Positions 1 to 64,000 of a stretch of 64,000 bases of DNA are shown piece after piece. Made by a program: the position numbers and the translations under genes. The number at the start of each line of letters is the position of its first letter. Position 1 is the stretch's first letter. The DNA comes from Candidatus Kaiserbacteria bacterium (GTDB taxonomy: Bacteria > Patescibacteriota > Minisyncoccia > Phycocordibacterales > Phycocordibacteraceae), in the NCBI GenBank assembly GCA_027451665.1, contig DAIDIW010000002.1, forward strand, positions 212,254 through 276,253, read 5' to 3'. The notes under the pieces are model-generated. The model ran no database searches, was not told the DNA's origin, and saw nothing but the letters and a program-made list of their open reading frames with translations.

Positions 1-574
1 GCGCTGATAGGACTTCGGCTGAGTGCTCGTACGCGGAGGATGCCTTCTCCTTCGCACTCTTTCCGCCTTTCTGGGCGCCTTCGATGAGCTCCGCAAGCTT
101 CGTTCGCCACTCCTTCTTTGTCCGATATTCAGAACCCTCGCCCGTGTGCAAGGAGCTATCCAAGACCTGAAAATAGCCCCGTTCCTCAACGGGCGGCAAG
201 CTCGCGTTCGGCTGTATACCATCTTCAGGTTCAGCGTCGGCTCCCGGCCCGCCAGCGCTACTCGCGAGCGACTCATTCTCCTTTCCGGCGCGCTCCCTAC
301 CGGGAGAAAGACGCATGGCGTCGTTAAGTGACGCATTCGGCGATTCATCGGCATCGTTTTCCTCATTGCTCAATGCGGTCTGCCCCGCAATCTCACTGGG
401 AACCGCTTGCGTCTCCTCCTCGTGCGGAACGGCTTTATCGTGCTCGGGAGCATGCCCTTCCTCGCTTGTCGCTACCAGTTCGGCGTCCTCAGCCGTAGCG
501 CGCATCCTATCCCATTTCCCTCTCGGGTCGCGTACCGCCTTGGGGCTTCCACCCGACTTCGGAGGAACATCCAT
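1..574 (-). CDS. Partial hypothetical protein (acidic, low complexity), runs off the window edge
   Basis: Manual translation from ATG at 574 (MDVPPKSGGSPKAVRDPRGKWDRM...) stays open to position 1; directly downstream of the ATPase gene on the same strand. Confidence 0.6.
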   Translation of the reverse strand, partial: MDVPPKSGGSPKAVRDPRGKWDRMRATAEDAELVATSEEGHAPEHDKAVPHEEETQAVPSEIAGQTALSNEENDADESPNASLNDAMRLSPGRERAGKENESLASSAGGPGADAEPEDGIQPNASLPPVEERGYFQVLDSSLHTGEGSEYRTKKEWRTKLAELIEGAQKGGKSAKEKASSAYEHSAEVLSA

Positions 575-585
575 GCGGTTATTCT

Positions 586-3366
586 TCATACGCGTGCGTG
601 CGAGAGATACCGCTCGCGAATCATGTTTTCAACGGTAGCACGGTCGCGTCCGTAGGTCAGCATTGAAAGCTGGATAAGGTCTTCAACCTGCGCACCGTTG
701 CCCTCCGGCAGATCCGCAGTGCGCATATCGAACGGTTTCTGCGGCACGCCCTGCGCAAGGAGACGCAAAAGCGCGTGACGATTCTCGAGATTGACGAAGT
801 CAGACGCGCCGAACACCGGCGCGAATTGCTTTGCGAAGAATTCCGCGTCGTCCTCACCCACCCGGAAGACCGCCATGTTGCCCACGTTGCCGAAGACCGC
901 ATCACGCACCTTCTCGTCGATCTGCGCGAGGAACTGGTGGGCCATCGTAAGCGAAAGCTTATATTTTCGGGCCTCAGAGAGAATACCGGGTATAGAGTCA
1001 GTCGTGATGTTTTGGAACTCGTCGATATACAGATAGAACGGTGGAAAGGAAGCCCCGGGAGAATCAGCGCGAGAGAGCGCCGCCATGAAGAGCTTGCCAA
1101 CGATGATGAGCCCGAGGAGATTGGCGTTGCGTTCTCCCAGGCGGCCCTTAGAGAGATTCACAAGCAGTATCTTCTTCGTATCCATGACGTCACGGAACCG
1201 GAACGACGACTCCTGCTGACCAACGATTGGGCGTATGAAATCATTTGCGGTAAAATCATCGAACTTGTTAGTGATGTAGGGCACTATATTCTCCAACGCC
1301 GCGTCTCCGCCTGCTTTCGTCGCAATGTCTGTCCAGAATTGATTCACGATGGGATTCATCGAGCGCGAGAGCTTCAGTCTGCGGAATTCGCTATTGCTCA
1401 AGACCCGAGCGATGTCGAGGATGGTCGAGCCCGACAACGGATCCTCCATTACGAGCATGGTCGCATTACGAAAATACTGCTCGAAGGCGGGACCCATGGA
1501 CTCCGGGACGTCTCCATAGAGGCGCCGGAAGATCATGAGCAGTTCGTTCACGATAAACGTCTTCTGCTCCGGCCTCGAGAGATCGTACTCAAGAAAATTG
1601 AGACCGAAGGGGCGTGAGATATCCGCGGGATCAAAATAGATGACATCGTTATAACGCTCCGGCGGGACGGCCGCGAGCACATCGAATATGTCGTTCCCGT
1701 GCGGGTCAATAAAGCAGCAGCCCTCCCCTGCTTGAATATCCTGCACGATCATACCTTTCAGGAATCCCGTTTTCCCCGCCCCAGTCTGTCCGATCGCGTA
1801 TAGGTGGCGTAGACGATCCTCTCGCGCAAGCCGTACGGACGTACGAGCGCCGCGGAACTCGTTGTAGCCGAGGAGAACGCCCTCAGCAGGCAGCGTGAGC
1901 GGCGGTGCCGCACGCGGCGTACGCGATTGCCTCAGATGCGGCGCCGACGCCATGCCCTCCGGCGGGAAGTGGTACAAGCTCGTCACCTCGCGCAGGGAAA
2001 GCGGGAGCGCGTGCGGATCCGGCACGCGAAATGAGAAGTCCTCGAGTACACTCGACGCACGCCGTGCCGGAATGCGCTCGAATACGAGCCGATTGCCGGT
2101 CGTATTTGCAAACTGGTTGAAAGAGGCTTCCAGATCGCCAAGCACCTGTTCTGCGCGCGACGGGTCCTTCGAAGAAACGGCGAGACGTATGGTCGTTCCT
2201 ACGATCGGCGTAGTGATCTTCTTCTCTACCTGTTGCGCATACGTCTTATTGGCCTCTACCTGACGGGTCTCCGCTTCCTTCGCCCTCTGTTCATCCTTTG
2301 GTTTGCTCGAGAACAACGTACGCCCGAAGTCGCGGAGCACCTCACCGGCAATCGTTTCTGGCGTCGTGAGCGCTGCCTGGTGGTGTTCGCCCTTACGTAG
2401 CGCCTGGAGGATCTTCGTGTAGTGCGCAACGTGGCGCTGCCCGCGCGGCTCGATGATGAGCTGCAGTGCGGCGCCTTCTCCCACGTGCTCGATCTTCGCG
2501 AATGCATTCGTAATCGCGTTCAACGGGTCATAGTCGAAATCTGTATAATCTTTGAGCGGTAGCGCGGGACTCTCAGCGAGTCGCGCAACCGCGCCGGCGA
2601 ACACGCCGTCCTCGGTAAAAATGTTGTAGTCATTCGGTTGTTGAACGAGATGCGCATCCGGAAAGATAGCCAGGAGCTGCTTCTCGAAGAGGTCGCGCTT
2701 GCCGTTCGGTATGGCCGCATAGAATTGGAGCTCTGCCCCTTCGGCGGGAACGGCAAGCTCGAGCGCAAAGTATGCGGGCTCGCCGGCCGAAGCGTGCGCA
2801 ACGGCAAGCAGTCCCGCGTAAAACTGCTCCATAGCCGACACGAGCTCCTTCAAGGTCTTTTCCCGCGCCCCGGGCGCGGGCGCCTCGAGCGCAGGGAGCG
2901 CGATCTCATAGAGCGTCATGTGGAGCGCCCTGAAGCGCGGCGCCGTCTGATCGATGCCCGCGACCGGAAGACCGGCGGCCAGATAACGAACGAGGAAGCG
3001 ATGGAAGTCGTCGCCGACTTTCGGATCATTGAGCCGTTCGGCCACGGAAAGCGCGTTCTTGACGCCCTTCTGCTCCATGGTACGGATGAGGTCGCGGACG
3101 GCGACCTCGCTGCCGCCCAGATTGAGGGACACGACGATACGTGACGCCGCATCGTCCTGCGCGGACGCTTCAAGCGCGTAGCGTTCATCGAGAATCGTGC
3201 TCGGCGTCGCTGCATGCGCCCTGATGCGTTCTGAGATGATCTGCGCGCGCGCTTCGGGTCCGACGGCTCCCTCGCGCGCAGCAAGCTGCGCTTCCTTCTG
3301 CGCGATTTGCTCGCGCAAGTACGCTATCTCTTCCTCCGGCGTCGTAAGTGTCGGGGCCCATTCCAT
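586..3366 (-). CDS. VirD4/TraG/HerA-like P-loop ATPase (type IV coupling-protein-like, CPR type)
   Basis: Walker A GQTGAGKT, FIDPHG, Walker B LYIDEFQN, SEARKY and AHQFLAQ motifs; start placed at ATG 3366 (MEWAPT). Confidence 0.88.
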   Translation of the reverse strand: MEWAPTLTTPEEEIAYLREQIAQKEAQLAAREGAVGPEARAQIISERIRAHAATPSTILDERYALEASAQDDAASRIVVSLNLGGSEVAVRDLIRTMEQKGVKNALSVAERLNDPKVGDDFHRFLVRYLAAGLPVAGIDQTAPRFRALHMTLYEIALPALEAPAPGAREKTLKELVSAMEQFYAGLLAVAHASAGEPAYFALELAVPAEGAELQFYAAIPNGKRDLFEKQLLAIFPDAHLVQQPNDYNIFTEDGVFAGAVARLAESPALPLKDYTDFDYDPLNAITNAFAKIEHVGEGAALQLIIEPRGQRHVAHYTKILQALRKGEHHQAALTTPETIAGEVLRDFGRTLFSSKPKDEQRAKEAETRQVEANKTYAQQVEKKITTPIVGTTIRLAVSSKDPSRAEQVLGDLEASFNQFANTTGNRLVFERIPARRASSVLEDFSFRVPDPHALPLSLREVTSLYHFPPEGMASAPHLRQSRTPRAAPPLTLPAEGVLLGYNEFRGARTSVRLAREDRLRHLYAIGQTGAGKTGFLKGMIVQDIQAGEGCCFIDPHGNDIFDVLAAVPPERYNDVIYFDPADISRPFGLNFLEYDLSRPEQKTFIVNELLMIFRRLYGDVPESMGPAFEQYFRNATMLVMEDPLSGSTILDIARVLSNSEFRRLKLSRSMNPIVNQFWTDIATKAGGDAALENIVPYITNKFDDFTANDFIRPIVGQQESSFRFRDVMDTKKILLVNLSKGRLGERNANLLGLIIVGKLFMAALSRADSPGASFPPFYLYIDEFQNITTDSIPGILSEARKYKLSLTMAHQFLAQIDEKVRDAVFGNVGNMAVFRVGEDDAEFFAKQFAPVFGASDFVNLENRHALLRLLAQGVPQKPFDMRTADLPEGNGAQVEDLIQLSMLTYGRDRATVENMIRERYLSHARV

Positions 3367-3443
3367 AGAACGATTGTACCAATGAACGGCGCAAGAAACC
3401 GCGCAATCCACGCGTAGTGCGTTTGCTGCTACACTAGGGGCGA

Positions 3444-4061
3444 ATGAGCCAGTTCCTCTACGCATGCCTTCAATTCAACCCGCTAGCGATCGTGCAGGCC
3501 GGCGGCTATCTCGGGATCATTGCGTTCGTATTCGCTGAGTCGGGACTTATGATCGGCATCTTCTTGCCGGGCGATTCGCTCTTGTTCGCTGCCGGACTCG
3601 TTGCCGGTGGCGGCTTTCTTTCCTACCCCCTCCTGCTCGGAGCAGCCCTCCTCGCGGCTATCGCTGGCGATTCGGTCGGTTATTGGTTCGGCCGAAATGT
3701 GGGCGTGAATTTCTTCCGACGGGAGGAATCCCTCTTTTTCAAGCGTTCGTACGTCGCGCGCACGCGCGCGTTCTACAAGGCGTATGGCGGGCGGGCAGTA
3801 GTCCTCGCACGGTTTGTACCGGTAATACGGACAGTCGCCCCGATTATGGCGGGCATCGGCAAGATGCGCTACGGCCGATTCCTCGCCTATAACGCGGCCG
3901 GTGGTCTGTTCTGGACTGCGGGCATGATTTCGTTCGGCTATTTCCTCGGCGCCACACTTCCCAACAGCGAACGCTATGTGCTTCCGCTTTCACTCGGGAT
4001 TATTATGATTTCATTCCTGCCACTTGCCTGGAGTCTCGTTAGACGGCGCGCGCTCGCCTAA
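3444..4061 (+). CDS. dedA: DedA/VTT family membrane protein
   Basis: FAESGL...FLPGDSLL and ARFVPVIRT motifs. Confidence 0.92.
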   Translation: MSQFLYACLQFNPLAIVQAGGYLGIIAFVFAESGLMIGIFLPGDSLLFAAGLVAGGGFLSYPLLLGAALLAAIAGDSVGYWFGRNVGVNFFRREESLFFKRSYVARTRAFYKAYGGRAVVLARFVPVIRTVAPIMAGIGKMRYGRFLAYNAAGGLFWTAGMISFGYFLGATLPNSERYVLPLSLGIIMISFLPLAWSLVRRRALA

Positions 4062-4327
4062 AGTCCGAGCATCTGTAGTACGGATGCCGTAGGGGTGGTT
4101 TGGTGCAGCACGCTCGTTGGTAGCGTCATGAGCGAGTTGTAGGTGCCGGCGGTAGCGTTCAAGAAATACGGGATCGCGAATACGAGTCCGATGAGTGGCA
4201 CTACGAAGAGCACGATCGTGATAACGCCCGTCCAAAAGAGATACTGCTGCGCACGGTGCGCAGCTCTATACGCTGCGTCCACCTTCTGTTCTATCTCCTC
4301 GAGCTTCGCCTTGAGTTCAGGATCCAT
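4058..4327 (-). CDS. Small hypothetical membrane protein
   Basis: 89-aa ORF with N-terminal coiled coil then a hydrophobic segment; packed against neighbours. Confidence 0.7.
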   Translation of the reverse strand: MDPELKAKLEEIEQKVDAAYRAAHRAQQYLFWTGVITIVLFVVPLIGLVFAIPYFLNATAGTYNSLMTLPTSVLHQTTPTASVLQMLGL

Positions 4328-4329
4328 GC

Positions 4330-4662
4330 TTAGACACGCCAGATGGAGAACACCCAGTTCACGATCGAAAGCACAATCGCAAAGAAGAACGCCGGCCAGA
4401 AACCGGAGACCGCAAATCCCGGCACGACAACCGCCGCGAGCAAGACAAGAAGCGCGTTGATCACGAGCGTAAAGAGGCCAAGCGTGAGGATCGTGAGTGG
4501 AAGCGTGAGCAGAAAGATGAGCGGACGCACGAGGAGGTTCAGAGCGCCGAGCACGACGGCCGTGATGAGCGCTCCCGTTATCGTGACGGAAACCCCCGGG
4601 ATGAGGTACGCGGCCACGCCGATGGCGACTGCCGATACGAGCCAGTGGAAGAAAAGTCTCAT
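4330..4662 (-). CDS. 4-TM phage-holin-like (YvlD) membrane protein
   Basis: LGALNLLVRPLIFLLTLPLTILTLGLFTLVINAL signature. Confidence 0.9.
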   Translation of the reverse strand: MRLFFHWLVSAVAIGVAAYLIPGVSVTITGALITAVVLGALNLLVRPLIFLLTLPLTILTLGLFTLVINALLVLLAAVVVPGFAVSGFWPAFFFAIVLSIVNWVFSIWRV

Positions 4663-4723
4663 GCGGGTAATGCTAGCACGACCGGGCCGCCTACTCCGGT
4701 CGTGCTACGCGCCATCGGGCGTC

Positions 4724-5419
4724 CTACGCGAGGTGATCCGCAAGGAAAGCGTCGGCGAGCGCCCACGCTTCGTTCGCCGAGGTCTTGTGATAGTGCGCTC
4801 CCACGTCGCGCGCAAAGGCATGATCAGCCTCCGAAAACGTCACATCTACGAACGGTTTGCTCGCGTTAGCCAGCGCATCAGCGACCGCGCGCGTCTTCTC
4901 AACGAGAATGTGTGCATCCTTCCCACCCCAAAAGAAAAGCTGTGGACCTGAAAGCGCGTCCACACGATCGAGAAGCTGCTCACTGATACCGCCACCGTAG
5001 AACGAGACAGCGCATGCAAGCGGCAGCGTAGCATTCGCGAGGAAGCTCGCACGGCCGCCCATGCAGAATCCGAGCGCCGCGATTTTCCCCTTCGGCGCTC
5101 CCTCTCGCACGAGAAGATCGTAGGACGCCTTCAAATCGACCTCCTGACCTTCGAGCGTAAGCGCCGCCATGTGCGGTTTAACCTGCTCGAAATCATCATA
5201 TGAGAACGCCGCGCCGACCTCTGCCGATCGATGGAATACTTCGGGCGCCACGGCGAGATATCCCGCTGCGGTAAATCGCGCCGTCATGCGCTCAATGTAG
5301 TCGGTCACGCCGAACGCCTCCTGAATCACGATGATGCCTGCCTTCGGCGCGCCCTCGGGACGCGCGACGTGGACCTGCATCTCCGTCCCATCTGTTACCT
5401 GAATCGTCATTAGTTCCAT
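4724..5419 (-). CDS. Dienelactone hydrolase family protein
   Basis: IQEAFG, GFCMGG nucleophile elbow, ADHAF. Confidence 0.92.
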   Translation of the reverse strand: MELMTIQVTDGTEMQVHVARPEGAPKAGIIVIQEAFGVTDYIERMTARFTAAGYLAVAPEVFHRSAEVGAAFSYDDFEQVKPHMAALTLEGQEVDLKASYDLLVREGAPKGKIAALGFCMGGRASFLANATLPLACAVSFYGGGISEQLLDRVDALSGPQLFFWGGKDAHILVEKTRAVADALANASKPFVDVTFSEADHAFARDVGAHYHKTSANEAWALADAFLADHLA

Positions 5420-5467
5420 ATCTACGTACTATACCGCGGATGCCGGTGAGCCTGCTGTGAATACCGT

Positions 5468-6193
5468 TCAGCCGGCGAGATGGACGACCGCATAGAGAAC
5501 CCCTGCGCCGAGGAGCGTGAGCACCGTTGTAAGGACGCGCGGATGCCGGTGATGGCTCTCGGGGATGAGGTCGCTCGCGGAAAGATACAGGAAGCTCCCT
5601 ACGAATACGGCGAGTACGAGCCCTATCGCCTGTTCCGGGATCGCAAAAAATAGCGTCGATGCGGCGCCAAGTACCGGCGCAAACGCATCTGCGAAAAGCC
5701 ACCGCGAGGCAAGCTTCCATGATCCGTGATTGCGCAGCACGAGGCTCACCGTATTTATGCCATCGGAGAAATCATGTGTAAGAACCGCGGCAGTGACAAC
5801 AAGGCCGATCGCTGCGGACGCTTGGAAGCCGAGGCCGATCGCAACGCCGTCGAGGAAGCTATGCAGGGAGAGCGTAAGCGCGCCGAATGCGCCGCGCGAG
5901 GAGTGGGAATGCTCAACATGCGTTTCATCATCGTGCGAATGAAGCAATATGAGGCGATCGAGGATGAGATAGCCGAAAAGGCCGCTTGCGATAAAGAGCG
6001 CGACCGTGTCTGGCGTGTGGTAGCGCGTTCCGAGACTGATCGCTTCAGGCAAGAGATCAAAAAGCGCGACACCCGCCACAGCACCCGCGGCAAAGCCGAG
6101 GATGAGATGAAGTTTGTCACGAAACTTAAGCGCAAAGGTTCCGCCGATGAAGGTTGCAAGGAATGCGGCAAACGCGTAGGCGAGTACGATCAT
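5468..6193 (-). CDS. ZIP family metal transporter
   Basis: LHSFLDGVAIG, HDFSDG, His-rich loop, DLIPESH. Confidence 0.9.
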   Translation of the reverse strand: MIVLAYAFAAFLATFIGGTFALKFRDKLHLILGFAAGAVAGVALFDLLPEAISLGTRYHTPDTVALFIASGLFGYLILDRLILLHSHDDETHVEHSHSSRGAFGALTLSLHSFLDGVAIGLGFQASAAIGLVVTAAVLTHDFSDGINTVSLVLRNHGSWKLASRWLFADAFAPVLGAASTLFFAIPEQAIGLVLAVFVGSFLYLSASDLIPESHHRHPRVLTTVLTLLGAGVLYAVVHLAG

Positions 6194-6207
6194 GACGTCA
6201 TAATAGC

Positions 6208-6654
6208 CTAAAATCGGAGCGGCTTCACCGGCGTCATGATTGCGTTCGGGTCGCGCCTCCAGTCGTCCCGCACGTCCGCGTAAAGCTCGAGCTCGTTACC
6301 GTCAGGGTCGAGGACGTAGATGCTGTGCGTGACCTGGTGGTCAGCCGTCCCGACGATAAGTACACCCTTCTTATGCAACTCCTCGTATGCCGCCTTCGCA
6401 GCGGCAGGTCCGTCGCCTATCTTGAAGCCGATATGATAGAGGCCCGGTCGCATCTCGTGAGCGCGCGCAGGTGACCTCGGCGCCCCGCCCACTTCGATGA
6501 GCAGCAATTCGTGATGCGTGCGGCCACCTGAGAAAAGCGCCGTTGGCCACTGCCGTACGACCTCCGTAAAGCCGAGGGTATCGCGATAGAAATCCGCCAT
6601 CCGTTCGAGGTCAGTTACGTAGAGCACAACGTGGCCGAGTTCCTGGATTTGCAT
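6208..6654 (-). CDS. VOC/glyoxalase family protein
   Basis: LGHVVLYVTDL, GLYHIGF, DPDGNELEL. Confidence 0.9.
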   Translation of the reverse strand: MQIQELGHVVLYVTDLERMADFYRDTLGFTEVVRQWPTALFSGGRTHHELLLIEVGGAPRSPARAHEMRPGLYHIGFKIGDGPAAAKAAYEELHKKGVLIVGTADHQVTHSIYVLDPDGNELELYADVRDDWRRDPNAIMTPVKPLRF

Positions 6655-6718
6655 ACTCCTACTATACGACACGGCCCGCCAGAGGCTGGCCGTGCACGCC
6701 GGACTCAGGTTCTGAGTA

Positions 6719-7426
6719 TTACTTGTTGAGCTGTGCGTCTATCGCCTGCTGGAACACCGCATACGGTTGCGCGCCGGCGATAAGCTGCGTGCCGATTATG
6801 AACGACGGGGTCGCATTCACGCCCTCCTTCGTACCCTCGGCCTTGTCGTTATTGATGGCCGCGTCGTACGCAGGCTGGTTGGCCTGCACGGCAGCGACAA
6901 TCTTCGTCCAATCGAGACCGGACACCGACTGCGTAGTCTTCTTGAGGAAGGCAAGGTTAGCTGAAGCGCTCAAGCTATTCTCCTGGGGCTGATTGGTGAA
7001 GAGCGCTGTGCGCCACTCGTAATAGAGACTCGGATAAAGACTCCAAATCGCGCGCGCATATTCAGCATCAGTCATGGAATCCGGACCGAGGAACGGGAAG
7101 TCCATGAAGACGACCTTCACCTTTCCCTGATTCACATAATTCTGCACGACTTGTGGAAGCGTCTGCATCTCGAACATCTTGCAGAACGGGCACTGGAAAT
7201 CGCTCCAAAAGGCAATCGTCACCGGCGCGTTCGCCTGGCCGAGGTACGGACTATTCGAAGTATTCACATCAGCAATATTTACTGTGGGCGCGGTCCCGCC
7301 GCCCGGCGTCCCTGCGGCCGAAGGAGTCGCTGGGTGCTGGCCGTTCCAGAGCACAGCGCCCGCTATCAAAATTCCTGCGACGATCACCGATCCCGCGAGG
7401 AAAAGAGGATTATTTCCGTTATTCAT
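6719..7426 (-). CDS. Membrane-anchored DsbA-like thioredoxin-fold protein
   Basis: SDFQCPFC CxxC, ATPSF, GAQPY; N-terminal TM; start at ATG 7426. Confidence 0.9.
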   Translation of the reverse strand: MNNGNNPLFLAGSVIVAGILIAGAVLWNGQHPATPSAAGTPGGGTAPTVNIADVNTSNSPYLGQANAPVTIAFWSDFQCPFCKMFEMQTLPQVVQNYVNQGKVKVVFMDFPFLGPDSMTDAEYARAIWSLYPSLYYEWRTALFTNQPQENSLSASANLAFLKKTTQSVSGLDWTKIVAAVQANQPAYDAAINNDKAEGTKEGVNATPSFIIGTQLIAGAQPYAVFQQAIDAQLNK

Positions 7427-7513
7427 AGCGCAATCATACCATGACGACTCTGATTGCAACGAGCTTGCCCTTCGCGTAGGGTATGACAGGAACACGTTCA
7501 TGAAGGAGCTGCC

Positions 7514-7888
7514 ATGCAACCCGCACCATTCGCCGACGAAGCCGCTGCACTTGCGGAACTTGCGAAGGACGAGGCGGCCGACCGCACCGCCATCCGCGCT
7601 CGCTTTACTGTCCTCCTCACGCAGAGCACGCAGGGCCTCTGGCGGGAGCTCGATCGTGCGGGAGGCGCGCCGAAGACGTTCGCATATATCGTTTCTTGCG
7701 CCGCACGGCTCGAGATTCCAATCGAATGTACGGATCCCGAACTTGGGCTGAAGCGCCACATCTCCTTCCTCGACCTTATTCCTGAAATCGATCGAGGAGC
7801 GTATGTACCCGGCGATATGATACGCATCTGCGCCTGGCTCTCACGGTGGAGCCGTGAGCAGACGAAGACATCACTCGCCTTCCCATGA
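7514..7888 (+). CDS. Hypothetical protein
   Basis: 124-aa ORF preceded by AAGGAG Shine-Dalgarno; fills the gap between dsbA-like and MGMT genes. Confidence 0.6.
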   Translation: MQPAPFADEAAALAELAKDEAADRTAIRARFTVLLTQSTQGLWRELDRAGGAPKTFAYIVSCAARLEIPIECTDPELGLKRHISFLDLIPEIDRGAYVPGDMIRICAWLSRWSREQTKTSLAFP

Positions 7889-7952
7889 ACCACAAGCGAG
7901 AGAACTGCTCATAGCGCGGCCTTTAGAGGCCGCGCTTTGCTATCATGCGCAT

Positions 7953-8261
7953 ATGGACATGCGCATGCAGGTATACGATGCAGTTGCGAAGATTCCACGC
8001 GGCAAAGTGGCTACCTATGGCCAGATCGCCCGTATCGTCGGCGCGCCGCAAGCGGCGCGCGCGGTCGGCTATTTCATGCGCACGAATACGGACACCAACC
8101 GAGTTCCCTGCCACAGGGTCGTCGGACATGACGGGGCACTTGTGGGCTACGCCTTCGATGGTGTCGCGGAAAAACGGAAGCTGCTTATCGATGAGGGCGT
8201 CTCCTTCAGAGGACCGCGCGTGAATCTAAGTGTTTCGCTCTGGACGCCCGACCGCACCTAG
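7953..8261 (+). CDS. MGMT family O6-alkylguanine DNA alkyltransferase
   Basis: KIPRGKVATYGQIA, ARAVG and active-site VPCHRVV. Confidence 0.92.
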   Translation: MDMRMQVYDAVAKIPRGKVATYGQIARIVGAPQAARAVGYFMRTNTDTNRVPCHRVVGHDGALVGYAFDGVAEKRKLLIDEGVSFRGPRVNLSVSLWTPDRT

Positions 8262-8278
8262 CACTCGGAGCATATGCG

Positions 8279-9439
8279 CTATTGGTACTGGATGTAAATG
8301 GGCGTCGGCGTCAAGCCAAGCACTTCGCTCGTCGTGAGAAGGCGCGTCGAGGGTGGCTTCAGGTCTGCCTTATAGAAGAGCTTCATACCTGTAAACTGCA
8401 CCGGATAGGGCGCTATCACATGATAATACGTATTGAACTTGCGCGCGGGCTCTCCCCATCCGTCCATATCCATTACAATCTCCACTTGTGGAAGCGGATG
8501 GATGTCTTCGGTATGCGTCACCATGTCGTACGTGAAGCGGTGTACGATGAGGACTTTTGGTGCGAGACGATTCTTGTTCACGATGTTCGCGAGAAACGAT
8601 GCCGCGTAATTTATATCCTGGGCGTCGAATGTTCCGATCACCGTGCCCGGCGCATTCCCGTATTTCATGGAAAACTCGGGGTCGATTGCTAGCTCCACAT
8701 TCGGGAGCGCCAGCCATTTCGCAAGGAGTGGGAGTTCAGCTTGAAGCGTGCTCTTGCCAACCTGCACGTCAAGTATGAGAAGCCCGTGGATCTGATCAGC
8801 CATCGAGAGTGCTTTCTCGATCTGGGTGTCAGGCATCCGGGCGCGCCACATACCATCCGGCCCCGGCTGCCCCTGTGCGACTACCGCGATGTACTGGATC
8901 GCCGGGATGGTAGGCATATTCGGATCAGCTTTCGCCCACATCTCTGAGGTCGATGCAAGCATCGCGAGCAACTCTTCGCGCGGATATTCGCCAAGCACGC
9001 CCATCTGCTTCGAATAGAAATTGCCGTAGTAGGCAACGATACGATGGAACGGTAGGATGGCCCCGCCTTCTGGATACACGGTCGATGCGGGCCACTTCTG
9101 CCCCGGCACCATGACACTCGTGGTCGCCGTCGCGATAGGCTGTTTTCGCGTTATGGTGGAACTGGCCGTCGACGTGCCCACTACCGGTGGCACCATGTAG
9201 TGCGCGAGGTAGAGCATCTTCGCGTTGTAGGCGGTCTTATCGAGTTTCGCGGGCCATGTGGGCGCCTGCGACACTTGTGCGCCCGCGCGCTCGTAGCGAA
9301 TCGGGAATAAGTTAGCGAACACGAGCAGGTAAACGACGAGACACGCAAGCGCGAGCAAGCCCCCGGCCGGGATTACTTTTCGATGCGTCCGTTTTACGTG
9401 CGATTCAGAGTGCGCGCGCTCTTTGTTCTCACGTGTCAT
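8279..9439 (-). CDS. Membrane-anchored secreted protein, possible glycoside-hydrolase-like barrel
   Basis: N-terminal TM; VAYYG...MGVLGE, LILDVQVG, LAIDPEF, DMDGWG motifs of a conserved uncharacterised family. Confidence 0.65.
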   Translation of the reverse strand: MTRENKERAHSESHVKRTHRKVIPAGGLLALACLVVYLLVFANLFPIRYERAGAQVSQAPTWPAKLDKTAYNAKMLYLAHYMVPPVVGTSTASSTITRKQPIATATTSVMVPGQKWPASTVYPEGGAILPFHRIVAYYGNFYSKQMGVLGEYPREELLAMLASTSEMWAKADPNMPTIPAIQYIAVVAQGQPGPDGMWRARMPDTQIEKALSMADQIHGLLILDVQVGKSTLQAELPLLAKWLALPNVELAIDPEFSMKYGNAPGTVIGTFDAQDINYAASFLANIVNKNRLAPKVLIVHRFTYDMVTHTEDIHPLPQVEIVMDMDGWGEPARKFNTYYHVIAPYPVQFTGMKLFYKADLKPPSTRLLTTSEVLGLTPTPIYIQYQ

Positions 9440-9656
9440 GAATGAAGCAATTCTAAGACCTGGCAGGCTAATCCACAAATGAAGACGCACCGCGCAGATT
9501 CACACACGCTACATCATGCGTATGCGAAGGTATCGTCGTGCGACGTGCGGCACCGAGTCTGATCTGCAAAGATCCGATACGTCACGCATGCAGCAGCGGG
9601 CCGGTCGAACGCGTCGCGTAGCAATTACCAGCGTGTAATCGACAACCTTTATCTAT

Positions 9657-9863
9657 ATGTGGCAGCAATGGATAAATGCCATTCTTGGCGTATGGACGAT
9701 CATCGTCCCCTTCCTCGGCTTTACGGCCGCGACCTTTACGTGGGTCCTCGCGATTACTGGTATAGTAATCGCAGTACTTGCAATCTGGGGTGTTGGCGAG
9801 GAATCGACGGAGCGTCAGCATACGGCTGAGCTAGAATACCGTCTGGAGCATCAGCGCAGCTAG
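9657..9863 (+). CDS. SPW-repeat-like small membrane protein
   Basis: WQQWINAILGVWTIIVPFLGF; two TM helices; followed by a terminator. Confidence 0.75.
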   Translation: MWQQWINAILGVWTIIVPFLGFTAATFTWVLAITGIVIAVLAIWGVGEESTERQHTAELEYRLEHQRS

Positions 9864-9880
9864 GTGCGACACACCTCTCC

Positions 9881-9920
9881 AAGAGCGCGGGAGCCGCCGA
9901 AGCGGCTCCCGCGCTCTTTT
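9881..9920. terminator. Intrinsic terminator
   Basis: 17-bp stem aagagcgcgggagccgc/gcggctcccgcgctctt, CGAA loop, T tract; between convergent genes. Confidence 0.85.
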
Positions 9921-9932
9921 CGATCAACTTTG

Positions 9933-10541
9933 CTAGAACGTCATACCCGCGGGCGGCGTAAGGAGCGACGTGTCGATATTCCAGCTCGTACAGCTGAATG
10001 AAAGATTCGTGTTCGGATCAAGCGCGCCGTAACTTGCCATGACGCTTCCGTTGGCGCTCGTCGACGCCAGCAGCCTCAAGCCGCTCGTCGTGCTCGTGTA
10101 CCAGGCGTAGAGATAACTGCCGTCATCGAGCATCGAAGTAGCGACGGTACGGCCTCCAGGGACGCGAGCGATGTTTACCCGAGCTACGCCGTCAGCTACG
10201 AAGATATTCCCGGTCCGGCGTGCGCCATCGGCAAATCCGTCGAATGAACAGAAAAGGGGCTGCTTCTGGGTGCGCAAGTACGAAAGCGAATTAAAGCCCG
10301 TAAGCACGACTTTGGCCGTCATGGTCGGCGCTGGGGTTGACGCAGGCGCTGCCAGCCTCTTGGTCGTCACCTTCACGGCGGGCGTCGTGGGCGGTGTGCT
10401 GCTCGTAGCCATCGTCGTGGTTGCAGTCGCCGACGCCTGTCGTGTCGGCGATGACCAGTCCGTAGTGAAGTACCACGCACCAATAGCGAGCACGATGATG
10501 AGCACAGCCCATGCGAGTATCTGGTCTGTTTTCATATCCAT
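9933..10541 (-). CDS. Hypothetical exported protein with TM anchor and Thr/Pro-rich linker
   Basis: TM segment, T/P-rich linker, beta-rich domain with a Cys pair ending LLTPPAGMTF. Confidence 0.75.
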   Translation of the reverse strand: MDMKTDQILAWAVLIIVLAIGAWYFTTDWSSPTRQASATATTTMATSSTPPTTPAVKVTTKRLAAPASTPAPTMTAKVVLTGFNSLSYLRTQKQPLFCSFDGFADGARRTGNIFVADGVARVNIARVPGGRTVATSMLDDGSYLYAWYTSTTSGLRLLASTSANGSVMASYGALDPNTNLSFSCTSWNIDTSLLTPPAGMTF

Positions 10542-10646
10542 ACCTCGCATGCTAGCACTCCACCGGGCATTATGAAGAACTGCAGAGAGCGCTTCGGGGA
10601 TTGCGGGCGAATGGCTTACCGCAGGGCGTATGCGCCGCCATAGGAA

Positions 10647-10676
10647 AGGGGTCCGTCGCGTACGCGACGGACCCCT
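10647..10676. repeat. Perfect 30-bp palindrome
   Basis: aggggtccgtcgcgt|acgcgacggacccct. Confidence 0.95.
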
Positions 10677-10949
10677 CATTGCTGCCGGCATTCACTCATC
10701 GAGCAGCTCGCAACGGTCCTTCGGAAAGCAGAATTACTCCGAAGTCGTATATCTCAGCCCGCACCGGTCATCTCAATGTCACAAAGAGCGCAGTTGGGTT
10801 TCTGTGTGTGGACAGCCTGCATGGTAAATTTGATGAGGATGTCTGTGTGCCAATACTTAGCCTAATTGCTGAGATTTTGTACCGGCATCTTTGGAACTTG
10901 TCCGATTCCCTATGGGAATCATCGGAATAGCTGCATAAGGAGAGTGAAT

Positions 10950-11126
10950 ATGCCTACTAACGAGGGTCGTGCGCAAAAGAAAGGTCGCGATATCGGGTTC
11001 ACGTTCACGGAGGTCGGGACGATTACTTTTCCTAATGGGCAGACGGTGCCCAAGCTCGAAGGTCACCCGAACGATCCAGAAGCCCATCGCCGTCTCATGG
11101 AGCTAATCGAGAGTGAAGAAAACTAG
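10950..11126 (+). CDS. Small hypothetical protein (58 aa)
   Basis: AAGGAG SD before ATG 10950; terminator gcgcctgac-aca-gtcaggcgc-tttt downstream. Confidence 0.6.
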   Translation: MPTNEGRAQKKGRDIGFTFTEVGTITFPNGQTVPKLEGHPNDPEAHRRLMELIESEEN

Positions 11127-11200
11127 GACGCCGGCAAAAAGATCCCCACTCGCGCCTGACACAGTCAGGCGCTTTTGTTACGACACGAATGCATGGAGTA

Positions 11201-11245
11201 GCTAGGCAGCACTTTATGACGTGGTGTCATAAAGTGCTGCCTAGC
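11201..11245. repeat. Perfect 20-bp inverted repeat with 5-bp spacer
   Basis: gctaggcagcactttatgac-gtggt-gtcataaagtgctgcctagc. Confidence 0.95.
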
Positions 11246-11397
11246 CAAGTACCGTTCGCGGGCAGAAAATTCTTGCATGCCTGCACGTTCCTGCCGTTTG
11301 CTCGATACCGTCAATCGTCCGGTTTAGTCGTCTCGTCTGCCAGCACGGCCTGTGTAAGGCTCAGGCGATGATCGAGGCGCAGCAGCACGCGCGGCAG

Positions 11398-11597
11398 TCG
11401 GGAGACGCCTCCATGCCGTAGATCTCGCGCAGATGCTCGCAGATCTCCCGCGTGCTCATGCCCCGGCCGTACATCGAGATGATCTTCTCATCAAAGCCCG
11501 GAAACCGGCGCTGATATTTGGCGATCAGCTGGGGATCAAAACGCCCCTCCCGGTCCCGCGACACCGCGATGTCCACCTTGCCCGTACTGGTGGTCAC
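11398..11597 (-). pseudogene. Internal fragment of an IS256-family transposase
   Basis: TGKVDIAVSRDREGRFDPQLIAKYQRRFPGFDEKIISMYGRGMSTREI..HLREIYG matches the IS256 N-terminal region; no DDE domain or IS ends seen. Confidence 0.88.
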
Positions 11598-11675
11598 GGC
11601 TCAAGGGGTTGACTTGCAAAACTTTCCGCCACTGATAAATTTGTTCTTGGAACGTTCTGTGAACAGGAGGAGCCA

Positions 11676-11930
11676 TTGTCATCACAGCAGTCACTACTTG
11701 CATCACAAATGACCCTGACGATTCACCTAAATCCAACCAAGGAAGATCGTCGAGCTGTCACTTTGCTTCAAGAATTCAATGGGTCCGTAGCAATCATGCG
11801 CCTTGCGGCAGAGAAGAAGTTACTGTTACCTTCACTTGAAGTGAGGGGTGCACAATTCAGTGGTATCGAGCAAATTGAGCAATTCGTGGACAGCGCCCGG
11901 TCCGAAGGCGCGCCTGCTATTGCAATCTAA
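11676..11930 (+). CDS. Small hypothetical protein
   Basis: AGGAGG SD before TTG start; hairpin terminator at about 11943-11972. Confidence 0.6.
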   Translation: MSSQQSLLASQMTLTIHLNPTKEDRRAVTLLQEFNGSVAIMRLAAEKKLLLPSLEVRGAQFSGIEQIEQFVDSARSEGAPAIAI

Positions 11931-12020
11931 TCGTTCGCTCTAAGAGCGCCCCTTTCCGGGGCGCTGTCTTTATCTGCATCTGACCTTCGCCGAGAAGCGC
12001 TCCTCTGGAGGACGTGACAG

Positions 12021-12425
12021 ATGAGCGAGTTTCAATCGGGCGTCACCGCACAAGACAAATACAAAACACTCAAAGACGGCACAGTCGCCAAGTACATCTA
12101 CTACGGCTGTACACGATCGAAGGACATACACTGTAAAGGTGGGTACCTCGAAGAAAAAGTACTGCTCGCCCAGTTGTTAGAGATAATTGAAAAGCTGGAT
12201 CTTGATAAGACCGGCATGCGTCGTCAACTCGAGACTGAGATTGAGCGACATAAGGAGTTCAACGCAAGAATCCTTGGTCGTAAAGACGACTACCGAGCCA
12301 AGGATGTTGATATACGAAACTACGCAAAATATATTCTTGAGAATGGGACTGTCTTTGAAAAAAGAAGTCTCCTAGATTGTTTGAAGACTAAGATAATTCT
12401 GAAAAATAAAACTATTAGTACCTGA
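12021..12425 (+). pseudogene. C-terminal remnant of a large serine recombinase (zinc ribbon and coiled coil only)
   Basis: SGVTAQDKYKTLKDGTVAKYIYYGCTRSKDIHC parallels AAITAEEKMKKLAKGGVAHYTYYHCTKRKNPNC of the intact recombinase; first CxxC and catalytic domain missing. Confidence 0.85.
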
Positions 12426-12430
12426 TGGGA

Positions 12431-14203
12431 TTAGATGATAGACGACAAATTATCAAGGTTGACTCCACTAAGGGCAGATCCTGAGCCGCTTGGCGGTTCA
12501 GCTATTATGACTTTCTTGCCCTCTCCAAAACCAAGAGTGTAGGTGAATTTTCCTTCTTCGTAACTCATGCAATCTGGCAATAAAGTATCTTTCATTAGTT
12601 CTTCGTTCACCATTTTCTCGCCTGCATCGAGAAGTGGTTTTAGGTCAATGTAAAGCAATCTCCTCATTCTCTCTGCTTGTTCGCCGATCCATCCTTGTTT
12701 TTGGTTTCCGCCTGAAGCAAGATAAAACCCAATAAAGATCAGGTATGAACGCAACGCTGCGGGATAGTAACGTCTAATCACATTTGTGCCGATTTGTTCC
12801 CACATCCTTTTCTCGAATGGAGCACGATACCCTTCTTTTAACTGCGGGTCGTATATCATGCCGTGCAATAACTTTTGAACCGTGTGGTATGTATCATTGG
12901 ATTTCTTAATATAGGAAAGCTGATACATGCACTTGTATAAAGCAGCCGCAACACCTTCATTGATCGCTAAATCAGAATAGAAATTTGGCTCTTGGGCGGT
13001 TTTCTCTCGAGCGACGGTGTCGGTATTAAAGGTCTGATCGTTAGCAAGGTACAGATATCCATGCCCAAGGAAGTCTGCAATGATGCCCAAAGACCACCAC
13101 TCATCTTTTAGAGCATACTTTGTGTCTATTCCCCGCCTTTCTTCGATGTTTAGCTTTATACAGATATCAGCAAAAATATCGGCCAAATATTCAAAGCCAT
13201 TATTTATATGTCTTGGAGGAATTGCGCCTGTTTTCAAGTACGTTTCGATTGCTTCGGAAAGAGCCTTGATCAGCACTTCGATACCAGCGATACCAGTGTC
13301 CTTACGTTTAGCATGGCCAAGCGTTGGATAACCAAACAAATCAAAGTTAGTTAGCAGGATCGGAGATTTAAATACGGCCGTGTACACATTCGAAGAAAGA
13401 GCCAGCCCTTTATTGTCCAATTGTTTGTAGAAAAACGATTCATCATCATAGAAAAGACTGCTCATGAGCCTTGGAACTCCTATTCCTGATTGGCGCCGGC
13501 TTATACGATAATGCTCTATCGCGCCGAAAATATACAGGAGGCCGTCAAGGCGTTTTGTTGTTAGAAGGCGAACGATAGACTCATCACTTAAAACTACCTC
13601 GATGATTGAGATTGCATCTCCACTGAAGTCAGCCGATTTTGGATCGCGATTAACAGCGGCCTTGCAGACGGCGTCGAAATTTCTCAATAAAACCTCTAAA
13701 AGCGCGTTTAAACTCTCTTCGGTTGATCTAGAGATTTCTTGAACCATTACTTCATAGAATTTCCGAGATGTCTTTCTATTGAAAAGGCCTCGAGTCCTGC
13801 TTGCAAGGAACAACAAAGAAATGGGTGACGCGATGAAAAACAAATAAGCTAGGAGTTCATAGAAAAGAGTAAAATTCAGCGGGTAAGGCAAATACATCTC
13901 TGGGAATTGCGTGATGAGCACTCCAAGGAGAGTAAGAAAAAGTCCCATTCCTCCAAACACCCAAAACAGATTCCGTTCCCAGACGCTTCGAATTCTCAAA
14001 GCTATGTCCCACTTTGATCTTCTGAGCTGGTATACAGCAAAAATGAGACCGAAAGCAGCAAGGGCGGCTCCAAGATCAAGAGAGGATGGGAAGATGACTA
14101 TGTTGCCAGCACCACAAATAGGCTGAGAAGAGAAACTCAAGAGACAAGAGTGCAGGCCTGTACTGGATGCTTGTGTTAAGGTCGATATTTGAGTTTGGGA
14201 CAT
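12431..14203 (-). CDS. Hypothetical 590-aa protein with N-terminal TM helices
   Basis: Long AT-rich ORF, about 3 TM segments then a large soluble region; no motif recognised. Confidence 0.8.
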   Translation of the reverse strand: MSQTQISTLTQASSTGLHSCLLSFSSQPICGAGNIVIFPSSLDLGAALAAFGLIFAVYQLRRSKWDIALRIRSVWERNLFWVFGGMGLFLTLLGVLITQFPEMYLPYPLNFTLFYELLAYLFFIASPISLLFLASRTRGLFNRKTSRKFYEVMVQEISRSTEESLNALLEVLLRNFDAVCKAAVNRDPKSADFSGDAISIIEVVLSDESIVRLLTTKRLDGLLYIFGAIEHYRISRRQSGIGVPRLMSSLFYDDESFFYKQLDNKGLALSSNVYTAVFKSPILLTNFDLFGYPTLGHAKRKDTGIAGIEVLIKALSEAIETYLKTGAIPPRHINNGFEYLADIFADICIKLNIEERRGIDTKYALKDEWWSLGIIADFLGHGYLYLANDQTFNTDTVAREKTAQEPNFYSDLAINEGVAAALYKCMYQLSYIKKSNDTYHTVQKLLHGMIYDPQLKEGYRAPFEKRMWEQIGTNVIRRYYPAALRSYLIFIGFYLASGGNQKQGWIGEQAERMRRLLYIDLKPLLDAGEKMVNEELMKDTLLPDCMSYEEGKFTYTLGFGEGKKVIIAEPPSGSGSALSGVNLDNLSSII

Positions 14204-14398
14204 CGTACCTCTGAATGATAGACCTTCTCACCGAAGAAGGCCAAGAATCAAGTATTGATCCCTCTAGGGCGTTCGAGAAGAAAACTAGTGGGCTGCGGGG
14301 CTTGGACGATGTTAGAACTGTCCTTTTGACTGGTAAATCGCATTTCGCATATAAAATCACCATACCAGATTTGTTAGCGCGGGTGTAAACTGCGACGG

Positions 14399-14878
14399 AT
14401 GGACGACCTCTCCAACTACGAAAAGCTCCGCGCGGACGCGCAGCAGTTCTATAACGGCTTACGCCCCGTATTCTCGCCCGCGCTCAATGAGAATGTTCAC
14501 TTCACCGCCGAGGGCTTCAATCACATTATTTTCAAGGGGTCGCGTCGGGAGCGCGAGAAGCCCTCACAGATAATGCGCTTCAAAATGCTGGCGCGAGCGG
14601 CCAAGCTCATTGGCCTCTCCACCACATATCAGGAGTACGAGGAAACGCTACATGATTTTGAGGTCAAGAGCCACAAGAAACGCGTCCGCAAATCCAAACC
14701 CGTAAAGTATTGGGGTATCATCGCTATCATTGATGGACGCAAGATAAAGGTTATCGTGCGTAAAATCGGCGATAACGGGCAGCTTCACTTCTGGAGTGTA
14801 GTGCCCGCGTGGACGACAAACAAATACCGCGACGCCAAGTTCATCACCACGATGAAGGGCGACCCCGAGGAGGATTAG
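14399..14878 (+). CDS. Putative BECR/RelE-like fold nuclease
   Basis: VHFTAEGFNHII helix and C-terminal KIKVIVRKIG..GQLHFWSV strands resemble BECR-fold toxins; ORF is solid, function inferred. Confidence 0.55.
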   Translation: MDDLSNYEKLRADAQQFYNGLRPVFSPALNENVHFTAEGFNHIIFKGSRREREKPSQIMRFKMLARAAKLIGLSTTYQEYEETLHDFEVKSHKKRVRKSKPVKYWGIIAIIDGRKIKVIVRKIGDNGQLHFWSVVPAWTTNKYRDAKFITTMKGDPEED

Positions 14879-14884
14879 GCATAT

Positions 14885-14972
14885 CAAAAAACACCACACG
14901 GGGTGGTGCTCTTTGATATGCCTGCCTTCGGCTTATGTATTAGCCGAATAGGGCTGACGCCCCACAGGCACG
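14885..14972 (-). ncRNA. Candidate small structured RNA convergent on the nuclease gene
   Basis: Minus-strand promoter TTGCCG-16-TATACT with extended TG; two hairpins closed by a third stem; terminator with T6. Confidence 0.5.
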
Positions 14973-15087
14973 GAACTAGTATACCAGATTGGAGTGAAGC
15001 GGCAATGAGCTGGGGATTTCAAGCCTCGAGCCAAAAGCTTCAAGTTTACTCTTTCAGAAAGTCGTCCCCGAGAGGTATTATTTGCGA

Positions 15088-15618
15088 ATGGAAGCAACAT
15101 CGACGCTTGAACTCGCGAGCAGACTACTTGATTGGAAAGACTTGCTCTTGGCGGGATATTGGCTCGTTGGCGCTACTATTGTTGGCGTTTTGTTTCTCTG
15201 GTTCGTTTTTCGAAAACAGTGGCGCTTTTTCAAAAACATAAATAAACCCATCATCTTCATAAACCTGTCCGGTATAAGCGATGGGATGGACGTTGAAGCG
15301 AAGCTATTGCAGCGCAGTCGCTTCTTTTGTACACCGGAGGTTACGAGCGATTGTAGAAGCATCGACTTGGTCGAAAAGCAGAGCTTGGTCGTAATTGGTG
15401 TTAGCGATGCCACCGACGTGAAGCAGTTTGAGGCAATTTACCAAAAAATCGCTACACTCACGAAGCCGACTGTCATTTACACTCTAGGCGCACGTGGAAC
15501 CAGTTTCGTATCGAAAAGCGAGGCTCTCATAAAGGGATATTCTTTCCACACCATCGCCACGACGCCATTGCGTTTGGTAAGCGACATCTTCGCAATACTC
15601 TCTACATTCCCAGAATAA
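15088..15618 (+). CDS. Single-TM protein with C-terminal alpha/beta (receiver/TIR-like?) domain
   Basis: TM segment then alternating strand/helix pattern (IIFIN, LVVIG, TVIYT); converges on the nucleotidyltransferase. Confidence 0.65.
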   Translation: MEATSTLELASRLLDWKDLLLAGYWLVGATIVGVLFLWFVFRKQWRFFKNINKPIIFINLSGISDGMDVEAKLLQRSRFFCTPEVTSDCRSIDLVEKQSLVVIGVSDATDVKQFEAIYQKIATLTKPTVIYTLGARGTSFVSKSEALIKGYSFHTIATTPLRLVSDIFAILSTFPE

Positions 15619-15621
15619 GGG

Positions 15622-16398
15622 TCAGACGACCACTTGGTTCCAGTTGGTGCAACGAAGAGAAGCGGCAGCGGCATTTGCCACCAGACGCTTCTCGAGTGGG
15701 CTAAGCACGTCCGAAACAGCGTTGCTTCTATTCCCCGGGTCATATACTGTTGCAGTCTCGAAGTCGTCCCGCAAATATTCCAAGAAAGAAACAAATCGCT
15801 TCGAAATGGGTAAAAGAAGACCGAGTGGCATCGAGGCGTTCATGGCTGATAGCTCAAGGTAAAACGATGGAAAATCTAAATGGTGCTGGTCGCGCCAGAT
15901 TTTTGTGAGCTTCATTAAATCAGTCCGACCGGATTTCTTCACGGCCTCTATCTGCATACTCACGTTCGTCTTCACCCAAGTATTCTTTTTCCTCACGTAT
16001 ATCGAATGGTCGTTAGCGAGAAAAGCGCCACTTTGTAGCTTCCCGGGCACGAGGTCGACTTCTATAGCCCCGTAAGTGAGACCTATCGAAGAGTTTTGAA
16101 AGCGAGGTGAGTGACCGTTTGCCATCAAGAAGCTATGCAGGCTTTTATGGACATCGTTGAAGGTATAGGGAAGACCGGTTTTTAGGGAGATAAAAAGGTC
16201 TAAGTCAGCCGACCCTTTTATAGCAGTGCCCTTTGCATTAGAGCCAGAGAGTTGCACATAGTTTAGGTATGAGCCAGTCCATGCGCGTATGACCCTTTCG
16301 AGTTCGGACTGTGCATTACCCAAAGCAAACAGTCTCCGCAAATCAGTGGAAACCGAGTGACGCGTCAAGACGGAGTTTAGGTACGGGTCTGGGTTCAC
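15622..16398 (-). CDS. cGAS/DncV-like (CD-NTase/SMODS, OAS-like) nucleotidyltransferase
   Basis: SGSNAKGTAIKGSADLDLF, QNSSIG, EVDLVP, KLTKIWR, PSFYLEL, DPGNRSNAVS. Confidence 0.82.
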   Translation of the reverse strand: MNPDPYLNSVLTRHSVSTDLRRLFALGNAQSELERVIRAWTGSYLNYVQLSGSNAKGTAIKGSADLDLFISLKTGLPYTFNDVHKSLHSFLMANGHSPRFQNSSIGLTYGAIEVDLVPGKLQSGAFLANDHSIYVRKKNTWVKTNVSMQIEAVKKSGRTDLMKLTKIWRDQHHLDFPSFYLELSAMNASMPLGLLLPISKRFVSFLEYLRDDFETATVYDPGNRSNAVSDVLSPLEKRLVANAAAASLRCTNWNQVVV

Positions 16399-16431
16399 TA
16401 GGGTATTTTACCTCGTCGAGCACACAAAAGC

Positions 16432-17103
16432 CTAGAAGAACTTCAAAAACTCCTTGGTACGCTGTTCTTGTGGGTTTGAGATAAGCTTCTTGTCGCCGCG
16501 CTCAATGACCGCGCCGCCATCCATAAAGACGATATGGTCGCTGACGCGCTTGGCGAAGTTGATGAGGTGGCTGACTAGGAGTATGCCTACGCCCGAAGCT
16601 CGGAGTTTCTCAAGTAACGCCGCAACACGCTCTATCTGCTCAATATCCAAGGCCGAAGTAATCTCGTCAAGCAGAAGATATTTTGGTTTGAGCGCGATTG
16701 CTCGTGCGACTGCCGCACGCTGACGCTGACCAAGAGAGGTCTGATTAGGATAGCGGTCAATAAACGCTTCCATCCCGAGGGCTGCGACCAGCTCTGCAAT
16801 TTCGTCTTTAGTTGAGAGTTTTGCTAGAGTAATGTTCTGCCACAGCGTTAGATGAGGCCATAGGAATAGCTGCTGGAACACCATCGCCACGCGTGGCGAG
16901 GGGTGAGAGAGAACCTTGTCGTCCACCCGCACCTCTCCACTATCAGGAGCGTCCACCCCCGAAAGCACATTGAGCAGGGTGGTTTTGCCCGCGCCGCTCG
17001 GCCCGATAAGCGATACGATGCTGCTCGGCTCAATGGAAATATCTATGCTGTTCAAAATCAACCGTCCATCGCGCTTCTTTCCTATGTTGTGTGCGGTCAG
17101 CAT
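16432..17103 (-). CDS. Polar amino acid ABC transporter ATP-binding protein
   Basis: GPSGAGKT, SLGQRQR, LLLDEITSALD. Confidence 0.92.
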   Translation of the reverse strand: MLTAHNIGKKRDGRLILNSIDISIEPSSIVSLIGPSGAGKTTLLNVLSGVDAPDSGEVRVDDKVLSHPSPRVAMVFQQLFLWPHLTLWQNITLAKLSTKDEIAELVAALGMEAFIDRYPNQTSLGQRQRAAVARAIALKPKYLLLDEITSALDIEQIERVAALLEKLRASGVGILLVSHLINFAKRVSDHIVFMDGGAVIERGDKKLISNPQEQRTKEFLKFF

Positions 17104-17104
17104 A

Positions 17105-17767
17105 CTAGCGTTCGGAGAAATCACGAGTAAATCGCTCTCTCAAAACGTAGGCAAGATAGTAGAGCGGTGCAAGCACGAGCATAAAGAATATCGCGAGCGT
17201 AGTGTAAATCTCTACGGGTCGGTAGAGAACGGCATTGAGGTTCTGTGCTACGCGGAAAATCTCGGGAACCGAAATCAAGCTGGCGAACAGGGTAGCTTGC
17301 AAAATAAACAACTGCGTCGTGAGAACAGACGGGATGATTTGACGAAAAATCATCGGGAACTGGATGCGTCTGAAGATGTCGTTACTGGATAGCCCTGCCA
17401 TTTGTGCCGCGACGATGTACTGCTTCGGGAAGTCGGTGAGCACTCCTCTCACCAGTTCTGCGATAGCCGCGATGTTCACGATTGCGAGGGTGAGCACGGC
17501 CGTCAGGAACGGGCTAATCAAAATGCCGAGAAGCGACTGGAATGGATAGTAAAACCAGAACAGGAGAACGAGCAGCGGGATACCCGCCACAATGAACGAG
17601 GCCGTTTTGACCACCGCCCCTGCGGTTGGATTTCTCGCGCCCAGCACCCCAAACCCTGCGCCAAGGACAATACCGAGAACGGATACCGACAAGAACAGCT
17701 CAACGCTTACCAAGAGGCCTCCGAGAAGCGTTGGGTAGTAGTTCACCAGTATGCCGAGAACGGACAT
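17105..17767 (-). CDS. Polar amino acid ABC transporter permease
   Basis: GIPLLVLLF, AELVRG, EAA-like loop AAQMAGLS. Confidence 0.9.
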   Translation of the reverse strand: MSVLGILVNYYPTLLGGLLVSVELFLSVSVLGIVLGAGFGVLGARNPTAGAVVKTASFIVAGIPLLVLLFWFYYPFQSLLGILISPFLTAVLTLAIVNIAAIAELVRGVLTDFPKQYIVAAQMAGLSSNDIFRRIQFPMIFRQIIPSVLTTQLFILQATLFASLISVPEIFRVAQNLNAVLYRPVEIYTTLAIFFMLVLAPLYYLAYVLRERFTRDFSER

Positions 17768-17772
17768 TGTTG

Positions 17773-18630
17773 TTATTGCGCGTAGGGCGTTGCGGGCAGG
17801 AGATACGAATTAGATGAGGACTGATACTTGGCGACGATTTTTGCGACTGCGCCATCGTCTATGGCCTCTTGAAGCGCGACATTGAGCATCTGTTCCAAGC
17901 TACTTTCGCCAAGCGCAACCGCGTAGGCGTTTCCATAAAGGCGGAGTGGTGGAGTTTGGAGCTGACGCAGGGTGCCTGGGTTTGCTTGCAAGAACTCGGC
18001 GGCAGCATCGGGTTGTAAGAACGCAACATCGGCCTTGTTATCAATCACTTGGAGCGGGATTTGGTCAAAGGGCGCAGTCTGCGGCAGGCTGACCTGCTGC
18101 GCTTTTGGGTAATCCGATTGGGCGATTACTTGGCCGAGTTCACCGTCCTGTGTTGAGATTTTCACCGATGGGTCATTTATTGCCGCGAGATTGTTGTCAA
18201 AGCGATGGTCGCTTGTTCGCACATAGGCGTAGACGCCATTGTAGAACGCAGGGATGGTGAGATAGCCCGCCTTAGCGCGTGTGGAGTTAGCCCACAGACC
18301 GCCGCCAAACACATCGTAGCGACCTGCCGAAAGGTCGGTAAAAATCGTGCCGTATCCTGCCTCCTCAACCCACTGCACTTTCAAGCCGAGCTGTGCGGCA
18401 AGCGTGTTAGTGAGGTCATAGAAGATGCCCGAGAGCGCCCCTGTTTTCGGGTCTTGGATAACATACGGCGGATACGGGATGTAGCCAACGCGCATCGTGC
18501 CTGAGGAAATCACCTTGTTGAAGGCGGTATTTGAGGCAGTGGTTCCTTGCGAGCTATGGGTAAAGAGACCGACTACAATCGCAATAACGGCGAGGCCGAT
18601 AGCGATGTAGGAAAGGGTTTTATTTTCCAT
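17773..18630 (-). CDS. Amino acid ABC substrate-binding protein (family 3)
   Basis: GTMRVGYIPYPPY, G.LSGIFYDL, LSAGRYDV; N-terminal anchor. Confidence 0.9.
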   Translation of the reverse strand: MENKTLSYIAIGLAVIAIVVGLFTHSSQGTTASNTAFNKVISSGTMRVGYIPYPPYVIQDPKTGALSGIFYDLTNTLAAQLGLKVQWVEEAGYGTIFTDLSAGRYDVFGGGLWANSTRAKAGYLTIPAFYNGVYAYVRTSDHRFDNNLAAINDPSVKISTQDGELGQVIAQSDYPKAQQVSLPQTAPFDQIPLQVIDNKADVAFLQPDAAAEFLQANPGTLRQLQTPPLRLYGNAYAVALGESSLEQMLNVALQEAIDDGAVAKIVAKYQSSSNSYLLPATPYAQ

Positions 18631-18643
18631 ACAAAATATTGTA

Positions 18644-19336
18644 TCACCCCACTTGTGGTGCAGTAGCAAAGACAATGATTTCAGATGGCACCTCCACTAC
18701 CTCGGCCGAGTAGCCCTTCTCGGCAAGGAAGCTCTGTATCGTAGCGAGATACTTTTCGGGAAGATGTGGGTCAATGCCTTGCGAGGCGTAGTCATACATT
18801 CCCTTCACCAATCCGCCCTCAATGTTGTAGCCGTTGGAGATGGAGTAGATGACGAACGACCTCGCGACGCGCACGCTTTCTTCAAGCGCCTGTCGGGTAT
18901 CAAGGTTGGAGGCGTGGATTGCCCGCATAGAAACATATCCGTCGAAACTCTTATCGGGGAACGGCAGATGCTGGATGTCGCCGTGGACGACGCGGACTTC
19001 GGGATGCTTCTCGGAAATCTTTCCGAGCGCCGTATCGCTCAAATCCAGTGCAGTGATTTCAAAGTCCTTGAAGAACGGGATTTCAGCACCGCTATTTGCG
19101 CCAGCGATAAGGACTGACGGCCGTCCTGCACCCTGCACTGACGGCAGCACCTTCTCGACAAGCGCAGTCAGGGCGTCATCAAACTTGTGCTCGGTATCGA
19201 GTGCCCGCGCATCTTTTGCATACTCAAAATCGCCGTATTTCTCATTGAGCCGCGCGACCAGTTCGGGCAGTTTGTCTGACCGATTTGCTTGCGAGATTTG
19301 AGGGGCGGGGTTCTTCTGAAACCAGTTCCAGCGCAT
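18644..19336 (-). CDS. Class I SAM-dependent methyltransferase
   Basis: VLIAGANSG, TALDLS, GDIQHLPFPDKSFD. Confidence 0.85.
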   Translation of the reverse strand: MRWNWFQKNPAPQISQANRSDKLPELVARLNEKYGDFEYAKDARALDTEHKFDDALTALVEKVLPSVQGAGRPSVLIAGANSGAEIPFFKDFEITALDLSDTALGKISEKHPEVRVVHGDIQHLPFPDKSFDGYVSMRAIHASNLDTRQALEESVRVARSFVIYSISNGYNIEGGLVKGMYDYASQGIDPHLPEKYLATIQSFLAEKGYSAEVVEVPSEIIVFATAPQVG

Positions 19337-19360
19337 ATTACATTCGTATTTATGAAAGTG

Positions 19361-19840
19361 TCAGTCAATGAACCCACCGTGGTATGTGGCACGGTAAAGA
19401 GATTTACCGTTAAGTGAAATCTCCTCCGCGCCGCCGAAACGGTCAAGCTCGCCGTCTACGGCATTGCGATAAAGCCAGCCACCTTCCTGATGCACGGAAG
19501 GGCCGCGCACGGGAATTACGCTGCCGTGTGGTTGCATCAATGCCTTGCGCAGAAAATTGTAAACCTCCTTCTCGCTCGTGGCAGGGTCAAGGATGTAGCC
19601 GTAATAGTTCATCCCCCACACAGGCGTACCGCTCTTGTAGACAATCTCTCCACCGATGAAATCCCGTCCGCCGAAATAAGTGTCGTGGTAGGTGAGGTTG
19701 CCCTGCTCAAAGTGATAATCATCGGAGCGCGGGCGTGATGAAGGGGCTTTAGCGGCGTCCTTATTGGCGTAGGTGCTTTTGTTAGCGGCATCCAAGAAAC
19801 GCGTGAGTTCTTGAAGGTCAAGGGGGTTTGCGGCATCCAT
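19361..19840 (-). CDS. DUF5680-like protein
   Basis: YHDTYFGGRDFIGGEIVY...PVWGMNYYG, PVRGP, YHGG. Confidence 0.8.
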   Translation of the reverse strand: MDAANPLDLQELTRFLDAANKSTYANKDAAKAPSSRPRSDDYHFEQGNLTYHDTYFGGRDFIGGEIVYKSGTPVWGMNYYGYILDPATSEKEVYNFLRKALMQPHGSVIPVRGPSVHQEGGWLYRNAVDGELDRFGGAEEISLNGKSLYRATYHGGFID

Positions 19841-19869
19841 AACACCACTTTACCACCACCCGTCGTTTT

Positions 19870-20430
19870 TTATTTACCGAGGTCTACGAGCACTGTGCCA
19901 CCTCCCCAAATGCTGCCGTTGTACTGGAACTGCAAGCCCGTAGCGGTCTTGGGTATTTCAAACCCAACCCAGCCCGTGCGTTTGCTGTTAGCGATAATTG
20001 CGCCGTCTAGCGAGCTGCTCGGGTTTGACAGTTCCTTATCCGTAGCTGTTACCTGATAGCTATTGCCCTGCGCATCGCGGACGAACATCTGCCCTAGCGT
20101 TGTAACGTACTGCTGTGAGGATGACGTGTTTTGGATAGTTATGTTGAGGTCAAGCCACTCGTTGCCCGCGCTCGGAGAAGTAAACTGCCCACCGTCCGAA
20201 TAGCTGACACTGTTGACGGTGATGACCGAGCTGCCGAGCTGGATTTGGTCGCCGACCTTGTAAGTCGTCTGCGCCGTCTGTTGCGCAGGCGCTGCGGCGA
20301 TGCCATTGCTCCCGACCTTCTCGCTTGAAGGCGAGCTGCTCGCGCCGATGATTATGAGTACCACGAGAACCAAGCCCCAGAACCACCATCGTTTATAAAA
20401 CTTCTTCTTTGCTCCTTGTTGATTTTCCAT
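19870..20430 (-). CDS. DUF4352-like Ig-fold surface protein
   Basis: KKFYKRWWFW TM anchor; LNITIQN, RDAQGNSY, RTGWVGFEIPK. Confidence 0.82.
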   Translation of the reverse strand: MENQQGAKKKFYKRWWFWGLVLVVLIIIGASSSPSSEKVGSNGIAAAPAQQTAQTTYKVGDQIQLGSSVITVNSVSYSDGGQFTSPSAGNEWLDLNITIQNTSSSQQYVTTLGQMFVRDAQGNSYQVTATDKELSNPSSSLDGAIIANSKRTGWVGFEIPKTATGLQFQYNGSIWGGGTVLVDLGK

Positions 20431-20434
20431 ACGA

Positions 20435-20630
20435 GCGGCTAATGGATAAATCCAAGGGCGGGTACAGGAAACCCGCCACTAGGAAGGCCTTGCGGCCTCT
20501 ATAGGAGTTTCCCCCTATAACGCGATGAACGCCCTAATGACGGGTTTGCTAGGTTCATCGCGATTTTTGACCATACCTTGCGGCAGAGCGCCACTAGGGT
20601 TAGGTCAGCATCAACCTTTACCGGCTGACG
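20435..20630 (-). promoter_or_regulatory. About 200-nt structured 5' leader or ncRNA upstream of the DUF4352-ABC gene run
   Basis: Promoter TTCAAA-17-TAAGAT (extended TG) at 20637-20665 on minus strand; several hairpins, three with GNRA loops. Confidence 0.55.
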
Positions 20631-20703
20631 GGTACCATCTTAACACGTCAAAACTCGGCTTTGAAAACAGCTCGAGGAAGCGTAGATTTGAGGCAAAGAT
20701 TCA

Positions 20704-21447
20704 ATGAACCCCGAACAGAAAATCAAGCACGAAATCTGGCTCGTATTACAGCAGCTCAAAGAGGACTATCTGCTTACACCCGAGAATAACTACGCGGTCT
20801 ACGAAATCGCACAAGCCCGCGAGCACCCTAACTTCCCAACGCTTCATAATCAACTCAAAATCCTAAAGAAGCTAGAGCACGATGGAGCACTCAAGATAGT
20901 GCGCAGCTACTACGTAACTCGACGTGGCACGAGCCTCGCGGACGCAGTTGATTTTGGTATGTACCACGACGCAGACCCGAAAGGTATTTTGCTTGGTGTG
21001 CTGTTTCCGAGGTTTGATGAGCTATATGCCGAGTATTCGCAATACAGCGCCGAACCGATAACGCCTGAGATTGAGACAAAAAAGTACGTCATTGAGCTCA
21101 AAGACCGAGGGGTTTGGGTCAATGAATTTCTATTGAGCAGGCCGCACGCTACCGGTAAGAATATGGGCTTCTTTGAGTACGTGTTTGAGCATCCCGACAA
21201 ACTCATCTCACGCGATAGTTTGCCGAAGTTCGTACAACAGGACGTAGCCGCCCGCAGTTTTTCCAAGGTGCTCAATGACCTCGGCTTCAAGGGTGAGATA
21301 CTCAAGGTATTCTTCCCCGAACGGGGTAAAAGTCAGCTGCGGTTCAGAAAGGAAGTCACCTTGAGCCAGCTCGCTAAAAGCGGCATAAATACCGACTTGC
21401 TATTACAGGAGCTACGCCTCGCGCATTTGAAGAGCAGTCCGAAATAG
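20704..21447 (+). CDS. Hypothetical protein, possible winged-helix DNA-binding regulator
   Basis: 247-aa ORF; C-terminal FFEYVFEHPDKLISRDSL resembles OmpR-type winged-helix segments. Confidence 0.6.
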   Translation: MNPEQKIKHEIWLVLQQLKEDYLLTPENNYAVYEIAQAREHPNFPTLHNQLKILKKLEHDGALKIVRSYYVTRRGTSLADAVDFGMYHDADPKGILLGVLFPRFDELYAEYSQYSAEPITPEIETKKYVIELKDRGVWVNEFLLSRPHATGKNMGFFEYVFEHPDKLISRDSLPKFVQQDVAARSFSKVLNDLGFKGEILKVFFPERGKSQLRFRKEVTLSQLAKSGINTDLLLQELRLAHLKSSPK

Positions 21448-21474
21448 TCCGAAGTCATCCAGTTCAATCCGGAA
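21435..21474 (+). repeat. Four 10-bp-phased imperfect direct repeats
   Basis: cagtccgaaa tagtccgaag tcatccagtt caatccggaa; TCC at exact 10-bp spacing. Confidence 0.7.
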
Positions 21475-21516
21475 ACCAAGACCGCTTTATTTCAACGACC
21501 ATACTGCCAAGACAGT

Positions 21517-21702
21517 ATGGTCGTTTCTGATGCCCACATCGCCGAGTTCCAAAAACTCTACAGGGAGCATTTTGGCATTGAACTCCCGAAAGCGCAAGCG
21601 CTTGAGAAGAGCATCCGTCTCGTCCGTCTGATTGAAACCGTCAGCCGCGCTCTTGCAAAGGAGCAGGCCGAAATCCCTACCAACCTAATACCACCAACAT
21701 AA
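21517..21702 (+). CDS. Small helical protein typical of CPR mobile elements
   Basis: SDAHIAEFQKLYREHFGIELPKAQALEKSIRLVRL; first gene of the Rep operon. Confidence 0.75.
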   Translation: MVVSDAHIAEFQKLYREHFGIELPKAQALEKSIRLVRLIETVSRALAKEQAEIPTNLIPPT

Positions 21703-21703
21703 T

Positions 21704-22063
21704 ATGGAAACGCGTGATGATACCCAGCCTGCAACCGAAGAAGATATGAAAGCAACCTTTAAGAGCAGCGAGTGGCAGAAGTTAAAGGTTCTCATTGATG
21801 AGACAGAACAGCAAATGGAAGCGATGAACCTCGTCCCACTCAATAAGGGCGGTGAACAATATATCCGCGACCGCTACCCAATCGCCGTGCTCTATCACCG
21901 AGCTTATCTTCAAGATGTTGCGATGACCGAGTGCAATACGATGCTCACAGAAGAAGAAATCCAAAATATAGGATGCTCCTTCTTTGACGACTTTCCGGAT
22001 GAAATTTGGCTTGCGATTATCGAAGCAGTGAAGTTGGTCGTCAGCGAGCGCAATTCCTCTTGA
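21704..22063 (+). CDS. Hypothetical acidic protein
   Basis: 119-aa ORF starting 1 nt after the previous stop. Confidence 0.7.
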   Translation: METRDDTQPATEEDMKATFKSSEWQKLKVLIDETEQQMEAMNLVPLNKGGEQYIRDRYPIAVLYHRAYLQDVAMTECNTMLTEEEIQNIGCSFFDDFPDEIWLAIIEAVKLVVSERNSS

Positions 22064-22112
22064 GCTGCCTCGCAGGGTTCCTTGAAAAACACCGACAACA
22101 ACGAAAACAGCT

Positions 22113-23279
22113 ATGGATACCGTCATCATCAAACTCAATGGGTTCAAAGTCGCCAACATCTCGCTATTCCTGCCAGAACTCAATAAGCGTCGTTTCCAAG
22201 ACCTCTCGCCTACGGAGCGGCAGTCAACGCGTACTTACCTCCGTGCGTTTCGCTTTGAACCACCACACCAAGACGCGTACCTGCCAAAAATAGAGGTTTA
22301 CGAGGCACTGAATGATGACCGTAACGAGCTAACCTACACACTCCAAGCGAGGTTCTCTGTCCCGAAGCTCCTCTACGGCAACAGCGTGCAGGAGGTGAAC
22401 GATAACGACCTTGAACGCGTCATCTATGCTTTTACGAAGGCGCTAACAGGAGCAGGCATTGTCGTCAGTAGCACGACCGTCGCTAATGCTCGCGTTTCGC
22501 AGGTGGACTTCTGCAAAAATATAATCCTGCCACGCGACATACGGATGCAGGAGGTCTTGACCGAGTTGCAGCGCACAGATATCAGCAAAGCGATTGATAT
22601 GACCCAGAAGGAGTACAAGCACGGTGGCCGTACTCTCCACATTTATTCGCAAACCGTGGAGCGTGTCTTTTACGACAAGGTGAACGACGCCACGCGGCCC
22701 AAGGGCAAACGCAAGGATAAAGGGCATATTGAGCGCGAACGCGAAGTGATAGACCGCTATGGGTTAGCGAACCGCGAGATTTTCCGCTACGAGTATCGCT
22801 TGAAGAAAAATCAGGCCGTGAAGCAGAAAGTGAACGCCGCACTTAGGCGACCGTATCCAACAGTCGTTCAACTCAAAGACCTTTTCACGCCCAACCTTTG
22901 CAAAACGATTTTATTGCAATCGTGGCGCGACCTCATCCAACGCCCCGAGAACCAGCTCGCACTTCTCGGCCCAAAGGACGACCTTGCGCTCCTGCAGCAC
23001 ATAATGGGTGGAGCGCGTGAGCAGGGCGCGGTACACAGTATGAACCGTGCTTTCACCTCCTACGGCCTTACACGCGCCATACGCGACCACGGAGCAAAAG
23101 AAGTGCGTAAGGCAGCTGCGGGTTGGAACGCCAACCACGGCGAGCGCCTTACCAAGAAAATGAGAGTTGCGGCCGCACTTACCGAAGGGCTGCCGTATTC
23201 AAATAGTATCGCCGTTGTGTCTGCGTCACTTGAGCAGTTTGAGTACATTTCCCTTTCAACACTTGAAAATGTGGTATAA
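22113..23279 (+). CDS. Phage/plasmid rolling-circle replication initiator (gene II/X, Rep_trans-like)
   Basis: MDTV start, FSVPKLLYGN, VSQVDFCKN, FYDK (putative catalytic Tyr), RYEYRL. Confidence 0.75.
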   Translation: MDTVIIKLNGFKVANISLFLPELNKRRFQDLSPTERQSTRTYLRAFRFEPPHQDAYLPKIEVYEALNDDRNELTYTLQARFSVPKLLYGNSVQEVNDNDLERVIYAFTKALTGAGIVVSSTTVANARVSQVDFCKNIILPRDIRMQEVLTELQRTDISKAIDMTQKEYKHGGRTLHIYSQTVERVFYDKVNDATRPKGKRKDKGHIEREREVIDRYGLANREIFRYEYRLKKNQAVKQKVNAALRRPYPTVVQLKDLFTPNLCKTILLQSWRDLIQRPENQLALLGPKDDLALLQHIMGGAREQGAVHSMNRAFTSYGLTRAIRDHGAKEVRKAAAGWNANHGERLTKKMRVAAALTEGLPYSNSIAVVSASLEQFEYISLSTLENVV

Positions 23280-23423
23280 TAAACTCGTTGACCCACTTGT
23301 GAGCCGTTTGTCGCCAGAGGTTTTATCATTTATAGATAGCGGGGCGAAAGGGGCGGTCTGCCACTATCTGTATTCCTCTGGTTTACGGCATAAGTGGGTC
23401 AACCAGACCGTCCCTTTTGCTAT
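23272..23423 (+). promoter_or_regulatory. Extended -10 promoter and structured leader of the recombinase gene
   Basis: TGgTATAAT at 23272-23280; long hairpin 23287-23403; loop complementary to 23404-23420. Confidence 0.65.
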
Positions 23424-25031
23424 ATGAAAACTCACCAAAAAATCAAATACTTCGCCTACCTCCGTAAGTCGTCGGAAGGAAAAGAAAAACAGGCGCTCTC
23501 CATTCCTGCGCAACGTGCCCAGCTTTCAGAGCGCTTCTCTGATTTAGATATTGAGTTTGTGGAAGAGGAACGTAGCGCTTTTCTGCCACTCAATCGGCCG
23601 AGGTTCAGCGATATGCTCCTGCGCGTCCGTAGTGGCGAGCGGCAAGGACTGCTCGCGTGGCATCCCGACCGCCTTTCTCGCAATGAGGTGGATGCGAGCG
23701 CGATTACTTATATGCTCCGCACGGGCGAACTCAAAGACCTCAAGTTTGCCACCTATCATTTTGAGAACAACTCGCCCGAGGGTATTTGGATGTTGCAAAT
23801 GGCACTCTCGCAGTCGCAATACGAGAGCGCGAAGAAGGGGCGCGATGTGAAGCGCGGTACCGCACAGAGCGCAAAGAGCGGTTTTTATCCCGCGCCAGCA
23901 CCTATCGGATACCTCAATGACAAGTTCACCGAGCGTGGAAAGAAAAAGAAGCGCCCCGACCCCGAGCGCTTTGCTCTCACACGCAGACTTTTTGACTTGA
24001 TGCTGACAGGCAACTATACGCCTCCGCAAATCCACGACATAGCCGTAAACGAGTGGGGCTTCCGTGGGCCGAAGGGCCGCAAACTTTCCCGCAGTAGTGT
24101 CTACAACATCTTCACTCGGCCGTTCTATTTCGGCGAGTTCGAGCATCCCGCAGGAAGCGGTATTTGGTATAAAGGCGACCACGAACCGATGATTACCCGC
24201 GAGGAATATGACCGTATCCAGTTCCTGCTTGGGCGTAAGGGTAACCCGCGACCGAAGGAACATAAAGACATCGCTTATCGCGGCCCCATGAAATGCGGCG
24301 AATGCGGAGCAGCGATTACCGCCGAGGAGAAGATGAAAAAGCTCGCCAAGGGCGGTGTCGCACACTATACCTACTACCACTGCACTAAGCGCAAGAACCC
24401 GAACTGCTCGCAGCATTCCATTGAGGAGACAAAGCTGGAAAAGCAAATCGCTAAGGAACTTGGGAAGCTCAAAATCCCCGCTGGCTTTACCGCGTGGGCG
24501 GTCGCGCGGCTGAAAGACCAGAACGCCAAAGAGATTACTGACCGCGAGGTGGTCTACAGCAATCAACGCAAGGAGTACGAGGCATGCGTCCGCAAGATAG
24601 ACAACCTGATTGATATGCGGGCAAACAGCGAGATTGACGAGCAGGAGTTCAGGAGCAGAAAGGAAACGCTTCTCGCCGAAAAGGAACGCACTCAAGCACT
24701 CCTGCTAGACACAGACAAGCGCGTAGAGAATTGGCTTGAGGTCGCAGAGCGCGGCTTCAATTTCGCAGAGAAAGCGCCAGCCGTATTCGCCAAGGCAGCG
24801 GCAGATGAGGACTTTGCGACCTGCAAGGAGATATTTACGGCTCTGGGTTCGAACTACACGCTCATAGACGGAAAGTTGAGCATTTCCTTGGATAATCTGC
24901 TGTTCCCGATACAGGAAATCGCGGATGCAATCTGCGACATTCCCTCTCCGTTAGAACTAGAGAAAAACAAAGGAGATGCAAAGGATTTCGGACAACTCTA
25001 CGCCGAAAATCCACGAGTGCTGGGGGACTAG
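23424..25031 (+). CDS. Large serine recombinase (integrase)
   Basis: YLRKSS catalytic Ser, DRLSRN, APIGY, recombinase domain (HEPMITREEY), CGECG...YYHC zinc ribbon, coiled coil. Confidence 0.95.
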   Translation: MKTHQKIKYFAYLRKSSEGKEKQALSIPAQRAQLSERFSDLDIEFVEEERSAFLPLNRPRFSDMLLRVRSGERQGLLAWHPDRLSRNEVDASAITYMLRTGELKDLKFATYHFENNSPEGIWMLQMALSQSQYESAKKGRDVKRGTAQSAKSGFYPAPAPIGYLNDKFTERGKKKKRPDPERFALTRRLFDLMLTGNYTPPQIHDIAVNEWGFRGPKGRKLSRSSVYNIFTRPFYFGEFEHPAGSGIWYKGDHEPMITREEYDRIQFLLGRKGNPRPKEHKDIAYRGPMKCGECGAAITAEEKMKKLAKGGVAHYTYYHCTKRKNPNCSQHSIEETKLEKQIAKELGKLKIPAGFTAWAVARLKDQNAKEITDREVVYSNQRKEYEACVRKIDNLIDMRANSEIDEQEFRSRKETLLAEKERTQALLLDTDKRVENWLEVAERGFNFAEKAPAVFAKAAADEDFATCKEIFTALGSNYTLIDGKLSISLDNLLFPIQEIADAICDIPSPLELEKNKGDAKDFGQLYAENPRVLGD

Positions 25032-25090
25032 GATTCGAACCTAGATTGACGGGACCAAAACCCGCTGTCCTACCATTAGACGATCCCCCA
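25020..25090 (-). tRNA. tRNA-Gln(TTG)
   Basis: Cloverleaf tggggga...tcccccag, anticodon loop tt-TTG-gt, GGTTCGAATCC; no encoded CCA. Confidence 0.95.
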
Positions 25091-25112
25091 ATGTGCGGAC
25101 CTACGCACTCTA

Positions 25113-26156
25113 TCACTCGCCCGGGAAGAGTTCGAGAACGGCAAGCTCAAGCGGAATCGCAGGAATAGGCGCGAAGCGGATGCGCTCCGAGGCATTTAGG
25201 AACGCGAGGAGCGTCTTCTCAGTAATTCCCTTCTCCTTCGCGAATGCTTCGAGTGCACCGAACTCGTCGGGGCCGAGCTCTTGTGCCAAGCTCGCTTTGA
25301 AGTCAGGCGCGTAGCGGATGAGGAGCGTCGAACGAAGAGCTTCGAGGGTAAGCTCGAGAAAGAGCTTCAGGTCTGCCCCGTTCTTCGCGGCTCCTTCGAT
25401 CGCGGTAAGGGCTGCATTACGGTCGCCGTTCGCGAGTGCGGAAATGAGCGCATGGACCTGCGCACGTTTCGGTGCGCCGGTCACCCGCTCGACAAATTCT
25501 CGCATAATTCGCATGCTCCCGAATTCATTTGGATCATATGCGCTCAAGACACGTTGGAGCACCGACAATGCATCACGGTAAGAACCCTCTGCAAGTATTG
25601 CTATGAGCTCGGCAGCGTCCGGAGCAAGCTTGCGCTCTTCTTGCTTCGCCACCTTCGTCACGACGTCGACGAGTCCTGCGCGCGTCGGCTTCTTGAACTC
25701 GAAGACCTGACAGCGACTCTGCACGGTGTCCGGAACACGATCAAGCTCCGTCGTCGCGAGGATAAATACCGCGTAGGGCGGCGGTTCTTCGAGCGTCTTC
25801 AGGAATGCGTTCCACGCGGCTTTCGAGAGCATGTGCACTTCGTCAAGTATGTAGACTTTGTAGGGAGACTCGAACGGGAGCGTATAGACCCCTTCGGTGA
25901 GTGCACGGATATCCTCAACGCTGTTGTTCGAGGCAGCATCTACCTCATAGAGATCATTATTCGAACAGCCGATCTCGCGCGCGAAGATGCGTGCCACGCT
26001 CGTCTTCCCGAGCCCGCGAGTGCCGGCGAAAAGATACGCGTGCCCTATCTTCTTGGCCTTAATGGCCTCGGAGAGCGGTTTCGTCACCTGTTCCTGACCG
26101 ACGACGTCGTCAAACGTCTGCGGACGATACGCGCGATAAAGTGACTCGTGAGCCAT
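25113..26156 (-). CDS. dnaX: DNA polymerase III gamma/tau
   Basis: LYRAYRPQTF, GTRGLGKT, DEVHML, LKTLEEPP, SRC. Confidence 0.96.
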   Translation of the reverse strand: MAHESLYRAYRPQTFDDVVGQEQVTKPLSEAIKAKKIGHAYLFAGTRGLGKTSVARIFAREIGCSNNDLYEVDAASNNSVEDIRALTEGVYTLPFESPYKVYILDEVHMLSKAAWNAFLKTLEEPPPYAVFILATTELDRVPDTVQSRCQVFEFKKPTRAGLVDVVTKVAKQEERKLAPDAAELIAILAEGSYRDALSVLQRVLSAYDPNEFGSMRIMREFVERVTGAPKRAQVHALISALANGDRNAALTAIEGAAKNGADLKLFLELTLEALRSTLLIRYAPDFKASLAQELGPDEFGALEAFAKEKGITEKTLLAFLNASERIRFAPIPAIPLELAVLELFPGE

Positions 26157-26172
26157 TAGCCGACAGTATAGC

Positions 26173-27147
26173 TTACGCGAGGCCCTGCGCGCGGATAGCC
26201 GCCTCGAGCGCCTCGGCGTTCTCCGCCTCCATGAGCTTCGCGCGAATCTCGGCGGCGCCGTCGAACCCGAGGACGAACGCCTTGATGTGCTTTTTCAGGA
26301 TCGCGAAGTTCTTATGCGGGTGGAGCTTCTCGAAATCGTGCGCGAGTTCGATGAGCGCGGAGAGCTTCTCCCGAAGTGGCGTATCCTCCGCCTTACGGCC
26401 GGCGAAGACCCAGGGATTGCCGAACATACCGCGGCCGATCATGACGCCATCGCACCCGGTCTCTGCGACCTTCTGCTTCGCATTGTCGAGGTCCTTCACA
26501 TCGCCATTGCCGATGACGAGCACCGCAGGCGCGAGCCGGTCGCGGATCTCAACCACCTTCTTCATGAGTTCCCAGTTGGCAGGCACTAAGGACATCTCCT
26601 TGCGCGTGCGCAGATGCATGGTAATTGCCACTGGCTTCGCCTCGAGGAGCGCTGGCATCCACGTGTCGAGCTCTTCGCGGTTATATCCCAGGCGCGTCTT
26701 TACGCTTACCGGTAGGTCGCTTGCCTCTTTCGCAGCACGGATGACCGCCTGAGCGACTTCCGGCGTCTTGATCATGCCTGCACCGCAGCCCTGACGCTCA
26801 ATGGCACGATCGGGGCAACCCATATTTATATCAACGCCATCAAAGCCGAGCTCCTTCGCGAGCTTCGTCGCGTAGGCTATGTGCTTCGGGGCGTTCGAGA
26901 AGATCTGCGCGACGATCGGGTGCTCGTCATCCGTAAAGGCGAGGTCGCGCATCAGGGGACTCTCGTGGTCCGTCATCTTTCCTATCTCACGCGTGTGATA
27001 GAGCCCATCTGCGGAAACGAACTCCGTCCAGAAGGCGTGGGGTTTCCCGCACTTGGCGACGAGCTTCCGCCACGCGGGATCAGTGACATCCGCCATGGGA
27101 GCCATGACGAAAAAAGGCCGCGGAAGGCCATTCCAGAACGACTGCAT
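26173..27147 (-). CDS. dusB: tRNA-dihydrouridine synthase
   Basis: APMADVTD, DINMGCP, GNGDV, GVMIGRG. Confidence 0.9.
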   Translation of the reverse strand: MQSFWNGLPRPFFVMAPMADVTDPAWRKLVAKCGKPHAFWTEFVSADGLYHTREIGKMTDHESPLMRDLAFTDDEHPIVAQIFSNAPKHIAYATKLAKELGFDGVDINMGCPDRAIERQGCGAGMIKTPEVAQAVIRAAKEASDLPVSVKTRLGYNREELDTWMPALLEAKPVAITMHLRTRKEMSLVPANWELMKKVVEIRDRLAPAVLVIGNGDVKDLDNAKQKVAETGCDGVMIGRGMFGNPWVFAGRKAEDTPLREKLSALIELAHDFEKLHPHKNFAILKKHIKAFVLGFDGAAEIRAKLMEAENAEALEAAIRAQGLA

Positions 27148-27168
27148 GGGTCCACTATACCAGGAGAT

Positions 27169-28017
27169 TCAATGCTTCGGTTTTACGTAGAGTTTGCCGG
27201 AAAAACGGGCGTCGACATACGCTACAGATCCATCCGCGAGGTTGAACTGTCCCTGTGCCGATTTAAGCGCTGTATACGCACCATTTTCGTTCCCAAGGAG
27301 ATACAGGATGACAGATCCCGAGGCGAGCGTGTCGTCTGCCTCCCCGTCATGGATCGCGATGCTTGTGACCGGCGAACCGAATGCCGAGAGTTCCCGTGCA
27401 AAGTTAAAAGCTGCAGGCAGCGCATCAGCGGCCGCAATCGTCGCGCGTACAGCCTCCGTCGTGGAACTCACGAGCGGCGCATACAGCACGAAGTCGTTCA
27501 GCGTCTCACCAGTCGAGGTGGCAGCGGTCGAGGTGGCAGTCGTCGGCGCACTCGCGTAGATGAAGCCGCTCGGATCGAATAGATAGCAGCTCGGGATGAC
27601 ACCCTGTCCTGGTGGGGTCGTCCCGCACCAGCGCGCGACCGGTGTGCGCGCATCGGCTCGTATTGCGAGCGTATTGAGACCCGCGTGGTACACAGAAACC
27701 GCGGCGATCTCGGGATGCGCTGCAAGTATTGCTCTGCGAATAGCGCCCTCGGGCGGCAGGAGCGTCGTGTCGCGCGGCAGAATCCAGAAATCGCGACCTG
27801 AAAGTGCCGCATCGGCATAGGACGCGAGCGATGGATCTCCGGCGATGACAATTACTGCGCGAATGCGCAGAAAGGGCTGCCAAAGTCCCCAGATAACGCC
27901 TCCCATGATGAGCGCGCACAGTACGCTCAGCGCTATAGCGAGCCGCTTTCGCGCGCGCTTCCGGCGTGCCGCAAGCCGCTCAGTTCCCGGGCTTCGAGAT
28001 AACGTCCTTGCCGACAT
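27169..28017 (-). CDS. FtsQ/DivIB-like cell division protein
   Basis: Basic N-terminus, TM, POTRA-like region, YVDARFSGKLY C-terminus. Confidence 0.75.
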   Translation of the reverse strand: MSARTLSRSPGTERLAARRKRARKRLAIALSVLCALIMGGVIWGLWQPFLRIRAVIVIAGDPSLASYADAALSGRDFWILPRDTTLLPPEGAIRRAILAAHPEIAAVSVYHAGLNTLAIRADARTPVARWCGTTPPGQGVIPSCYLFDPSGFIYASAPTTATSTAATSTGETLNDFVLYAPLVSSTTEAVRATIAAADALPAAFNFARELSAFGSPVTSIAIHDGEADDTLASGSVILYLLGNENGAYTALKSAQGQFNLADGSVAYVDARFSGKLYVKPKH

Positions 28018-29251
28018 ACGGAACCAATACGTCCGGCACGCGGATAGTGCCATCGGCTTGCTGATAATTCTCGACGAGTACCGCAAGGAAGCGCGGCGTC
28101 GCAAGCGCGGTGTTATTTAGCGAATGGGCGAATTGCATGTTCCCCGCGGCATCGCGATAGCGAATATTGAGGCGGCGCGTCTGGAAATCATGGAAATACG
28201 AGGACGAGTGCGTCTCGCGGTATTTCCTTTCGCTCGGCATCCAGCATTCAATGTCATATTTCTTAACCTGGCCGAGGCCGAGGTCTCCGCCGCAGTTCAC
28301 AACCACGTGGTACGGAATCTTGAGCGCTTGGATCATCTCTTCCGCATTATGCGTCAGTTCTTCGTGATGACGCACGCTCGTCTCGTGCGAGGCTTCGCAG
28401 AGGATGACCTGCTCGAACTTGTAGAACTCGTGCACGCGCACGAGCCCCTTCGTGTCCTTGCCGTGCGCGCCGGCCTCTCGGCGAAATGCGGGCGAAAAGG
28501 AAAAGAACTTGAGGGGGAACCGGGATCCATCGAGAACCTCGTCCATGTAGTAGGCCATGGTCGCGACCTCGGCCGTACCCGAGAGGTACTCACCGTCCTG
28601 TGTCTTGTAGAGATCTTCCTCCGATTGCGGCAGATAGCCCGTTCCCATGAATCCTTCGCGGCGCATGAGGCTCGGTACGATCATCGGAGTAAAGCCTCCT
28701 TTCTTCCTAAAATGGTCACTCATGAATTGCCAGAGCGCGTAGGAAAGCAGCGCGCCATCGTTTTTGAGGAAGTAGCCGCGAAAGCCCGCAACCTTCGCAC
28801 CACGATCGAAATCCGCCATGTCGAGCGAGGTCATGAGATCGACGTGCGACTTCGGCACCTCGATCACCGGCTTCTCGCCCCACACCCGCACCTCCACGTT
28901 CGCCTCGTCGCTGTCGCCTTCCGGGACGCTCATGTCGGGCACGTTCGGCACGAGGAGCATAAGCTTCTGCCACTCCTCCATCACCGCTTTATAGCGCTCT
29001 TCCGCCTCGATCATGCCGCTTTTCAGCTGACGCATCGCCTCGAGGAGATGCTCCTTCTCCTGCCCTTGCGCGCGCTGTATCTCCCCACTCCGGCGATTCT
29101 GCTCCGCCTTCTTAGCGTCAAGTTCCGCGCGCAGGCTTTTCCGCTCGTCATCGAGCACGAGCAGGCGGTCGATGTCTGCCTGCATGCGCTTCTTCGCAGC
29201 ACCCATCTTCACGATGTCTGCATTCTCCCGAATGAATTTGATGTCGAGCAT
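27980..29251 (-). CDS. serS: Seryl-tRNA synthetase
   Basis: MLDIKFIREN, GTAEV, FRREAG, RVHEFYKFEQ, HSLNNTALATPR. Confidence 0.97.
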   Translation of the reverse strand: MLDIKFIRENADIVKMGAAKKRMQADIDRLLVLDDERKSLRAELDAKKAEQNRRSGEIQRAQGQEKEHLLEAMRQLKSGMIEAEERYKAVMEEWQKLMLLVPNVPDMSVPEGDSDEANVEVRVWGEKPVIEVPKSHVDLMTSLDMADFDRGAKVAGFRGYFLKNDGALLSYALWQFMSDHFRKKGGFTPMIVPSLMRREGFMGTGYLPQSEEDLYKTQDGEYLSGTAEVATMAYYMDEVLDGSRFPLKFFSFSPAFRREAGAHGKDTKGLVRVHEFYKFEQVILCEASHETSVRHHEELTHNAEEMIQALKIPYHVVVNCGGDLGLGQVKKYDIECWMPSERKYRETHSSSYFHDFQTRRLNIRYRDAAGNMQFAHSLNNTALATPRFLAVLVENYQQADGTIRVPDVLVPYVGKDVISKPGN

Positions 29252-29276
29252 GTCGTGGCTAGTATACACTCTCTCT

Positions 29277-29528
29277 ATGGACGTTCGCACTCTCACCCGT
29301 GCAGAGTGACCTGCCGAGCTCCACGAGATCCCCAGACCTCCCGGTACGCTGTCAGTGCGTCTCACATTGCTCGTGCCCGGCGCCAAACGGATCGTCTGGG
29401 AACTGTTTGAGACACCTATGCCGCGCGGCGAGCTGCTGCGCGATCGTACGGCACACGTCGACAATCTTCTGACAACGCCCATCTCACTCGGGCTTGCAGG
29501 CCGTGTCAAAGAGGAATACGGTCTCTGA
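29277..29528 (+). pseudogene. dprA: Probable dprA remnant (premature stop and large internal deletion)
   Basis: Manual translation MDVRTLTRAE*PAELHEIPRPPGTLSVR...ELFETPMPRGELLR...LGLAGRVKEEYGL*; N-terminal P..L.EI..PP..L.VR motif of DprA; upstream of topA. Confidence 0.55.
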
Positions 29529-29569
29529 AGACGGTGCTAACAAGGACTCCACGGGAAGAGGAGACATCC

Positions 29570-29884
29570 ATGACCGGAGAGACCATGGCCGGGCTCCTCC
29601 TCGTCTCGTTCTATGGCGAGCAGGAAGCACGGAGACGTATCCATTCAATCATCATCCGCGATATACTCGAGGATGCCTGCCACAAGAGCGGGACGCCTGC
29701 GACGAAGAATATGCTTCGGGATGATATCGTCGCGACAGCCGAGATCCTGACACGGATCGAGGATGAGTTCCCACGCGCGGAGCGAGAGCGAATATACCGC
29801 CGCATCTGGCGCGCGCTCGACTCGTATGAGCGAGAGAAGCTGAAAAGAGTACGCGCCGAGCAGATCGGCGCGAACAATCGATAG
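29570..29884 (+). CDS. Hypothetical protein
   Basis: GAGGAG SD, helical charged ORF, hairpin downstream. Confidence 0.6.
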   Translation: MTGETMAGLLLVSFYGEQEARRRIHSIIIRDILEDACHKSGTPATKNMLRDDIVATAEILTRIEDEFPRAERERIYRRIWRALDSYEREKLKRVRAEQIGANNR

Positions 29885-29957
29885 AAGTGCCGCACACCTT
29901 CGCGCCCGCAAGAGCGGGCGCGTTCCTTTTAATGGTCGAAAGCTCTATAGTGCGGGC

Positions 29958-30740
29958 ATGACCGTGCTCTCCTGGAACATGCTCTTCAGCAACGCACGAC
30001 TCGATGACGCATTCGCGTTCATCCGGAACTCCGATGCCGATCTTATCTGCCTACAGGAAATCCCCGACGCATTCCTCGAACGTTTGCGATCGTTGCCCTA
30101 CTCGCTCGTAAGCGCGGTCGAGACGAGCCGCCGCACGCGGCATGGTGACTCGACCCAGCATCTCGCGATACTGTCTCGCTGGCCCGTCATGCGCCATGCG
30201 CGCGTACCGCTCCCAGAGCGCATGCAGGAGCCACTGCGAACGCGCCTCTTCACAAACGCGATGATAGCGCTCGGGCTCTGGGGACGCGGATTCGGCGTTC
30301 GGCACCAGCTCGTCGCGGATATCGAGACGCCCGAGAACCCCCTTCGCGTGATCGATGTGCATCTGCCACTCGCCCGCGCCGCGTGGCGCGCGGAAGAATT
30401 CGAGCGTTCGCTCATGAATGTAGACCACGCGCTCCCAACACTCATCTGCGGCGATTTCAATGTCCTCGAGTCTCGCCGCATTGCGCCCCTCTATTGGCTC
30501 CTCGGTGGTTTGCTCTCGGAGACCCTCTTCTGGCGGCGCGAGCGTGCTCGGATGGAGGAACGCTTCGCCGCACGCGATCTCGCGAATCCGTTGCGCGGAC
30601 AGGTAACCCATCCGACCTCCCGCTCACAACTCGACCATATCCTCTGTTCAAAACATTTCGCTGTAAATAGCGCGCAGGTAGTGAAGAATCGTCATGGCTC
30701 GGACCATCATCCCATCATCACCGAGCTTGACTATATATAG
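29958..30740 (+). CDS. Endonuclease/exonuclease/phosphatase family protein
   Basis: VLSWN, CLQE, CGDFN, LDHIL, GSDHHP. Confidence 0.92.
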   Translation: MTVLSWNMLFSNARLDDAFAFIRNSDADLICLQEIPDAFLERLRSLPYSLVSAVETSRRTRHGDSTQHLAILSRWPVMRHARVPLPERMQEPLRTRLFTNAMIALGLWGRGFGVRHQLVADIETPENPLRVIDVHLPLARAAWRAEEFERSLMNVDHALPTLICGDFNVLESRRIAPLYWLLGGLLSETLFWRRERARMEERFAARDLANPLRGQVTHPTSRSQLDHILCSKHFAVNSAQVVKNRHGSDHHPIITELDYI

Positions 30741-30766
30741 GTACGCACGCTATCTGTTAAACCACC

Positions 30767-33133
30767 GTGGCGAAGAAACTACTCATCGTCGAGTCGCCGA
30801 CGAAGGCGCGCACCATAGGGAACTACCTCGGCAAGGACTACACCGTCCTTGCCTCGGTCGGTCACGTCCGTGATCTCCCGAAATCGAACAAGGACGCAGT
30901 CGACATCGAGGACGGCTTTATCCCGAAATACGTCGTCCCTGCCGAGAAGCGCGAGGTCATCGAGAAGATACGCAGGGCTGCAGCGAGCGCCGACGAGGTC
31001 TATCTCGCGACTGACCCCGACCGCGAAGGCGAAGCGATCGCCTGGCATATCAAGCAAGTCGCTGACCTGAAGTCGCCGCATCGGGTCGTCTTCCACGAGA
31101 TCACCCGGCACGCGATCGAGGAAGCGCTCAAGCATCCGCGTAAGATCGACGAGCATCTGCGCGAGGCGCAGGAGGCGCGTCGCGTACTCGATCGCATCGT
31201 CGGCTACGATCTCTCCGGACTCATCTGGAAGAAAGTCCGCTATGGTCTTTCCGCAGGCCGCGTCCAGTCTCCGGCGATGCGCATACTCGCCGAGCGTGAG
31301 CGAGAGATCACTGCATTCGTGCCGGAGACGTACTTCGTGCTCTCCGCGCGGTTCAAGGGCAAGGACGAGGAGTTCCCCGCGACGTGCGCGGAACAGCCGA
31401 AGACACAGGCTGAAGCAGACCGCATCGTGTCGCTCGGCCGCAGCGCACACTGGATGGTGGCGAAAGTGAGCGAGCGAGAGGAGGAACGGAACCCGCGTCC
31501 GCCGTTCACGACCTCGACCCTTCAGCAGACGGCTTCCACGCGCCTCGGCTTCACCCCGAGCCGCACCATGCGCGCGGCGCAGAAGCTCTATGAAGCGGGG
31601 CACATCACCTATATGCGCACTGACTCTGTCAATCTCGCGGGCGAGGCGATCGCTCGCATGGCGACGCTCATTGAGAAGGATTTCGGCAAGGAATACCTCA
31701 CGGTCCGCGCATACAAGACGAAGAGCAAGAACGCGCAGGAAGCACACGAGGCGGTACGCCCCACCGATCCGGCGAAGCAAAGCACAGGCGCGACACCCGA
31801 CGAACAGCGCCTCTACGAGCTCATCCGCACGCGCGCGCTCGCTTCCCAAATGGCCTCTGCGAAGATTATGCGCACGAGCGTCTCGGCCCAGGCCGACGCG
31901 GAGATCCCGCAATTTACCGCGAACGGCTCGCGGGTGCTCTTCCCCGGCTGGCTCGCACTCGATACCCGCGCGCGCGGCGAAGACGTCGAGCTCCCGAAGC
32001 TCGCCGAGAGCGACGCGCTGACCCTCGTCTCGCTCGGCGCGGAAGAGAAGCAGACGGAACCGCCTAACCGCTATACCGAAGCAGGCCTCATCAAGGAGCT
32101 CGAGAAGCGCGGCATCGGTCGCCCGTCCACCTACGCTTCTATCATGCAGACCATCCAGAACCGAGGCTATGTCGAGAAAGAAGGCCGTACGCTCCGCCCC
32201 ACGGCTACCGGCATGGTCGTGTCCGGGTGGCTTGAGGAAAATTTTCCGGAGTACATCAGCGACGATTTCACGGCCGAGATGGAGAATGAGCTCGATGAGA
32301 TCGCGCGCGGCGAACGCGGATACCGCGAGACGCTTTCTGAATTCTATACGCCGTTCGAGAAGGCGGTGCGTTCGAAGGATAAGCTCCCGAAAGCGACCTC
32401 GCTCGGAGATGCGCCCGAGGAATTCCCCTGTCCGATCTGCGGCGGACCGATGGAGTACAAGCTCGGACGCGGCGGCGTCTTCATGAGCTGCAAGCGTTAT
32501 CCGGATTGCACAGGCGCGCGCACAGAATCGGGCGGCGAACTGAAGGGCGACGAGCCAATCGGTACGCACCCGGATACCGGCGCCCCGATCTATGTGAAGA
32601 GCGGACGGTTCGGCCCCTATGTAGAGATGGATCTGCCTGAGGAGGATGCGAAGGAGCGCGGGGACGAGAAACCGAAGAAGGGGCGCGGCCGCCCGAAGAA
32701 ACACGCGAAGCGCGCTTCGATCCCGAAGGATGTCGACCCATCGCGCGTGACGTTGGCTGACGCAGTCCGTTACCTCTCCCTTCCGCGCGAGCTCGGACGT
32801 CATCCCGGTACGGGCAAGATGGTATTCGCGAATACCGGACGCTTCGGGCCCTATGTCGGCATGGACGGCGAGTTCCGCTCGATCAAGAAGAGTGATCCGT
32901 ACACCATCACCCTCGATGAGGCGCTCGCACTCCTCTCCATCCCGAAGAAGCTGCCGAAGGGCGTTGAGCTCGTCCGCGAGGTCGGGAAACATCCGAAGAC
33001 AGGAAAATCCATCCAGCTCCTGAAGACCCGGCAAGGCTATTTCTTGAAGAAGGGTTTGCGGAGGATCTACCTTCCCCAATCGGTTGACGTGAACGGGCTT
33101 ACCGCCGAACAAGCCGCTGAATATCTCAAGTAG
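30767..33133 (+). CDS. topA: DNA topoisomerase I
   Basis: LLIVESPTKA, ATDPDREGE, SAGRVQS, ITYMRTD; zinc ribbon and C-terminal repeats. Confidence 0.97.
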   Translation: MAKKLLIVESPTKARTIGNYLGKDYTVLASVGHVRDLPKSNKDAVDIEDGFIPKYVVPAEKREVIEKIRRAAASADEVYLATDPDREGEAIAWHIKQVADLKSPHRVVFHEITRHAIEEALKHPRKIDEHLREAQEARRVLDRIVGYDLSGLIWKKVRYGLSAGRVQSPAMRILAEREREITAFVPETYFVLSARFKGKDEEFPATCAEQPKTQAEADRIVSLGRSAHWMVAKVSEREEERNPRPPFTTSTLQQTASTRLGFTPSRTMRAAQKLYEAGHITYMRTDSVNLAGEAIARMATLIEKDFGKEYLTVRAYKTKSKNAQEAHEAVRPTDPAKQSTGATPDEQRLYELIRTRALASQMASAKIMRTSVSAQADAEIPQFTANGSRVLFPGWLALDTRARGEDVELPKLAESDALTLVSLGAEEKQTEPPNRYTEAGLIKELEKRGIGRPSTYASIMQTIQNRGYVEKEGRTLRPTATGMVVSGWLEENFPEYISDDFTAEMENELDEIARGERGYRETLSEFYTPFEKAVRSKDKLPKATSLGDAPEEFPCPICGGPMEYKLGRGGVFMSCKRYPDCTGARTESGGELKGDEPIGTHPDTGAPIYVKSGRFGPYVEMDLPEEDAKERGDEKPKKGRGRPKKHAKRASIPKDVDPSRVTLADAVRYLSLPRELGRHPGTGKMVFANTGRFGPYVGMDGEFRSIKKSDPYTITLDEALALLSIPKKLPKGVELVREVGKHPKTGKSIQLLKTRQGYFLKKGLRRIYLPQSVDVNGLTAEQAAEYLK

Positions 33134-33156
33134 AGCTGATTTGCTATGCTATCCGC

Positions 33157-34734
33157 ATGACGCCCGTCAAGGACATCATCGCGGAAATGAGCATCGCGAC
33201 GCCGGAGGAGACGGCGCTTGTCGAGAAAGCGTATGGGTTCGCGAAGAAGGCGCATGAAGGTCATACGCGCTACTCGGGCGAACCTTATTTCATGCATCCG
33301 GCAGCAGTCGCCAAGATGCTCGCGGAGTACGGAATGGACAGCGCGACCATCGCCGCCGGCTTACTCCATGATACCGTCGAGGACGGTCTAGCTTCGCGCG
33401 ATGAGGTCGAACGGGAATTCGGCAAGGACGTGCTCTTCCTTGTCGATGGCGTGACAAAACTCGGGCACCATAAGTATCGCGGCGCCGAGCGTCATGCGGA
33501 AAGCCTTCGACGGCTCCTCGTCGCGACCGCGAGCGACATACGCGTCCTCATCGTGAAGCTCGCCGATCGCTACCACAATATGACGACGCTCGAGCACGTG
33601 CCGGAGCACAAGCGGCGACGCATCGCTCTTGAGACGCTCGAGATCTTCGCGCCGATCGCGGATCGACTCGGCATGGGAAAAATGAAGCGGGATCTCGAGG
33701 ACCTCGCCTTCCCCTACGTTGATCCGGACGCGTACGCGCACGCCGCGCAAGTCCGTAAGCTGAAGACGAAGGAGACGGAGGACGGACTCGCGAAGGTGCA
33801 GAAGACGCTACAGAAGGACTTCGCGAAGAAAGGCTTGACCGAATTCCGCACGGAGATCCGCATGAAGGGACTCTGGTCGCTCCATCAAAAGCTGAAGCGC
33901 AAGGATGACGACATCACGCTCATTCACGACATCGCTGCACTCCGCATCATCCTGCCGAAGATCGAGGACTGCTACACCGCCCTCGGGGCGGTACATGCTC
34001 TGTATAAGCCCTTGCCGGGCGAGTTCAAAGACTATATCGCTTTCCCGAAGCCAAACGGCTACCAGTCACTCCACACGACGGTCGTAACCCCGGACGCAGG
34101 CATCGTCGAGATCCAGATCCGCAGCGAAGATATGCACCGTCGCGCGCAGTTCGGCATCGCGAGCCACATGTCCTACAAACAACTCGGCAAGAATGCGCCC
34201 AAGAGCTCATTCGCCGGCCTGTCCTTCGCCTGGGTGCGTTCGCTCATACCTTCTCTCATGAAAGTCTCAAGGCCTACGACTGAGACCGGCGGGAGAGCCG
34301 CGCCGGCTCCTGCGTGGCTTACGGAGCTCGCTGACGCGCATACCTCGATTATCGGCTCAGAGGAGTTCGTCGAGGGGCTTAAGGAGGATTTCTTCTCCCA
34401 TCGCGTATTCCTATTCACACCGAAGGGCGACGTGGTGGACTTGCCCGCGCAGTCCACGCCGATCGATTTCGCGTATGCGATCCACAGCGATATCGGCAAT
34501 CATCTCCAAGGAGCGAAAGTGAACGGGAAGCTTGTCTCCTTCGAGACGCCGCTTCATAACGGCGACGTGGTCGATATTATGACGCGCGACGCTGCGCACC
34601 CGTCTCCGAAATGGCTCGAGGAGTGCAAGACATCGCTCGCGCGCAAGCACATCAAGGCAGCGCTTGGCATGACGGAACCGGAACGACCGCGGCGCAGAAC
34701 GCTCCGCAAGCCGGGAAAGCGCGAACGAAAATAG
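33157..34734 (+). CDS. rel: RelA/SpoT (p)ppGpp synthetase/hydrolase (HD, synthetase, TGS)
   Basis: GLLHDTVED, KLADRYHNM, PKPNGYQSLHT, TPIDFAYAIH. Confidence 0.93.
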   Translation: MTPVKDIIAEMSIATPEETALVEKAYGFAKKAHEGHTRYSGEPYFMHPAAVAKMLAEYGMDSATIAAGLLHDTVEDGLASRDEVEREFGKDVLFLVDGVTKLGHHKYRGAERHAESLRRLLVATASDIRVLIVKLADRYHNMTTLEHVPEHKRRRIALETLEIFAPIADRLGMGKMKRDLEDLAFPYVDPDAYAHAAQVRKLKTKETEDGLAKVQKTLQKDFAKKGLTEFRTEIRMKGLWSLHQKLKRKDDDITLIHDIAALRIILPKIEDCYTALGAVHALYKPLPGEFKDYIAFPKPNGYQSLHTTVVTPDAGIVEIQIRSEDMHRRAQFGIASHMSYKQLGKNAPKSSFAGLSFAWVRSLIPSLMKVSRPTTETGGRAAPAPAWLTELADAHTSIIGSEEFVEGLKEDFFSHRVFLFTPKGDVVDLPAQSTPIDFAYAIHSDIGNHLQGAKVNGKLVSFETPLHNGDVVDIMTRDAAHPSPKWLEECKTSLARKHIKAALGMTEPERPRRRTLRKPGKRERK

Positions 34735-34763
34735 CACCGCGCCCTTAGCGCAGTACCCACACG

Positions 34764-35756
34764 TCAGATCGAGAAATTGCTGATTGAGTACAGGTCTCCC
34801 TCATCCGGTTCCTCGGGCGCCGGCGGGGCGATCGGATCCGCGTCGAGCTGCGTCGTGTTCGGATAGAGCGTCTGCGCTGCATCCACGCACGCCGCCGCCT
34901 CGGCAATCTGCTGCTCCTGCTCGCGCAAGAATGCCTCTACCAGATGATTCAGATCCTCGTTCGAGAAGAAGTCGATGAGCAGACGTCCGCCTTCGGCTCC
35001 GGCTTCGATGATGACGCGCGTGCCGAGCTTCTCAGTGAGCGATTTCTCGAGCTCGACCATCTCCCGTGTCTTCTTGTGATGCTTCCGCACGCGTTCCTGC
35101 GCGATCGAGCGCGCGATCCGCTCAGCCGCGCGGACTGGGAGCTTCTTAAGCACGATCTCCTTATAGAGCGTCTCGCGCTCCTCTGGACGATCGTTCAGCG
35201 CAAGCAGCGCGCGCGCATGACCTTCCGAGATCTCCTTGTCGACGATCGCCTGCTGCATGCTCTCCGGAAGCATGAGGAGGCGCAGGGAGTTCGATACGTA
35301 CTCGCGGCTGCGGCCCACCTTAGCCGCCGTTTCCGTATGCGAGATGCCGAATTCTTCGATGAGCTGCCTGAGCGCTTTCGCGCGATCGATCGCGTTCAGA
35401 TCCTCGCGCTGAAGGTTCTCGATGATCGCGAGTTCGAGCTTCGTCTTACTTGTCTCGCCTTCGCGAATGACCACGGGTACCTGCTTCAGCCCGATAAGCT
35501 TCGAAGCTCTGAGACGGCGCTCGCCGGCGATGAGCTCGTACTGCGTCTCGAGTCCGCCGTCGGGCTTCTCGACCTCGTTGCGGGTTACCGTGAGCGGCTG
35601 CAAGAGCCCGTACTGGCGTATCGAATCTGCGAGCGATTTCAGGCCTTCCTCGCTGAATTCCCGGCGCGGCTGATAGGGGTTCGGGGCGATCTTGTCAGTC
35701 TCGACCCAATAGACTGAGTCGTACTTGGTCGGTATGTATTTCGCGTCCTCGCTCAT
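34764..35756 (-). CDS. parB: ParB/Spo0J partition protein
   Basis: PNPYQPR, LIAGERRLRA, ENLQREDL, ISEGHARAL. Confidence 0.95.
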   Translation of the reverse strand: MSEDAKYIPTKYDSVYWVETDKIAPNPYQPRREFSEEGLKSLADSIRQYGLLQPLTVTRNEVEKPDGGLETQYELIAGERRLRASKLIGLKQVPVVIREGETSKTKLELAIIENLQREDLNAIDRAKALRQLIEEFGISHTETAAKVGRSREYVSNSLRLLMLPESMQQAIVDKEISEGHARALLALNDRPEERETLYKEIVLKKLPVRAAERIARSIAQERVRKHHKKTREMVELEKSLTEKLGTRVIIEAGAEGGRLLIDFFSNEDLNHLVEAFLREQEQQIAEAAACVDAAQTLYPNTTQLDADPIAPPAPEEPDEGDLYSISNFSI

Positions 35757-35812
35757 TTGCCGTTAGTTTACCAGATGAAAAATGTCGTGCGAAATGATAC
35801 TGTGCATCCGAC

Positions 35813-35893
35813 GCCGGGATGGCGGAATGGTAGACGCGGTGGATTCAAAACCCACTGTCGCAAGACATGAGAGTTCGAGTCTCTCTCCCGGCA
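35813..35893 (+). tRNA. tRNA-Leu(CAA)
   Basis: gccggga...tcccggca cloverleaf, anticodon CAA, long variable arm. Confidence 0.93.
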
Positions 35894-35998
35894 CAATTGA
35901 ATCTGATAGGAGGCGGCTAGAGGCGCGCTCAGCTTCTTGCGTCCATAAGCGCTAGTGTTATGGTTCCCCCAGACCATGCCATCAGAAGGAGGCTACGC

Positions 35999-36760
35999 AT
36001 GGATACCCGCTCTCTTGTAAATTGGAAGAAAAAGTTCGAGGACGTAGGTGCATTCTGGCGCCATGATCAGAACCCCTTGCGCCCTTACGCGCGGCTGACT
36101 TCAGGCCGCATTTCCGATGGATTCTTCGATGCCGATCGAGTTACCGCGCACCCGTCTCTGGTATATCAGGCGATCGGCCATCTGATGCAGGCGTCTGAGC
36201 TCGAACGGGCGCTCCGCCTGATACGGACGCCTGAAGAGTGTGCGCTCAGAAAGCACGCAGTCGCTTCAACTCTGAACGATCTGCGCCCCTCGTACGTCGA
36301 AGAGCGCCGAGGGCCGCGCATTACGCTTGTGGTCGGTGCCGCCTATGGCGCAATCACGCCAGCCTACGCGGCAGCGCATCACGCAGAGGCGAGAATGGCC
36401 TTCGCCGTAAAGCGAGAGGACGGCACCTTCACCTTCGACCGGTTTGAGGCATCCATCGGCGAGCAAGAGGTCGTCCTCATCATTGAGGACACAGTTACTA
36501 CCGGAGGCACCGTGCGCAAGATTCGTGATGCACTCATACGCATCCGTCCCAAGTCTCGGTTCATACCGTGCGTACTCTCGTTTTGTAACCGTTCAAACAC
36601 GATCGCAATCGACGATATGGAAATCGCCTCGCTCATCTCCCCGGACATTAGAAGCTGGAAAGAGGGCGAGAACCCGTATACGCCCGACGGTCGTGAGCTC
36701 GTACCGCCAGTGAGTGAGCCCAAGCTGCATTCGCACGAACTCACGCGCACATATCCGTAA
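35999..36760 (+). CDS. Orotate-phosphoribosyltransferase-like type I PRTase
   Basis: RLTSGRISDGFFD; PRPP loop VLIIEDTVTTGGT; AGGAGG SD. Confidence 0.8.
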   Translation: MDTRSLVNWKKKFEDVGAFWRHDQNPLRPYARLTSGRISDGFFDADRVTAHPSLVYQAIGHLMQASELERALRLIRTPEECALRKHAVASTLNDLRPSYVEERRGPRITLVVGAAYGAITPAYAAAHHAEARMAFAVKREDGTFTFDRFEASIGEQEVVLIIEDTVTTGGTVRKIRDALIRIRPKSRFIPCVLSFCNRSNTIAIDDMEIASLISPDIRSWKEGENPYTPDGRELVPPVSEPKLHSHELTRTYP

Positions 36761-36851
36761 ACTCCAAGATGCGCCGTATGCTTCCTACGATGCGAAGTAC
36801 AAACGGCGGACTCCCGAGTCCGCCGTTTTTTCTTTTGCGTCTTGCGTACCC

Positions 36852-37514
36852 CTAAAGCTTGCCGACCAAGTCGAGGTCGCCGCCCGTGAGCGTATCGTCA
36901 CCGGGCTCCCAGGATGCCGGGCACACCTGCCCCTTATGCGTGTCTACGAACTGTGCGGCCTGCAGCTTGCGATACGTCTCCGCGGCTTTACGGCCCATGG
37001 AGTTATCGTTTACCTCCATCGCGCGCAGGACGCCTGACGGATCGATGATGAAGGAGCCACGCAAGGCGAGGCCTTCATCCGGCGTGAGCTCGGCTTCCCC
37101 ACCCTCGATGAGCACACCAAAGGCATACGCAAGCTTTCCCGAGGGATCCGCCGCCATAGGGTATCGGATAGCCCTGATGCCCTCTGAGACGTCGTGCCAG
37201 GCCTTATGGACGAAGACGGTATCGGTGGAAACGGAAATGATCTCCGCGTTTAACGCTTTGAATTTCGGGTACAACTTCGCGAGATCCTCGAGCTCGGTAG
37301 GACACACAAAGGTGAAGTCAGCGGGATAGAACACGAGCACGATCCATTTCCCGCGAAGCTTCGAGAGCGACATCGTCTTCACGTCGCCCCCGTGAAAGGC
37401 TTCGAACTCGAAGTCTGGCACGGGCTCGCCCACTTTTACTTGGGCCGTGTAATCGCGGACCTGATCATGGAATTCTCCGCAATGCTCGCAGTAGTTGCTC
37501 TTGGTTTCCTTCAT
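36852..37514 (-). CDS. ahpC: 2-Cys peroxiredoxin
   Basis: FYPADFTFVCPTEL and VCPASW. Confidence 0.93.
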   Translation of the reverse strand: MKETKSNYCEHCGEFHDQVRDYTAQVKVGEPVPDFEFEAFHGGDVKTMSLSKLRGKWIVLVFYPADFTFVCPTELEDLAKLYPKFKALNAEIISVSTDTVFVHKAWHDVSEGIRAIRYPMAADPSGKLAYAFGVLIEGGEAELTPDEGLALRGSFIIDPSGVLRAMEVNDNSMGRKAAETYRKLQAAQFVDTHKGQVCPASWEPGDDTLTGGDLDLVGKL

Positions 37515-37555
37515 AGGCGTTGTCGGTTAGTGGGTCCATGGTACCATCGCCCTCG

Positions 37556-38401
37556 ATGGCCACCAAGATTCTCTGCATTGCCGGCCCTACCGCTTCTGGG
37601 AAGACGGCGCGCGCGGTGGCGGAGGCTCTCGCGCGCGGTGGCGAGGTCATATCCGTCGATAGCCGTCAGGTCTATCGGGGACTCGATATCGGGACTGAGA
37701 AGATCGCTCCTGCCGAGATGCGCGGGGTGCCGCATCATCTCATCGACATACGCAATCCGGGAGACCCGTACTCTGCCGGCGATTTCGTGCATGACGCCGA
37801 GCGCTGCATCCGCGATATCGTCGCGTGCAGGAAGATACCTATCCTCGCAGGTGGCACCCACTTCTATTTTGATGCGCTCTTCCACGGATTGCCTCCCGAG
37901 ACGCCCGCGAATGCGAAGCTGCGAGCCTTCCTTGAGACGCTTCCGGATGCGGACCTTTACGCGCGGATACAGCAACAGGATCCGAAGCGTGCGGCGCAGC
38001 TCGACCCAAAGAACCGACGACGCCTCATACGAGCGCTCGAGATCATTGAGCGGCACGGCAAAGTGCCGAAACGCACCGCGCTCCCGAAGCCGCCCTATGC
38101 GGCCGAATGGATCTTGCTCGAGCCGTCAGACGAGAAGCTTCGCATCGCGATTCGACATCGCCTTGAGGAAACGCTCGCGAAAGGCCTCATCGAAGAGACA
38201 CGTCGCGTGCGGACTGCGGTTGGTGACGCGCGCCTCGCTGAACTCGGCCTCGAGTATCGAATCATAGGCGAATATATCCGTGGAGAACGTAACGAGGCGA
38301 GTCTCCTTCCGGCCCTCACCTCGAAGCTCTGGCAGTACGCGCGACGCCAGAGGGCGTGGCTAAGAAAGCTGCGCGACGAGACGGTATCGTCCGGTTCCTA
38401 A
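37556..38401 (+). CDS. miaA: tRNA dimethylallyltransferase
   Basis: GPTASGKT, SVDSRQVYRGLDIGT, VPHHLID, RRLIRALE. Confidence 0.96.
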   Translation: MATKILCIAGPTASGKTARAVAEALARGGEVISVDSRQVYRGLDIGTEKIAPAEMRGVPHHLIDIRNPGDPYSAGDFVHDAERCIRDIVACRKIPILAGGTHFYFDALFHGLPPETPANAKLRAFLETLPDADLYARIQQQDPKRAAQLDPKNRRRLIRALEIIERHGKVPKRTALPKPPYAAEWILLEPSDEKLRIAIRHRLEETLAKGLIEETRRVRTAVGDARLAELGLEYRIIGEYIRGERNEASLLPALTSKLWQYARRQRAWLRKLRDETVSSGS

Positions 38402-38961
38402 TTTGGCAATTCCGTTGCGCCCGGGCAGAAGCTGAAGCCGAGGTTCGTTCCCGAATAGAATTGATTCACGTAATAGGGCGTGCCCACATAATAGTTGATC
38501 GAGCACAGCTGCGTTTGAGGGATGCCGAGCGTCTTTACGAGAAACGTCTGCGCCTCCTCTCGCACGGGACCGAGCGGTTCCTTGAGGAGAACCACGTTGA
38601 AGAACGAATCGCTCGTCGTATACGAGATTGAGAAGTCGGTCGTTGAGGCGGCCGAGGGACACGTTCCATTCGCAAGGCAATAGCCCGTCGATCCAGCGAG
38701 CAGATAGCGGCCAGGGTTCGCGGGATCCGGGACCGTGACGCCATTATGCAAGAAGTCAGTCGTCTGCGCCGTCGTCGAGCCCTGGACGGTTATCGTCGCA
38801 AGCGGGCGTGCAACGGTCGAACCTGCGACCGGAAGGCTGGGCGTCGTCGAGGTAGCGATCACAGGTGGCGTATCCTTCCCCTGGACGGCATAGGCGAGTA
38901 TCACCCCGATAAGGACGAGCATCGCGAATACTCCGAGGATGATGAGGATCGTCCGCTTCAT
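38398..38961 (-). CDS. Hypothetical membrane-anchored exported protein
   Basis: N-terminal TM, Thr-rich linker, Cys pairs; overlaps the pilin-fusion stop. Confidence 0.75.
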   Translation of the reverse strand: MKRTILIILGVFAMLVLIGVILAYAVQGKDTPPVIATSTTPSLPVAGSTVARPLATITVQGSTTAQTTDFLHNGVTVPDPANPGRYLLAGSTGYCLANGTCPSAASTTDFSISYTTSDSFFNVVLLKEPLGPVREEAQTFLVKTLGIPQTQLCSINYYVGTPYYVNQFYSGTNLGFSFCPGATELPN

Positions 38962-39908
38962 ACGCCGCATTTGCTAGCCGTAGCCCAATTCTTATAACCG
39001 CCACTATGGTCATAGAGCCACTGCGCAGCGGTGGCGTTGCAGGAGGCGTTGCTTGCGGCGGCTGCGCATGCGTTATAGAGCGTGATTTGCGTCGGATTGG
39101 GCGCGCCACCCGGGAGAACTGCCGTATGGCAGTTCAGACTGCCGCTCACCGCAAAGCCTGCGGTTTGCGCGGCCTGCGTACAGACCGGGAAATTCAAGTT
39201 ATGTCCCGCATCATTCCAGCCGAAGGTAATCTGAAAAAGGCCGGTCGCCGAGCTTCCCGGATTCTTCGCGGTGAGATTGCAGCTGCTCTCTTGCTGAGCG
39301 ATGCACGACATTGCAGTCGCGATCGAGGCGCTTATGCCGTCCGCCTGAATCGCCGCAGGCGAGCAATCTCCGGTCTGTGGCGCGAGCTGCTGCACGCCGT
39401 TCTGCGAGATGCTCGTTACGACATTCGGATTCTGGTATTGCGCCTGGTTAAGCGCAGCTGCGACGGGAAGGCACTGCGGAGCGCCTTGCGAGGAAATGAG
39501 GCTTTGCCAACGCATGCCGAATGGCTGCCCGTTGTTCGGCGTAAGCGCGACCATGATCGCGTCGACGATGAGCCACGCCGAAAGCGCCACGACGATGCCC
39601 ACAATCGTGTTTACGAGGATGCTATTAGCCTTGCGGCGATCTCCAGCGCTCGTGGGGCTCAGCACATAGAGGAAGCCCGCGTAGGCGATCGCGAGCGGCG
39701 CTATGAACACGATCGCGACCGTGAGCGCGAAGCTGATGATGTTGTTGATCACCGTTATGACCATGCCCCAATCGGCGGGACACACGTTCAGATTGTTCCC
39801 TTGCGGGATGATCGGCCCGAAGAACGGAATCGAAGCATGCGCCAGCGGCGGGAGCACGAAAGCTGCAGAGAGAACGAATATGAAGAAAGCCGACGAGCGC
39901 GAACGCAT
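38958..39908 (-). CDS. VirB2-like pilin fused to a lysozyme-like (lytic transglycosylase) domain
   Basis: Signal peptide, two TM pilin helices (IAYAGFLY...KANSILVNTIVG), then CIAQQESS...ATGLFQI...WAT. Confidence 0.78.
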   Translation of the reverse strand: MRSRSSAFFIFVLSAAFVLPPLAHASIPFFGPIIPQGNNLNVCPADWGMVITVINNIISFALTVAIVFIAPLAIAYAGFLYVLSPTSAGDRRKANSILVNTIVGIVVALSAWLIVDAIMVALTPNNGQPFGMRWQSLISSQGAPQCLPVAAALNQAQYQNPNVVTSISQNGVQQLAPQTGDCSPAAIQADGISASIATAMSCIAQQESSCNLTAKNPGSSATGLFQITFGWNDAGHNLNFPVCTQAAQTAGFAVSGSLNCHTAVLPGGAPNPTQITLYNACAAAASNASCNATAAQWLYDHSGGYKNWATASKCGV

Positions 39909-39995
39909 AGGTCCATGATACCCTCATCATGAGCTCGTGCTTGACGCTTTCCCCACCGAACGCTATCTGCTATCGTTTCCCTATCCGTGCGACAC

Positions 39996-40066
39996 GGGTC
40001 TATAGTTCAATGGTAGAACGCCGGTCTCCAAAACCGGTAATCCAGGTTCGAGTCCTGGTGGACCCG
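39996..40066 (+). tRNA. tRNA-Trp(CCA)
   Basis: gggtcta...tggacccg cloverleaf, anticodon loop ct-CCA-aa. Confidence 0.95.
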
Positions 40067-40091
40067 CCCGAAAAATGAGAATGGACTTGCA

Positions 40092-40128
40092 AAACGACAA
40101 CTGCCCGGAAGGGGCAGTTGTCGTTTTC
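40092..40128. terminator. Bidirectional intrinsic terminator
   Basis: aaaacgacaactgccc/gggcagttgtcgtttt between tRNA-Trp and rpmG. Confidence 0.8.
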
Positions 40129-40129
40129 T

Positions 40130-40285
40130 TTATTTCTTCGCCTCCTTGTAGGCGACGCGCTTGCGAATCGTCGGATCGAACTTCTGAAGCTCGATCTTAC
40201 GCGTCACGAGCTTCTTGTTCTTCCGCGTGTAGTACACGTGGTCGGACTCGGACGACTTCAGCTTGATAAGACGGTCTTGAGACAT
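40130..40285 (-). CDS. rpmG: 50S ribosomal protein L33
   Basis: IKLKSSESDHVYYTRKNKK...KFDPTIRKRVAYKE. Confidence 0.93.
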   Translation of the reverse strand: MSQDRLIKLKSSESDHVYYTRKNKKLVTRKIELQKFDPTIRKRVAYKEAKK

Positions 40286-40360
40286 AGGTAGAGCTAATAT
40301 ACCAGCCGCTGCGCCTCTCCGCAAGCACAAACGGCGGGCGGCGAATTCGAGCGGAGGACC

Positions 40361-43039
40361 TTAGGCGGCAGCCTTAGCCTGCGCGCGCGACGCTCGGTTC
40401 GCCTTCCGCTTCACGTCGAAGTATGGCTCACCATTCTTAAGCGAAACCGTCACCGTACCCCCCTCCATGACGCCATGAGCGACCATCATGGTCGCGAGTG
40501 GGGTCAGGATCGCATCCTGGATCGTACGCCGCAACGGGCGCGCGCCATACTGCGGATTGTAGCCCTTCTCTGCGAGCCACGTCTTCACATCGTCGGCGAC
40601 TGAAAGTGCAATGCGCTTCTCAGCAAGCCGCTTCACGACCTCATCCACTTGTGTATCGACGATGCGAGCGAGCGCATCCCTCGAGAGCACGTCGAAGATG
40701 ATGATGTCGTCGAGGCGGTTCAAGAACTCCGGACGGAAGTGTTCTCGCAAGGCGCCCATCACCTTGTCCTTCGTCTCTTCGTAGAGGGTCGCATCAGAGG
40801 CGCCCGCGTGGCCGAAGCCGATATTCGCCAGCCGATCGATGTACTCGCTGCCGATATTGCTCGTGAGGATCACGATCGTATTCTTGAAATTGACCTTGCG
40901 GCCCTTGCCGTCGGTCAGGTGGCCCGAGTCGAGCACTTGTAGGAGAATATTGAAGACTTCGGGATGCGCCTTCTCAATTTCGTCGAACAGGACCACCGCG
41001 TACGGGCGATGACGGATGCGTTCTGTCAACGTTCCCGATTCCTCGTAGCCCACGTAGCCGGGCGGCGCGCCGATGAGCTTCGCCACCGAATGCTTCTCCA
41101 TGAACTCCGACATGTCGACACGCACAAGCGCATCCTTATCGTTGAACATAAACTCTGCGAGCTGACGCGAAAGTTCCGTCTTTCCGACGCCCGTGGGTCC
41201 GAGAAAGAGGAAGGAGCCGATCGGGCGATTCGGATCCGAGATGCCCACACGTGATCGCTTCACCGCGTCGGTCACCTTCTTTACTGCCGCATCCTGTCCG
41301 ATGATGCCTGCTCTGAGCGCCTCCTCCATCCGGGCAAGTTTTGCCGCCTCCTCTTCGAGCATCTTCTGCACCGGAATACCCGTCCAGCGCGAGACTACCG
41401 CAGCGATGTCCTGCTCGGTCACTTCCTCGTTAAGGATTCGCCGCGATTTTTGCAGCGTCTTGAGGCGCTTGAGCTTCGTTTCGAGATCCTTCTGGATGCT
41501 CGGGATGCGGCCGTAACGTATCTCAGCTGCGGTGCCGAGATCGGCAGTCGCCTCGGCGTTGTCGGCCTGGACCTTGAGCTCTTCGAGCTCCTTCTTCGCG
41601 CTGCGGATGCCCTCGAGCACCTCCCTCTCATTCTTCCACTTGAGTTCGAGCTCGGAGGTCTTCTCACGGAGATCGGCTATCTCTGCATCGATATCCTTGA
41701 TGCGCTCCCGTATCTGCTTCGAGTCCTCGCCGTCCTTATCCTTCTCGAGCGCCTGTTTCTCGATTTCGAGTCGGCGGATGCGACGATCGGTCTCCTCAAG
41801 GAGCGGCGGTTTGTTCTCGAGCGCGATGCGTAAGCCAGAAGCGGCTTCGTCAATGAGGTCGATTGCCTTATCAGGAAGATACCGATCGCTTATATACCGG
41901 GAAGAAAGCTCTACCGCAGCAACGATCGCGCCGTCGGTAATGCGCACGCCATGGAAAAGCTCGTATCGGTCGCGCAATCCGCGCAAAATCGCGATGCCGT
42001 CTTCGATCGAGGGTTCGTTCACGAAGACCGGCTGGAACCGGCGCGTGAGTGCGGCGTCCTTTTCAATATGCTTCTGGTATTCCTTGAGCGTCGTCGCGCC
42101 GATCATGCGAAGCTCGCCGCGCGCGAGCGCCGGCTTCAGCATGTTCGAGGCATCCATCGCGCCATCGGCCGCTCCGGCGCCCACGAGCGTATGCAGCTCG
42201 TCAATGAAGAGGATCACCTTCCCCTCGGAGCGTTCGACCTCCTTCATGACATTCTTCATGCGCTCTTCGAATTCGCCGCGATATTTGGTACCGGCGATCA
42301 TGAGCCCCAGATCGAGTGAAAGCAGCTCCTTCCCTTTGATCGATTCGGGGACATCACCTGCCGCCATGCGTCCGGCAAGTCCCTCCGCGATTGCGGTCTT
42401 GCCGACGCCCGCCTCGCCGATGAGTACCGGGTTATTCTTCGTACGACGCGCGAGTATCTGTATGACACGATTTATCTCCGCATCCCGTCCGATGACCGGA
42501 TCTAGCTTGTTCTCATGCGCAAGTCGCGTGAGATTGCGGGCATATTTTGCAAGCGCGCGGAAACGCTTCGGTTCCGCATCACCGCCCTCTTTCGCGCTCT
42601 TGAGCTCTTTGAGTATCGCGCCCGCATTCTCGCGGGTGATCGAGAAGCGCGCAAGAATATCCGCGGCCGGTCCGGGGTGTTCGATCACCGCAAGGAAGAG
42701 GTGCTCGGTGCCTACGAACGAATCGTTCATACGGGCCGCTATCTTTCCCGCTGCTTCAAGCGCCTGCGCAAGATCCGGCGTCAGGTAGATCTGATACGAG
42801 GGCGAGAGCGTCGCGGTCGACTCCGGTGATTCGAGATGTTCGAGTACCATGTCTGCTAGCATGATCGTGTCTATCTCCATGCGATCAAGAATCGAGAACA
42901 CCAGTGATTCTTCCTGGAGAACGAGCGCAGCCAACAGATGCAGCGGCGACACATGGTTCTGGCCGCGCTCGATCGCAAGCTCATGCGCGCGGCGCACTGC
43001 TTCTTTAGCTTTCGTAGTGAAATTGGTAAATGGAGGCAT
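40361..43039 (-). CDS. clpB: ATP-dependent chaperone ClpB
   Basis: Two AAA+ modules ([16 protein letters not shown]) with long middle coiled coil. Confidence 0.95.
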
Positions 43040-43159
43040 AGAGATATATGGTACGGCCTATCATCGGCCCGAGCAAATAGCGGATAAGACCGCCGATCCG
43101 CAAAATCGCAGTCCCGCTATGCACTGAATGGGCGCATAGCGCGCCATTCACACTAGCTA

Positions 43160-43945
43160 TTACGCATGCGGCGTTGTCGATGTTCCTATCGCGGGCGTCG
43201 AAGTGGAGTTCAGAAGCTTCGTGATCGTGTCGGAGGGGAACAGAAGACCTGGCGTCGCGCCCTGCGCGATCCCGATGAGGTTCCCGGAGAGATCGACGAC
43301 GGCGCTCCCCGCGCCAATATCCGGCAGCGTCGTGTAGACGCTTTTGCTATCAACGCGCGCGACGATGCCCGTCGATGCGGCGCCGTCCGCACCAATGGCA
43401 AGCGCCGTCTCACCGAGCTTGAGCGACGCGGCACTCACGAGCTTCGGTGGATTCGCCTTCGGGAGCTTCGCGCCGTTTGCAAACCCGTAAATGGCAATGC
43501 CGTCCCCTTCATGAGAAAGCGAGGCAGGCGCGGAGGAGTCGTCGGCGAAACGCACCACGATCTCGAGCGGCAGCGAGTCCTTTGCGGCGGTCACAATCGC
43601 TTCTGCAGACGGAAGATAGGTACCGACTGCGAGCGCGGGTGTCGAGGTGCCCGCGGAGGCCGGATAGAGCGCGACGACACGCGCGGCGTCAGCGCCGATT
43701 GCCTCGGTCACAAGATCCTGGTTCGACGGCGCAGGCGCGCTCGCGGCAGCCGCGGGCTGCGCGGGCGTCGCCTGCGTGACCGTCTCAATCGTGTGCTCGA
43801 CGACGCGATTCACCGTCTGGGTGACAAAAGGCGGTGCCTGGTCGAGGAGCGAGACCGTGATAATGCCGGTAGCGACCGAAGTCACGAAGTTCACGAGGAT
43901 GGTGAGCAGGATGAGCTGCGATTTGGAGAGTTCCTCGATATTCAT
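43160..43945 (-). CDS. Membrane-anchored degenerate trypsin-like (HtrA-like) protein
   Basis: LKLGETALAIG, STGIVA, GSAVVDLSGNLIGI resemble the HtrA protease fold; catalytic GNSGG absent. Confidence 0.65.
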   Translation of the reverse strand: MNIEELSKSQLILLTILVNFVTSVATGIITVSLLDQAPPFVTQTVNRVVEHTIETVTQATPAQPAAAASAPAPSNQDLVTEAIGADAARVVALYPASAGTSTPALAVGTYLPSAEAIVTAAKDSLPLEIVVRFADDSSAPASLSHEGDGIAIYGFANGAKLPKANPPKLVSAASLKLGETALAIGADGAASTGIVARVDSKSVYTTLPDIGAGSAVVDLSGNLIGIAQGATPGLLFPSDTITKLLNSTSTPAIGTSTTPHA

Positions 43946-43957
43946 GAGGATATATTG

Positions 43958-45076
43958 CTACGTAAGCCGATGCGCGTCAATGAACGCGACTGCCTCGCGG
44001 AGCGCACGCGAAAATCGCAGGAGCCCCCGCCGAGTCGTCGCGCCTCCCCAGGAGATTCGAAGGGTGGCACGAGCGCGCTCGGTGTCTCCGGTAAGCGCGA
44101 AGACTGCGCGAGAGCCCTCGTCCGAGTCCGTCTCACAGGCGCTGCGGGTCGAGACGGCAAATCCTGCCGCATCGAGAAGCATTGCGAGATAATCGGTATC
44201 GCGTCCCGTGAGCGATATGTTCAGGATCTGCGGCGCCTGCGTACGGCCCTCATTCACCGCAAGGCCTTCGATTCCATCCATAGCCGACACGAGAGCTGCG
44301 CGCTCGCGCGACGCCGTTTCGCGGAAGCGCTCACGGCGGGATACTGCTTTCTGAAGTGCTCGCGCGAAGGTTGCTTGCGCGCTCACGTTCGGCGTCCCAC
44401 TCATGAGCGTACGCTCCTGCCCGCCGCCGCCATAGAGCGACGTAAGCGGGATCGTGCGATGCGCAATGAGACATCCCGCGCCCGGAACTCCGAGCTTGCC
44501 TCCGTCGAACACGAGAAGATCAGCGCCATAGTGACTCATCTCGAGCTTCTCCGTAAACGGCGCCTGGCTCGCGTCCACGTGCAACAGCGGACGACGATCG
44601 TTCGCTTGGATGCGGTGCCCCTCAAGCATCGTTCGCACTGCCCGCGTATTCCACACGACGCCCGTCTCCCCGCAAACCGCTTCAAGCGAGACGAGCACCG
44701 TATCGTCGGTCAACTGCGCTTCGAGCCGTTCAAGGTCGATGCTCCCGTCCTTCAACACGAGCGGCTCGACTGCGACGCCCTCGCGCTCGAGTAGCCGCAC
44801 ATTCTCCACGATCGAGGCGTGTGCGCCAGGGTGATAGAGCACGTGCCGCTTCCCTTCGCGCGCACGGACGGTGCCGAGGATCGCGAGCGCGTTCGCGGGA
44901 GTGGCGCCAGACGTGAAGACCACATCGTCGGCCTTACACTCGACGAGACGCGCGATCGCGGTCCGCGCCGCTTCGAGGCGTTCGCGCGCCGCACGGCCCT
45001 CGGCGTGTGGCGACGACGGATTCGGCTCCATTCCGGCCGCAACGTCGAGATACATCCTATGCGCAAAGAAGCTCAT
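43958..45076 (-). CDS. Cysteine desulfurase family (aminotransferase class V)
   Basis: NPSSPH, VFTSGAT, HVDASQ, GGGQE, STRSACET. Confidence 0.88.
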   Translation of the reverse strand: MSFFAHRMYLDVAAGMEPNPSSPHAEGRAARERLEAARTAIARLVECKADDVVFTSGATPANALAILGTVRAREGKRHVLYHPGAHASIVENVRLLEREGVAVEPLVLKDGSIDLERLEAQLTDDTVLVSLEAVCGETGVVWNTRAVRTMLEGHRIQANDRRPLLHVDASQAPFTEKLEMSHYGADLLVFDGGKLGVPGAGCLIAHRTIPLTSLYGGGGQERTLMSGTPNVSAQATFARALQKAVSRRERFRETASRERAALVSAMDGIEGLAVNEGRTQAPQILNISLTGRDTDYLAMLLDAAGFAVSTRSACETDSDEGSRAVFALTGDTERARATLRISWGGATTRRGLLRFSRALREAVAFIDAHRLT

Positions 45077-45158
45077 ACGACCGTTGTAACGCATGACGCC
45101 CATATACGCTAGACGAGACTTTGCGGAAAGTCATTTTTCATGATGAAATGAGGCCACT

Positions 45159-46631
45159 ATGGCGAAGTCCGCACGGCCGCCCGTCATCGCGGTGATGGGT
45201 CATATAGACCATGGCAAGTCCTCGCTTCTGGATTACATCCGGAAGGAGAATGTCGTCGACGGCGAGGTCGGAGGCATCACTCAACACGTTGCCGCCTATA
45301 TCGCGGAACATAACGGCCGCCACATCACCTTCCTCGATACGCCGGGACACGAAGCGTTCAAGACCCTCAGGAGCCGCGGCGCAGCCGCCGCAGACATCGC
45401 GATTCTCGTCGTCGCGGCAGACGAAGGCGTCATGCCCCAGACGCTCGATGCGCTCGCGGCCATAACGGAATCGAGCATCCCCTACCTCGTCGCTATCACG
45501 AAGATCGATAAGAACAATGCGGACATCGAGCGCGCGAAGAACTCCATGCTCGAGCACGGCATCTATCTCGAAGGACTCGGCGGCGATATCGCCTATGCCC
45601 CCATCTCCTCGAAGACCGGAGAGGGTATCCCCGAGCTCCTCGACCTCGTCCTGCTCGCGTCGGATATCGCGGAACCGTTGGCGGATGCTGCGGCAGCTGC
45701 GTCGGGCTTCGTACTCGAATCTTCCATGGATCCGAAACGCGGCGCCTCCGCCACGCTCATCGTGAAGGATGGGACGCTCTCGCAGGGCGACTTCGTCGTG
45801 GCTGGCGGCGCGTTCGCACCGGTGCGATACATCGAGAACTTCCGCGGCGAGCGCGTCGATTCCGTGGGCCCGTCGGCGCCCGCGCGCATCGCCGGATTCA
45901 GTGCGCTTCCGGAGGCGGGTGCGATATTCACGGTCGAGAAGACGAAGAAGCTCGCCGAAGCGGCAGCCCAGCGCAATGCGCAGCTCGCGAAGTCTGTGGC
46001 CGCCCAGGCTACAGCAACGCCCGAGGGTGCAGCCGAACTCCCGCTCATCGTGAAGGCCGATGTCGCAGGCTCCGTGGACGCGATACTCCATGAGCTCGCG
46101 AAGATTACTCACGAGCGCGCTTCGATCCGCATCGTAGCTACCGGCGTCGGCAGCGTTTCCGAGAACGATGTGAAGACCGCGTATGCTTCGGGCGCCACGA
46201 TTATCGGTTTCAACGTCGGTACTGAACCGCTTGCCCGCGATCTCGCCGATCGCGATCATGTTGCGGTGCGTACCTTCAGCATTATTTATGAGCTTTCACA
46301 GGAGGTCGTGAACCTCCTCACGGCCGCTGCGCCCGAGATCGATGTCGAACAGGAGCTTGGACGCGCGAAAGTCTTAAAGACCTTCTCCTCCGGCTCGAAG
46401 AAACAGGTGCTGGGCGCACGGCTCGTCTCGGGCGGATTCACACTCGGTGCAAAGATGAAAGTACTTCGCGGGGATGCCGAGATAACCCGCGGCTCAATCA
46501 CGAACCTTCAGCAGGCGCGCGCGGACGTGAAAGAGATCCGCACCGAAGGCGAGTTCGGGCTCGAGATCGAGGCGAGAGAAGATGCTCACCCGGGCGACTT
46601 CCTTGTGACGTTCACTGTCGTAAAAGCATGA
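45159..46631 (+). CDS. infB: Translation initiation factor IF-2 (short, no N-terminal domain)
   Basis: [30 protein letters not shown]. Confidence 0.96.
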
Positions 46632-46951
46632 GCCTCCACACCGAACGAGCGGCACACGTCATCAGCCGGGCGGCGGCTGAGTTCATCGAACGCAACGCGG
46701 GGCGTGATTCGCTCATCACCGTAACCAGAGCCGTGCCGAACGCCCATGGCGACACCTACACGGTGTTTGTCTCTGTTCTCCCGGACGATAAGATTCGCCC
46801 TGCACTCGCCTTTCTCGAACGGCAGCGTGAAGAATTCTCCGAATACTTGAAAAGACACGCACGATTACGCCCCATGCCGCGTATCGACTTCACGCTCGAC
46901 GAGGGCGAGAAGAATCGGCAGCGCTTAGACGAACTTTCAAACGAGGTATAG
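46628..46951 (+). CDS. rbfA: Ribosome-binding factor A
   Basis: Follows infB; LITVTR, RPMPRIDFTLD. Confidence 0.85.
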   Translation: MSLHTERAAHVISRAAAEFIERNAGRDSLITVTRAVPNAHGDTYTVFVSVLPDDKIRPALAFLERQREEFSEYLKRHARLRPMPRIDFTLDEGEKNRQRLDELSNEV

Positions 46952-46966
46952 TAGAATCGGTTGAAC

Positions 46967-47041
46967 GGCCTGATGGTGAAGTGGTAACACGACGGTCTGC
47001 AAAACCGTTATGCGCGGGTCCGATTCCCGCTCAGGCCTCCA
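46967..47041 (+). tRNA. tRNA-Cys(GCA)
   Basis: ggcctga...tcaggcctcca, anticodon GCA, encoded CCA. Confidence 0.92.
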
Positions 47042-47065
47042 GAGTCCATCCGACTCATGTTCCTT

Positions 47066-47154
47066 GCCGAGGTGATGGAATGGTAGACATACAGGACTTA
47101 AAATCCTGAGAGGGCCTAAAAATCCTCATGTGGGTTCGAGTCCCACCCTCGGTA
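47066..47154 (+). tRNA. tRNA-Leu(TAA)
   Basis: gccgagg...cctcggta, anticodon TAA, long variable arm. Confidence 0.92.
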
Positions 47155-47176
47155 CTCGTGCTACGATGGAGCGACT

Positions 47177-48013
47177 ATGGAACCCATGGTCTGGCTGAAC
47201 GGATCGCTCAAACCGCTTTCGGAGGCGACGATCGGCGTCTACGACCTCTCGCTTTTACGCGGCTACGGTATCTATGAAGGGCTCGCTGCGCATGACGGAG
47301 AACCCTTCCGCTTCCACGATCACTGGCAACGCTTCGGCCGCTCCGCCGCAACGCTCGATCTCGCGCTTCCCTATGCCGAAGGTGAGGTGCTCCTCGCCAT
47401 GCGCGACGTCGTTCGCGCGAACGCGCCGCACGGACGAGCGACGATCCGCATGATTCTCACCGGCGGTACCGCCGAGGGCGGTATCGTGCACGTACGCGGA
47501 CGCGAGGTGCTCTACCTGCTTGCCGAGCCCATGGCACCCTATCCTGCACCCTGGTATGAACAGGGTGCGCGCGCAATCACGCATGAGCACAGGCGCGTCT
47601 TGCCGGAGTTCAAGACTATCGACTATATCGCCGCGGTCAGATTACAACCAAAGCTCAGGGAGACGGGCGCGGCGGAAGCAATCTACGTCTCGGAAGGATG
47701 CGCGCTCGAATGCACGGGGAGCAACTTGTTCGCTGTGAAGGACGAGGTCATCATTACGCCGGCAGAGGGAATGCTTCACGGCATCACAAGAAACGTCACG
47801 CTCGAGCTCGCGCGCGCCGCCGGCATGAAGGTTGAAGAGCGCACGCTGCCCCTCTCGGAGCTGCTCTCCTCCGACGAGGCGTTTATCACCTCTTCATTCA
47901 AGGACATCGTTCCCCTCGCCTCGGTGGACGATACGCCCATACCGTCTCCGGGACCGATCACGAGGAATCTCATGGCGCGATTTGCGCAGTACGCAAATGG
48001 TTTCAGAAACTGA
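47177..48013 (+). CDS. Aminotransferase class IV (D-amino acid / branched-chain type)
   Basis: RGYGIYEG, ECTGSNLF, LHGITR, DEAFITSS. Confidence 0.92.
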   Translation: MEPMVWLNGSLKPLSEATIGVYDLSLLRGYGIYEGLAAHDGEPFRFHDHWQRFGRSAATLDLALPYAEGEVLLAMRDVVRANAPHGRATIRMILTGGTAEGGIVHVRGREVLYLLAEPMAPYPAPWYEQGARAITHEHRRVLPEFKTIDYIAAVRLQPKLRETGAAEAIYVSEGCALECTGSNLFAVKDEVIITPAEGMLHGITRNVTLELARAAGMKVEERTLPLSELLSSDEAFITSSFKDIVPLASVDDTPIPSPGPITRNLMARFAQYANGFRN

Positions 48014-48065
48014 TCGTTCAGCAAAATGCGGAAGCGTCTGAAAGCGCATCCGCATTTTCTCTCAG

Positions 48066-48138
48066 TGCGCCCAGTAGGATTCGAACCTACGACCAGCCGA
48101 TTAAGAGTCGGATGCTCTACCAACTGAGCTATGGGCGC
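48066..48138 (-). tRNA. tRNA-Lys(CTT)
   Basis: Reverse complement gcgcccatagctcagttggtagagc...ct-CTT-aa...ggttcgaatcc. Confidence 0.95.
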
Positions 48139-48201
48139 GTAGCCAAAATATAGCAGAATAGAGTATTGTTTCAACACGTAGGTCCTTCAGGGCCTGGATA
48201 T

Positions 48202-48283
48202 GCGCGGGTGGCGAAATTGGTAGACGCACTAGCCTTAGGAGCTAGCGCCGCAAGGCATGGAGGTTCGAGTCCTCTCCCGCGCA
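48202..48283 (+). tRNA. tRNA-Leu(TAG)
   Basis: gcgcggg...cccgcgca, anticodon TAG, long variable arm. Confidence 0.94.
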
Positions 48284-48389
48284 CCCGCTACCGATGTATG
48301 CCGCGCGCTGACGCGCGGCATACGATACTTGACATTATGTATATCTCATGTAGTATGCTTATCCAGGAAACCGAACCTTGAGGTACGAA

Positions 48390-49283
48390 ATGTGGAGATT
48401 AATCGTCTGGTATGTGCCGATGGCTATAGCTATAACCGTCGGCCGTGTGCTCCAGGTCTGGGGCCTCGGCTACGGCCTCGCGTTCGCATGGCTTGGTTTC
48501 TGCATTTATGCAGGCTCTCTTGTGCTGAGGGAACAGGAATTCGCTGTCATCGAAAGGAATGGGGTATACCGAACGGTATACTTTCGCGGCTGGCATATCC
48601 GGGTTATTGGAGTCGATACCATCCGGAAATACGGCGATATGCGCGCGTCGGAATACGAACTCTATTCTGACGACCGCGCTACCGAAATCGACTTTACCGA
48701 CGGCGTTTCTGCACCCGTGGTAGTGAAGCTTTGGTGGCGCATCGGTAATCCCGGGCACGCTGCCGTGGGTAAGGAGGATTGGAAGGAGCTCACTGAAGCA
48801 GTACAACGGTGGACCTACCGATACCAGGACGCTCGTATCCGCGCCTTCTCACTCGTCGACGCCGAGCTTCGCCCGCGTTTACAGGCGAAGACATCGGATC
48901 AGGCATCGGTCGATCGTAACGGCATTGCTGACGAGACTGTTGCCGCAATCCGCGACAGCTTCGAAGAGATCGGCATCTATGAACCGACGGGCAAAAAACT
49001 GCTCGTTATCGAAGATATCGCCTTTTCAGAGGAGGTCATCCGGGCACGGCAGGAGGTATTGGTAGGCGACAAGCGTGCAAAGGAAATGGAAGCGGAGTCC
49101 AGTGGATACTGGAAGGCGATCAAAAGCATCTCTGAGCATCTCAATATCTCTACTGAAGAAGCACGTAAGATCTACGAAACGCAGCGCGGCCTCGACGCAT
49201 TGCGCGAGATTAAGCCGTCCATGAACTTGGTGGGTAAAGACGTAGGCAGCGTGCTGGCCACGCTAAACCTCGGATCAAAGTAG
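48390..49283 (+). CDS. SPFH/band-7 domain membrane protein
   Basis: N-terminal TMs, EFAVIERNGVY...GWH, IEDIAFSEEVIRAR coiled coil; TTGACA promoter upstream. Confidence 0.75.
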   Translation: MWRLIVWYVPMAIAITVGRVLQVWGLGYGLAFAWLGFCIYAGSLVLREQEFAVIERNGVYRTVYFRGWHIRVIGVDTIRKYGDMRASEYELYSDDRATEIDFTDGVSAPVVVKLWWRIGNPGHAAVGKEDWKELTEAVQRWTYRYQDARIRAFSLVDAELRPRLQAKTSDQASVDRNGIADETVAAIRDSFEEIGIYEPTGKKLLVIEDIAFSEEVIRARQEVLVGDKRAKEMEAESSGYWKAIKSISEHLNISTEEARKIYETQRGLDALREIKPSMNLVGKDVGSVLATLNLGSK

Positions 49284-49292
49284 GAGGATGAA

Positions 49293-49985
49293 ATGACGTT
49301 TAACATCATTTACCTGGCGATCGGGCTTCTGTTCTTAATGCTAGGCACTGTTGCTGCGCTCACGGAGTTCTCCGGGAAAACTATCGGCGGCTTCGTACGT
49401 GGCAAGATACCCTGGCGGACCGTAGGCGAGACATTACTGGTGCTTAGCACATTCGGCGAAGGCCTTTCCGGTTTCTTTCTGTTTGGCGGAGAAATTCCAC
49501 ACTGGAAAAATCCGAGCTTTGCCGAAGTGAGCAGCTGGGCATGGGGAACGAAGCCTGAATGGCTGCCACTCTTCATGTTCCTTGGCCCCGGAGTAATAGG
49601 CACCTTGATGCTTTTGCAGAAGTTTATACCTTCGTGGAAGGACTCCTGTAAGAATCTCATGTTCGTCGCTGCAGGAGTCTACGCGGGCCTCGTGTTCATC
49701 ATCCCGGCAATCTCCTGGATGATAGGAACGAGGACACCTACAGTGCCTTCCGGATTCTATGTGAATGCAGGAGCGGCTTCACCGCGTATTCCGACCAAAC
49801 CGGGATATGCGGTACAGTTTTCCGGCGCTCGCATTGAGACACACTGTCTCTACCGAGATAGCCGCCCGGAAGGCATCGTGGGGAATCCCCTTACACCCTG
49901 CTCAAATGGACCTATGTTCGCTGTCTTTGCTCGAAACATTGGCGCTGATCGCGAATATATTACCTGGCGGTACGTCCTCCGATGA
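49293..49985 (+). CDS. Hypothetical multi-pass membrane protein
   Basis: AGGAGG SD; about 4 TMs and a C-terminal soluble domain. Confidence 0.7.
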   Translation: MTFNIIYLAIGLLFLMLGTVAALTEFSGKTIGGFVRGKIPWRTVGETLLVLSTFGEGLSGFFLFGGEIPHWKNPSFAEVSSWAWGTKPEWLPLFMFLGPGVIGTLMLLQKFIPSWKDSCKNLMFVAAGVYAGLVFIIPAISWMIGTRTPTVPSGFYVNAGAASPRIPTKPGYAVQFSGARIETHCLYRDSRPEGIVGNPLTPCSNGPMFAVFARNIGADREYITWRYVLR

Positions 49986-50042
49986 ATGGAGGCCGGCCTC
50001 CGTACTTCAAAGCCGCACGACTGTTGTCGTGCGGCTTATTCT

Positions 50043-50336
50043 TTACGAGCCCGCCTGTACCGTATGCGTCGGGAGCTGAGACTGAATAGTACCGAGATTG
50101 AAGGTGCCGAGCGCGAGATTCAGGATTCCATATGCACCGAATATGATCACAAAACCGACAAGACCCCAGAGTATCGCCCTCCTCCCCTCTTCGCGCTTAT
50201 GCTCATCTGCGGCGTTCGCAATGAATTCAAATAAACCCCAGATGAATACCACGAAGGCGCCTGCGGTGAGGAGCAGGATGATTGGATTCACGATCTGGAC
50301 GACGACCCTCGTGAGAAAAGCATTCAATACGGACAT
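50043..50336 (-). CDS. VirB2/TrbC-like pilin
   Basis: FIWG...EEGRRAILWGLVGFVII. Confidence 0.8.
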   Translation of the reverse strand: MSVLNAFLTRVVVQIVNPIILLLTAGAFVVFIWGLFEFIANAADEHKREEGRRAILWGLVGFVIIFGAYGILNLALGTFNLGTIQSQLPTHTVQAGS

Positions 50337-50440
50337 GGTGCCCTAAGCATACGGCGCCGATGTCCGCGAAACAATACGCGAATAGGGAAAACCCGCGGTC
50401 TCCCGCGGGTTTCCTGCCGTGACGCTATATCCGAAATCGT

Positions 50441-50809
50441 TTACCCGCCGACCTGCACACCAGCCTGCGGCGTGCCGCCGTTAATGTTCGAGTTATTCCC
50501 GAAGGTAATCGTACCCGTGAGAATGTTCACCAATCCCCAGACCGAAACCATGACGAAGAATCCAATGAGTCCCCAGAGCATCAGGTTCCTGCCGTGCTCC
50601 TTCGGGGCTTCGCTCGTCGCCCCAAGTATGAACGTCTGGAAGGCACCCCAAAGGAACACGATGAATGCGAGAGCGAACAAGACCGGGACGATGATGTTGT
50701 TAATCGTATTGATGATGAATGATCCGACATCTGAGATATTGTTCAGAGCGGCACTCGACACGAGCGGGAGCGCAAAGGCGAGAGCTGATATAGCGAAGGC
50801 TTTTTTCAT
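50441..50809 (-). CDS. VirB2/TrbC-like pilin
   Basis: Signal peptide; FLWG...EHGRNLMLWGLIGFFVMVSVWGLV. Confidence 0.82.
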   Translation of the reverse strand: MKKAFAISALAFALPLVSSAALNNISDVGSFIINTINNIIVPVLFALAFIVFLWGAFQTFILGATSEAPKEHGRNLMLWGLIGFFVMVSVWGLVNILTGTITFGNNSNINGGTPQAGVQVGG

Positions 50810-50891
50810 AGATGAAATGAGAGGGTAACGATGTAATTGTAGCCTGCGGTATCCTCCGTACAACGGGTCCTCAGGGGCTCTGTGGATAGCC

Positions 50892-51377
50892 TTAGAGCTG
50901 CGGTGGCGTAAGGCCAGCACCTGAGGCGCTCGTGCCCACCGCACCCCCGAGGCCGAGTATCTGGATTACGACCCAAATGATGCCCCAGACGGAGAAAATG
51001 ATCACAAAGCCGGCGATGCCCCACTTGATGATTTCATGGCCCTTCTCGCGATCAGATTCGCTTGCGCCATGTATGATGTAGGCCTTCGCGACACCCCAGA
51101 GGAACACGAGGAACGCGATCGCCACCAGGACCGGCATTGCAATGCTGTTTATGACCAAGAGGATACCGCCTTTATAGAGATTGAGCTCCGTGGTATTTAT
51201 ACCGCTCGGCGCACTGCCGCTTACGTAACTCCCTGTGTTCTGATTCGGCGTGACCGTCTGCAACTGTATGGCACTGTTGTTACCCACCGTAGCTGCAGAC
51301 TGTTGCGCGTGCGCAAGCGGTACGGAAAGCAAAAGCATCAGGACAAGAGCCGGAGCAAGTAGGAAGGTCTTCTTCAT
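50892..51377 (-). CDS. VirB2/TrbC-like pilin
   Basis: Signal peptide; FLWG...EKGHEIIKWGIAGFVIIFSVWG. Confidence 0.82.
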   Translation of the reverse strand: MKKTFLLAPALVLMLLLSVPLAHAQQSAATVGNNSAIQLQTVTPNQNTGSYVSGSAPSGINTTELNLYKGGILLVINSIAMPVLVAIAFLVFLWGVAKAYIIHGASESDREKGHEIIKWGIAGFVIIFSVWGIIWVVIQILGLGGAVGTSASGAGLTPPQL

Positions 51378-51380
51378 GGC

Positions 51381-51830
51381 TCAATAGCCGACCGTGCCGG
51401 CAGAATACGAGGTCGGTGTCGGAGGCGCAGAATACCCGGCGAGCCCGAACGTGTTTGCGACGATATTCACGAGGCCCCATATCGAGACCATGACCGCAAA
51501 ACCGACGAGACCCCAGAGGATGAGCCTATGTCCGTGCTCAACAGCCGTTTCGTCGCCGCGCGAGATGATGTATGTACTCGCAACTCCCCAAAGAAACACA
51601 ATGAAAGAGATTGCGAAAACGAGCGGCACGAGCACCGCGTTAATCAGATACAGAATGGTTTGGGCGATATAACAAATCGTCGCGCCGCAGGCCGCAATGC
51701 CTGCGTTACCGCTCCCGAATGAAAAGAACCAGCTGCCATTCGAGCTCGCACCAACCGCGAATGCGGCAAACGCCGCGAACGGGGCGAGTAATGATGCCGC
51801 GAGCAGGCTTGTCCGAATGAGATTCTTCAT
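51381..51830 (-). CDS. VirB2/TrbC-like pilin
   Basis: Signal peptide; FLWG...EHGHRLILWGLVGFAVMVSIWGLV. Confidence 0.82.
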   Translation of the reverse strand: MKNLIRTSLLAASLLAPFAAFAAFAVGASSNGSWFFSFGSGNAGIAACGATICYIAQTILYLINAVLVPLVFAISFIVFLWGVASTYIISRGDETAVEHGHRLILWGLVGFAVMVSIWGLVNIVANTFGLAGYSAPPTPTSYSAGTVGY

Positions 51831-51856
51831 ACGCTGTAAGTATCGCATCTCCAGGA

Positions 51857-52150
51857 TTATCCGCCGAAGCCGAGTGTTGATAGCAGCAGATTCACGAGGC
51901 CCCATATGCTGAGAAGCACGACGATGCCAAGGAGTCCCCAGAGCGCAAACTCCCGACCCTTCTCGATCTTGCCCTCGTCGCCCTGGGAGAGCAGAAAGTA
52001 CTGGACAATTCCCCAGACGAATACCGCGAGCGCGAGCGCGAAGATTATCGGGACGATAATCGTATTGATGACACCGATAATGCCCGTCGAACCGCTGCCA
52101 ATGAATTGCTTCAAAGTGACGCCTCCCGAAGGATTGATGAAGTTCGGCAT
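51857..52150 (-). CDS. VirB2/TrbC-like pilin
   Basis: FVWG...EKGREFALWGLLGIVVLLSIWGLV. Confidence 0.8.
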   Translation of the reverse strand: MPNFINPSGGVTLKQFIGSGSTGIIGVINTIIVPIIFALALAVFVWGIVQYFLLSQGDEGKIEKGREFALWGLLGIVVLLSIWGLVNLLLSTLGFGG

Positions 52151-52151
52151 A

Positions 52152-52589
52152 CTAGCCTCCGACTGAGAGCGCCTGCACGGTCGCGGCTATGCCCTGTGCA
52201 ATCGCTTCCGCGCCGAGAAGAATAAGCGCACCCACGATGGTCCACATGAGCGCTTCCTTTGCCTGCGAGATTTTCCCGGGTTCGCCTTGCGCCGTCACAA
52301 AGAGGAAGCCGATATAGATGAGCATAAAGACGACCACCACGGCGCCAATCTTTACGAAGAACTGCAGGATATCGGTGAGAAGGACCGGGAGGCTCGTGCC
52401 GGCTCCGAGAGGGTTCAGGAGAGTGACATCCGAACCGTTATTCGCCTGACTCCCCGTGGTGTCCACCCCGGTAGTCTGTGTCTGGCTCGTGTCTGCGCCC
52501 GTGGTCTGGGTTGCCGCCTGTGTTCCCAGCGGACTACACACGACAGCGAGCGCAAAGATGAGTACACAAATGAAAATACGAGGGTTCAT
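52152..52589 (-). CDS. VirB2/TrbC-like pilin
   Basis: LLNPL, IYIGFLFVTAQGEPGKISQAKEALMWTIVGA. Confidence 0.85.
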   Translation of the reverse strand: MNPRIFICVLIFALAVVCSPLGTQAATQTTGADTSQTQTTGVDTTGSQANNGSDVTLLNPLGAGTSLPVLLTDILQFFVKIGAVVVVFMLIYIGFLFVTAQGEPGKISQAKEALMWTIVGALILLGAEAIAQGIAATVQALSVGG

Positions 52590-53896
52590 TGCAGTAACGA
52601 ATCAAGCGAACGTTCGGCAAGCGAGAGGGCTGTCGCGAGCGTCGTATTTCCCGTTATCACGTTGTTAATCATAGTCGAGAACACTTGATCGGTGTCGGAA
52701 GGCGCTGGGGACAGCCACGCGTGACTATAGAGCGCGGAAGCGTAGGCGACCGCAGCTGTCGCATCATCCGAGGGGGGCGTCGCAAGCGCAGAGCGCGTCG
52801 CCGGTGCAAGACCGGTAGCGGCGGCGCTCGACTGCTGCTCGGTCAGGTTCGTCATGAGCGCGGCCGCCTGATACGCACCCGTGCTGTTTGCGGCCCCCTT
52901 CGGGAGCATAAAAGCGTAAATACGGCCGTACGTGACCTTCGTGGTCGCGGTCGAGGGCTGCGGCAACGGACTCACTGAGAAATCCAGGTTCGGGTTGGCC
53001 TGCACGAAATAGCGCGCCTCGGAGGCATACCCGAGATAGAGCGCGAGATTACCGGCCAGGAAAACCGACTGGGAATCATCGAGCGAACCGTTCCAGGTAT
53101 ACGAGACCTTCGCAGGGTCTGCGAACTGGGTGTAGAAGCGCAGTACCGCTTGACCAGGCGGCACGCCCCCGTTCGCACTGCCGCCCAAGTCAGCGCTGAT
53201 AAGCCCGCTCGGCCCCCGCGCAGAGATGGGTACGCCCGTCTGCAGGAAGAGCGCCGAGAGTATGCCGAGCGCGTCGTGAACGTTCGAGTAGGTACCGAGA
53301 GCGATAAGTCCGCGCGTAATCTGCTGCGACGGAGTAAGCTGCGCCACCTGCGGCACGAGTCCCGTGAGGCCGTCCCAATTCGAAGGCGGCTTCGCGATTC
53401 CGTCCGAAGAGAGAATTGCGTTATTGCTGAAGAGGACGAGCGGATCTACAAGGAACGGGATGCCGTAGTAGCCACCGTCGGGCGCAGTGAAGACGGACGC
53501 ACCGTCGATGAATGTGCTCTTGAACGTATGCGCCGAGAGCTGCGATGACGGGATCTCTTCAAGGAATGGCGCGAGCGTCGCCAGTTCCTGCTGCGAGGCA
53601 AGCACGAGGTCAGGCGCATTTCCGGTCGCGATGGCGCTCGTGAGATCGTTCTTCAGATTCGCCGGATCCTTCTGAACATAGGTCACGCCCTTGAGGCTCT
53701 GGTCGCTCTTCGTGGCTTGCGTGAGTGCTGCGGCCATATCGCTTTTCGACAAGGTGCCCCATATGAGGACCGTCCCTACCTGACTACCACCGCCTCCACC
53801 GCCTCCCGTATAGGAAGCGAACACGAACAGGCCGATTGCCGCACAGAGCGCGAAGACGCCGAGCAGGATGCCTTGGAAGAGCGAGATGTTTTTCAT
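52586..53896 (-). CDS. Extracellular solute-binding protein (sugar ABC family 1-like), no adjacent permease
   Basis: TM anchor, ATGNAPDLV, YGIPFLVDPLVLFSN, FLAGNLALY. Confidence 0.85.
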   Translation of the reverse strand: MKNISLFQGILLGVFALCAAIGLFVFASYTGGGGGGGSQVGTVLIWGTLSKSDMAAALTQATKSDQSLKGVTYVQKDPANLKNDLTSAIATGNAPDLVLASQQELATLAPFLEEIPSSQLSAHTFKSTFIDGASVFTAPDGGYYGIPFLVDPLVLFSNNAILSSDGIAKPPSNWDGLTGLVPQVAQLTPSQQITRGLIALGTYSNVHDALGILSALFLQTGVPISARGPSGLISADLGGSANGGVPPGQAVLRFYTQFADPAKVSYTWNGSLDDSQSVFLAGNLALYLGYASEARYFVQANPNLDFSVSPLPQPSTATTKVTYGRIYAFMLPKGAANSTGAYQAAALMTNLTEQQSSAAATGLAPATRSALATPPSDDATAAVAYASALYSHAWLSPAPSDTDQVFSTMINNVITGNTTLATALSLAERSLDSLLQ

Positions 53897-53898
53897 GA

Positions 53899-54438
53899 TT
53901 ATTGAGGTGCGGTGAATACGATGCCGTAATGATGCGGGCCGGCGCGGAAATCCTTCTGCTTATAGAAACCGCCGCCAATGAAGAGCTCTTCGGCTTCGTA
54001 CTCCGGAATCACCCGTTCAGGCACGGGGCCCATGCCGCCGTAGCTCCCCGCCCAGTCGACGACGAGAAGCTTGCTGCCCGGCTTCAGTACGCGCCGGAGC
54101 TCGCGCAAGAGCCCTGCGCGGTCGTCCACCTGAAATAGCGTGTTTGCAAGCACCGCCGCGTCGAGCGACCGGTCGCGCAGATGGGTGCCGCCGAGTTTCT
54201 CGACATCGCCCCAGATCGTCTCGATTGTGCGCGTGAGCCGGTCATGCGTATTCAGTTTCAGGTGTTTGAGGACGTCTTCCTGGACGTCGATCGCGTATAC
54301 TTTCCCCTGCTTCCCGACCACGTGGGCAAGCGCGCGGGCATAGTGGCCAGAGCCGGCGCCGAATTCGCCGACTTTCATGCCTTCGCTAAGGGCCATCTGC
54401 ATGACATTCTCCATCGGAGAACTGAACGCCGCACTCAT
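53899..54438 (-). CDS. Class I SAM-dependent methyltransferase
   Basis: VGEFGAGSG, VYAIDVQ, RVLKPG. Confidence 0.9.
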   Translation of the reverse strand: MSAAFSSPMENVMQMALSEGMKVGEFGAGSGHYARALAHVVGKQGKVYAIDVQEDVLKHLKLNTHDRLTRTIETIWGDVEKLGGTHLRDRSLDAAVLANTLFQVDDRAGLLRELRRVLKPGSKLLVVDWAGSYGGMGPVPERVIPEYEAEELFIGGGFYKQKDFRAGPHHYGIVFTAPQ

Positions 54439-54550
54439 GGCTCTAAAAATAGCATGGCCGCCGCTATGCGGCGTCCGTATAGGTGTGTACATGGACGGCG
54501 CATGCTCCTTGGTGTACTCTCCCCGCGGATACCGTTCAGAAAGGAACCTC

Positions 54551-54994
54551 ATGTCTCAAGATCCCGTGCGCAAAGCGCTTACGGAACTGTATCGCGCTTC
54601 ATGGAAACACGCGCAAATCTGCATCTCTCGTCGCCACTCCCTGAAGGCGCTCAAGAAAGACTCGCTCTACACTCATGCCGTTCGAGAATGCCGTTCCGTG
54701 AGCGACGCCATCGTCGCCTACCGGAAGGGCACGATTCCGACGGTGCAACACCTCCTAATCCGGAAGCAACGCTTCTTCATGCAGGAAATCCGCGTGCTCA
54801 CAAACGCGCTAGAGGAGCATGCGAGAAGAAGCCTGAGAGGTAGCTCCGTTGACCGCGATGAATACCTTGAAGCAAGGTTACAGTCTAAACTTCTGCATGA
54901 CGAACTTTGTGAAGCGCAGGCGATGATGCAGATGGTCGGGGAGGCCATGCTCGTGCTCAAGCAGCTACAAGATGCCAAACGCGCTCGCAGCTGA
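54551..54994 (+). CDS. Hypothetical helical protein
   Basis: AAGGA SD; coiled-coil-like ORF; terminator at about 55031-55064. Confidence 0.6.
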   Translation: MSQDPVRKALTELYRASWKHAQICISRRHSLKALKKDSLYTHAVRECRSVSDAIVAYRKGTIPTVQHLLIRKQRFFMQEIRVLTNALEEHARRSLRGSSVDRDEYLEARLQSKLLHDELCEAQAMMQMVGEAMLVLKQLQDAKRARS

Positions 54995-55070
54995 GCCCGC
55001 TACGTCGATTCCCCAACATACGTATATATAAAAGAACGGGCCGTCCTATGGACGGCCCGTTTTCGATTTC

Positions 55071-55279
55071 TCAATGACAGATCAGTCGCGTCGCTTCAAG
55101 CGCTACGCCCGCGAGCTCCTCGGCCGTCGTACCGAGCTCCGTCGTAGTATTTGTACGCTCCGCGAGCTCCGCCTCGGAGATATCCCTTCCATAAAACGCG
55201 AACACCATCTTCAGGGATACCGGCCCGCACATGCCCGCGCGTTCAACGTCTCCTGAAATGGCTTTACATCGAGGATCAT
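55071..55279 (-). pseudogene. Frameshifted, truncated C39-like cysteine peptidase
   Basis: MILDVKPFQETLNA / 2-bp frameshift / GMCGPVSLKMVFAFYGRDISEAELA... Confidence 0.7.
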
Positions 55280-55354
55280 GGTTCCAAGGTATTGGCCAGG
55301 TGAGTGAGCACCAGAGCGAGTAATGGAGCAGATCGTACCCTTGGAGCGCTAGCC

Positions 55355-57835
55355 CTAGAGTGCCACCATGGAGGCGATCGAATCGCCTTCGCGCATCTTC
55401 ATGATACGCACGCCCTGCGTCGCGCGACCGGCAGAGCGGATCTCGCCGATCGACGTGCGAATGACCTGTCCTTTCCTCGAGACCACCACGAGTTCGTCAT
55501 CCTTGAAATCGCCTGTGAGCACGCGCGCGCCGATGACTTCGCCGGTCTTCGGCGTCACCTCGGCGGTCTTGATGCCTGAGCCGCCGCGGCCCTGTACCTT
55601 GTATTCAGAAAGCGCCGTGTGCTTGCCGTAGCCCTTGCTCATCACGACGAGGAGCGCGGCACTTTTCGCTTTCTCGGCCGGAATGACTTCGGCGGAGACG
55701 ACCTTGTCACCCTTCTTCACCGTCATACCCTTCACGCCGCCGGCAGTGCGGCCCATCTCGCGAACGTCCTCGACGTCGAAGCGGATGGACTGCCCCTTTG
55801 CAGAAACGAGCGAGACGGTATCTTCCGGGGCCGCAGTGGCGGCGGCGATAAGCGTGTCTCCCGCTTTCAGATTGATTGCGATAATGCCGGACTTGCGGAC
55901 ATCCGAGAACGACTTCGCCGCAACGCGCTTCACGACGCCTTCCTGGGTTACGAGCACGACCGAAGACGCATCGAGCGCCGCACCCTTTGGAACTTCGAGG
56001 ATCCCAGTCACCCACTCGTCCCCTGCAAGCGGCAGGAAGTTCATGATGGACTTGCCCTTGGTCGCACGCTTCCCTTCCGGAATCTCGTACATCTTGAGCT
56101 GATACACCTTGCCCGCGGTCGTAAAGAAGAGGAGATTCGAGTGCGTATTCGCAACGAGGAAGTGGCGCACGACATCCTCTTCCTTGGTCGCGATATCGAC
56201 GACGCCCACGCCGCCGCGCTTCTGGCGGCGATACTCGGAAGGATTCGTGCGCTTCACGTAGCCGCCCTGCGTGAGCACCAGCATGCTTTCCTCGTCGGGC
56301 ACGAGGTCTTCTACGGAAATGTTCTTCACGCCGCCCTTCAGTATCTTCGTGCGCCGGTCATCGCCGTACTTGTCGGCGAGCTCGCGCAATTCGTCCTTCA
56401 CAACCGCGCGGATGTTGTCGCGCGAGGAGAGGATCTTTTTCAAGCTCTTGATGAGCTCCTGAATACTCGCAAGTTCGTCGTCGATCTTCTTGCGCTCGAG
56501 GCCGGCGAGGGTCTGCAGGCGCATCGCGAGGATGGCTGCCGTCTGCCGCTCTGAGAACTTGAACTTCTTCTGGAGCTCGAGGTCCGCGGTCGGCACGTCC
56601 TTCGCAGCCTTAATGATCCTGATGACCTCGTCGATATGATCGAGCGCCTTCGAAAGACCGAGCAAGATGTGCTCGCGCTCCTCCGCCTTGCGCAGATCGT
56701 ATTCGGTGCGCCGCTTCACCACCTCCTCTCGATGGTCGGCAAAGTGTCCGAGCATCGACGGGAGCGAGAGCATCTCCGGAACACCGTCGACGAGCGCGAG
56801 CATGTTGTAGTGGAAGGTGCTCTCAAGTTCTGTGTGCTTGTAGAGCGCATTCAGCACCGCCTGCGGATGCGCAGTGCCCTTCAACTCGATGACGATGCGA
56901 ATGTCGTCCGTGGACTCATCGCGTATATCGCGGATGCCCTCGAGCTTCTTGTCGTTCACGAGGCTCGCGATGCGCGCGATGAGGTCAGACTTCACCACGC
57001 GATACGGGATCGACGTGATGACGATCTGCATGTCCTTCTTGCTGTCGTCGATGATCTCGGCCTCGCCGCGGCAAACGACCGGCCCCTTGCCGGTGGAGTA
57101 GGCGTGCCGCATGTCGGCCTGATTGAAAGCCATGCCGCCCATCGGGAAATCCGGACCTTTCACGAACTCGAGGAGTTCGTCCGTGGTCGCGTCCGGATGG
57201 TCGATGAGATGGATCGCGGCATCCACCACCTCGCGGAGATTGTGCGGAGGGATGTTCGTCGCCATACCGACCGCGATGCCGAGCGTGCCATTCAAAAGCA
57301 GATTCGGGAGAGCGGACGGGAGCACGTGCGGCTCCTTCCGTGTCGCGTCATAGTTCGGGTCCCACTCGACCGTGTCCTTGTCGAGGTCCTGAAGGAGCGC
57401 TTCGCCCACGCGGCTCATCTTCGCTTCGGTGTAGCGCATAGCGGCCGGGCTATCCCCGTCGATTGAACCGAAATTGCCCTGGCCGATGACGAGCGGATAG
57501 CGCGTCGAGAAATCCTGCGCGAGCTTAGCCATCGCATCATACACCGCCACGTCGCCGTGCGGGTGGTACTTACCAAGCACGTCGCCCACGACCGTCGCCG
57601 ACTTGCGGAACTTCGCGGAGGCAGTGAGCCCGATGTCCTTCATCGCAAAAAGGATGCGGCGATGCACGGGCTTCAGTCCGTCGCGCACGTCCGGAAGCGC
57701 ACGACTCGTGATGACCGACATCGCGTAGTCCACATAAGACTGCCGCATCTCTGCAACGATCGGCTGATCTATGACGTTCGCCGCGGTCGGTGCCGCCGAT
57801 ACGTCCTGCGTCTTGTCTTTATCGCCTTTAGCCAT
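55355..57835 (-). CDS. gyrA: DNA gyrase subunit A
   Basis: [29 protein letters not shown], GyrA box QKRGGVG. Confidence 0.97.
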
Positions 57836-57851
57836 ACCTACGAAAACGAGA

Positions 57852-58202
57852 CTAGAACGGGATTACGGTAGACGTCGCCGCGCTCGAAGTGGCGGCCGGG
57901 TTCGGCGCATTTACGATCTCGATATGCGCGCTCTGGCTCGAGCCGGAATAGAGCGCCGCTGCCGCGCCGGCGAGCTGCGTCGATTGCGGCGCGGTGGTTC
58001 CCCCCGATTCTGCCGGAGCGATGCCCGCTGCTGCCGCGAAATTGCCGTCCTTGAGCGCGTACGCATTCGTCGCAAGCGAAACGCCGAGCCATAGCAATCC
58101 GATAAACAGGGCGATACCGCCGGCCATCCCGTACGCAATCGACTTGCGCACATGATGCGGCTTTGCCTTCACGGAATCGAGCTTTTTGAAAAGGGCCTGC
58201 AT
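57852..58202 (-). CDS. Hypothetical membrane protein
   Basis: [10 protein letters not shown] then TM; co-oriented between MBL gene and gyrA. Confidence 0.7.
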
Positions 58203-58210
58203 GGTGTGAC

Positions 58211-58852
58211 CTAGGGGAGTATCACGATTATACTCCCGTCGCGTCCGACGAGATCCTTCCGCTTGAGCGTGAGCTTATCCGTCTTCTCGGTCCCGTTTCC
58301 GGATTCCTTGAGGAAAGCGTCGAGTGCTTTCGGCTGACCCATGCCGCTCCAGTGCATCGGGACGATGATCTTCGGCTCGAGCGAAACCGCAAGCTCGTGC
58401 GCGTCCGCCGGCGAAAGAACGCCCTCTCCACCCACCGGGACGAAGAGCACGTCGATCTCGTCGATGCCTTCGCGCGCGGATTTCGGCAGTTCCGTATCCG
58501 AGAGCGCGCCCAAATGCACGAGCGTCATTTCCTCAAGCTCGACCGAGTAGATGGTATTCACGCCCTTTTCCTTACCCTTCTCGAGACCGAACCGGCTGTT
58601 CGAGAGGAATCCCTGCACGGTAACGCCCGCTTTCTCGTACTCACCAGGCCCGGAGATCACAAAGGGTACCTTCTCGCCGTAAGTCACCTCCTCGGCGCCA
58701 TTCATGGCTGAGTTATCACGCGAGATGAGCGCGATATCGGCGCCGAAGCGCACAGACGGTAGCGAAGCGCCTTTCGCAATGGGGTCGAATACGAGCGTAA
58801 GATCGCCGAGGGTCACTTTGAAGCACTGACCGCCGTGATGGGTAATCACCAT
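58211..58852 (-). CDS. Metallo-beta-lactamase-fold protein
   Basis: ITHHGGQCF, VFDP, GPGEYE, IDVLFVPVGG, IVPMHW. Confidence 0.88.
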   Translation of the reverse strand: MVITHHGGQCFKVTLGDLTLVFDPIAKGASLPSVRFGADIALISRDNSAMNGAEEVTYGEKVPFVISGPGEYEKAGVTVQGFLSNSRFGLEKGKEKGVNTIYSVELEEMTLVHLGALSDTELPKSAREGIDEIDVLFVPVGGEGVLSPADAHELAVSLEPKIIVPMHWSGMGQPKALDAFLKESGNGTEKTDKLTLKRKDLVGRDGSIIVILP

Positions 58853-58934
58853 ATATGTGCATATTCTACTGCAAAAATGAGCCTCATGCTAGCGTAAGAC
58901 GAGGTGCATTCAGACGCCTAGATAAGGAGTCCCG

Positions 58935-59048
58935 ATGAGAATCATCCTCAAGAACCTCGGCGTGCGAGGAGAAGGTTGGGGTGGAGACATTCACCCGATG
59001 ACCGACGAAGGCGAGATCACCGACGGCGGCACACTCCTCTGGGTCTGA
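58935..59048 (+). CDS. Candidate 37-aa peptide
   Basis: TAAGGAG SD, MRIILKNLGVRGEGWGGDIHPMTDEGEITDGGTLLWV*, 12-bp terminator at 59074-59105. Confidence 0.5.
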   Translation: MRIILKNLGVRGEGWGGDIHPMTDEGEITDGGTLLWV

Positions 59049-59560
59049 GTCGGATCGCACGGGAAGGGCCGACAGGGCGGCGCGTGAGCGACGCGCCGCC
59101 CTTTTCATGCGACGCCGTAACCGGCCTGTGGATACCCGCGCTGCGGGACGCGTCTCTTGCTATGATTCGTTCGTTCGCAGCTCTTTGTGGGCGTTCGCCC
59201 ACCCTGCCCCGCAGCAGCGCGGATGTCGCGAGACGATCCGCAACGAGGAGCAGCTCTCAGTCGCCGGATCACGCTACGGGGTCCGGAGTGACCGGGCGGT
59301 ACCGGAATCGACGGATTCATGGTCCAAGCTCCCGGTCGGGCATTCCTGCCACGCGCGATTACGTGGCCCTTCCCTTCCATGGGAACCCTTTTGACGGCAC
59401 GCCGGACTTCCGGACGTGGCCGTCTTCATTTATAGGACGACGCGTGCTATAGTTCGCCTCGAATGGTGCTGGCAGTAGCGGGGGACTAACCCCCTGCCAT
59501 CGGAGGGCGCTGCCCTCCTGGATGACAGGTACCCTCCGTGAGAATCCGCACCGCCAAGAT

Positions 59561-60679
59561 ATGGAAGTAGAAGAGAAGAAGGCTGCGCCGGCAGCCATGA
59601 TGATGCACGTCGCGGAAGGTCACCCTATGGCGGCCTTTATAAACGATATCCCGATGCCGCCGTCTTCTGGCGACCTCGTCGAGGGCACTATCGTCGCTAT
59701 TAATCGCGGCCGCGTGTATGTGGACCTGCCGCCGTTCGGCACCGGCCTTATCTACGGGCGCGAGTACCTGAACGCGGCGGACATGCTGCGCAAGGCGAAT
59801 ATTGGTGATGCGATCAGCGCGAAGGTCGTCGATCCGGCTGGCCGCGACGGCTATATCGAGCTCTCGCTCAAGGAGGCGCGCCAGGCGGCCATCTGGGGCG
59901 AAGCTGAACAGGCTATCGTTGCGGAAACGGTGTACACGATTCCGGTCGAGGAAGCAAACAAGGGAGGCCTCATCCTCTCGTGGCAGGGCATCAAGGGCTT
60001 TCTCCCTGCATCCCAGCTTACAAAGGAACACTATCCGAGGGTCCCTGAGGGCGACAAGGATAAGATACTCTCCGAACTCATGAAGTTCGTCGGCCATCCG
60101 CTCTCGGTCCGTATCATTACCGCCGACCCGAAGGAGGGCAAGCTCATTTTCTCCGAGCGCACCGGCAACGAGGCTGAAGAAAAGGCATCGCTCATCGACA
60201 AGTACCAGGTCGGCGACACGGTTGAAGGCGAAATCACGGGCGTCGTCGATTTCGGCGTCTTCGTGAAGCTCGAGCCGGGTCTCGAAGGTCTCGTGCATAT
60301 CAGCGAACTCGACTGGGGCCTCGTCGAGGATCCTCGCGCGCTCTTCAGCGTGGGCGATGCGGTAAAGGTAAAGGTCATCGAGATCAAGGACGGCAAGGTC
60401 TCGCTCTCCATCAAGGCGCTCAAGGAGAATCCGTGGCACACCGCGGCGGAGCGTTACAAAAAGGGCATGGAGGTACCGGGCGTCATCATTAAGTACAACA
60501 AGCACGGTGCGCTTGCTTCGATCGAGGAAGGCGTCGCCGGCCTCGTACACGTGAGCGAATTCTCTTCCCCGCAGGAACTGCGCGAGAAGCTCGAGCTCGG
60601 CAAGACGTATCCGTTCACCATCTCGCTCTTCGAGCCGAAGGAGCAGCGTATGACGCTCTCCTACGTCGAGAAGAAGTAA
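59561..60679 (+). CDS. rpsA: 30S ribosomal protein S1 (4 S1 domains)
   Basis: Repeated S1 domains (GFLPASQL, EGLVHISEL, GLVHVSE); start uncertain; terminator-like hairpin at about 60702-60728. Confidence 0.92.
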   Translation: MEVEEKKAAPAAMMMHVAEGHPMAAFINDIPMPPSSGDLVEGTIVAINRGRVYVDLPPFGTGLIYGREYLNAADMLRKANIGDAISAKVVDPAGRDGYIELSLKEARQAAIWGEAEQAIVAETVYTIPVEEANKGGLILSWQGIKGFLPASQLTKEHYPRVPEGDKDKILSELMKFVGHPLSVRIITADPKEGKLIFSERTGNEAEEKASLIDKYQVGDTVEGEITGVVDFGVFVKLEPGLEGLVHISELDWGLVEDPRALFSVGDAVKVKVIEIKDGKVSLSIKALKENPWHTAAERYKKGMEVPGVIIKYNKHGALASIEEGVAGLVHVSEFSSPQELREKLELGKTYPFTISLFEPKEQRMTLSYVEKK

Positions 60680-60733
60680 CAAGCTTGATAAAAGGATTCG
60701 CCGGACCGCAAAGCGGTCCGGCGTTTTCCGTAC

Positions 60734-61273
60734 TCATACCTTTACCTTGAACCAGCGATACCGGTTTGCCCATCCCGCGTTCCGCCAGTGTTCCTTCCAT
60801 TCCTTATCGGTGAGCCTGAGCGTGAAGTATGCGTGGCATATGCGTATGTACGTCAAGGCTGGATGCGGAAAGGTCCGACTATAGGAAACCCCACCTTTGG
60901 TCGACGTGATCCGTTCAGGATCTACCTTTCGGCCGATCGTCTCGATCAGGTGCATGACGAGCGCCTCGCGCGGATCCATGAGATCCGGAAAGAGATGCGT
61001 GAAGCTCGGCGAAGAAGTACGACTTTCCGTAGGCGTACGATCGGACTCGTCTTTGCCAAGCTTGATGAAGCCCCATGTCCGGCTATGCGCGACCACCTCG
61101 AGCTCCGCACATTGTTCGAAGAGCATGAGACTCTCGTCGTCCGACAATTTCGCATCGAGCTGATGGCAATGGACGGATTCGCATAAATGGTCGAACTGGT
61201 TCAGTGGAATACTCTGTAGCATGCAGCGCTTACGCAGCTCACATTTGAATTGCTCAGCAGTCAACTGGCGCAT
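60734..61273 (-). CDS. Hypothetical protein
   Basis: GGGGAG SD before ATG 61273 (MRQLTAEQ). Confidence 0.55.
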   Translation of the reverse strand: MRQLTAEQFKCELRKRCMLQSIPLNQFDHLCESVHCHQLDAKLSDDESLMLFEQCAELEVVAHSRTWGFIKLGKDESDRTPTESRTSSPSFTHLFPDLMDPREALVMHLIETIGRKVDPERITSTKGGVSYSRTFPHPALTYIRICHAYFTLRLTDKEWKEHWRNAGWANRYRWFKVKV

Positions 61274-61392
61274 TGCGTTCTCCCCTGTGATGTTATAGGC
61301 GTACAGTCTGGTGCGAACTATGCACCTCGGGGGGCGCTCCCGCAACGGGTATCGCACCCTTGACAGTGCAGAATCGGCTCTAGTAAAGTGGG

Positions 61393-61556
61393 GGAAGTAG
61401 CTTACCTGCAGCAGCTGTGGCCCAACCTCGGACCGTGGCTTCGTCCCCAGAGTCACGGTCCGAGGAACGGGTCCTTAGAGCCCCTGCACACGAGTCGGAA
61501 GACTCACACTGTTCTTTCTTTTTCCGACCATGTCCTTCGGACATGGTTTTTCTTTT
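61393..61556 (+). ncRNA. Candidate free-standing structured ncRNA
   Basis: TTGACA at 61360 and TAAAGT at 61384; long interrupted hairpin, GGAA tetraloop hairpin, terminator with T tract; no credible ORF. Confidence 0.5.
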
Positions 61557-62316
61557 ACCCGAGGAATGCCTCGATGCGCCGCCAAAGGTGCGGCTTGAGC
61601 GCACTCGACGCGCCGAAGTGGCCGCCGCGCGGCAGTCCTGAAAATTGTGCGCCCACCTCTTCCGCGAATCGCTTCGCCGGAGCAAACGGCACGACCTCGT
61701 CATCCTTCGCGTGGATGATCATGAGCTTCTTCCCTGCTACTCCTTTCTTCTTGTGCTCCGGGTTGTAAAATTTCCCGCTCGCGAGCTTCCTCCAGACCGA
61801 AACCTTGCCGCGATACGCAGAGCCGAATGCCTCGTGCACGAAGCGCGCCATTATATCGACCGGCTCGGTCGTCTTGTCTTGCGCGCGCCAGTCGATGACT
61901 GGCGAGAGCGCGACCACCTTATTAACGAGTGCATCCCTCGTCGACAGTATCGCCGCCGCTCCGCCGAAGGACGCGCCGATCACATACACTTGCGGATTCG
62001 CGACTTTCAGTACCTTCTGACTCCACGCGTCCATAAAACCCCTCCCGACGCCGTGTACGACTGCGAGGACGTCGTCAGTCGGTTCATGTGCGAGGAACAT
62101 GCCCGCGCTCTCCCAGCTACCTGCGTAGCGCGGGACGAATACCCAATACCCGCGCTCGGCGAGCGTGCGTATCGCTCGTCCGTTCCCACCCGGATACCCC
62201 GGCATTCCCGAGCACAAAACGATTACTTTGCGCGATTTCGTGAGCGGCGCCATGTACTCGCACGCGATGCCGCCGAAACGCGTCCGCCCTGGGTATTTCG
62301 GCAATTCTCGTTTCAT
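61555..62316 (-). CDS. Alpha/beta hydrolase
   Basis: GASFGG nucleophile, IIHAKDDEVVP, GGH. Confidence 0.88.
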   Translation of the reverse strand: MKRELPKYPGRTRFGGIACEYMAPLTKSRKVIVLCSGMPGYPGGNGRAIRTLAERGYWVFVPRYAGSWESAGMFLAHEPTDDVLAVVHGVGRGFMDAWSQKVLKVANPQVYVIGASFGGAAAILSTRDALVNKVVALSPVIDWRAQDKTTEPVDIMARFVHEAFGSAYRGKVSVWRKLASGKFYNPEHKKKGVAGKKLMIIHAKDDEVVPFAPAKRFAEEVGAQFSGLPRGGHFGASSALKPHLWRRIEAFLG

Positions 62317-62900
62317 CGTGTATTCGCGAATTGCATCGCGGCTTCGAGTCCGTCCTCGACGAATAACTGCATGGTTTCGACCGACTTCTTGATCGCCTTC
62401 TTAAGTTCAACTTCTTCTGTCGGCTTGAACTTCCCAATCACGTGTTTGATGACCTTCTCCTCATCTTTTAGCTTCTTCGCCTGATTTTTCTTGCCCGACG
62501 GTGCGACCCCGATCCTGATGCGCGCATAGTCCTTCGTCTTCACCGCACGATTCACGCTCTCGATGCCCTTGTGGCCGCCGCTGCCGCGCCCAGAGACCAT
62601 TTTTATGGTGCCAATCGGCAGATCAAGATCGTCCTGCACCACGAGCAGGCTTTTCGCCGCAGCGCCCGACGTCTTTAAGAACATCACGACCGCTTTGCCC
62701 GAGTTATTCATAAAGGTCTCGGGGAGCACAAGGGTCACGCTGCCCTCCTTCGATACGAGTGCATTCGCCTTCTTGTTGAACGCGAACGCGCCGACGCCTT
62801 CCTTCTTCGCGTACGCCTCGACCGCCATGCGGCCGGCATTATGTCGGGTCTTTTCGTATTCCGTGCCGGGGTTCCCGAGCCCTACGATAACGAGCGCCAT
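62313..62900 (-). CDS. pth: Peptidyl-tRNA hydrolase
   Basis: VGLGNPG.EYEKTRHNAG, PETFMNNSG, GGHKG. Confidence 0.96.
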   Translation of the reverse strand: MALVIVGLGNPGTEYEKTRHNAGRMAVEAYAKKEGVGAFAFNKKANALVSKEGSVTLVLPETFMNNSGKAVVMFLKTSGAAAKSLLVVQDDLDLPIGTIKMVSGRGSGGHKGIESVNRAVKTKDYARIRIGVAPSGKKNQAKKLKDEEKVIKHVIGKFKPTEEVELKKAIKKSVETMQLFVEDGLEAAMQFANTR

Positions 62901-63058
62901 GACCGCTATTGTAGCTTACTGCACACGCAATGGAAAAATCGCATCCGGGAGGCTGCGCGCCATTCGGAAAATGCACATGCGGCCTCGCCTCTTCCACGAG
63001 CACCTAACGAAACTCGCGGAAAAGTTGACGCGCACGACGAGAGGAATACAATGCACGC

Positions 63059-63655
63059 ATGAATGACTCTGGAAAAGGTCTTCTCAAGGATCTTTTCACG
63101 CTTGCGCTCCTCATCGTAATCGTCGTCATCCCTATCCGCGTGTTCGTGGCTTCGCCATTCGTAGTGGACGGCGAGTCGATGCACCCCACGTTCGAGAACA
63201 TGGATTACCTTATCGTAGACGAGCTCGTCTACGATTTCCATAAGCCGGAGCGCGGCGACGTCATCGTGTTCCGCTATCCGAACGATCCTTCGATCTTCTA
63301 CATCAAGCGCATCATCGGCCTCCCCGGCGAGACGGTCTCCATAAGCCATGGCAAGGTCACGATCACGAAAGTGGACGGCATGAAGGTCACGCTAAACGAA
63401 CCGTACGTCGTAAACGAGGACGCAACCTACTCTAATAGTGTCACCCTCTCGAAGAGCCAGTATTTCGTCATGGGCGATAACCGCCCGAATTCATCCGACA
63501 GCCGCGTCTGGGGACCGCTCCCCGCAAAGGACATCATCGGCCGGGTGGATCTCCGCCTTCTCCCGCTCTCAAGAGCGGGCTTCTTCCCAGGCGAAGCGCA
63601 CTATCAGCCGAATGCATACGAGACGGGAACGATGACTGCTACAAGTACTCCATGA
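63059..63655 (+). CDS. lepB: Signal peptidase I
   Basis: GESMHPT, IKRIIGLPGE, MGDNRPNSSDSR. Confidence 0.96.
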   Translation: MNDSGKGLLKDLFTLALLIVIVVIPIRVFVASPFVVDGESMHPTFENMDYLIVDELVYDFHKPERGDVIVFRYPNDPSIFYIKRIIGLPGETVSISHGKVTITKVDGMKVTLNEPYVVNEDATYSNSVTLSKSQYFVMGDNRPNSSDSRVWGPLPAKDIIGRVDLRLLPLSRAGFFPGEAHYQPNAYETGTMTATSTP

Positions 63656-64000
63656 GAGAAGTCATTCCCGGTGACGAACTGCTAAAGAAAGCGCATTCGG
63701 TCGGTCAGTATTACGGATTCATGCCGCTCTCAGTACTTGCGGCGGAAACGCGCGGCGAGAAGAAGACGAAGCAGCGGCCGCTTCCGGAGATGCTCTCTGG
63801 GCTCACGCTCGATCCCATCGCGGAAACGGTCGCCGGCTTCCTGAAGCAATGTAAGACGATGAATATTGCGCCGAGTGCGAAGCTGCCGCTCTTTATCTGG
63901 CACACGAATATCGCGCCCGGTAGGCCGGCGCCGAAGAAGGCGGTGGTGCAGTTCCACGCGATCGGGACGGATCGTGCGATCGCGGACGCTGTAGTCATAC
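63652..64000 (+). CDS. Partial ORF, possibly a HisS/HisZ-like paralog
   Basis: ATG overlaps the lepB stop (MREVIPGDELLKKAHSVGQYYGF...); appears open to the window end; function guessed from the YYGF motif. Confidence 0.5.
   Translation, partial: MREVIPGDELLKKAHSVGQYYGFMPLSVLAAETRGEKKTKQRPLPEMLSGLTLDPIAETVAGFLKQCKTMNIAPSAKLPLFIWHTNIAPGRPAPKKAVVQFHAIGTDRAIADAVVI

Follow-up and report, generated by a model that had tools for sequence, protein, structure and literature searches.

A 10.7-kb integrative element at a tRNA-Gln gene of a CPR bacterium, with a predicted rolling-circle initiator and a serine recombinase that likely inserted it

Introduction

Cassettes that join serine recombinases to variable cargo are familiar from the SCC elements (CcrA/B/C). 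The element described here, from an ultra-small (CPR) bacterium, shares both traits but has a single recombinase, a tRNA target and a rolling-circle Rep. Its published precedents are the Dehalococcoides islands with DsiB and the Vibrio TLC satellite; no element combining these parts was found in the literature searched.

In the ssrA-specific islands of Dehalococcoides, the serine recombinase DsiB overlaps its stable-RNA target, the tmRNA gene (PMC3146451). The parts of that account drawn on here describe several likenesses to our element: a recombinase of about 540 aa whose 3′ end overlaps an att site that is itself part of a stable-RNA gene, and for which a complete form has been proposed on the circle alone; accretion in tandem; and no transfer genes. 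They also describe a tmRNA target, a second small recombinase (DsiA), ParB and Mom genes and clear direct repeats, and mention no rolling-circle Rep, whereas in our element the target is tRNA-Gln, none of the dsiA-parB-mom genes is present and the core is about 4 bp. The preliminary description of this locus spoke of a little-described class; a CPR integrative element with a II/X Rep stands, but the wording was overstated, as the overlap of DsiB with its target had already been published in the same paper.

The TLC satellite phage, in the sections of PMC3545932 used here, resembles our element in its Cri/pII-type initiator, its regulator, its lack of morphogenesis genes and its integrated and plasmid forms. 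It differs in having five ORFs and no integrase of its own, and it integrates via host XerCD at dif-like sites. Furthermore, helper packaging is proven for TLC and would be a prediction for our element.

Results

The element occupies positions 14292-25022 of the window (the whole 64-kb stretch of DNA analysed), at the tip of tRNA-Gln. Every part named in the preliminary description, namely the regulator-like ORF, phased repeats, two small ORFs, Rep, leader, serine recombinase, tRNA-Gln, and defence-like and transport cargo, was located (Table 1).

Table 1. Features of the element and their positions in the window
Feature	Position	Strand	Remarks
attL	14291..14295	+	shared core GCTG at 14292-14295
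Stranded integrase tail	14293..14388	+	32 codons, begins LRGLDDVRT; in frame with integrase across shared core
159-aa protein of unknown function	14399..14878	+	candidate RNase toxin
Small RNA	14880..14971	-	three-way junction (14918-14971) and terminator; convergent on 159-aa gene
One-TM protein	15082..15618	+	possible nucleotide-sensing effector; PADLOC C3a59, E 1.5e-11
CD-NTase-like oligonucleotide cyclase	15622..16398	-	PADLOC cyclase, E 1e-73
Amino-acid-type ABC transporter	16432..18675	-	ATPase, permease, SBP_bac_3 (Pfam)
SAM methyltransferase, DUF5680 and DUF4352 cargo genes	18644..20430	-	Pfam
LOOT RNA (RF03000)	20484..20606	-	heads cargo operon; 80.5 bits, gathering 46.4
Regulator-like ORF	20704..21447	+	247 aa; possible C-terminal winged helix (lead only)
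Four phased 10-bp TCC units	21436..21475	+	candidate regulator binding sites
61-aa conserved core protein	21517..21702	+	candidate directionality factor or repressor
119-aa accessory ORF	21704..22063	+	homologue in few relatives only
Conserved motif	22075..22100	+	candidate nick site / double-strand origin; 38 nt before Rep
Rep	22113..23279	+	Phage_CRI (G2P, II/X) family, Rep_trans fold
Extended -10 box TGGTATAAT	23272..23280	+	over Rep stop codon; from sequence, kept in relatives
Integrase leader RNA	23287..23421	+	structured; two competing long helices
Large serine recombinase	23424..25031	+	535 aa as integrated; Resolvase, Recombinase, Zn ribbon (Pfam)
attR core GCTG	25019-25022		inside tRNA-Gln(TTG)
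tRNA-Gln(TTG)	25019..25090	-	ARAGORN, Rfam

The insertion is fixed by relatives with an empty site: sequence comparison recovers attL, attR and an empty attB, and the distance from the host flank genes to tRNA-Gln is 0.45-5.0 kb in six of seven relatives versus 14.3 kb here. The match to the related genome G062, 86% identical over 79 nt, sets in at precisely position 14291; to the left of this matching segment lies a host-type hydrolase gene, and attL differs from the tRNA tip by 3 mismatches in 14 nt. The predicted crossover point falls among the last bases of the tRNA and also inside the integrase gene. No long tRNA-fragment repeat was found at the left end, where the attL core is only about 4 bp. 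The break in identity and the attL match move the left edge from 12036, where it had been placed, to about 14292, which makes the element 2.3 kb shorter than flagged; elements of this family measure 6.6-12.6 kb. Positions 12021-14290 form a separate adjoining block of 43% GC, with a 590-aa membrane protein and a recombinase remnant of another clade (12021-12425; 42-43% identical to other recombinases of the genome versus 30-38% to the element's integrase). It should also be noted that an IS256 fragment adjoins the element, as does this decayed remnant.

Rep matches PF05144 at 26.0 bits (Pfam cut-off 21.7) and falls in Atlas clusters at 0.96, in which 17-26% of members carry that domain. It has the Rep_trans catalytic fold by prediction, and its closest viral folds include inovirus G2P. 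The N-terminal Asp and motifs III (YxKxxE) and IV (RxE) are present and strongly conserved: D2 in 116 of 121 sequences, R225 in 117, and Y187, K189, D/E192 and E227 in all 121. Motif I (RxD) of Rep_trans is not kept as such, since Rep has QVD at 130-132 and the family consensus there is His, and motif II (T/SxY/ExG) finds no letter-for-letter match. As far as the accounts used here go, RepD/RepSTK1 and the relaxases of ICEBs1 and Tn916 share with Rep the fold, the catalytic Tyr on a strand, the YxKxxD/E and RxE motifs and the N-terminal Asp, but are only 12-14% identical to it; in Rep the RxD is altered, and the candidate origin is not a hairpin (PMC4797284, PMC5714925). The Pfam match, the fold prediction and the catalytic residues make Rep a predicted rolling-circle initiator of the Rep_trans-fold/Phage_CRI (II/X, G2P) kind; the II/X assignment proposed earlier passed both HMM and fold. 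A sequence search of the PDB with the Rep profile gave nothing useful. Against the related locus L005, dN/dS is about 0.09, which points to purifying selection.

The conserved motif before Rep occurs in 58 of 77 loci, usually once per locus, as judged with a pattern derived from the same sequences in which it was counted. It occurs once in the window and forms no hairpin; ten matches to the pattern in viral contigs had no Rep near any of them. Further upstream, the regulator-like ORF has no Pfam match, its closest named Atlas cluster is Trans_reg_C at 0.84, and its C-terminal domain is common to 5 of 55 other upstream genes. In the 64 kb, no 3-mer other than TCC recurs four times with a period of 10, and the column score of this repeat is equalled at five places, so that the signal is modest. 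Homologues of the 61-aa protein lie upstream of Rep in many relatives and adjoin nine of ten integrase loci from viral contigs.

Rep is present in 4 of 41 relatives and in 17 of 401 genomes of the class (this one included). Of the 18 genome loci fetched, 14 have the integrase after Rep and 12 have it overlapping a tRNA; among the 27 of 68 metagenome loci with enough downstream DNA, the counts are 23 and 20, and about four have a Rep without an integrase within 320 bp. Rep, serine recombinase and overlapping tRNA thus recur jointly in many CPR genomes. The proposal of a CPR integrative element in the preliminary description holds, the region being patchy rather than conserved in relatives, which have empty sites. 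No circular form of an element with a G2P-type Rep was found, with terminal repeats in 0 of 85 loci tested; a search of IMG/VR viral contigs, pattern-seeded and thus insensitive, returned no relative of Rep, and plasmid and phage records held no match.

The integrase is intact with its three domains, matches PHROG 95 (E 2.6e-65) and is under purifying selection (dN/dS about 0.05 against L005); its best NCBIfam match is CcrB, far below cut-off. Its stop codon falls inside tRNA-Gln. The gene thus appears to have been cut short by the element's own insertion, its tail being left at the left end. The tail motif occurs once in the window. In 40 related loci, of which 22 had at least 8 kb upstream and two (L138 and L152) are one element, it lies upstream on the same strand in seven; in 258 kb, the other strand gave no occurrence. 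It is fused to an integrase in L128 and in L203, a locus without tRNA whose integrase is a distant one; longer proteins that contain the tail were sought, in a weak test, and none came up.

The three non-coding regions singled out earlier as structured all fold far better than shuffled sequences (leader, z -4.73; LOOT RNA, z -5.79; small RNA, z -9.69), and they are the candidates for the RNA-level control then suggested. Leader and small RNA both show covariation across relatives; the middle helix as drawn for the leader is only 61% paired in the MAFFT alignment. A role of the leader as guide for the target tRNA was rejected by eye, because leader subtypes do not track targets. LOOT RNA exceeds the gathering score of its covariance model over the full length, and a scan of ten related elements found it in three; it has no description in the main text of PMC5737381.

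The 159-aa protein has 2442 relatives, occurs in 25 of 301 genomes of the class and matches LPD3 weakly (E 0.0017, below cut-off); a PDB sequence search with its profile gave nothing useful. The small RNA has a promoter-like site at 15005-14978, lacks an Rfam match and accompanies the protein in 25 of 26 loci, a count that leaves out protein row L238, for which no match was found; L232, which lacks the terminator, was left out of the RNA alignment. An antisense action on its gene was rejected, the longest complementarity being 7 nt. The two folded RNAs, leader and small RNA, both absent from the RNA-family catalogue, likely control the integrase and the neighbouring 159-aa protein, respectively. 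The latter pair can be likened to type III toxin-antitoxin pairs, in which a structured RNA is also tied to one protein family and the toxin is an RNase that this RNA binds and blocks. It also recalls the DUF3800, drum and skipping-rope RNAs, described in the parts of PMC5737381 used here as small structured RNAs with their own terminator, often on the other strand from one protein family; the protein family and RNA fold are different here, and the RNA is a single copy, not a repeat array.

Among the cargo, the cyclase scores below cut-off with the NCBIfam CBASS models, and its neighbour is the convergent one-TM protein, which matches a type III CRISPR-associated model and has a hydrophobic segment at residue 21. 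With Pfam and PHROGs, the element showed no gene for capsid, morphogenesis or type IV secretion. Nor did these reveal a pI/Zot-like morphogenesis ATPase or coat genes, as an inovirus prophage would have, the sole ATPase being the ABC subunit. Hence, the earlier statement that phage and conjugation genes are absent stands for these classes; its conjugation part is not strictly established, because Rep_trans-type enzymes also serve as conjugative relaxases, as PMC5714925 indicates in the part used here.

Discussion

We consider it probable that this is an integrative element which its serine recombinase inserted at the tRNA-Gln end, and which would be excised and copied as a rolling circle by its Rep_trans-fold initiator. 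Recombination in the GCTG core would restore a 563-aa integrase on the circle, as against 535 aa when integrated; therefore, the two states would make different enzymes. The integrase mRNA would begin at the -10 box that overlies the stop codon of Rep. Its leader may switch between two folds, a rod in which the start region stays accessible and an 18-bp helix whose end lies 2 nt short of the ATG. Rep would nick the conserved motif directly 5′ of the gene that encodes it, a step governed by the regulator with its phased sites and by the 61-aa protein. The cargo (cyclase, transporter, 159-aa protein and small RNA) would be exchangeable. On the circle, the 159-aa gene would lie directly 3′ of the integrase, a position that would fit a maintenance toxin kept in check by an RNA. 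Transfer from cell to cell would need outside help or DNA uptake.

A bolder reading, which we put forward tentatively and hold to be doubtful, is that such elements are single-strand replicons that integrate, a CPR class not yet described and run by RNA and gene surgery. The leader would be a modular switch standing where relatives carry an excisionase-like gene, the integrase would exchange its C-terminus through the reaction that it catalyses and so set direction, and the three-way-junction RNA with its putative nuclease family of over 2,400 members would make a new RNA-antitoxin system switched on at circularisation.

That the element is instead a satellite of a CPR filamentous phage, with single-stranded circles made by Rep and packaged by a helper inovirus, seems unlikely to us. 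In the part of PMC3545932 used here, TLC likewise has a Cri replicase and no morphogenesis genes and is packaged by fs2, and inoviruses occur in CPR, some of them encoding serine recombinases (PMC6813254). The G2P fold among Rep's closest viral folds and the family's size range would fit as well, but no packaging signal was identified and IMG/VR, within its insensitive search, held no relative. We think it quite improbable that Rep acts chiefly as a relaxase of the MOB_T-like kind, with the upstream motif as its oriT, and that the element is integrative and mobilizable and relies on a conjugative helper for its movement. A nick site directly 5′ of the relaxase gene is typical. Replication and transfer roles also overlap in the Rep_trans relaxases of ICEBs1 and Tn916 (PMC5714925, in part); yet the sequence family of Rep is Phage_CRI, not PF02486, and the element has no coupling protein or secretion gene. 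Finally, a fixed island with a dead, truncated integrase is very improbable: excision was not seen and the debris noted above adjoins the element, but the core frames are all open and under purifying selection, attL and the tail frame are intact, and truncation of the integrase is the family norm.

Few plasmids or genetic tools have been described for CPR bacteria. A compact element that brings its own initiator, a candidate origin and a tRNA-tip integrase would explain the spread of defence and transport genes among them, and could yield a replicon as well as a vector for integration. The tail swap, with its two defined forms of the protein, opens the DsiB hypothesis, in which the integrase is complete on the circle alone, to a direct test. 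Leader and RNA-protein pair, being small and covarying, could readily be assayed in E. coli. As a minor observation, the DUF4352 cargo protein matches a phage family of unknown function.

Boundaries and genomic setting

The window belongs to a 720-kb genome whose relatives are Patescibacteria. Gene calls and the tRNA and domain searches bore out the ORFs, the domain hits and the tRNA-Gln(TTG) of the preliminary description, and we conclude that the tRNA-linked region is a real, intact-looking integrative rolling-circle element of 10,727 bp. It is a variant of two known designs, the Dehalococcoides islands carrying the serine recombinase DsiB and the Vibrio satellite phage TLC, and we infer that it is mobile.

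Features of the element and its surroundings (window coordinates)
Feature	Coordinates	Strand	Remarks
Inverted repeat	11201-11245		perfect, 20 bp; with the adjacent low-GC block
Adjacent low-GC block	11361-14203		IS256 transposase fragment, 84-aa ORF, recombinase remnant, 590-aa membrane protein
Integrative element	14292-25022
Common core GCTG	14292-14295 and 25019-25022
159-aa gene	14399-14878	+
Small RNA	14880-14971	-
CD-NTase region	15082-16398
LOOT RNA (RF03000)	20484-20606	-
Rep	22113-23279	+	Phage_CRI (G2P, II/X)
Leader RNA	23287-23421	+	135 nt
Integrase	23424-25031	+	large serine recombinase; starts with ATG
tRNA-Gln	25019-25090	-

The integrase stop lies 13 bases into the tRNA on the opposite strand. 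No long tRNA repeat was found at the left end of the element; the left site resembles the tRNA tip, with GCTG in common. A second genome, G062, carries an integrase of 90% identity at this tRNA; a DNA search of it gave a 79-nt match whose first base is 14291 and which has a host-type gene to its left. Given that the left ends of both read GCTGCG and both tRNAs GCTGGG, crossover is placed at or within the GCTG core. The tRNA-Gln is present at 24 of 30 dnaX loci, and of the 23 of these that belong to other genomes, 2 have an adjoining recombinase; the left-flank genes of the window lie 0.45-5.0 kb from the tRNA in six of the seven relatives examined further, versus 14.3 kb here. The host genes on either side have about 59% GC, against 52% at 14291-25030 and 43% at 12021-14290. 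In the adjacent low-GC block, the recombinase remnant is a C-terminal part from another clade, and the 590-aa protein has no family match.

In three genus relatives (L010, L014, L018), the intact tRNA is immediately followed by partial 3' halves of a tRNA-Gln that differs in sequence type. A single genus also has two very dissimilar tRNA-Gln(TTG) types at this site; earlier elements may have replaced the tRNA. The source genome holds at least six further serine recombinase genes or remnants (including C1:41-1723, C1:152066-153229, C2:122629-123546 and others on contigs C7 and C9), some ending in tRNAs (Glu, Val).

Rep and the element family

Rep matches Pfam Phage_CRI above cut-off and has 773 relatives at 50% clustering. 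Its predicted model aligns best with three Rep_trans structures and also with inovirus G2P models; an HUH Rep identity was rejected. The catalytic Tyr, the Lys and the metal-binding acids expected from PMC4797284 and PMC5714925 are kept, motif I being the exception. Its distribution is patchy (4/41 and 17/401 genomes).

Of 18 genome loci, 14 have an integrase after Rep, and in 12 it overlaps a tRNA. Among the 27 metagenome loci (of 68) with at least 2.1 kb of downstream DNA, 23 have an integrase within 320 bp of Rep and 20 a tRNA overlap; some elements are counted in more than one row, and kinship makes the rows non-independent. Target tRNAs across the family are Gln, Asp, His, Asn, Glu, Trp and Leu. 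In one relative, L005, the same tRNA bears this core too (79% DNA identity), with dN/dS of about 0.09 for Rep and 0.05 for the integrase (an ungapped count at high dS).

A conserved motif occurs 29-58 nt (mostly 34-38) 5' of the Rep start in 58 of 77 loci, the pattern having been drawn from these same sequences; it is absent from all ten distant-clade loci and partly duplicated in L074. We read it as a candidate nick site of Rep, the alternative being an operator or promoter. Four loci (L114, L115, L107, L148) have Rep and an origin-like motif with no integrase match nearby, and are possibly non-integrating forms.

Integrase tail and leader

The 32 codons after attL, beginning LRGLDDVRT, continue the integrase frame across the core. 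The length of the protein would thereby depend on the state of the element, with 563 aa on the circle and 535 aa when integrated. The same idea was put forward for DsiB by McMurdie et al. (PMC3146451). Seven of 40 loci (the window included, and two duplicates) have the tail motif upstream on the same strand, in elements of 6.6-12.6 kb; the 258 kb searched hold none on the opposite strand. A true fused tail ends 2 of 96 integrase frames across all loci: L203, a linear IMG/VR contig of a primase-type element lacking a tRNA, and L128, which is probably a tandem junction. One further regex match was spurious.

A -10 box overlaps the Rep stop and is followed by the leader. In 30 aligned leaders, picked by resemblance, pairing in the closing helix reaches 98%, and seven of nine pairs are changed on both sides. 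An inner segment also forms a duplex of 11-22 bp with the 3' tail (mean 17.3, versus 7.6 in shuffles; in L134 the best duplex is elsewhere); in the window this helix has 18 bp and stops 2 nt short of the ATG. Both long helices probably cannot form at the same time, which suggests an RNA switch. The leader model matches in 7 of 151 genomes; since a recombinase comes next in the six besides the source genome and this Rep precedes it in only one of them, the leader belongs to the integrase. Its slot holds a small ORF in five relatives, which by eye we take to be excisionase-like, and is almost empty in another five. The leader has no match in Rfam. Other folded-looking leaders of unlike sequence occupy the slot in L113 (1060-1176), L148 and L094.

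Cargo

The third structured region is a minus-strand small RNA with a promoter-like site and a terminator, facing the 159-aa gene. The protein occurs in 25 of 301 genomes, and the RNA lies 74-100 nt beyond its stop in 25 of 26 loci examined (28 matches in all). Across 24 aligned copies, two helices show 99.6% pairing and 6 of their 12 pairs are compensatory; the predicted fold is a three-way junction in 23. Eight loci gave no credible match in Rfam. As just one of 26 copies, that of the window, is at an attL, the pair counts as independent cargo. The protein has 2442 relatives and a weak LPD3 match; its conserved His/Arg/Gln residues, set beside BECR-type motifs, allow a guess that it is an RNase. 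The sampled parts of PMC5512222 and PMC11980606 do not decide this, the relevant terms being absent from the latter. The sampled literature outside subscription journals holds no account of the element, the leader or this pair, and the sampled main text of bioRxiv 10.64898/2026.10.21.760802 does not mention CPR.

LOOT heads the cargo operon. Three of 10 related elements carry it, as do 29 of 151 class genomes, and variable genes usually follow it. A second LOOT RNA lies at C1:9213-9338 of the source genome. At CPR LOOT loci (L163-L192), a GGCGGG-type tract nearly always comes next, with a U run behind it and then a variable, often membrane, gene, and LOOT in CPR looks like a terminator-coupled leader. 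The CD-NTase ends an ABC-transporter operon and is convergent with a TM protein that matches a model for type III CRISPR-associated effectors, a layout unusual for CBASS.

Follow-up and report, generated by a model that had tools for sequence, protein, structure and literature searches.

Riboswitches, T-boxes, and protein-controlled terminator/antiterminator platforms have in common two exclusive folds, the choice between which is made during transcription. In the repZ genes of IncI/IncB plasmids, a long-range pseudoknot forms and activates translation. Countertranscript attenuators of the pIP501 type are of the same class as the pT181 repC attenuator. The latter occupies the 5′ leader of a mobile-element gene, is ON by default, and has as its alternative hairpin a terminator that covers the translation start (PMC5435934, accessible part); in it, the 5′ strand of the terminator stem is the partner of the anti-terminator, and the trigger is an antisense RNA encoded in cis. 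Structured RNAs are also encoded beside recombinase genes, as in the IS110 bridge RNAs/seekRNAs (PMC13604230, accessible part).

Here, we describe a predicted 5′ leader that precedes the gene for a large serine recombinase in a 64,000-nucleotide stretch of a Candidatus Kaiserbacteria genome (the window). This leader is conserved, real, and uncatalogued. A long hairpin formed by arms A and A′ (state 1) carries at its tip segment B, which is complementary to segment B′ at its foot, next to the start codon; pairing of B with B′ constitutes state 2. Family statistics refer to 67 unique copies, or to 64 without L029, L042, and L080, in which no −10 was placed; L039, L049, and L067, missed by the 13-bp detector, are in neither set.

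Computed folding suggests that the leader works like a terminator/antiterminator leader and is closest to that of pT181, with dual control. It shares with the latter the position 5′ of a mobile-element gene and exclusive folds with a computed default of ON; its alternative hairpin resembles a terminator and would cover the translation start. Unlike in pT181, the partner of arm A lies inside the hairpin, and both stem strands are free but held apart; neither a cis antisense RNA nor sequestration of the 5′ strand was found. Further, no counter-promoter was detected, the gene encodes a serine integrase, and Rfam gave no sequence match. Like the riboswitch and T-box platforms, the leader is predicted to have two exclusive folds of similar energy that are decided during transcription, but no separate aptamer, specifier loop, or leader peptide is seen, the whole leader being the platform. 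An ATG that could open a leader peptide is present in arm A in only 28 of 64 copies, and the conserved unpaired bases are few, namely, the U-rich loop and the core of B. The leader resembles that of repZ in that a loop pairs with sequence beside the start of a mobile-element gene; here, however, the prediction is that the loop-to-3′ helix and the hairpin are mutually exclusive and that the helix represses. Unlike the bridge RNAs, it has no detected segment matching a target on the tRNA side, which was the side compared, accompanies a large serine recombinase, and swaps between recombinase lineages.

No Rfam 15 family exceeded its gathering cut-off in the leader, the best matches being of chance level (17 bits, E of 0.9-9), and none was found at the leader in the 12 homologous loci scanned. 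A literature search that covered few subscription papers recovered neither a description of such a leader nor any case of RNA-level control of a serine integrase, and the accessible main text of two motif surveys (PMC5737381 and PMC11109978) held nothing relevant to it. Thus, for Rfam 15 and the literature searched, the original prediction that serine integrases have no described equivalent stands.

Setting and architecture of the leader

The CPR-type host genome (720 kb in 9 contigs, 97% complete), which is treated here as one of the ultra-small Patescibacteria because its relatives bear CPR labels, carries the leader in a tRNA-Gln island of low GC content, which begins near position 12000 and has the end of the recombinase gene and the tRNA at its right edge (Table 1). 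The recombinase displays Resolvase, Recombinase, and zinc ribbon domains and the YxRxS start, which qualify it as a large serine recombinase. Its 3′ end overlaps the 3′ end of the tRNA-Gln gene, and the integration site is likely to be at this tRNA, 1.6 kb from the leader; a search for a left att copy, comparing the tRNA end with positions 8000-23000, gave only chance-level matches of 8-14 nt. A convergent tRNA lies 3′ of the recombinase in 55 of 64 family loci, with 12 isotypes represented, and the orientation is convergent in every one of the 55 loci in which a tRNA was found.

Table 1. Features of the leader locus (positions counted from the first nucleotide of the window)
Feature	Position	Strand	Evidence
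61-aa helical protein, family common in these elements; candidate regulator	21517..21702	+	profile match
Rep-like gene (Phage_CRI, G2P type)	22113..23279	+	PF05144, E 8.7e-6; adjoins leader here
Extended −10 (TG-n-TATAAT), contains Rep stop codon	23272..23280	+	sequence; activity predicted
Arm A, 5′ strand of long hairpin (state 1), begins at predicted +1 G	23287..23342	+	
Segment B, apical loop (state 1), 5′ strand of off helix (state 2)	23344..23360	+	
Arm A′, 3′ strand of long hairpin (state 1)	23361..23403	+	
Segment B′, single-stranded ahead of AUG (state 1), 3′ strand of off helix (state 2)	23404..23423	+	
Large serine recombinase, 535 aa	23424..25031	+	Pfam PF00239, PF07508, PF13408 above cut-off
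tRNA-Gln(UUG), convergent with recombinase; likely integration site	25019..25090	−	

No upstream gene is common to all 64 loci; the commonest neighbor, an unnamed 200-aa protein with a cysteine motif, is found in 28. The profile of the 61-aa family matches in 23 of 64 leader loci (within the DNA fetched) and also in 5 of 16 loci with leaderless recombinases. The three nearest relatives have a tyrosine recombinase. A Rep gene lies directly upstream of the leader in just 9 of 64 loci and is hence not a fixed part of the system. The rolling-circle origin of a Rep_trans/G2P initiator was considered as a known counterpart and rejected, the leader not always being linked to Rep: in one close relative (L033), Rep is next to the recombinase and the leader is absent.

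A LOOT RNA (RF03000) is found in the same island at positions 20484-20606 on the minus strand (80.5 bits). It is a separate locus, 2.7 kb away, and differs from the leader in sequence and fold; the leader scores nothing against the LOOT model, and inspection by eye for a role of LOOT as pairing partner revealed no convincing complement in the window.

The predicted leader extends over the 137 nt (23287-23423) from the putative transcription start to the AUG. As originally claimed, a consensus extended −10 overlaps the end of the Rep gene, with TATAAT (23275-23280) including the stop codon TAA (23277-23279). In 62 of 67 copies, 6 nt separate the −10 hexamer from the base with which the hairpin begins, and a TG is present at −15/−14 in 29 of 64. 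The usual distance from −10 to +1 puts the start at the first hairpin base, G23287, where transcription from the leader's own promoter is predicted to begin. Every helix of the nested hairpin that had been named before, as well as the complement of its loop, is present in its proper place: the basal helix (23287-23300/23390-23403) has 13 Watson-Crick pairs and one G-U pair and is followed inward by gccgt (23303)/acggc (23385), ccagagg (23314)/cctctgg (23375), and atagatag (23332)/ctatctgt (23364), while the B:B′ helix (23344-23360/23404-23420) has 15 Watson-Crick and two G-U pairs and ends 3 nt before the ATG at 23424. Arm A contains a U-rich internal loop (23321-23330), with a U run of at least 5 recurring within the arm in 54 of 64 copies, and in B′ a U run (23415-23418) follows the GC-rich core. 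The RNA fold has an energy of −59.1 kcal/mol (z of −4.65), and none of 200 shuffles was as stable. In a scan admitting at most two G-U pairs and loops of 20-110 nt, B:B′ was the sole helix of at least 17 bp on either strand of the window.

Covariation and spread of the family

The covariation check proposed with the original prediction was run across homologs, and both helices covary. In the two together, 94.9% of cells are paired and 17 of 26 pairs are changed on both sides; none of 500 shuffles reached as high a value, a count that overstates the case, as the copies are related; 49 of the 64 come from a pattern fixing the B core. When the registers are slid, 28-52% of cells are paired. The basal helix, placed on anchors independent of pairing, has 663 of 768 cells paired versus 153-394 when slid. 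In the 25 copies found without the DNA pattern, whose detection required the core plus at least four inner pairs, the inner B segment occurs in 14 versions, 5-8 nt long, for each of which B′ has the matching sequence; in 24 of the 25, the wobble of the core is a G-U pair. RNAalifold, run on plain MAFFT alignments, finds B:B′ alone, owing to the poor alignment of the long arms; for this reason, the model R1 holds 15 pairs.

In B:B′, there are 58 G-U combinations against 4 A-C combinations; the basal helix has 41 and 18, respectively. Since G-U pairs mark the plus strand, the leader appears to act as a plus-strand RNA, in support of the strand preference first noted from two G-U pairs. The same bias bears on whether the region is a folded ssDNA origin or att substrate used by Rep, or else a true pseudoknot with both helices. 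Such a reading could draw on the Rep gene directly upstream here, the DNA fold of the leader region (z of −3.14), and a topology that is formally H-type. However, it has to contend not only with the G-U bias but also with the paucity of Rep at the other loci, a boundary fixed to a −10, an arm spacing that varies (37-51 nt in most copies), linkers of 0-2 nt, and the distance to the likely integration site at the tRNA; we consider it exceedingly improbable. The Rep-made substrate of the original prediction, in particular, is not supported by the comparison of loci, in view of the scarcity of Rep, the tyrosine recombinase in the three nearest relatives, and the G-U excess.

A fetch based on the recombinase gave 29 foreign loci, 27 of them with upstream DNA, of which 14 have the leader and 13 are related recombinases without it. 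A pattern scan of GTDB gave 67 loci (45 with CPR labels, 12 labeled only bacterium, and 10 with other labels); the full leader is present in 62, and the five matches without it all bear non-CPR labels. Fifty-five of these 62 scored at least 67 bits with a model built largely from these same copies, the other seven being unscored duplicates of earlier loci. A same-strand recombinase match lies downstream in 61 of the 62, and in the remaining one the contig ends 153 nt later inside a resolvase-like start. Metagenomes contributed 28 further loci, 24 with a recombinase downstream and four that end within 166 nt; among the 21 unique metagenome copies whose pattern left the bases after the core free, 20 have UUU there. 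Context-blind model searches, in which 22 candidates per genome were scored and whose counts are hence lower bounds, recovered the leader in at least 9 of 150 genomes across the phylum (eight preceding a same-strand serine recombinase and one near a contig end) and in at least 4 of 150 other genomes of the order. A related recombinase is present in 265 of 401 genomes of the order, a tally that includes genome G250, which enters into no other result given here. Outside the CPR, the leader was not found in 100 other genomes of the non-CPR phylum of G558, whose own match may reflect a misbinned contig. Viral contigs contained neither a relative of the recombinase nor a match to the leader pattern, and blastn against phages and plasmids gave no match.

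The leader spans three deep recombinase subfamilies, and its identity is nearly uncoupled from that of the recombinase (rho of 0.15 over 59 loci), with leaders of 93% identity found on proteins of 38% identity. Since leader sequence barely tracks the protein across these subfamilies, the leader appears to be a swappable module. A paralog in the same genome (G000:C9:8770-8945) lies upstream of an N6-methyltransferase gene and comprises the four segments together with a long U tract; leader paralogs are found before a methyltransferase-type gene and an uncharacterized ORF. One could also imagine that the RNA is bound by the recombinase as a cofactor or guide in the manner of a bridge RNA, as would suit its tight linkage to the recombinase across deep subfamilies and a terminated RNA of 130 nt, which could exist on its own. 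Yet the uncoupled identities, the leaderless L033, and the paralogs before non-recombinase genes speak against such a role, and the longest word shared with the cognate tRNA region averages 7.25 nt versus 7.28 nt for non-cognate regions (55 loci). In the leader, no segment matching the 12 kinds of target tRNA was found when the tRNA target side was compared. Hence, we hold a cofactor or guide to be hardly probable at all, and the earlier notion of a recombinase-associated noncoding RNA is, as a guide, not borne out.

Two probably exclusive folds

The linker between A′ and B′ is 0 nt in 58 of 64 copies and 1 nt in the other six, and that between B and A′ is 1-2 nt in 43 of 64. In A-form geometry, linkers of 0-2 nt are too short to bridge the two ends of a 30-bp stem; both helices together would need a helical strand of 13-22 nt with both of its ends on one base pair. 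As the linkers are near zero, a pseudoknot containing both helices is implausible on this geometry, and loops long enough to cross the stems, as expected of the H type, are lacking. It is likely, therefore, that the two covarying helices cannot form together and that the leader is a two-state RNA. Of the original proposal of a two-state or pseudoknotted element gating the integrase, covariation and linkers favor the first part and the missing linkers argue against the second.

The energy difference between the states has a median of −3.8 kcal/mol, with state 1 lower in 49 of 67 copies; the hairpin energies of the two states correlate (rho of 0.56), and nested barriers between them amount to 20-55 kcal/mol. 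Because the energies are close and the barriers of this size, a molecule should keep the first state it takes. In nascent-chain folding, at least five A:A′ pairs have formed in 62 of 64 copies once 20 nt of A′ are made, and the long hairpin is accordingly predicted to fold first and to be the default. Masking or removing arm A forces state 2 in computed folding. In that state, A′ is predicted to form a hairpin of its own, whose apical loop is 12-18 nt away from B; in the window, CCAC-UAU would pair with AUAAGUGG, leaving a 6-nt bulge and an apical loop near 23376-23380. This self-fold is but slightly more stable than shuffles, with a median z of −1.3, which is negative in 59 of 64 copies and below −2 in 11.

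Predicted start-codon access, termination, and control of the integrase

The computed cost of opening positions −17 to +13 around the AUG in the window is 0 in state 1 versus 23.5 kcal/mol with A masked. The family medians are 3.8 and 20.8 kcal/mol, respectively, and the cost is higher with A masked in 51 of 62 copies. The AUG lies a median of 7.5 nt past the B:B′ helix, within 10 nt in 43 of 62 copies and more than 20 nt away in nine, which have no better U tract (4.2 versus 4.3). There is no Shine-Dalgarno (SD) enrichment in the host genes (50 versus 44 of 346), and the 16S tail is without CCUCC in all five same-genus loci read. Both observations are in line with the accessible parts of reports that the anti-SD has been lost in Parcubacteria (PMC9297842) and that non-SD genes need open start regions (PMC5397173).

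UUU follows the GC-rich core in 61 of 64 copies. The U tracts are moderate, with 4-5 U in the 8 nt after the core in 56 of 64, and that of the window is weak (3 U of 8) after the full helix; hence, leaky termination backed by occlusion of the start is to be expected. A simple terminator scan does not call the off hairpin a terminator, and a survey of the host gave 30 hairpins at 396 gene ends, five with UUU, which are too few to calibrate such calls. Rho was not found in the host genome, at its 97% completeness. The state-2 hairpin also resembles an intrinsic terminator, and both transcription and translation may be points of control. The original idea of gated integrase translation agrees with the predicted closing of the start region in state 2 but is incomplete, the off fold being terminator-like as well.

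Taking these findings together, we think it fairly probable that the leader is a cis-acting two-state on/off switch for integrase production. During transcription, arm A would capture the emerging A′ to form the long hairpin, with B at the tip and B′ at the foot; at this distance the two could not pair, no terminator would arise, and the start region would stay open. This ON default is what entry into a new host would need. If arm A were held by another factor while A′ and B′ are made, A′ would fold on itself and B would pair with B′. At the U run, the resulting hairpin would halt some of the polymerases, and it would cover the ribosome landing zone of those transcripts that read through. Within this switch model, our guess, in which we have somewhat less than even confidence, is that the factor is an element-encoded protein that accumulates after establishment; its binding site would be either the U-rich loop, which is conserved, or the GUUGACCC strand at the base of arm A. 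As for RNA partners, pairing of A, B, or B′ with 16S rRNA is no better than with its reverse complement, and the best partner elsewhere in the host genome extends over 12 nt (E of 4.5). Internal promoters built on a TTGACC hexamer occur in only 1 of 64 and 2 of 64 copies.

It is also possible to dispense with a ligand altogether: the leader would fold ON, and nuclease attack on arm A, whether by RNase III on the long stem or by cleavage within the U-rich loop, would collapse it to the OFF hairpin after brief translation. Long stems with internal loops resemble RNase III substrates, the host encodes RNase III, the U-rich loop is conserved, removal of arm A forces state 2, and no trans factor was found. 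Nevertheless, cleavage of both strands would take B away and leave the message locked in the open rather than the closed form, and both the UUU beside the core and the inner hairpin better fit a decision during transcription. We regard such a timer as unlikely.

A countertranscript of the pT181 type would instead have an antisense RNA bind arm A and force the terminator, the source of the antisense being a weak internal promoter or, in integrated elements, read-through from the tRNA. The logic is the same in pT181, where binding of the antisense takes the anti-terminator out of play and the ribosome-binding site, too, can be covered by the terminator (PMC5435934, accessible part). The convergent tRNA at all loci where one was found would provide for read-through, and a YUNR motif occupies the state-2 apical loop in 53 of 64 copies, versus a background of 19%. 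This loop, however, belongs to A′ rather than A, and in 16 of the 53 copies it is a plain cUUCGg tetraloop. Moreover, a minus-strand −10 occurs in only 11 of 64 copies, at scattered places, and the minus-strand score is at promoter level in 5 of 64, below the coding-region control, and nowhere in the window, in a consensus scan that other promoter types can escape. This arrangement strikes us as rather improbable.

Finally, leaders could silence each other in trans as copies or co-resident elements accumulate, B of one RNA pairing with B′ of another while the hairpin keeps the two from pairing within a single molecule. Both segments are unpaired in state 1, the predicted net gain is −30 kcal/mol in the window (median, −22.5) with a best 8-bp seed of −15.5, and the GGGC/GUCC core and its wobble persist even where the recombinases are 20-40% identical. 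This support is purely computed, and a closed loop has no way of making the turns of a 17-bp helix around an internal strand; the inner segment differs between co-resident copies (L001 versus L107 and L036 versus L122), and the CC:GG extension and inner hairpin point to pairing in cis. We judge mutual silencing to be very unlikely. A broader conjecture joins a new switch design with dose sensing: a strut hairpin would block the pairing of terminator and start codon by distance alone and leave a conserved loop and a conserved tail available for pairing between molecules. The leader would be its own antisense, through which copies of an element, or CPR elements sharing a host, could take count of one another and turn off their integrases. 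We think this conjecture quite unlikely; were it true, integrase would be shut off without any protein or countertranscript.

If the two-state switch that we favor is true, the leader would be the integrase control point for a very common class of CPR islands, in uncultured bacteria whose gene control is little known. An anti-terminator that holds two free strands apart would be compact and portable between genes, and it is a possible part for synthetic biology. The trigger of the leader, if found, would show how these elements sense their establishment.

Genes upstream of the leader

The gene directly upstream of the leader encodes, in 28 of the 64 loci with a unique, promoter-placed leader copy, a protein of about 200 aa with cysteine motifs and no Pfam match. 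In a quarter of these loci (16/64), the predicted +1 comes 7 nt after the end of the upstream gene's stop codon, a spacing that recurs in three unrelated upstream gene families because the stop sits within the -10 element. At two loci, L063 and L110 (one recovered by a pattern match and the other by a phylum-level match), both the recombinases and the leaders are near-identical, reflecting either one record present twice or a recent transfer.

Leader paralogs and leaderless recombinases

Paralogs of the leader also precede other genes. The divergent copy L107 carries a long U tract ahead of its N6-methyltransferase-type gene, whose start codon is overlapped by a second copy of the 5' strand of the basal helix; this copy could allow a third pairing. 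The longer form at L086 and the recombinase module there stand back to back. Four recombinases (L013, L014, L015, and L030) are leaderless and, as read by eye, have directly upstream a small excisionase-like helix-turn-helix ORF, a candidate alternative control module.

Cargo and ends of the elements

Read on the plus strand, the LOOT RNA of the window has the sequence ATTTTTG after its middle hairpin, and a minus-strand run of cargo genes, the first coding for DUF4352, begins 54 nt downstream of this RNA. Elsewhere in the island, a SMODS-like nucleotidyltransferase (a weak Pfam match) and a convergent gene for a membrane protein might constitute a CBASS-like defense pair. Two elements have matches to group I introns at their tRNA end. 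The island's left end holds the zinc-ribbon part of a second serine recombinase, a remnant that suggests tandem accretion. A perfect inverted repeat lies close to the left island edge.

Features of the window, the host genome (G000), and the homologous loci (L numbers)
Feature	Location	Strand	Remarks
L107 leader paralog	G000:C9:8770-8975		precedes 1056-aa N6-methyltransferase-type gene
L086 leader paralog	L086:4752-4905	+	precedes unknown ORF with hydrophobic start
Cysteine-motif protein, example	L022:3197-3799	-	
Cysteine-motif protein, example	L096:2629-3258	-	
LOOT RNA	window 20484-20606	-	Rfam match, 80.5 bits
Nucleotidyltransferase and membrane protein	window 15082-16398		membrane protein 178 aa
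Group I intron match	L019:3142-3503		
Group I intron match	L022:1197-1406		
Recombinase remnant	window 12021-12425	+	134 aa
Inverted repeat	window 11201-11245		20 bp, 5-nt spacer; near left island edge
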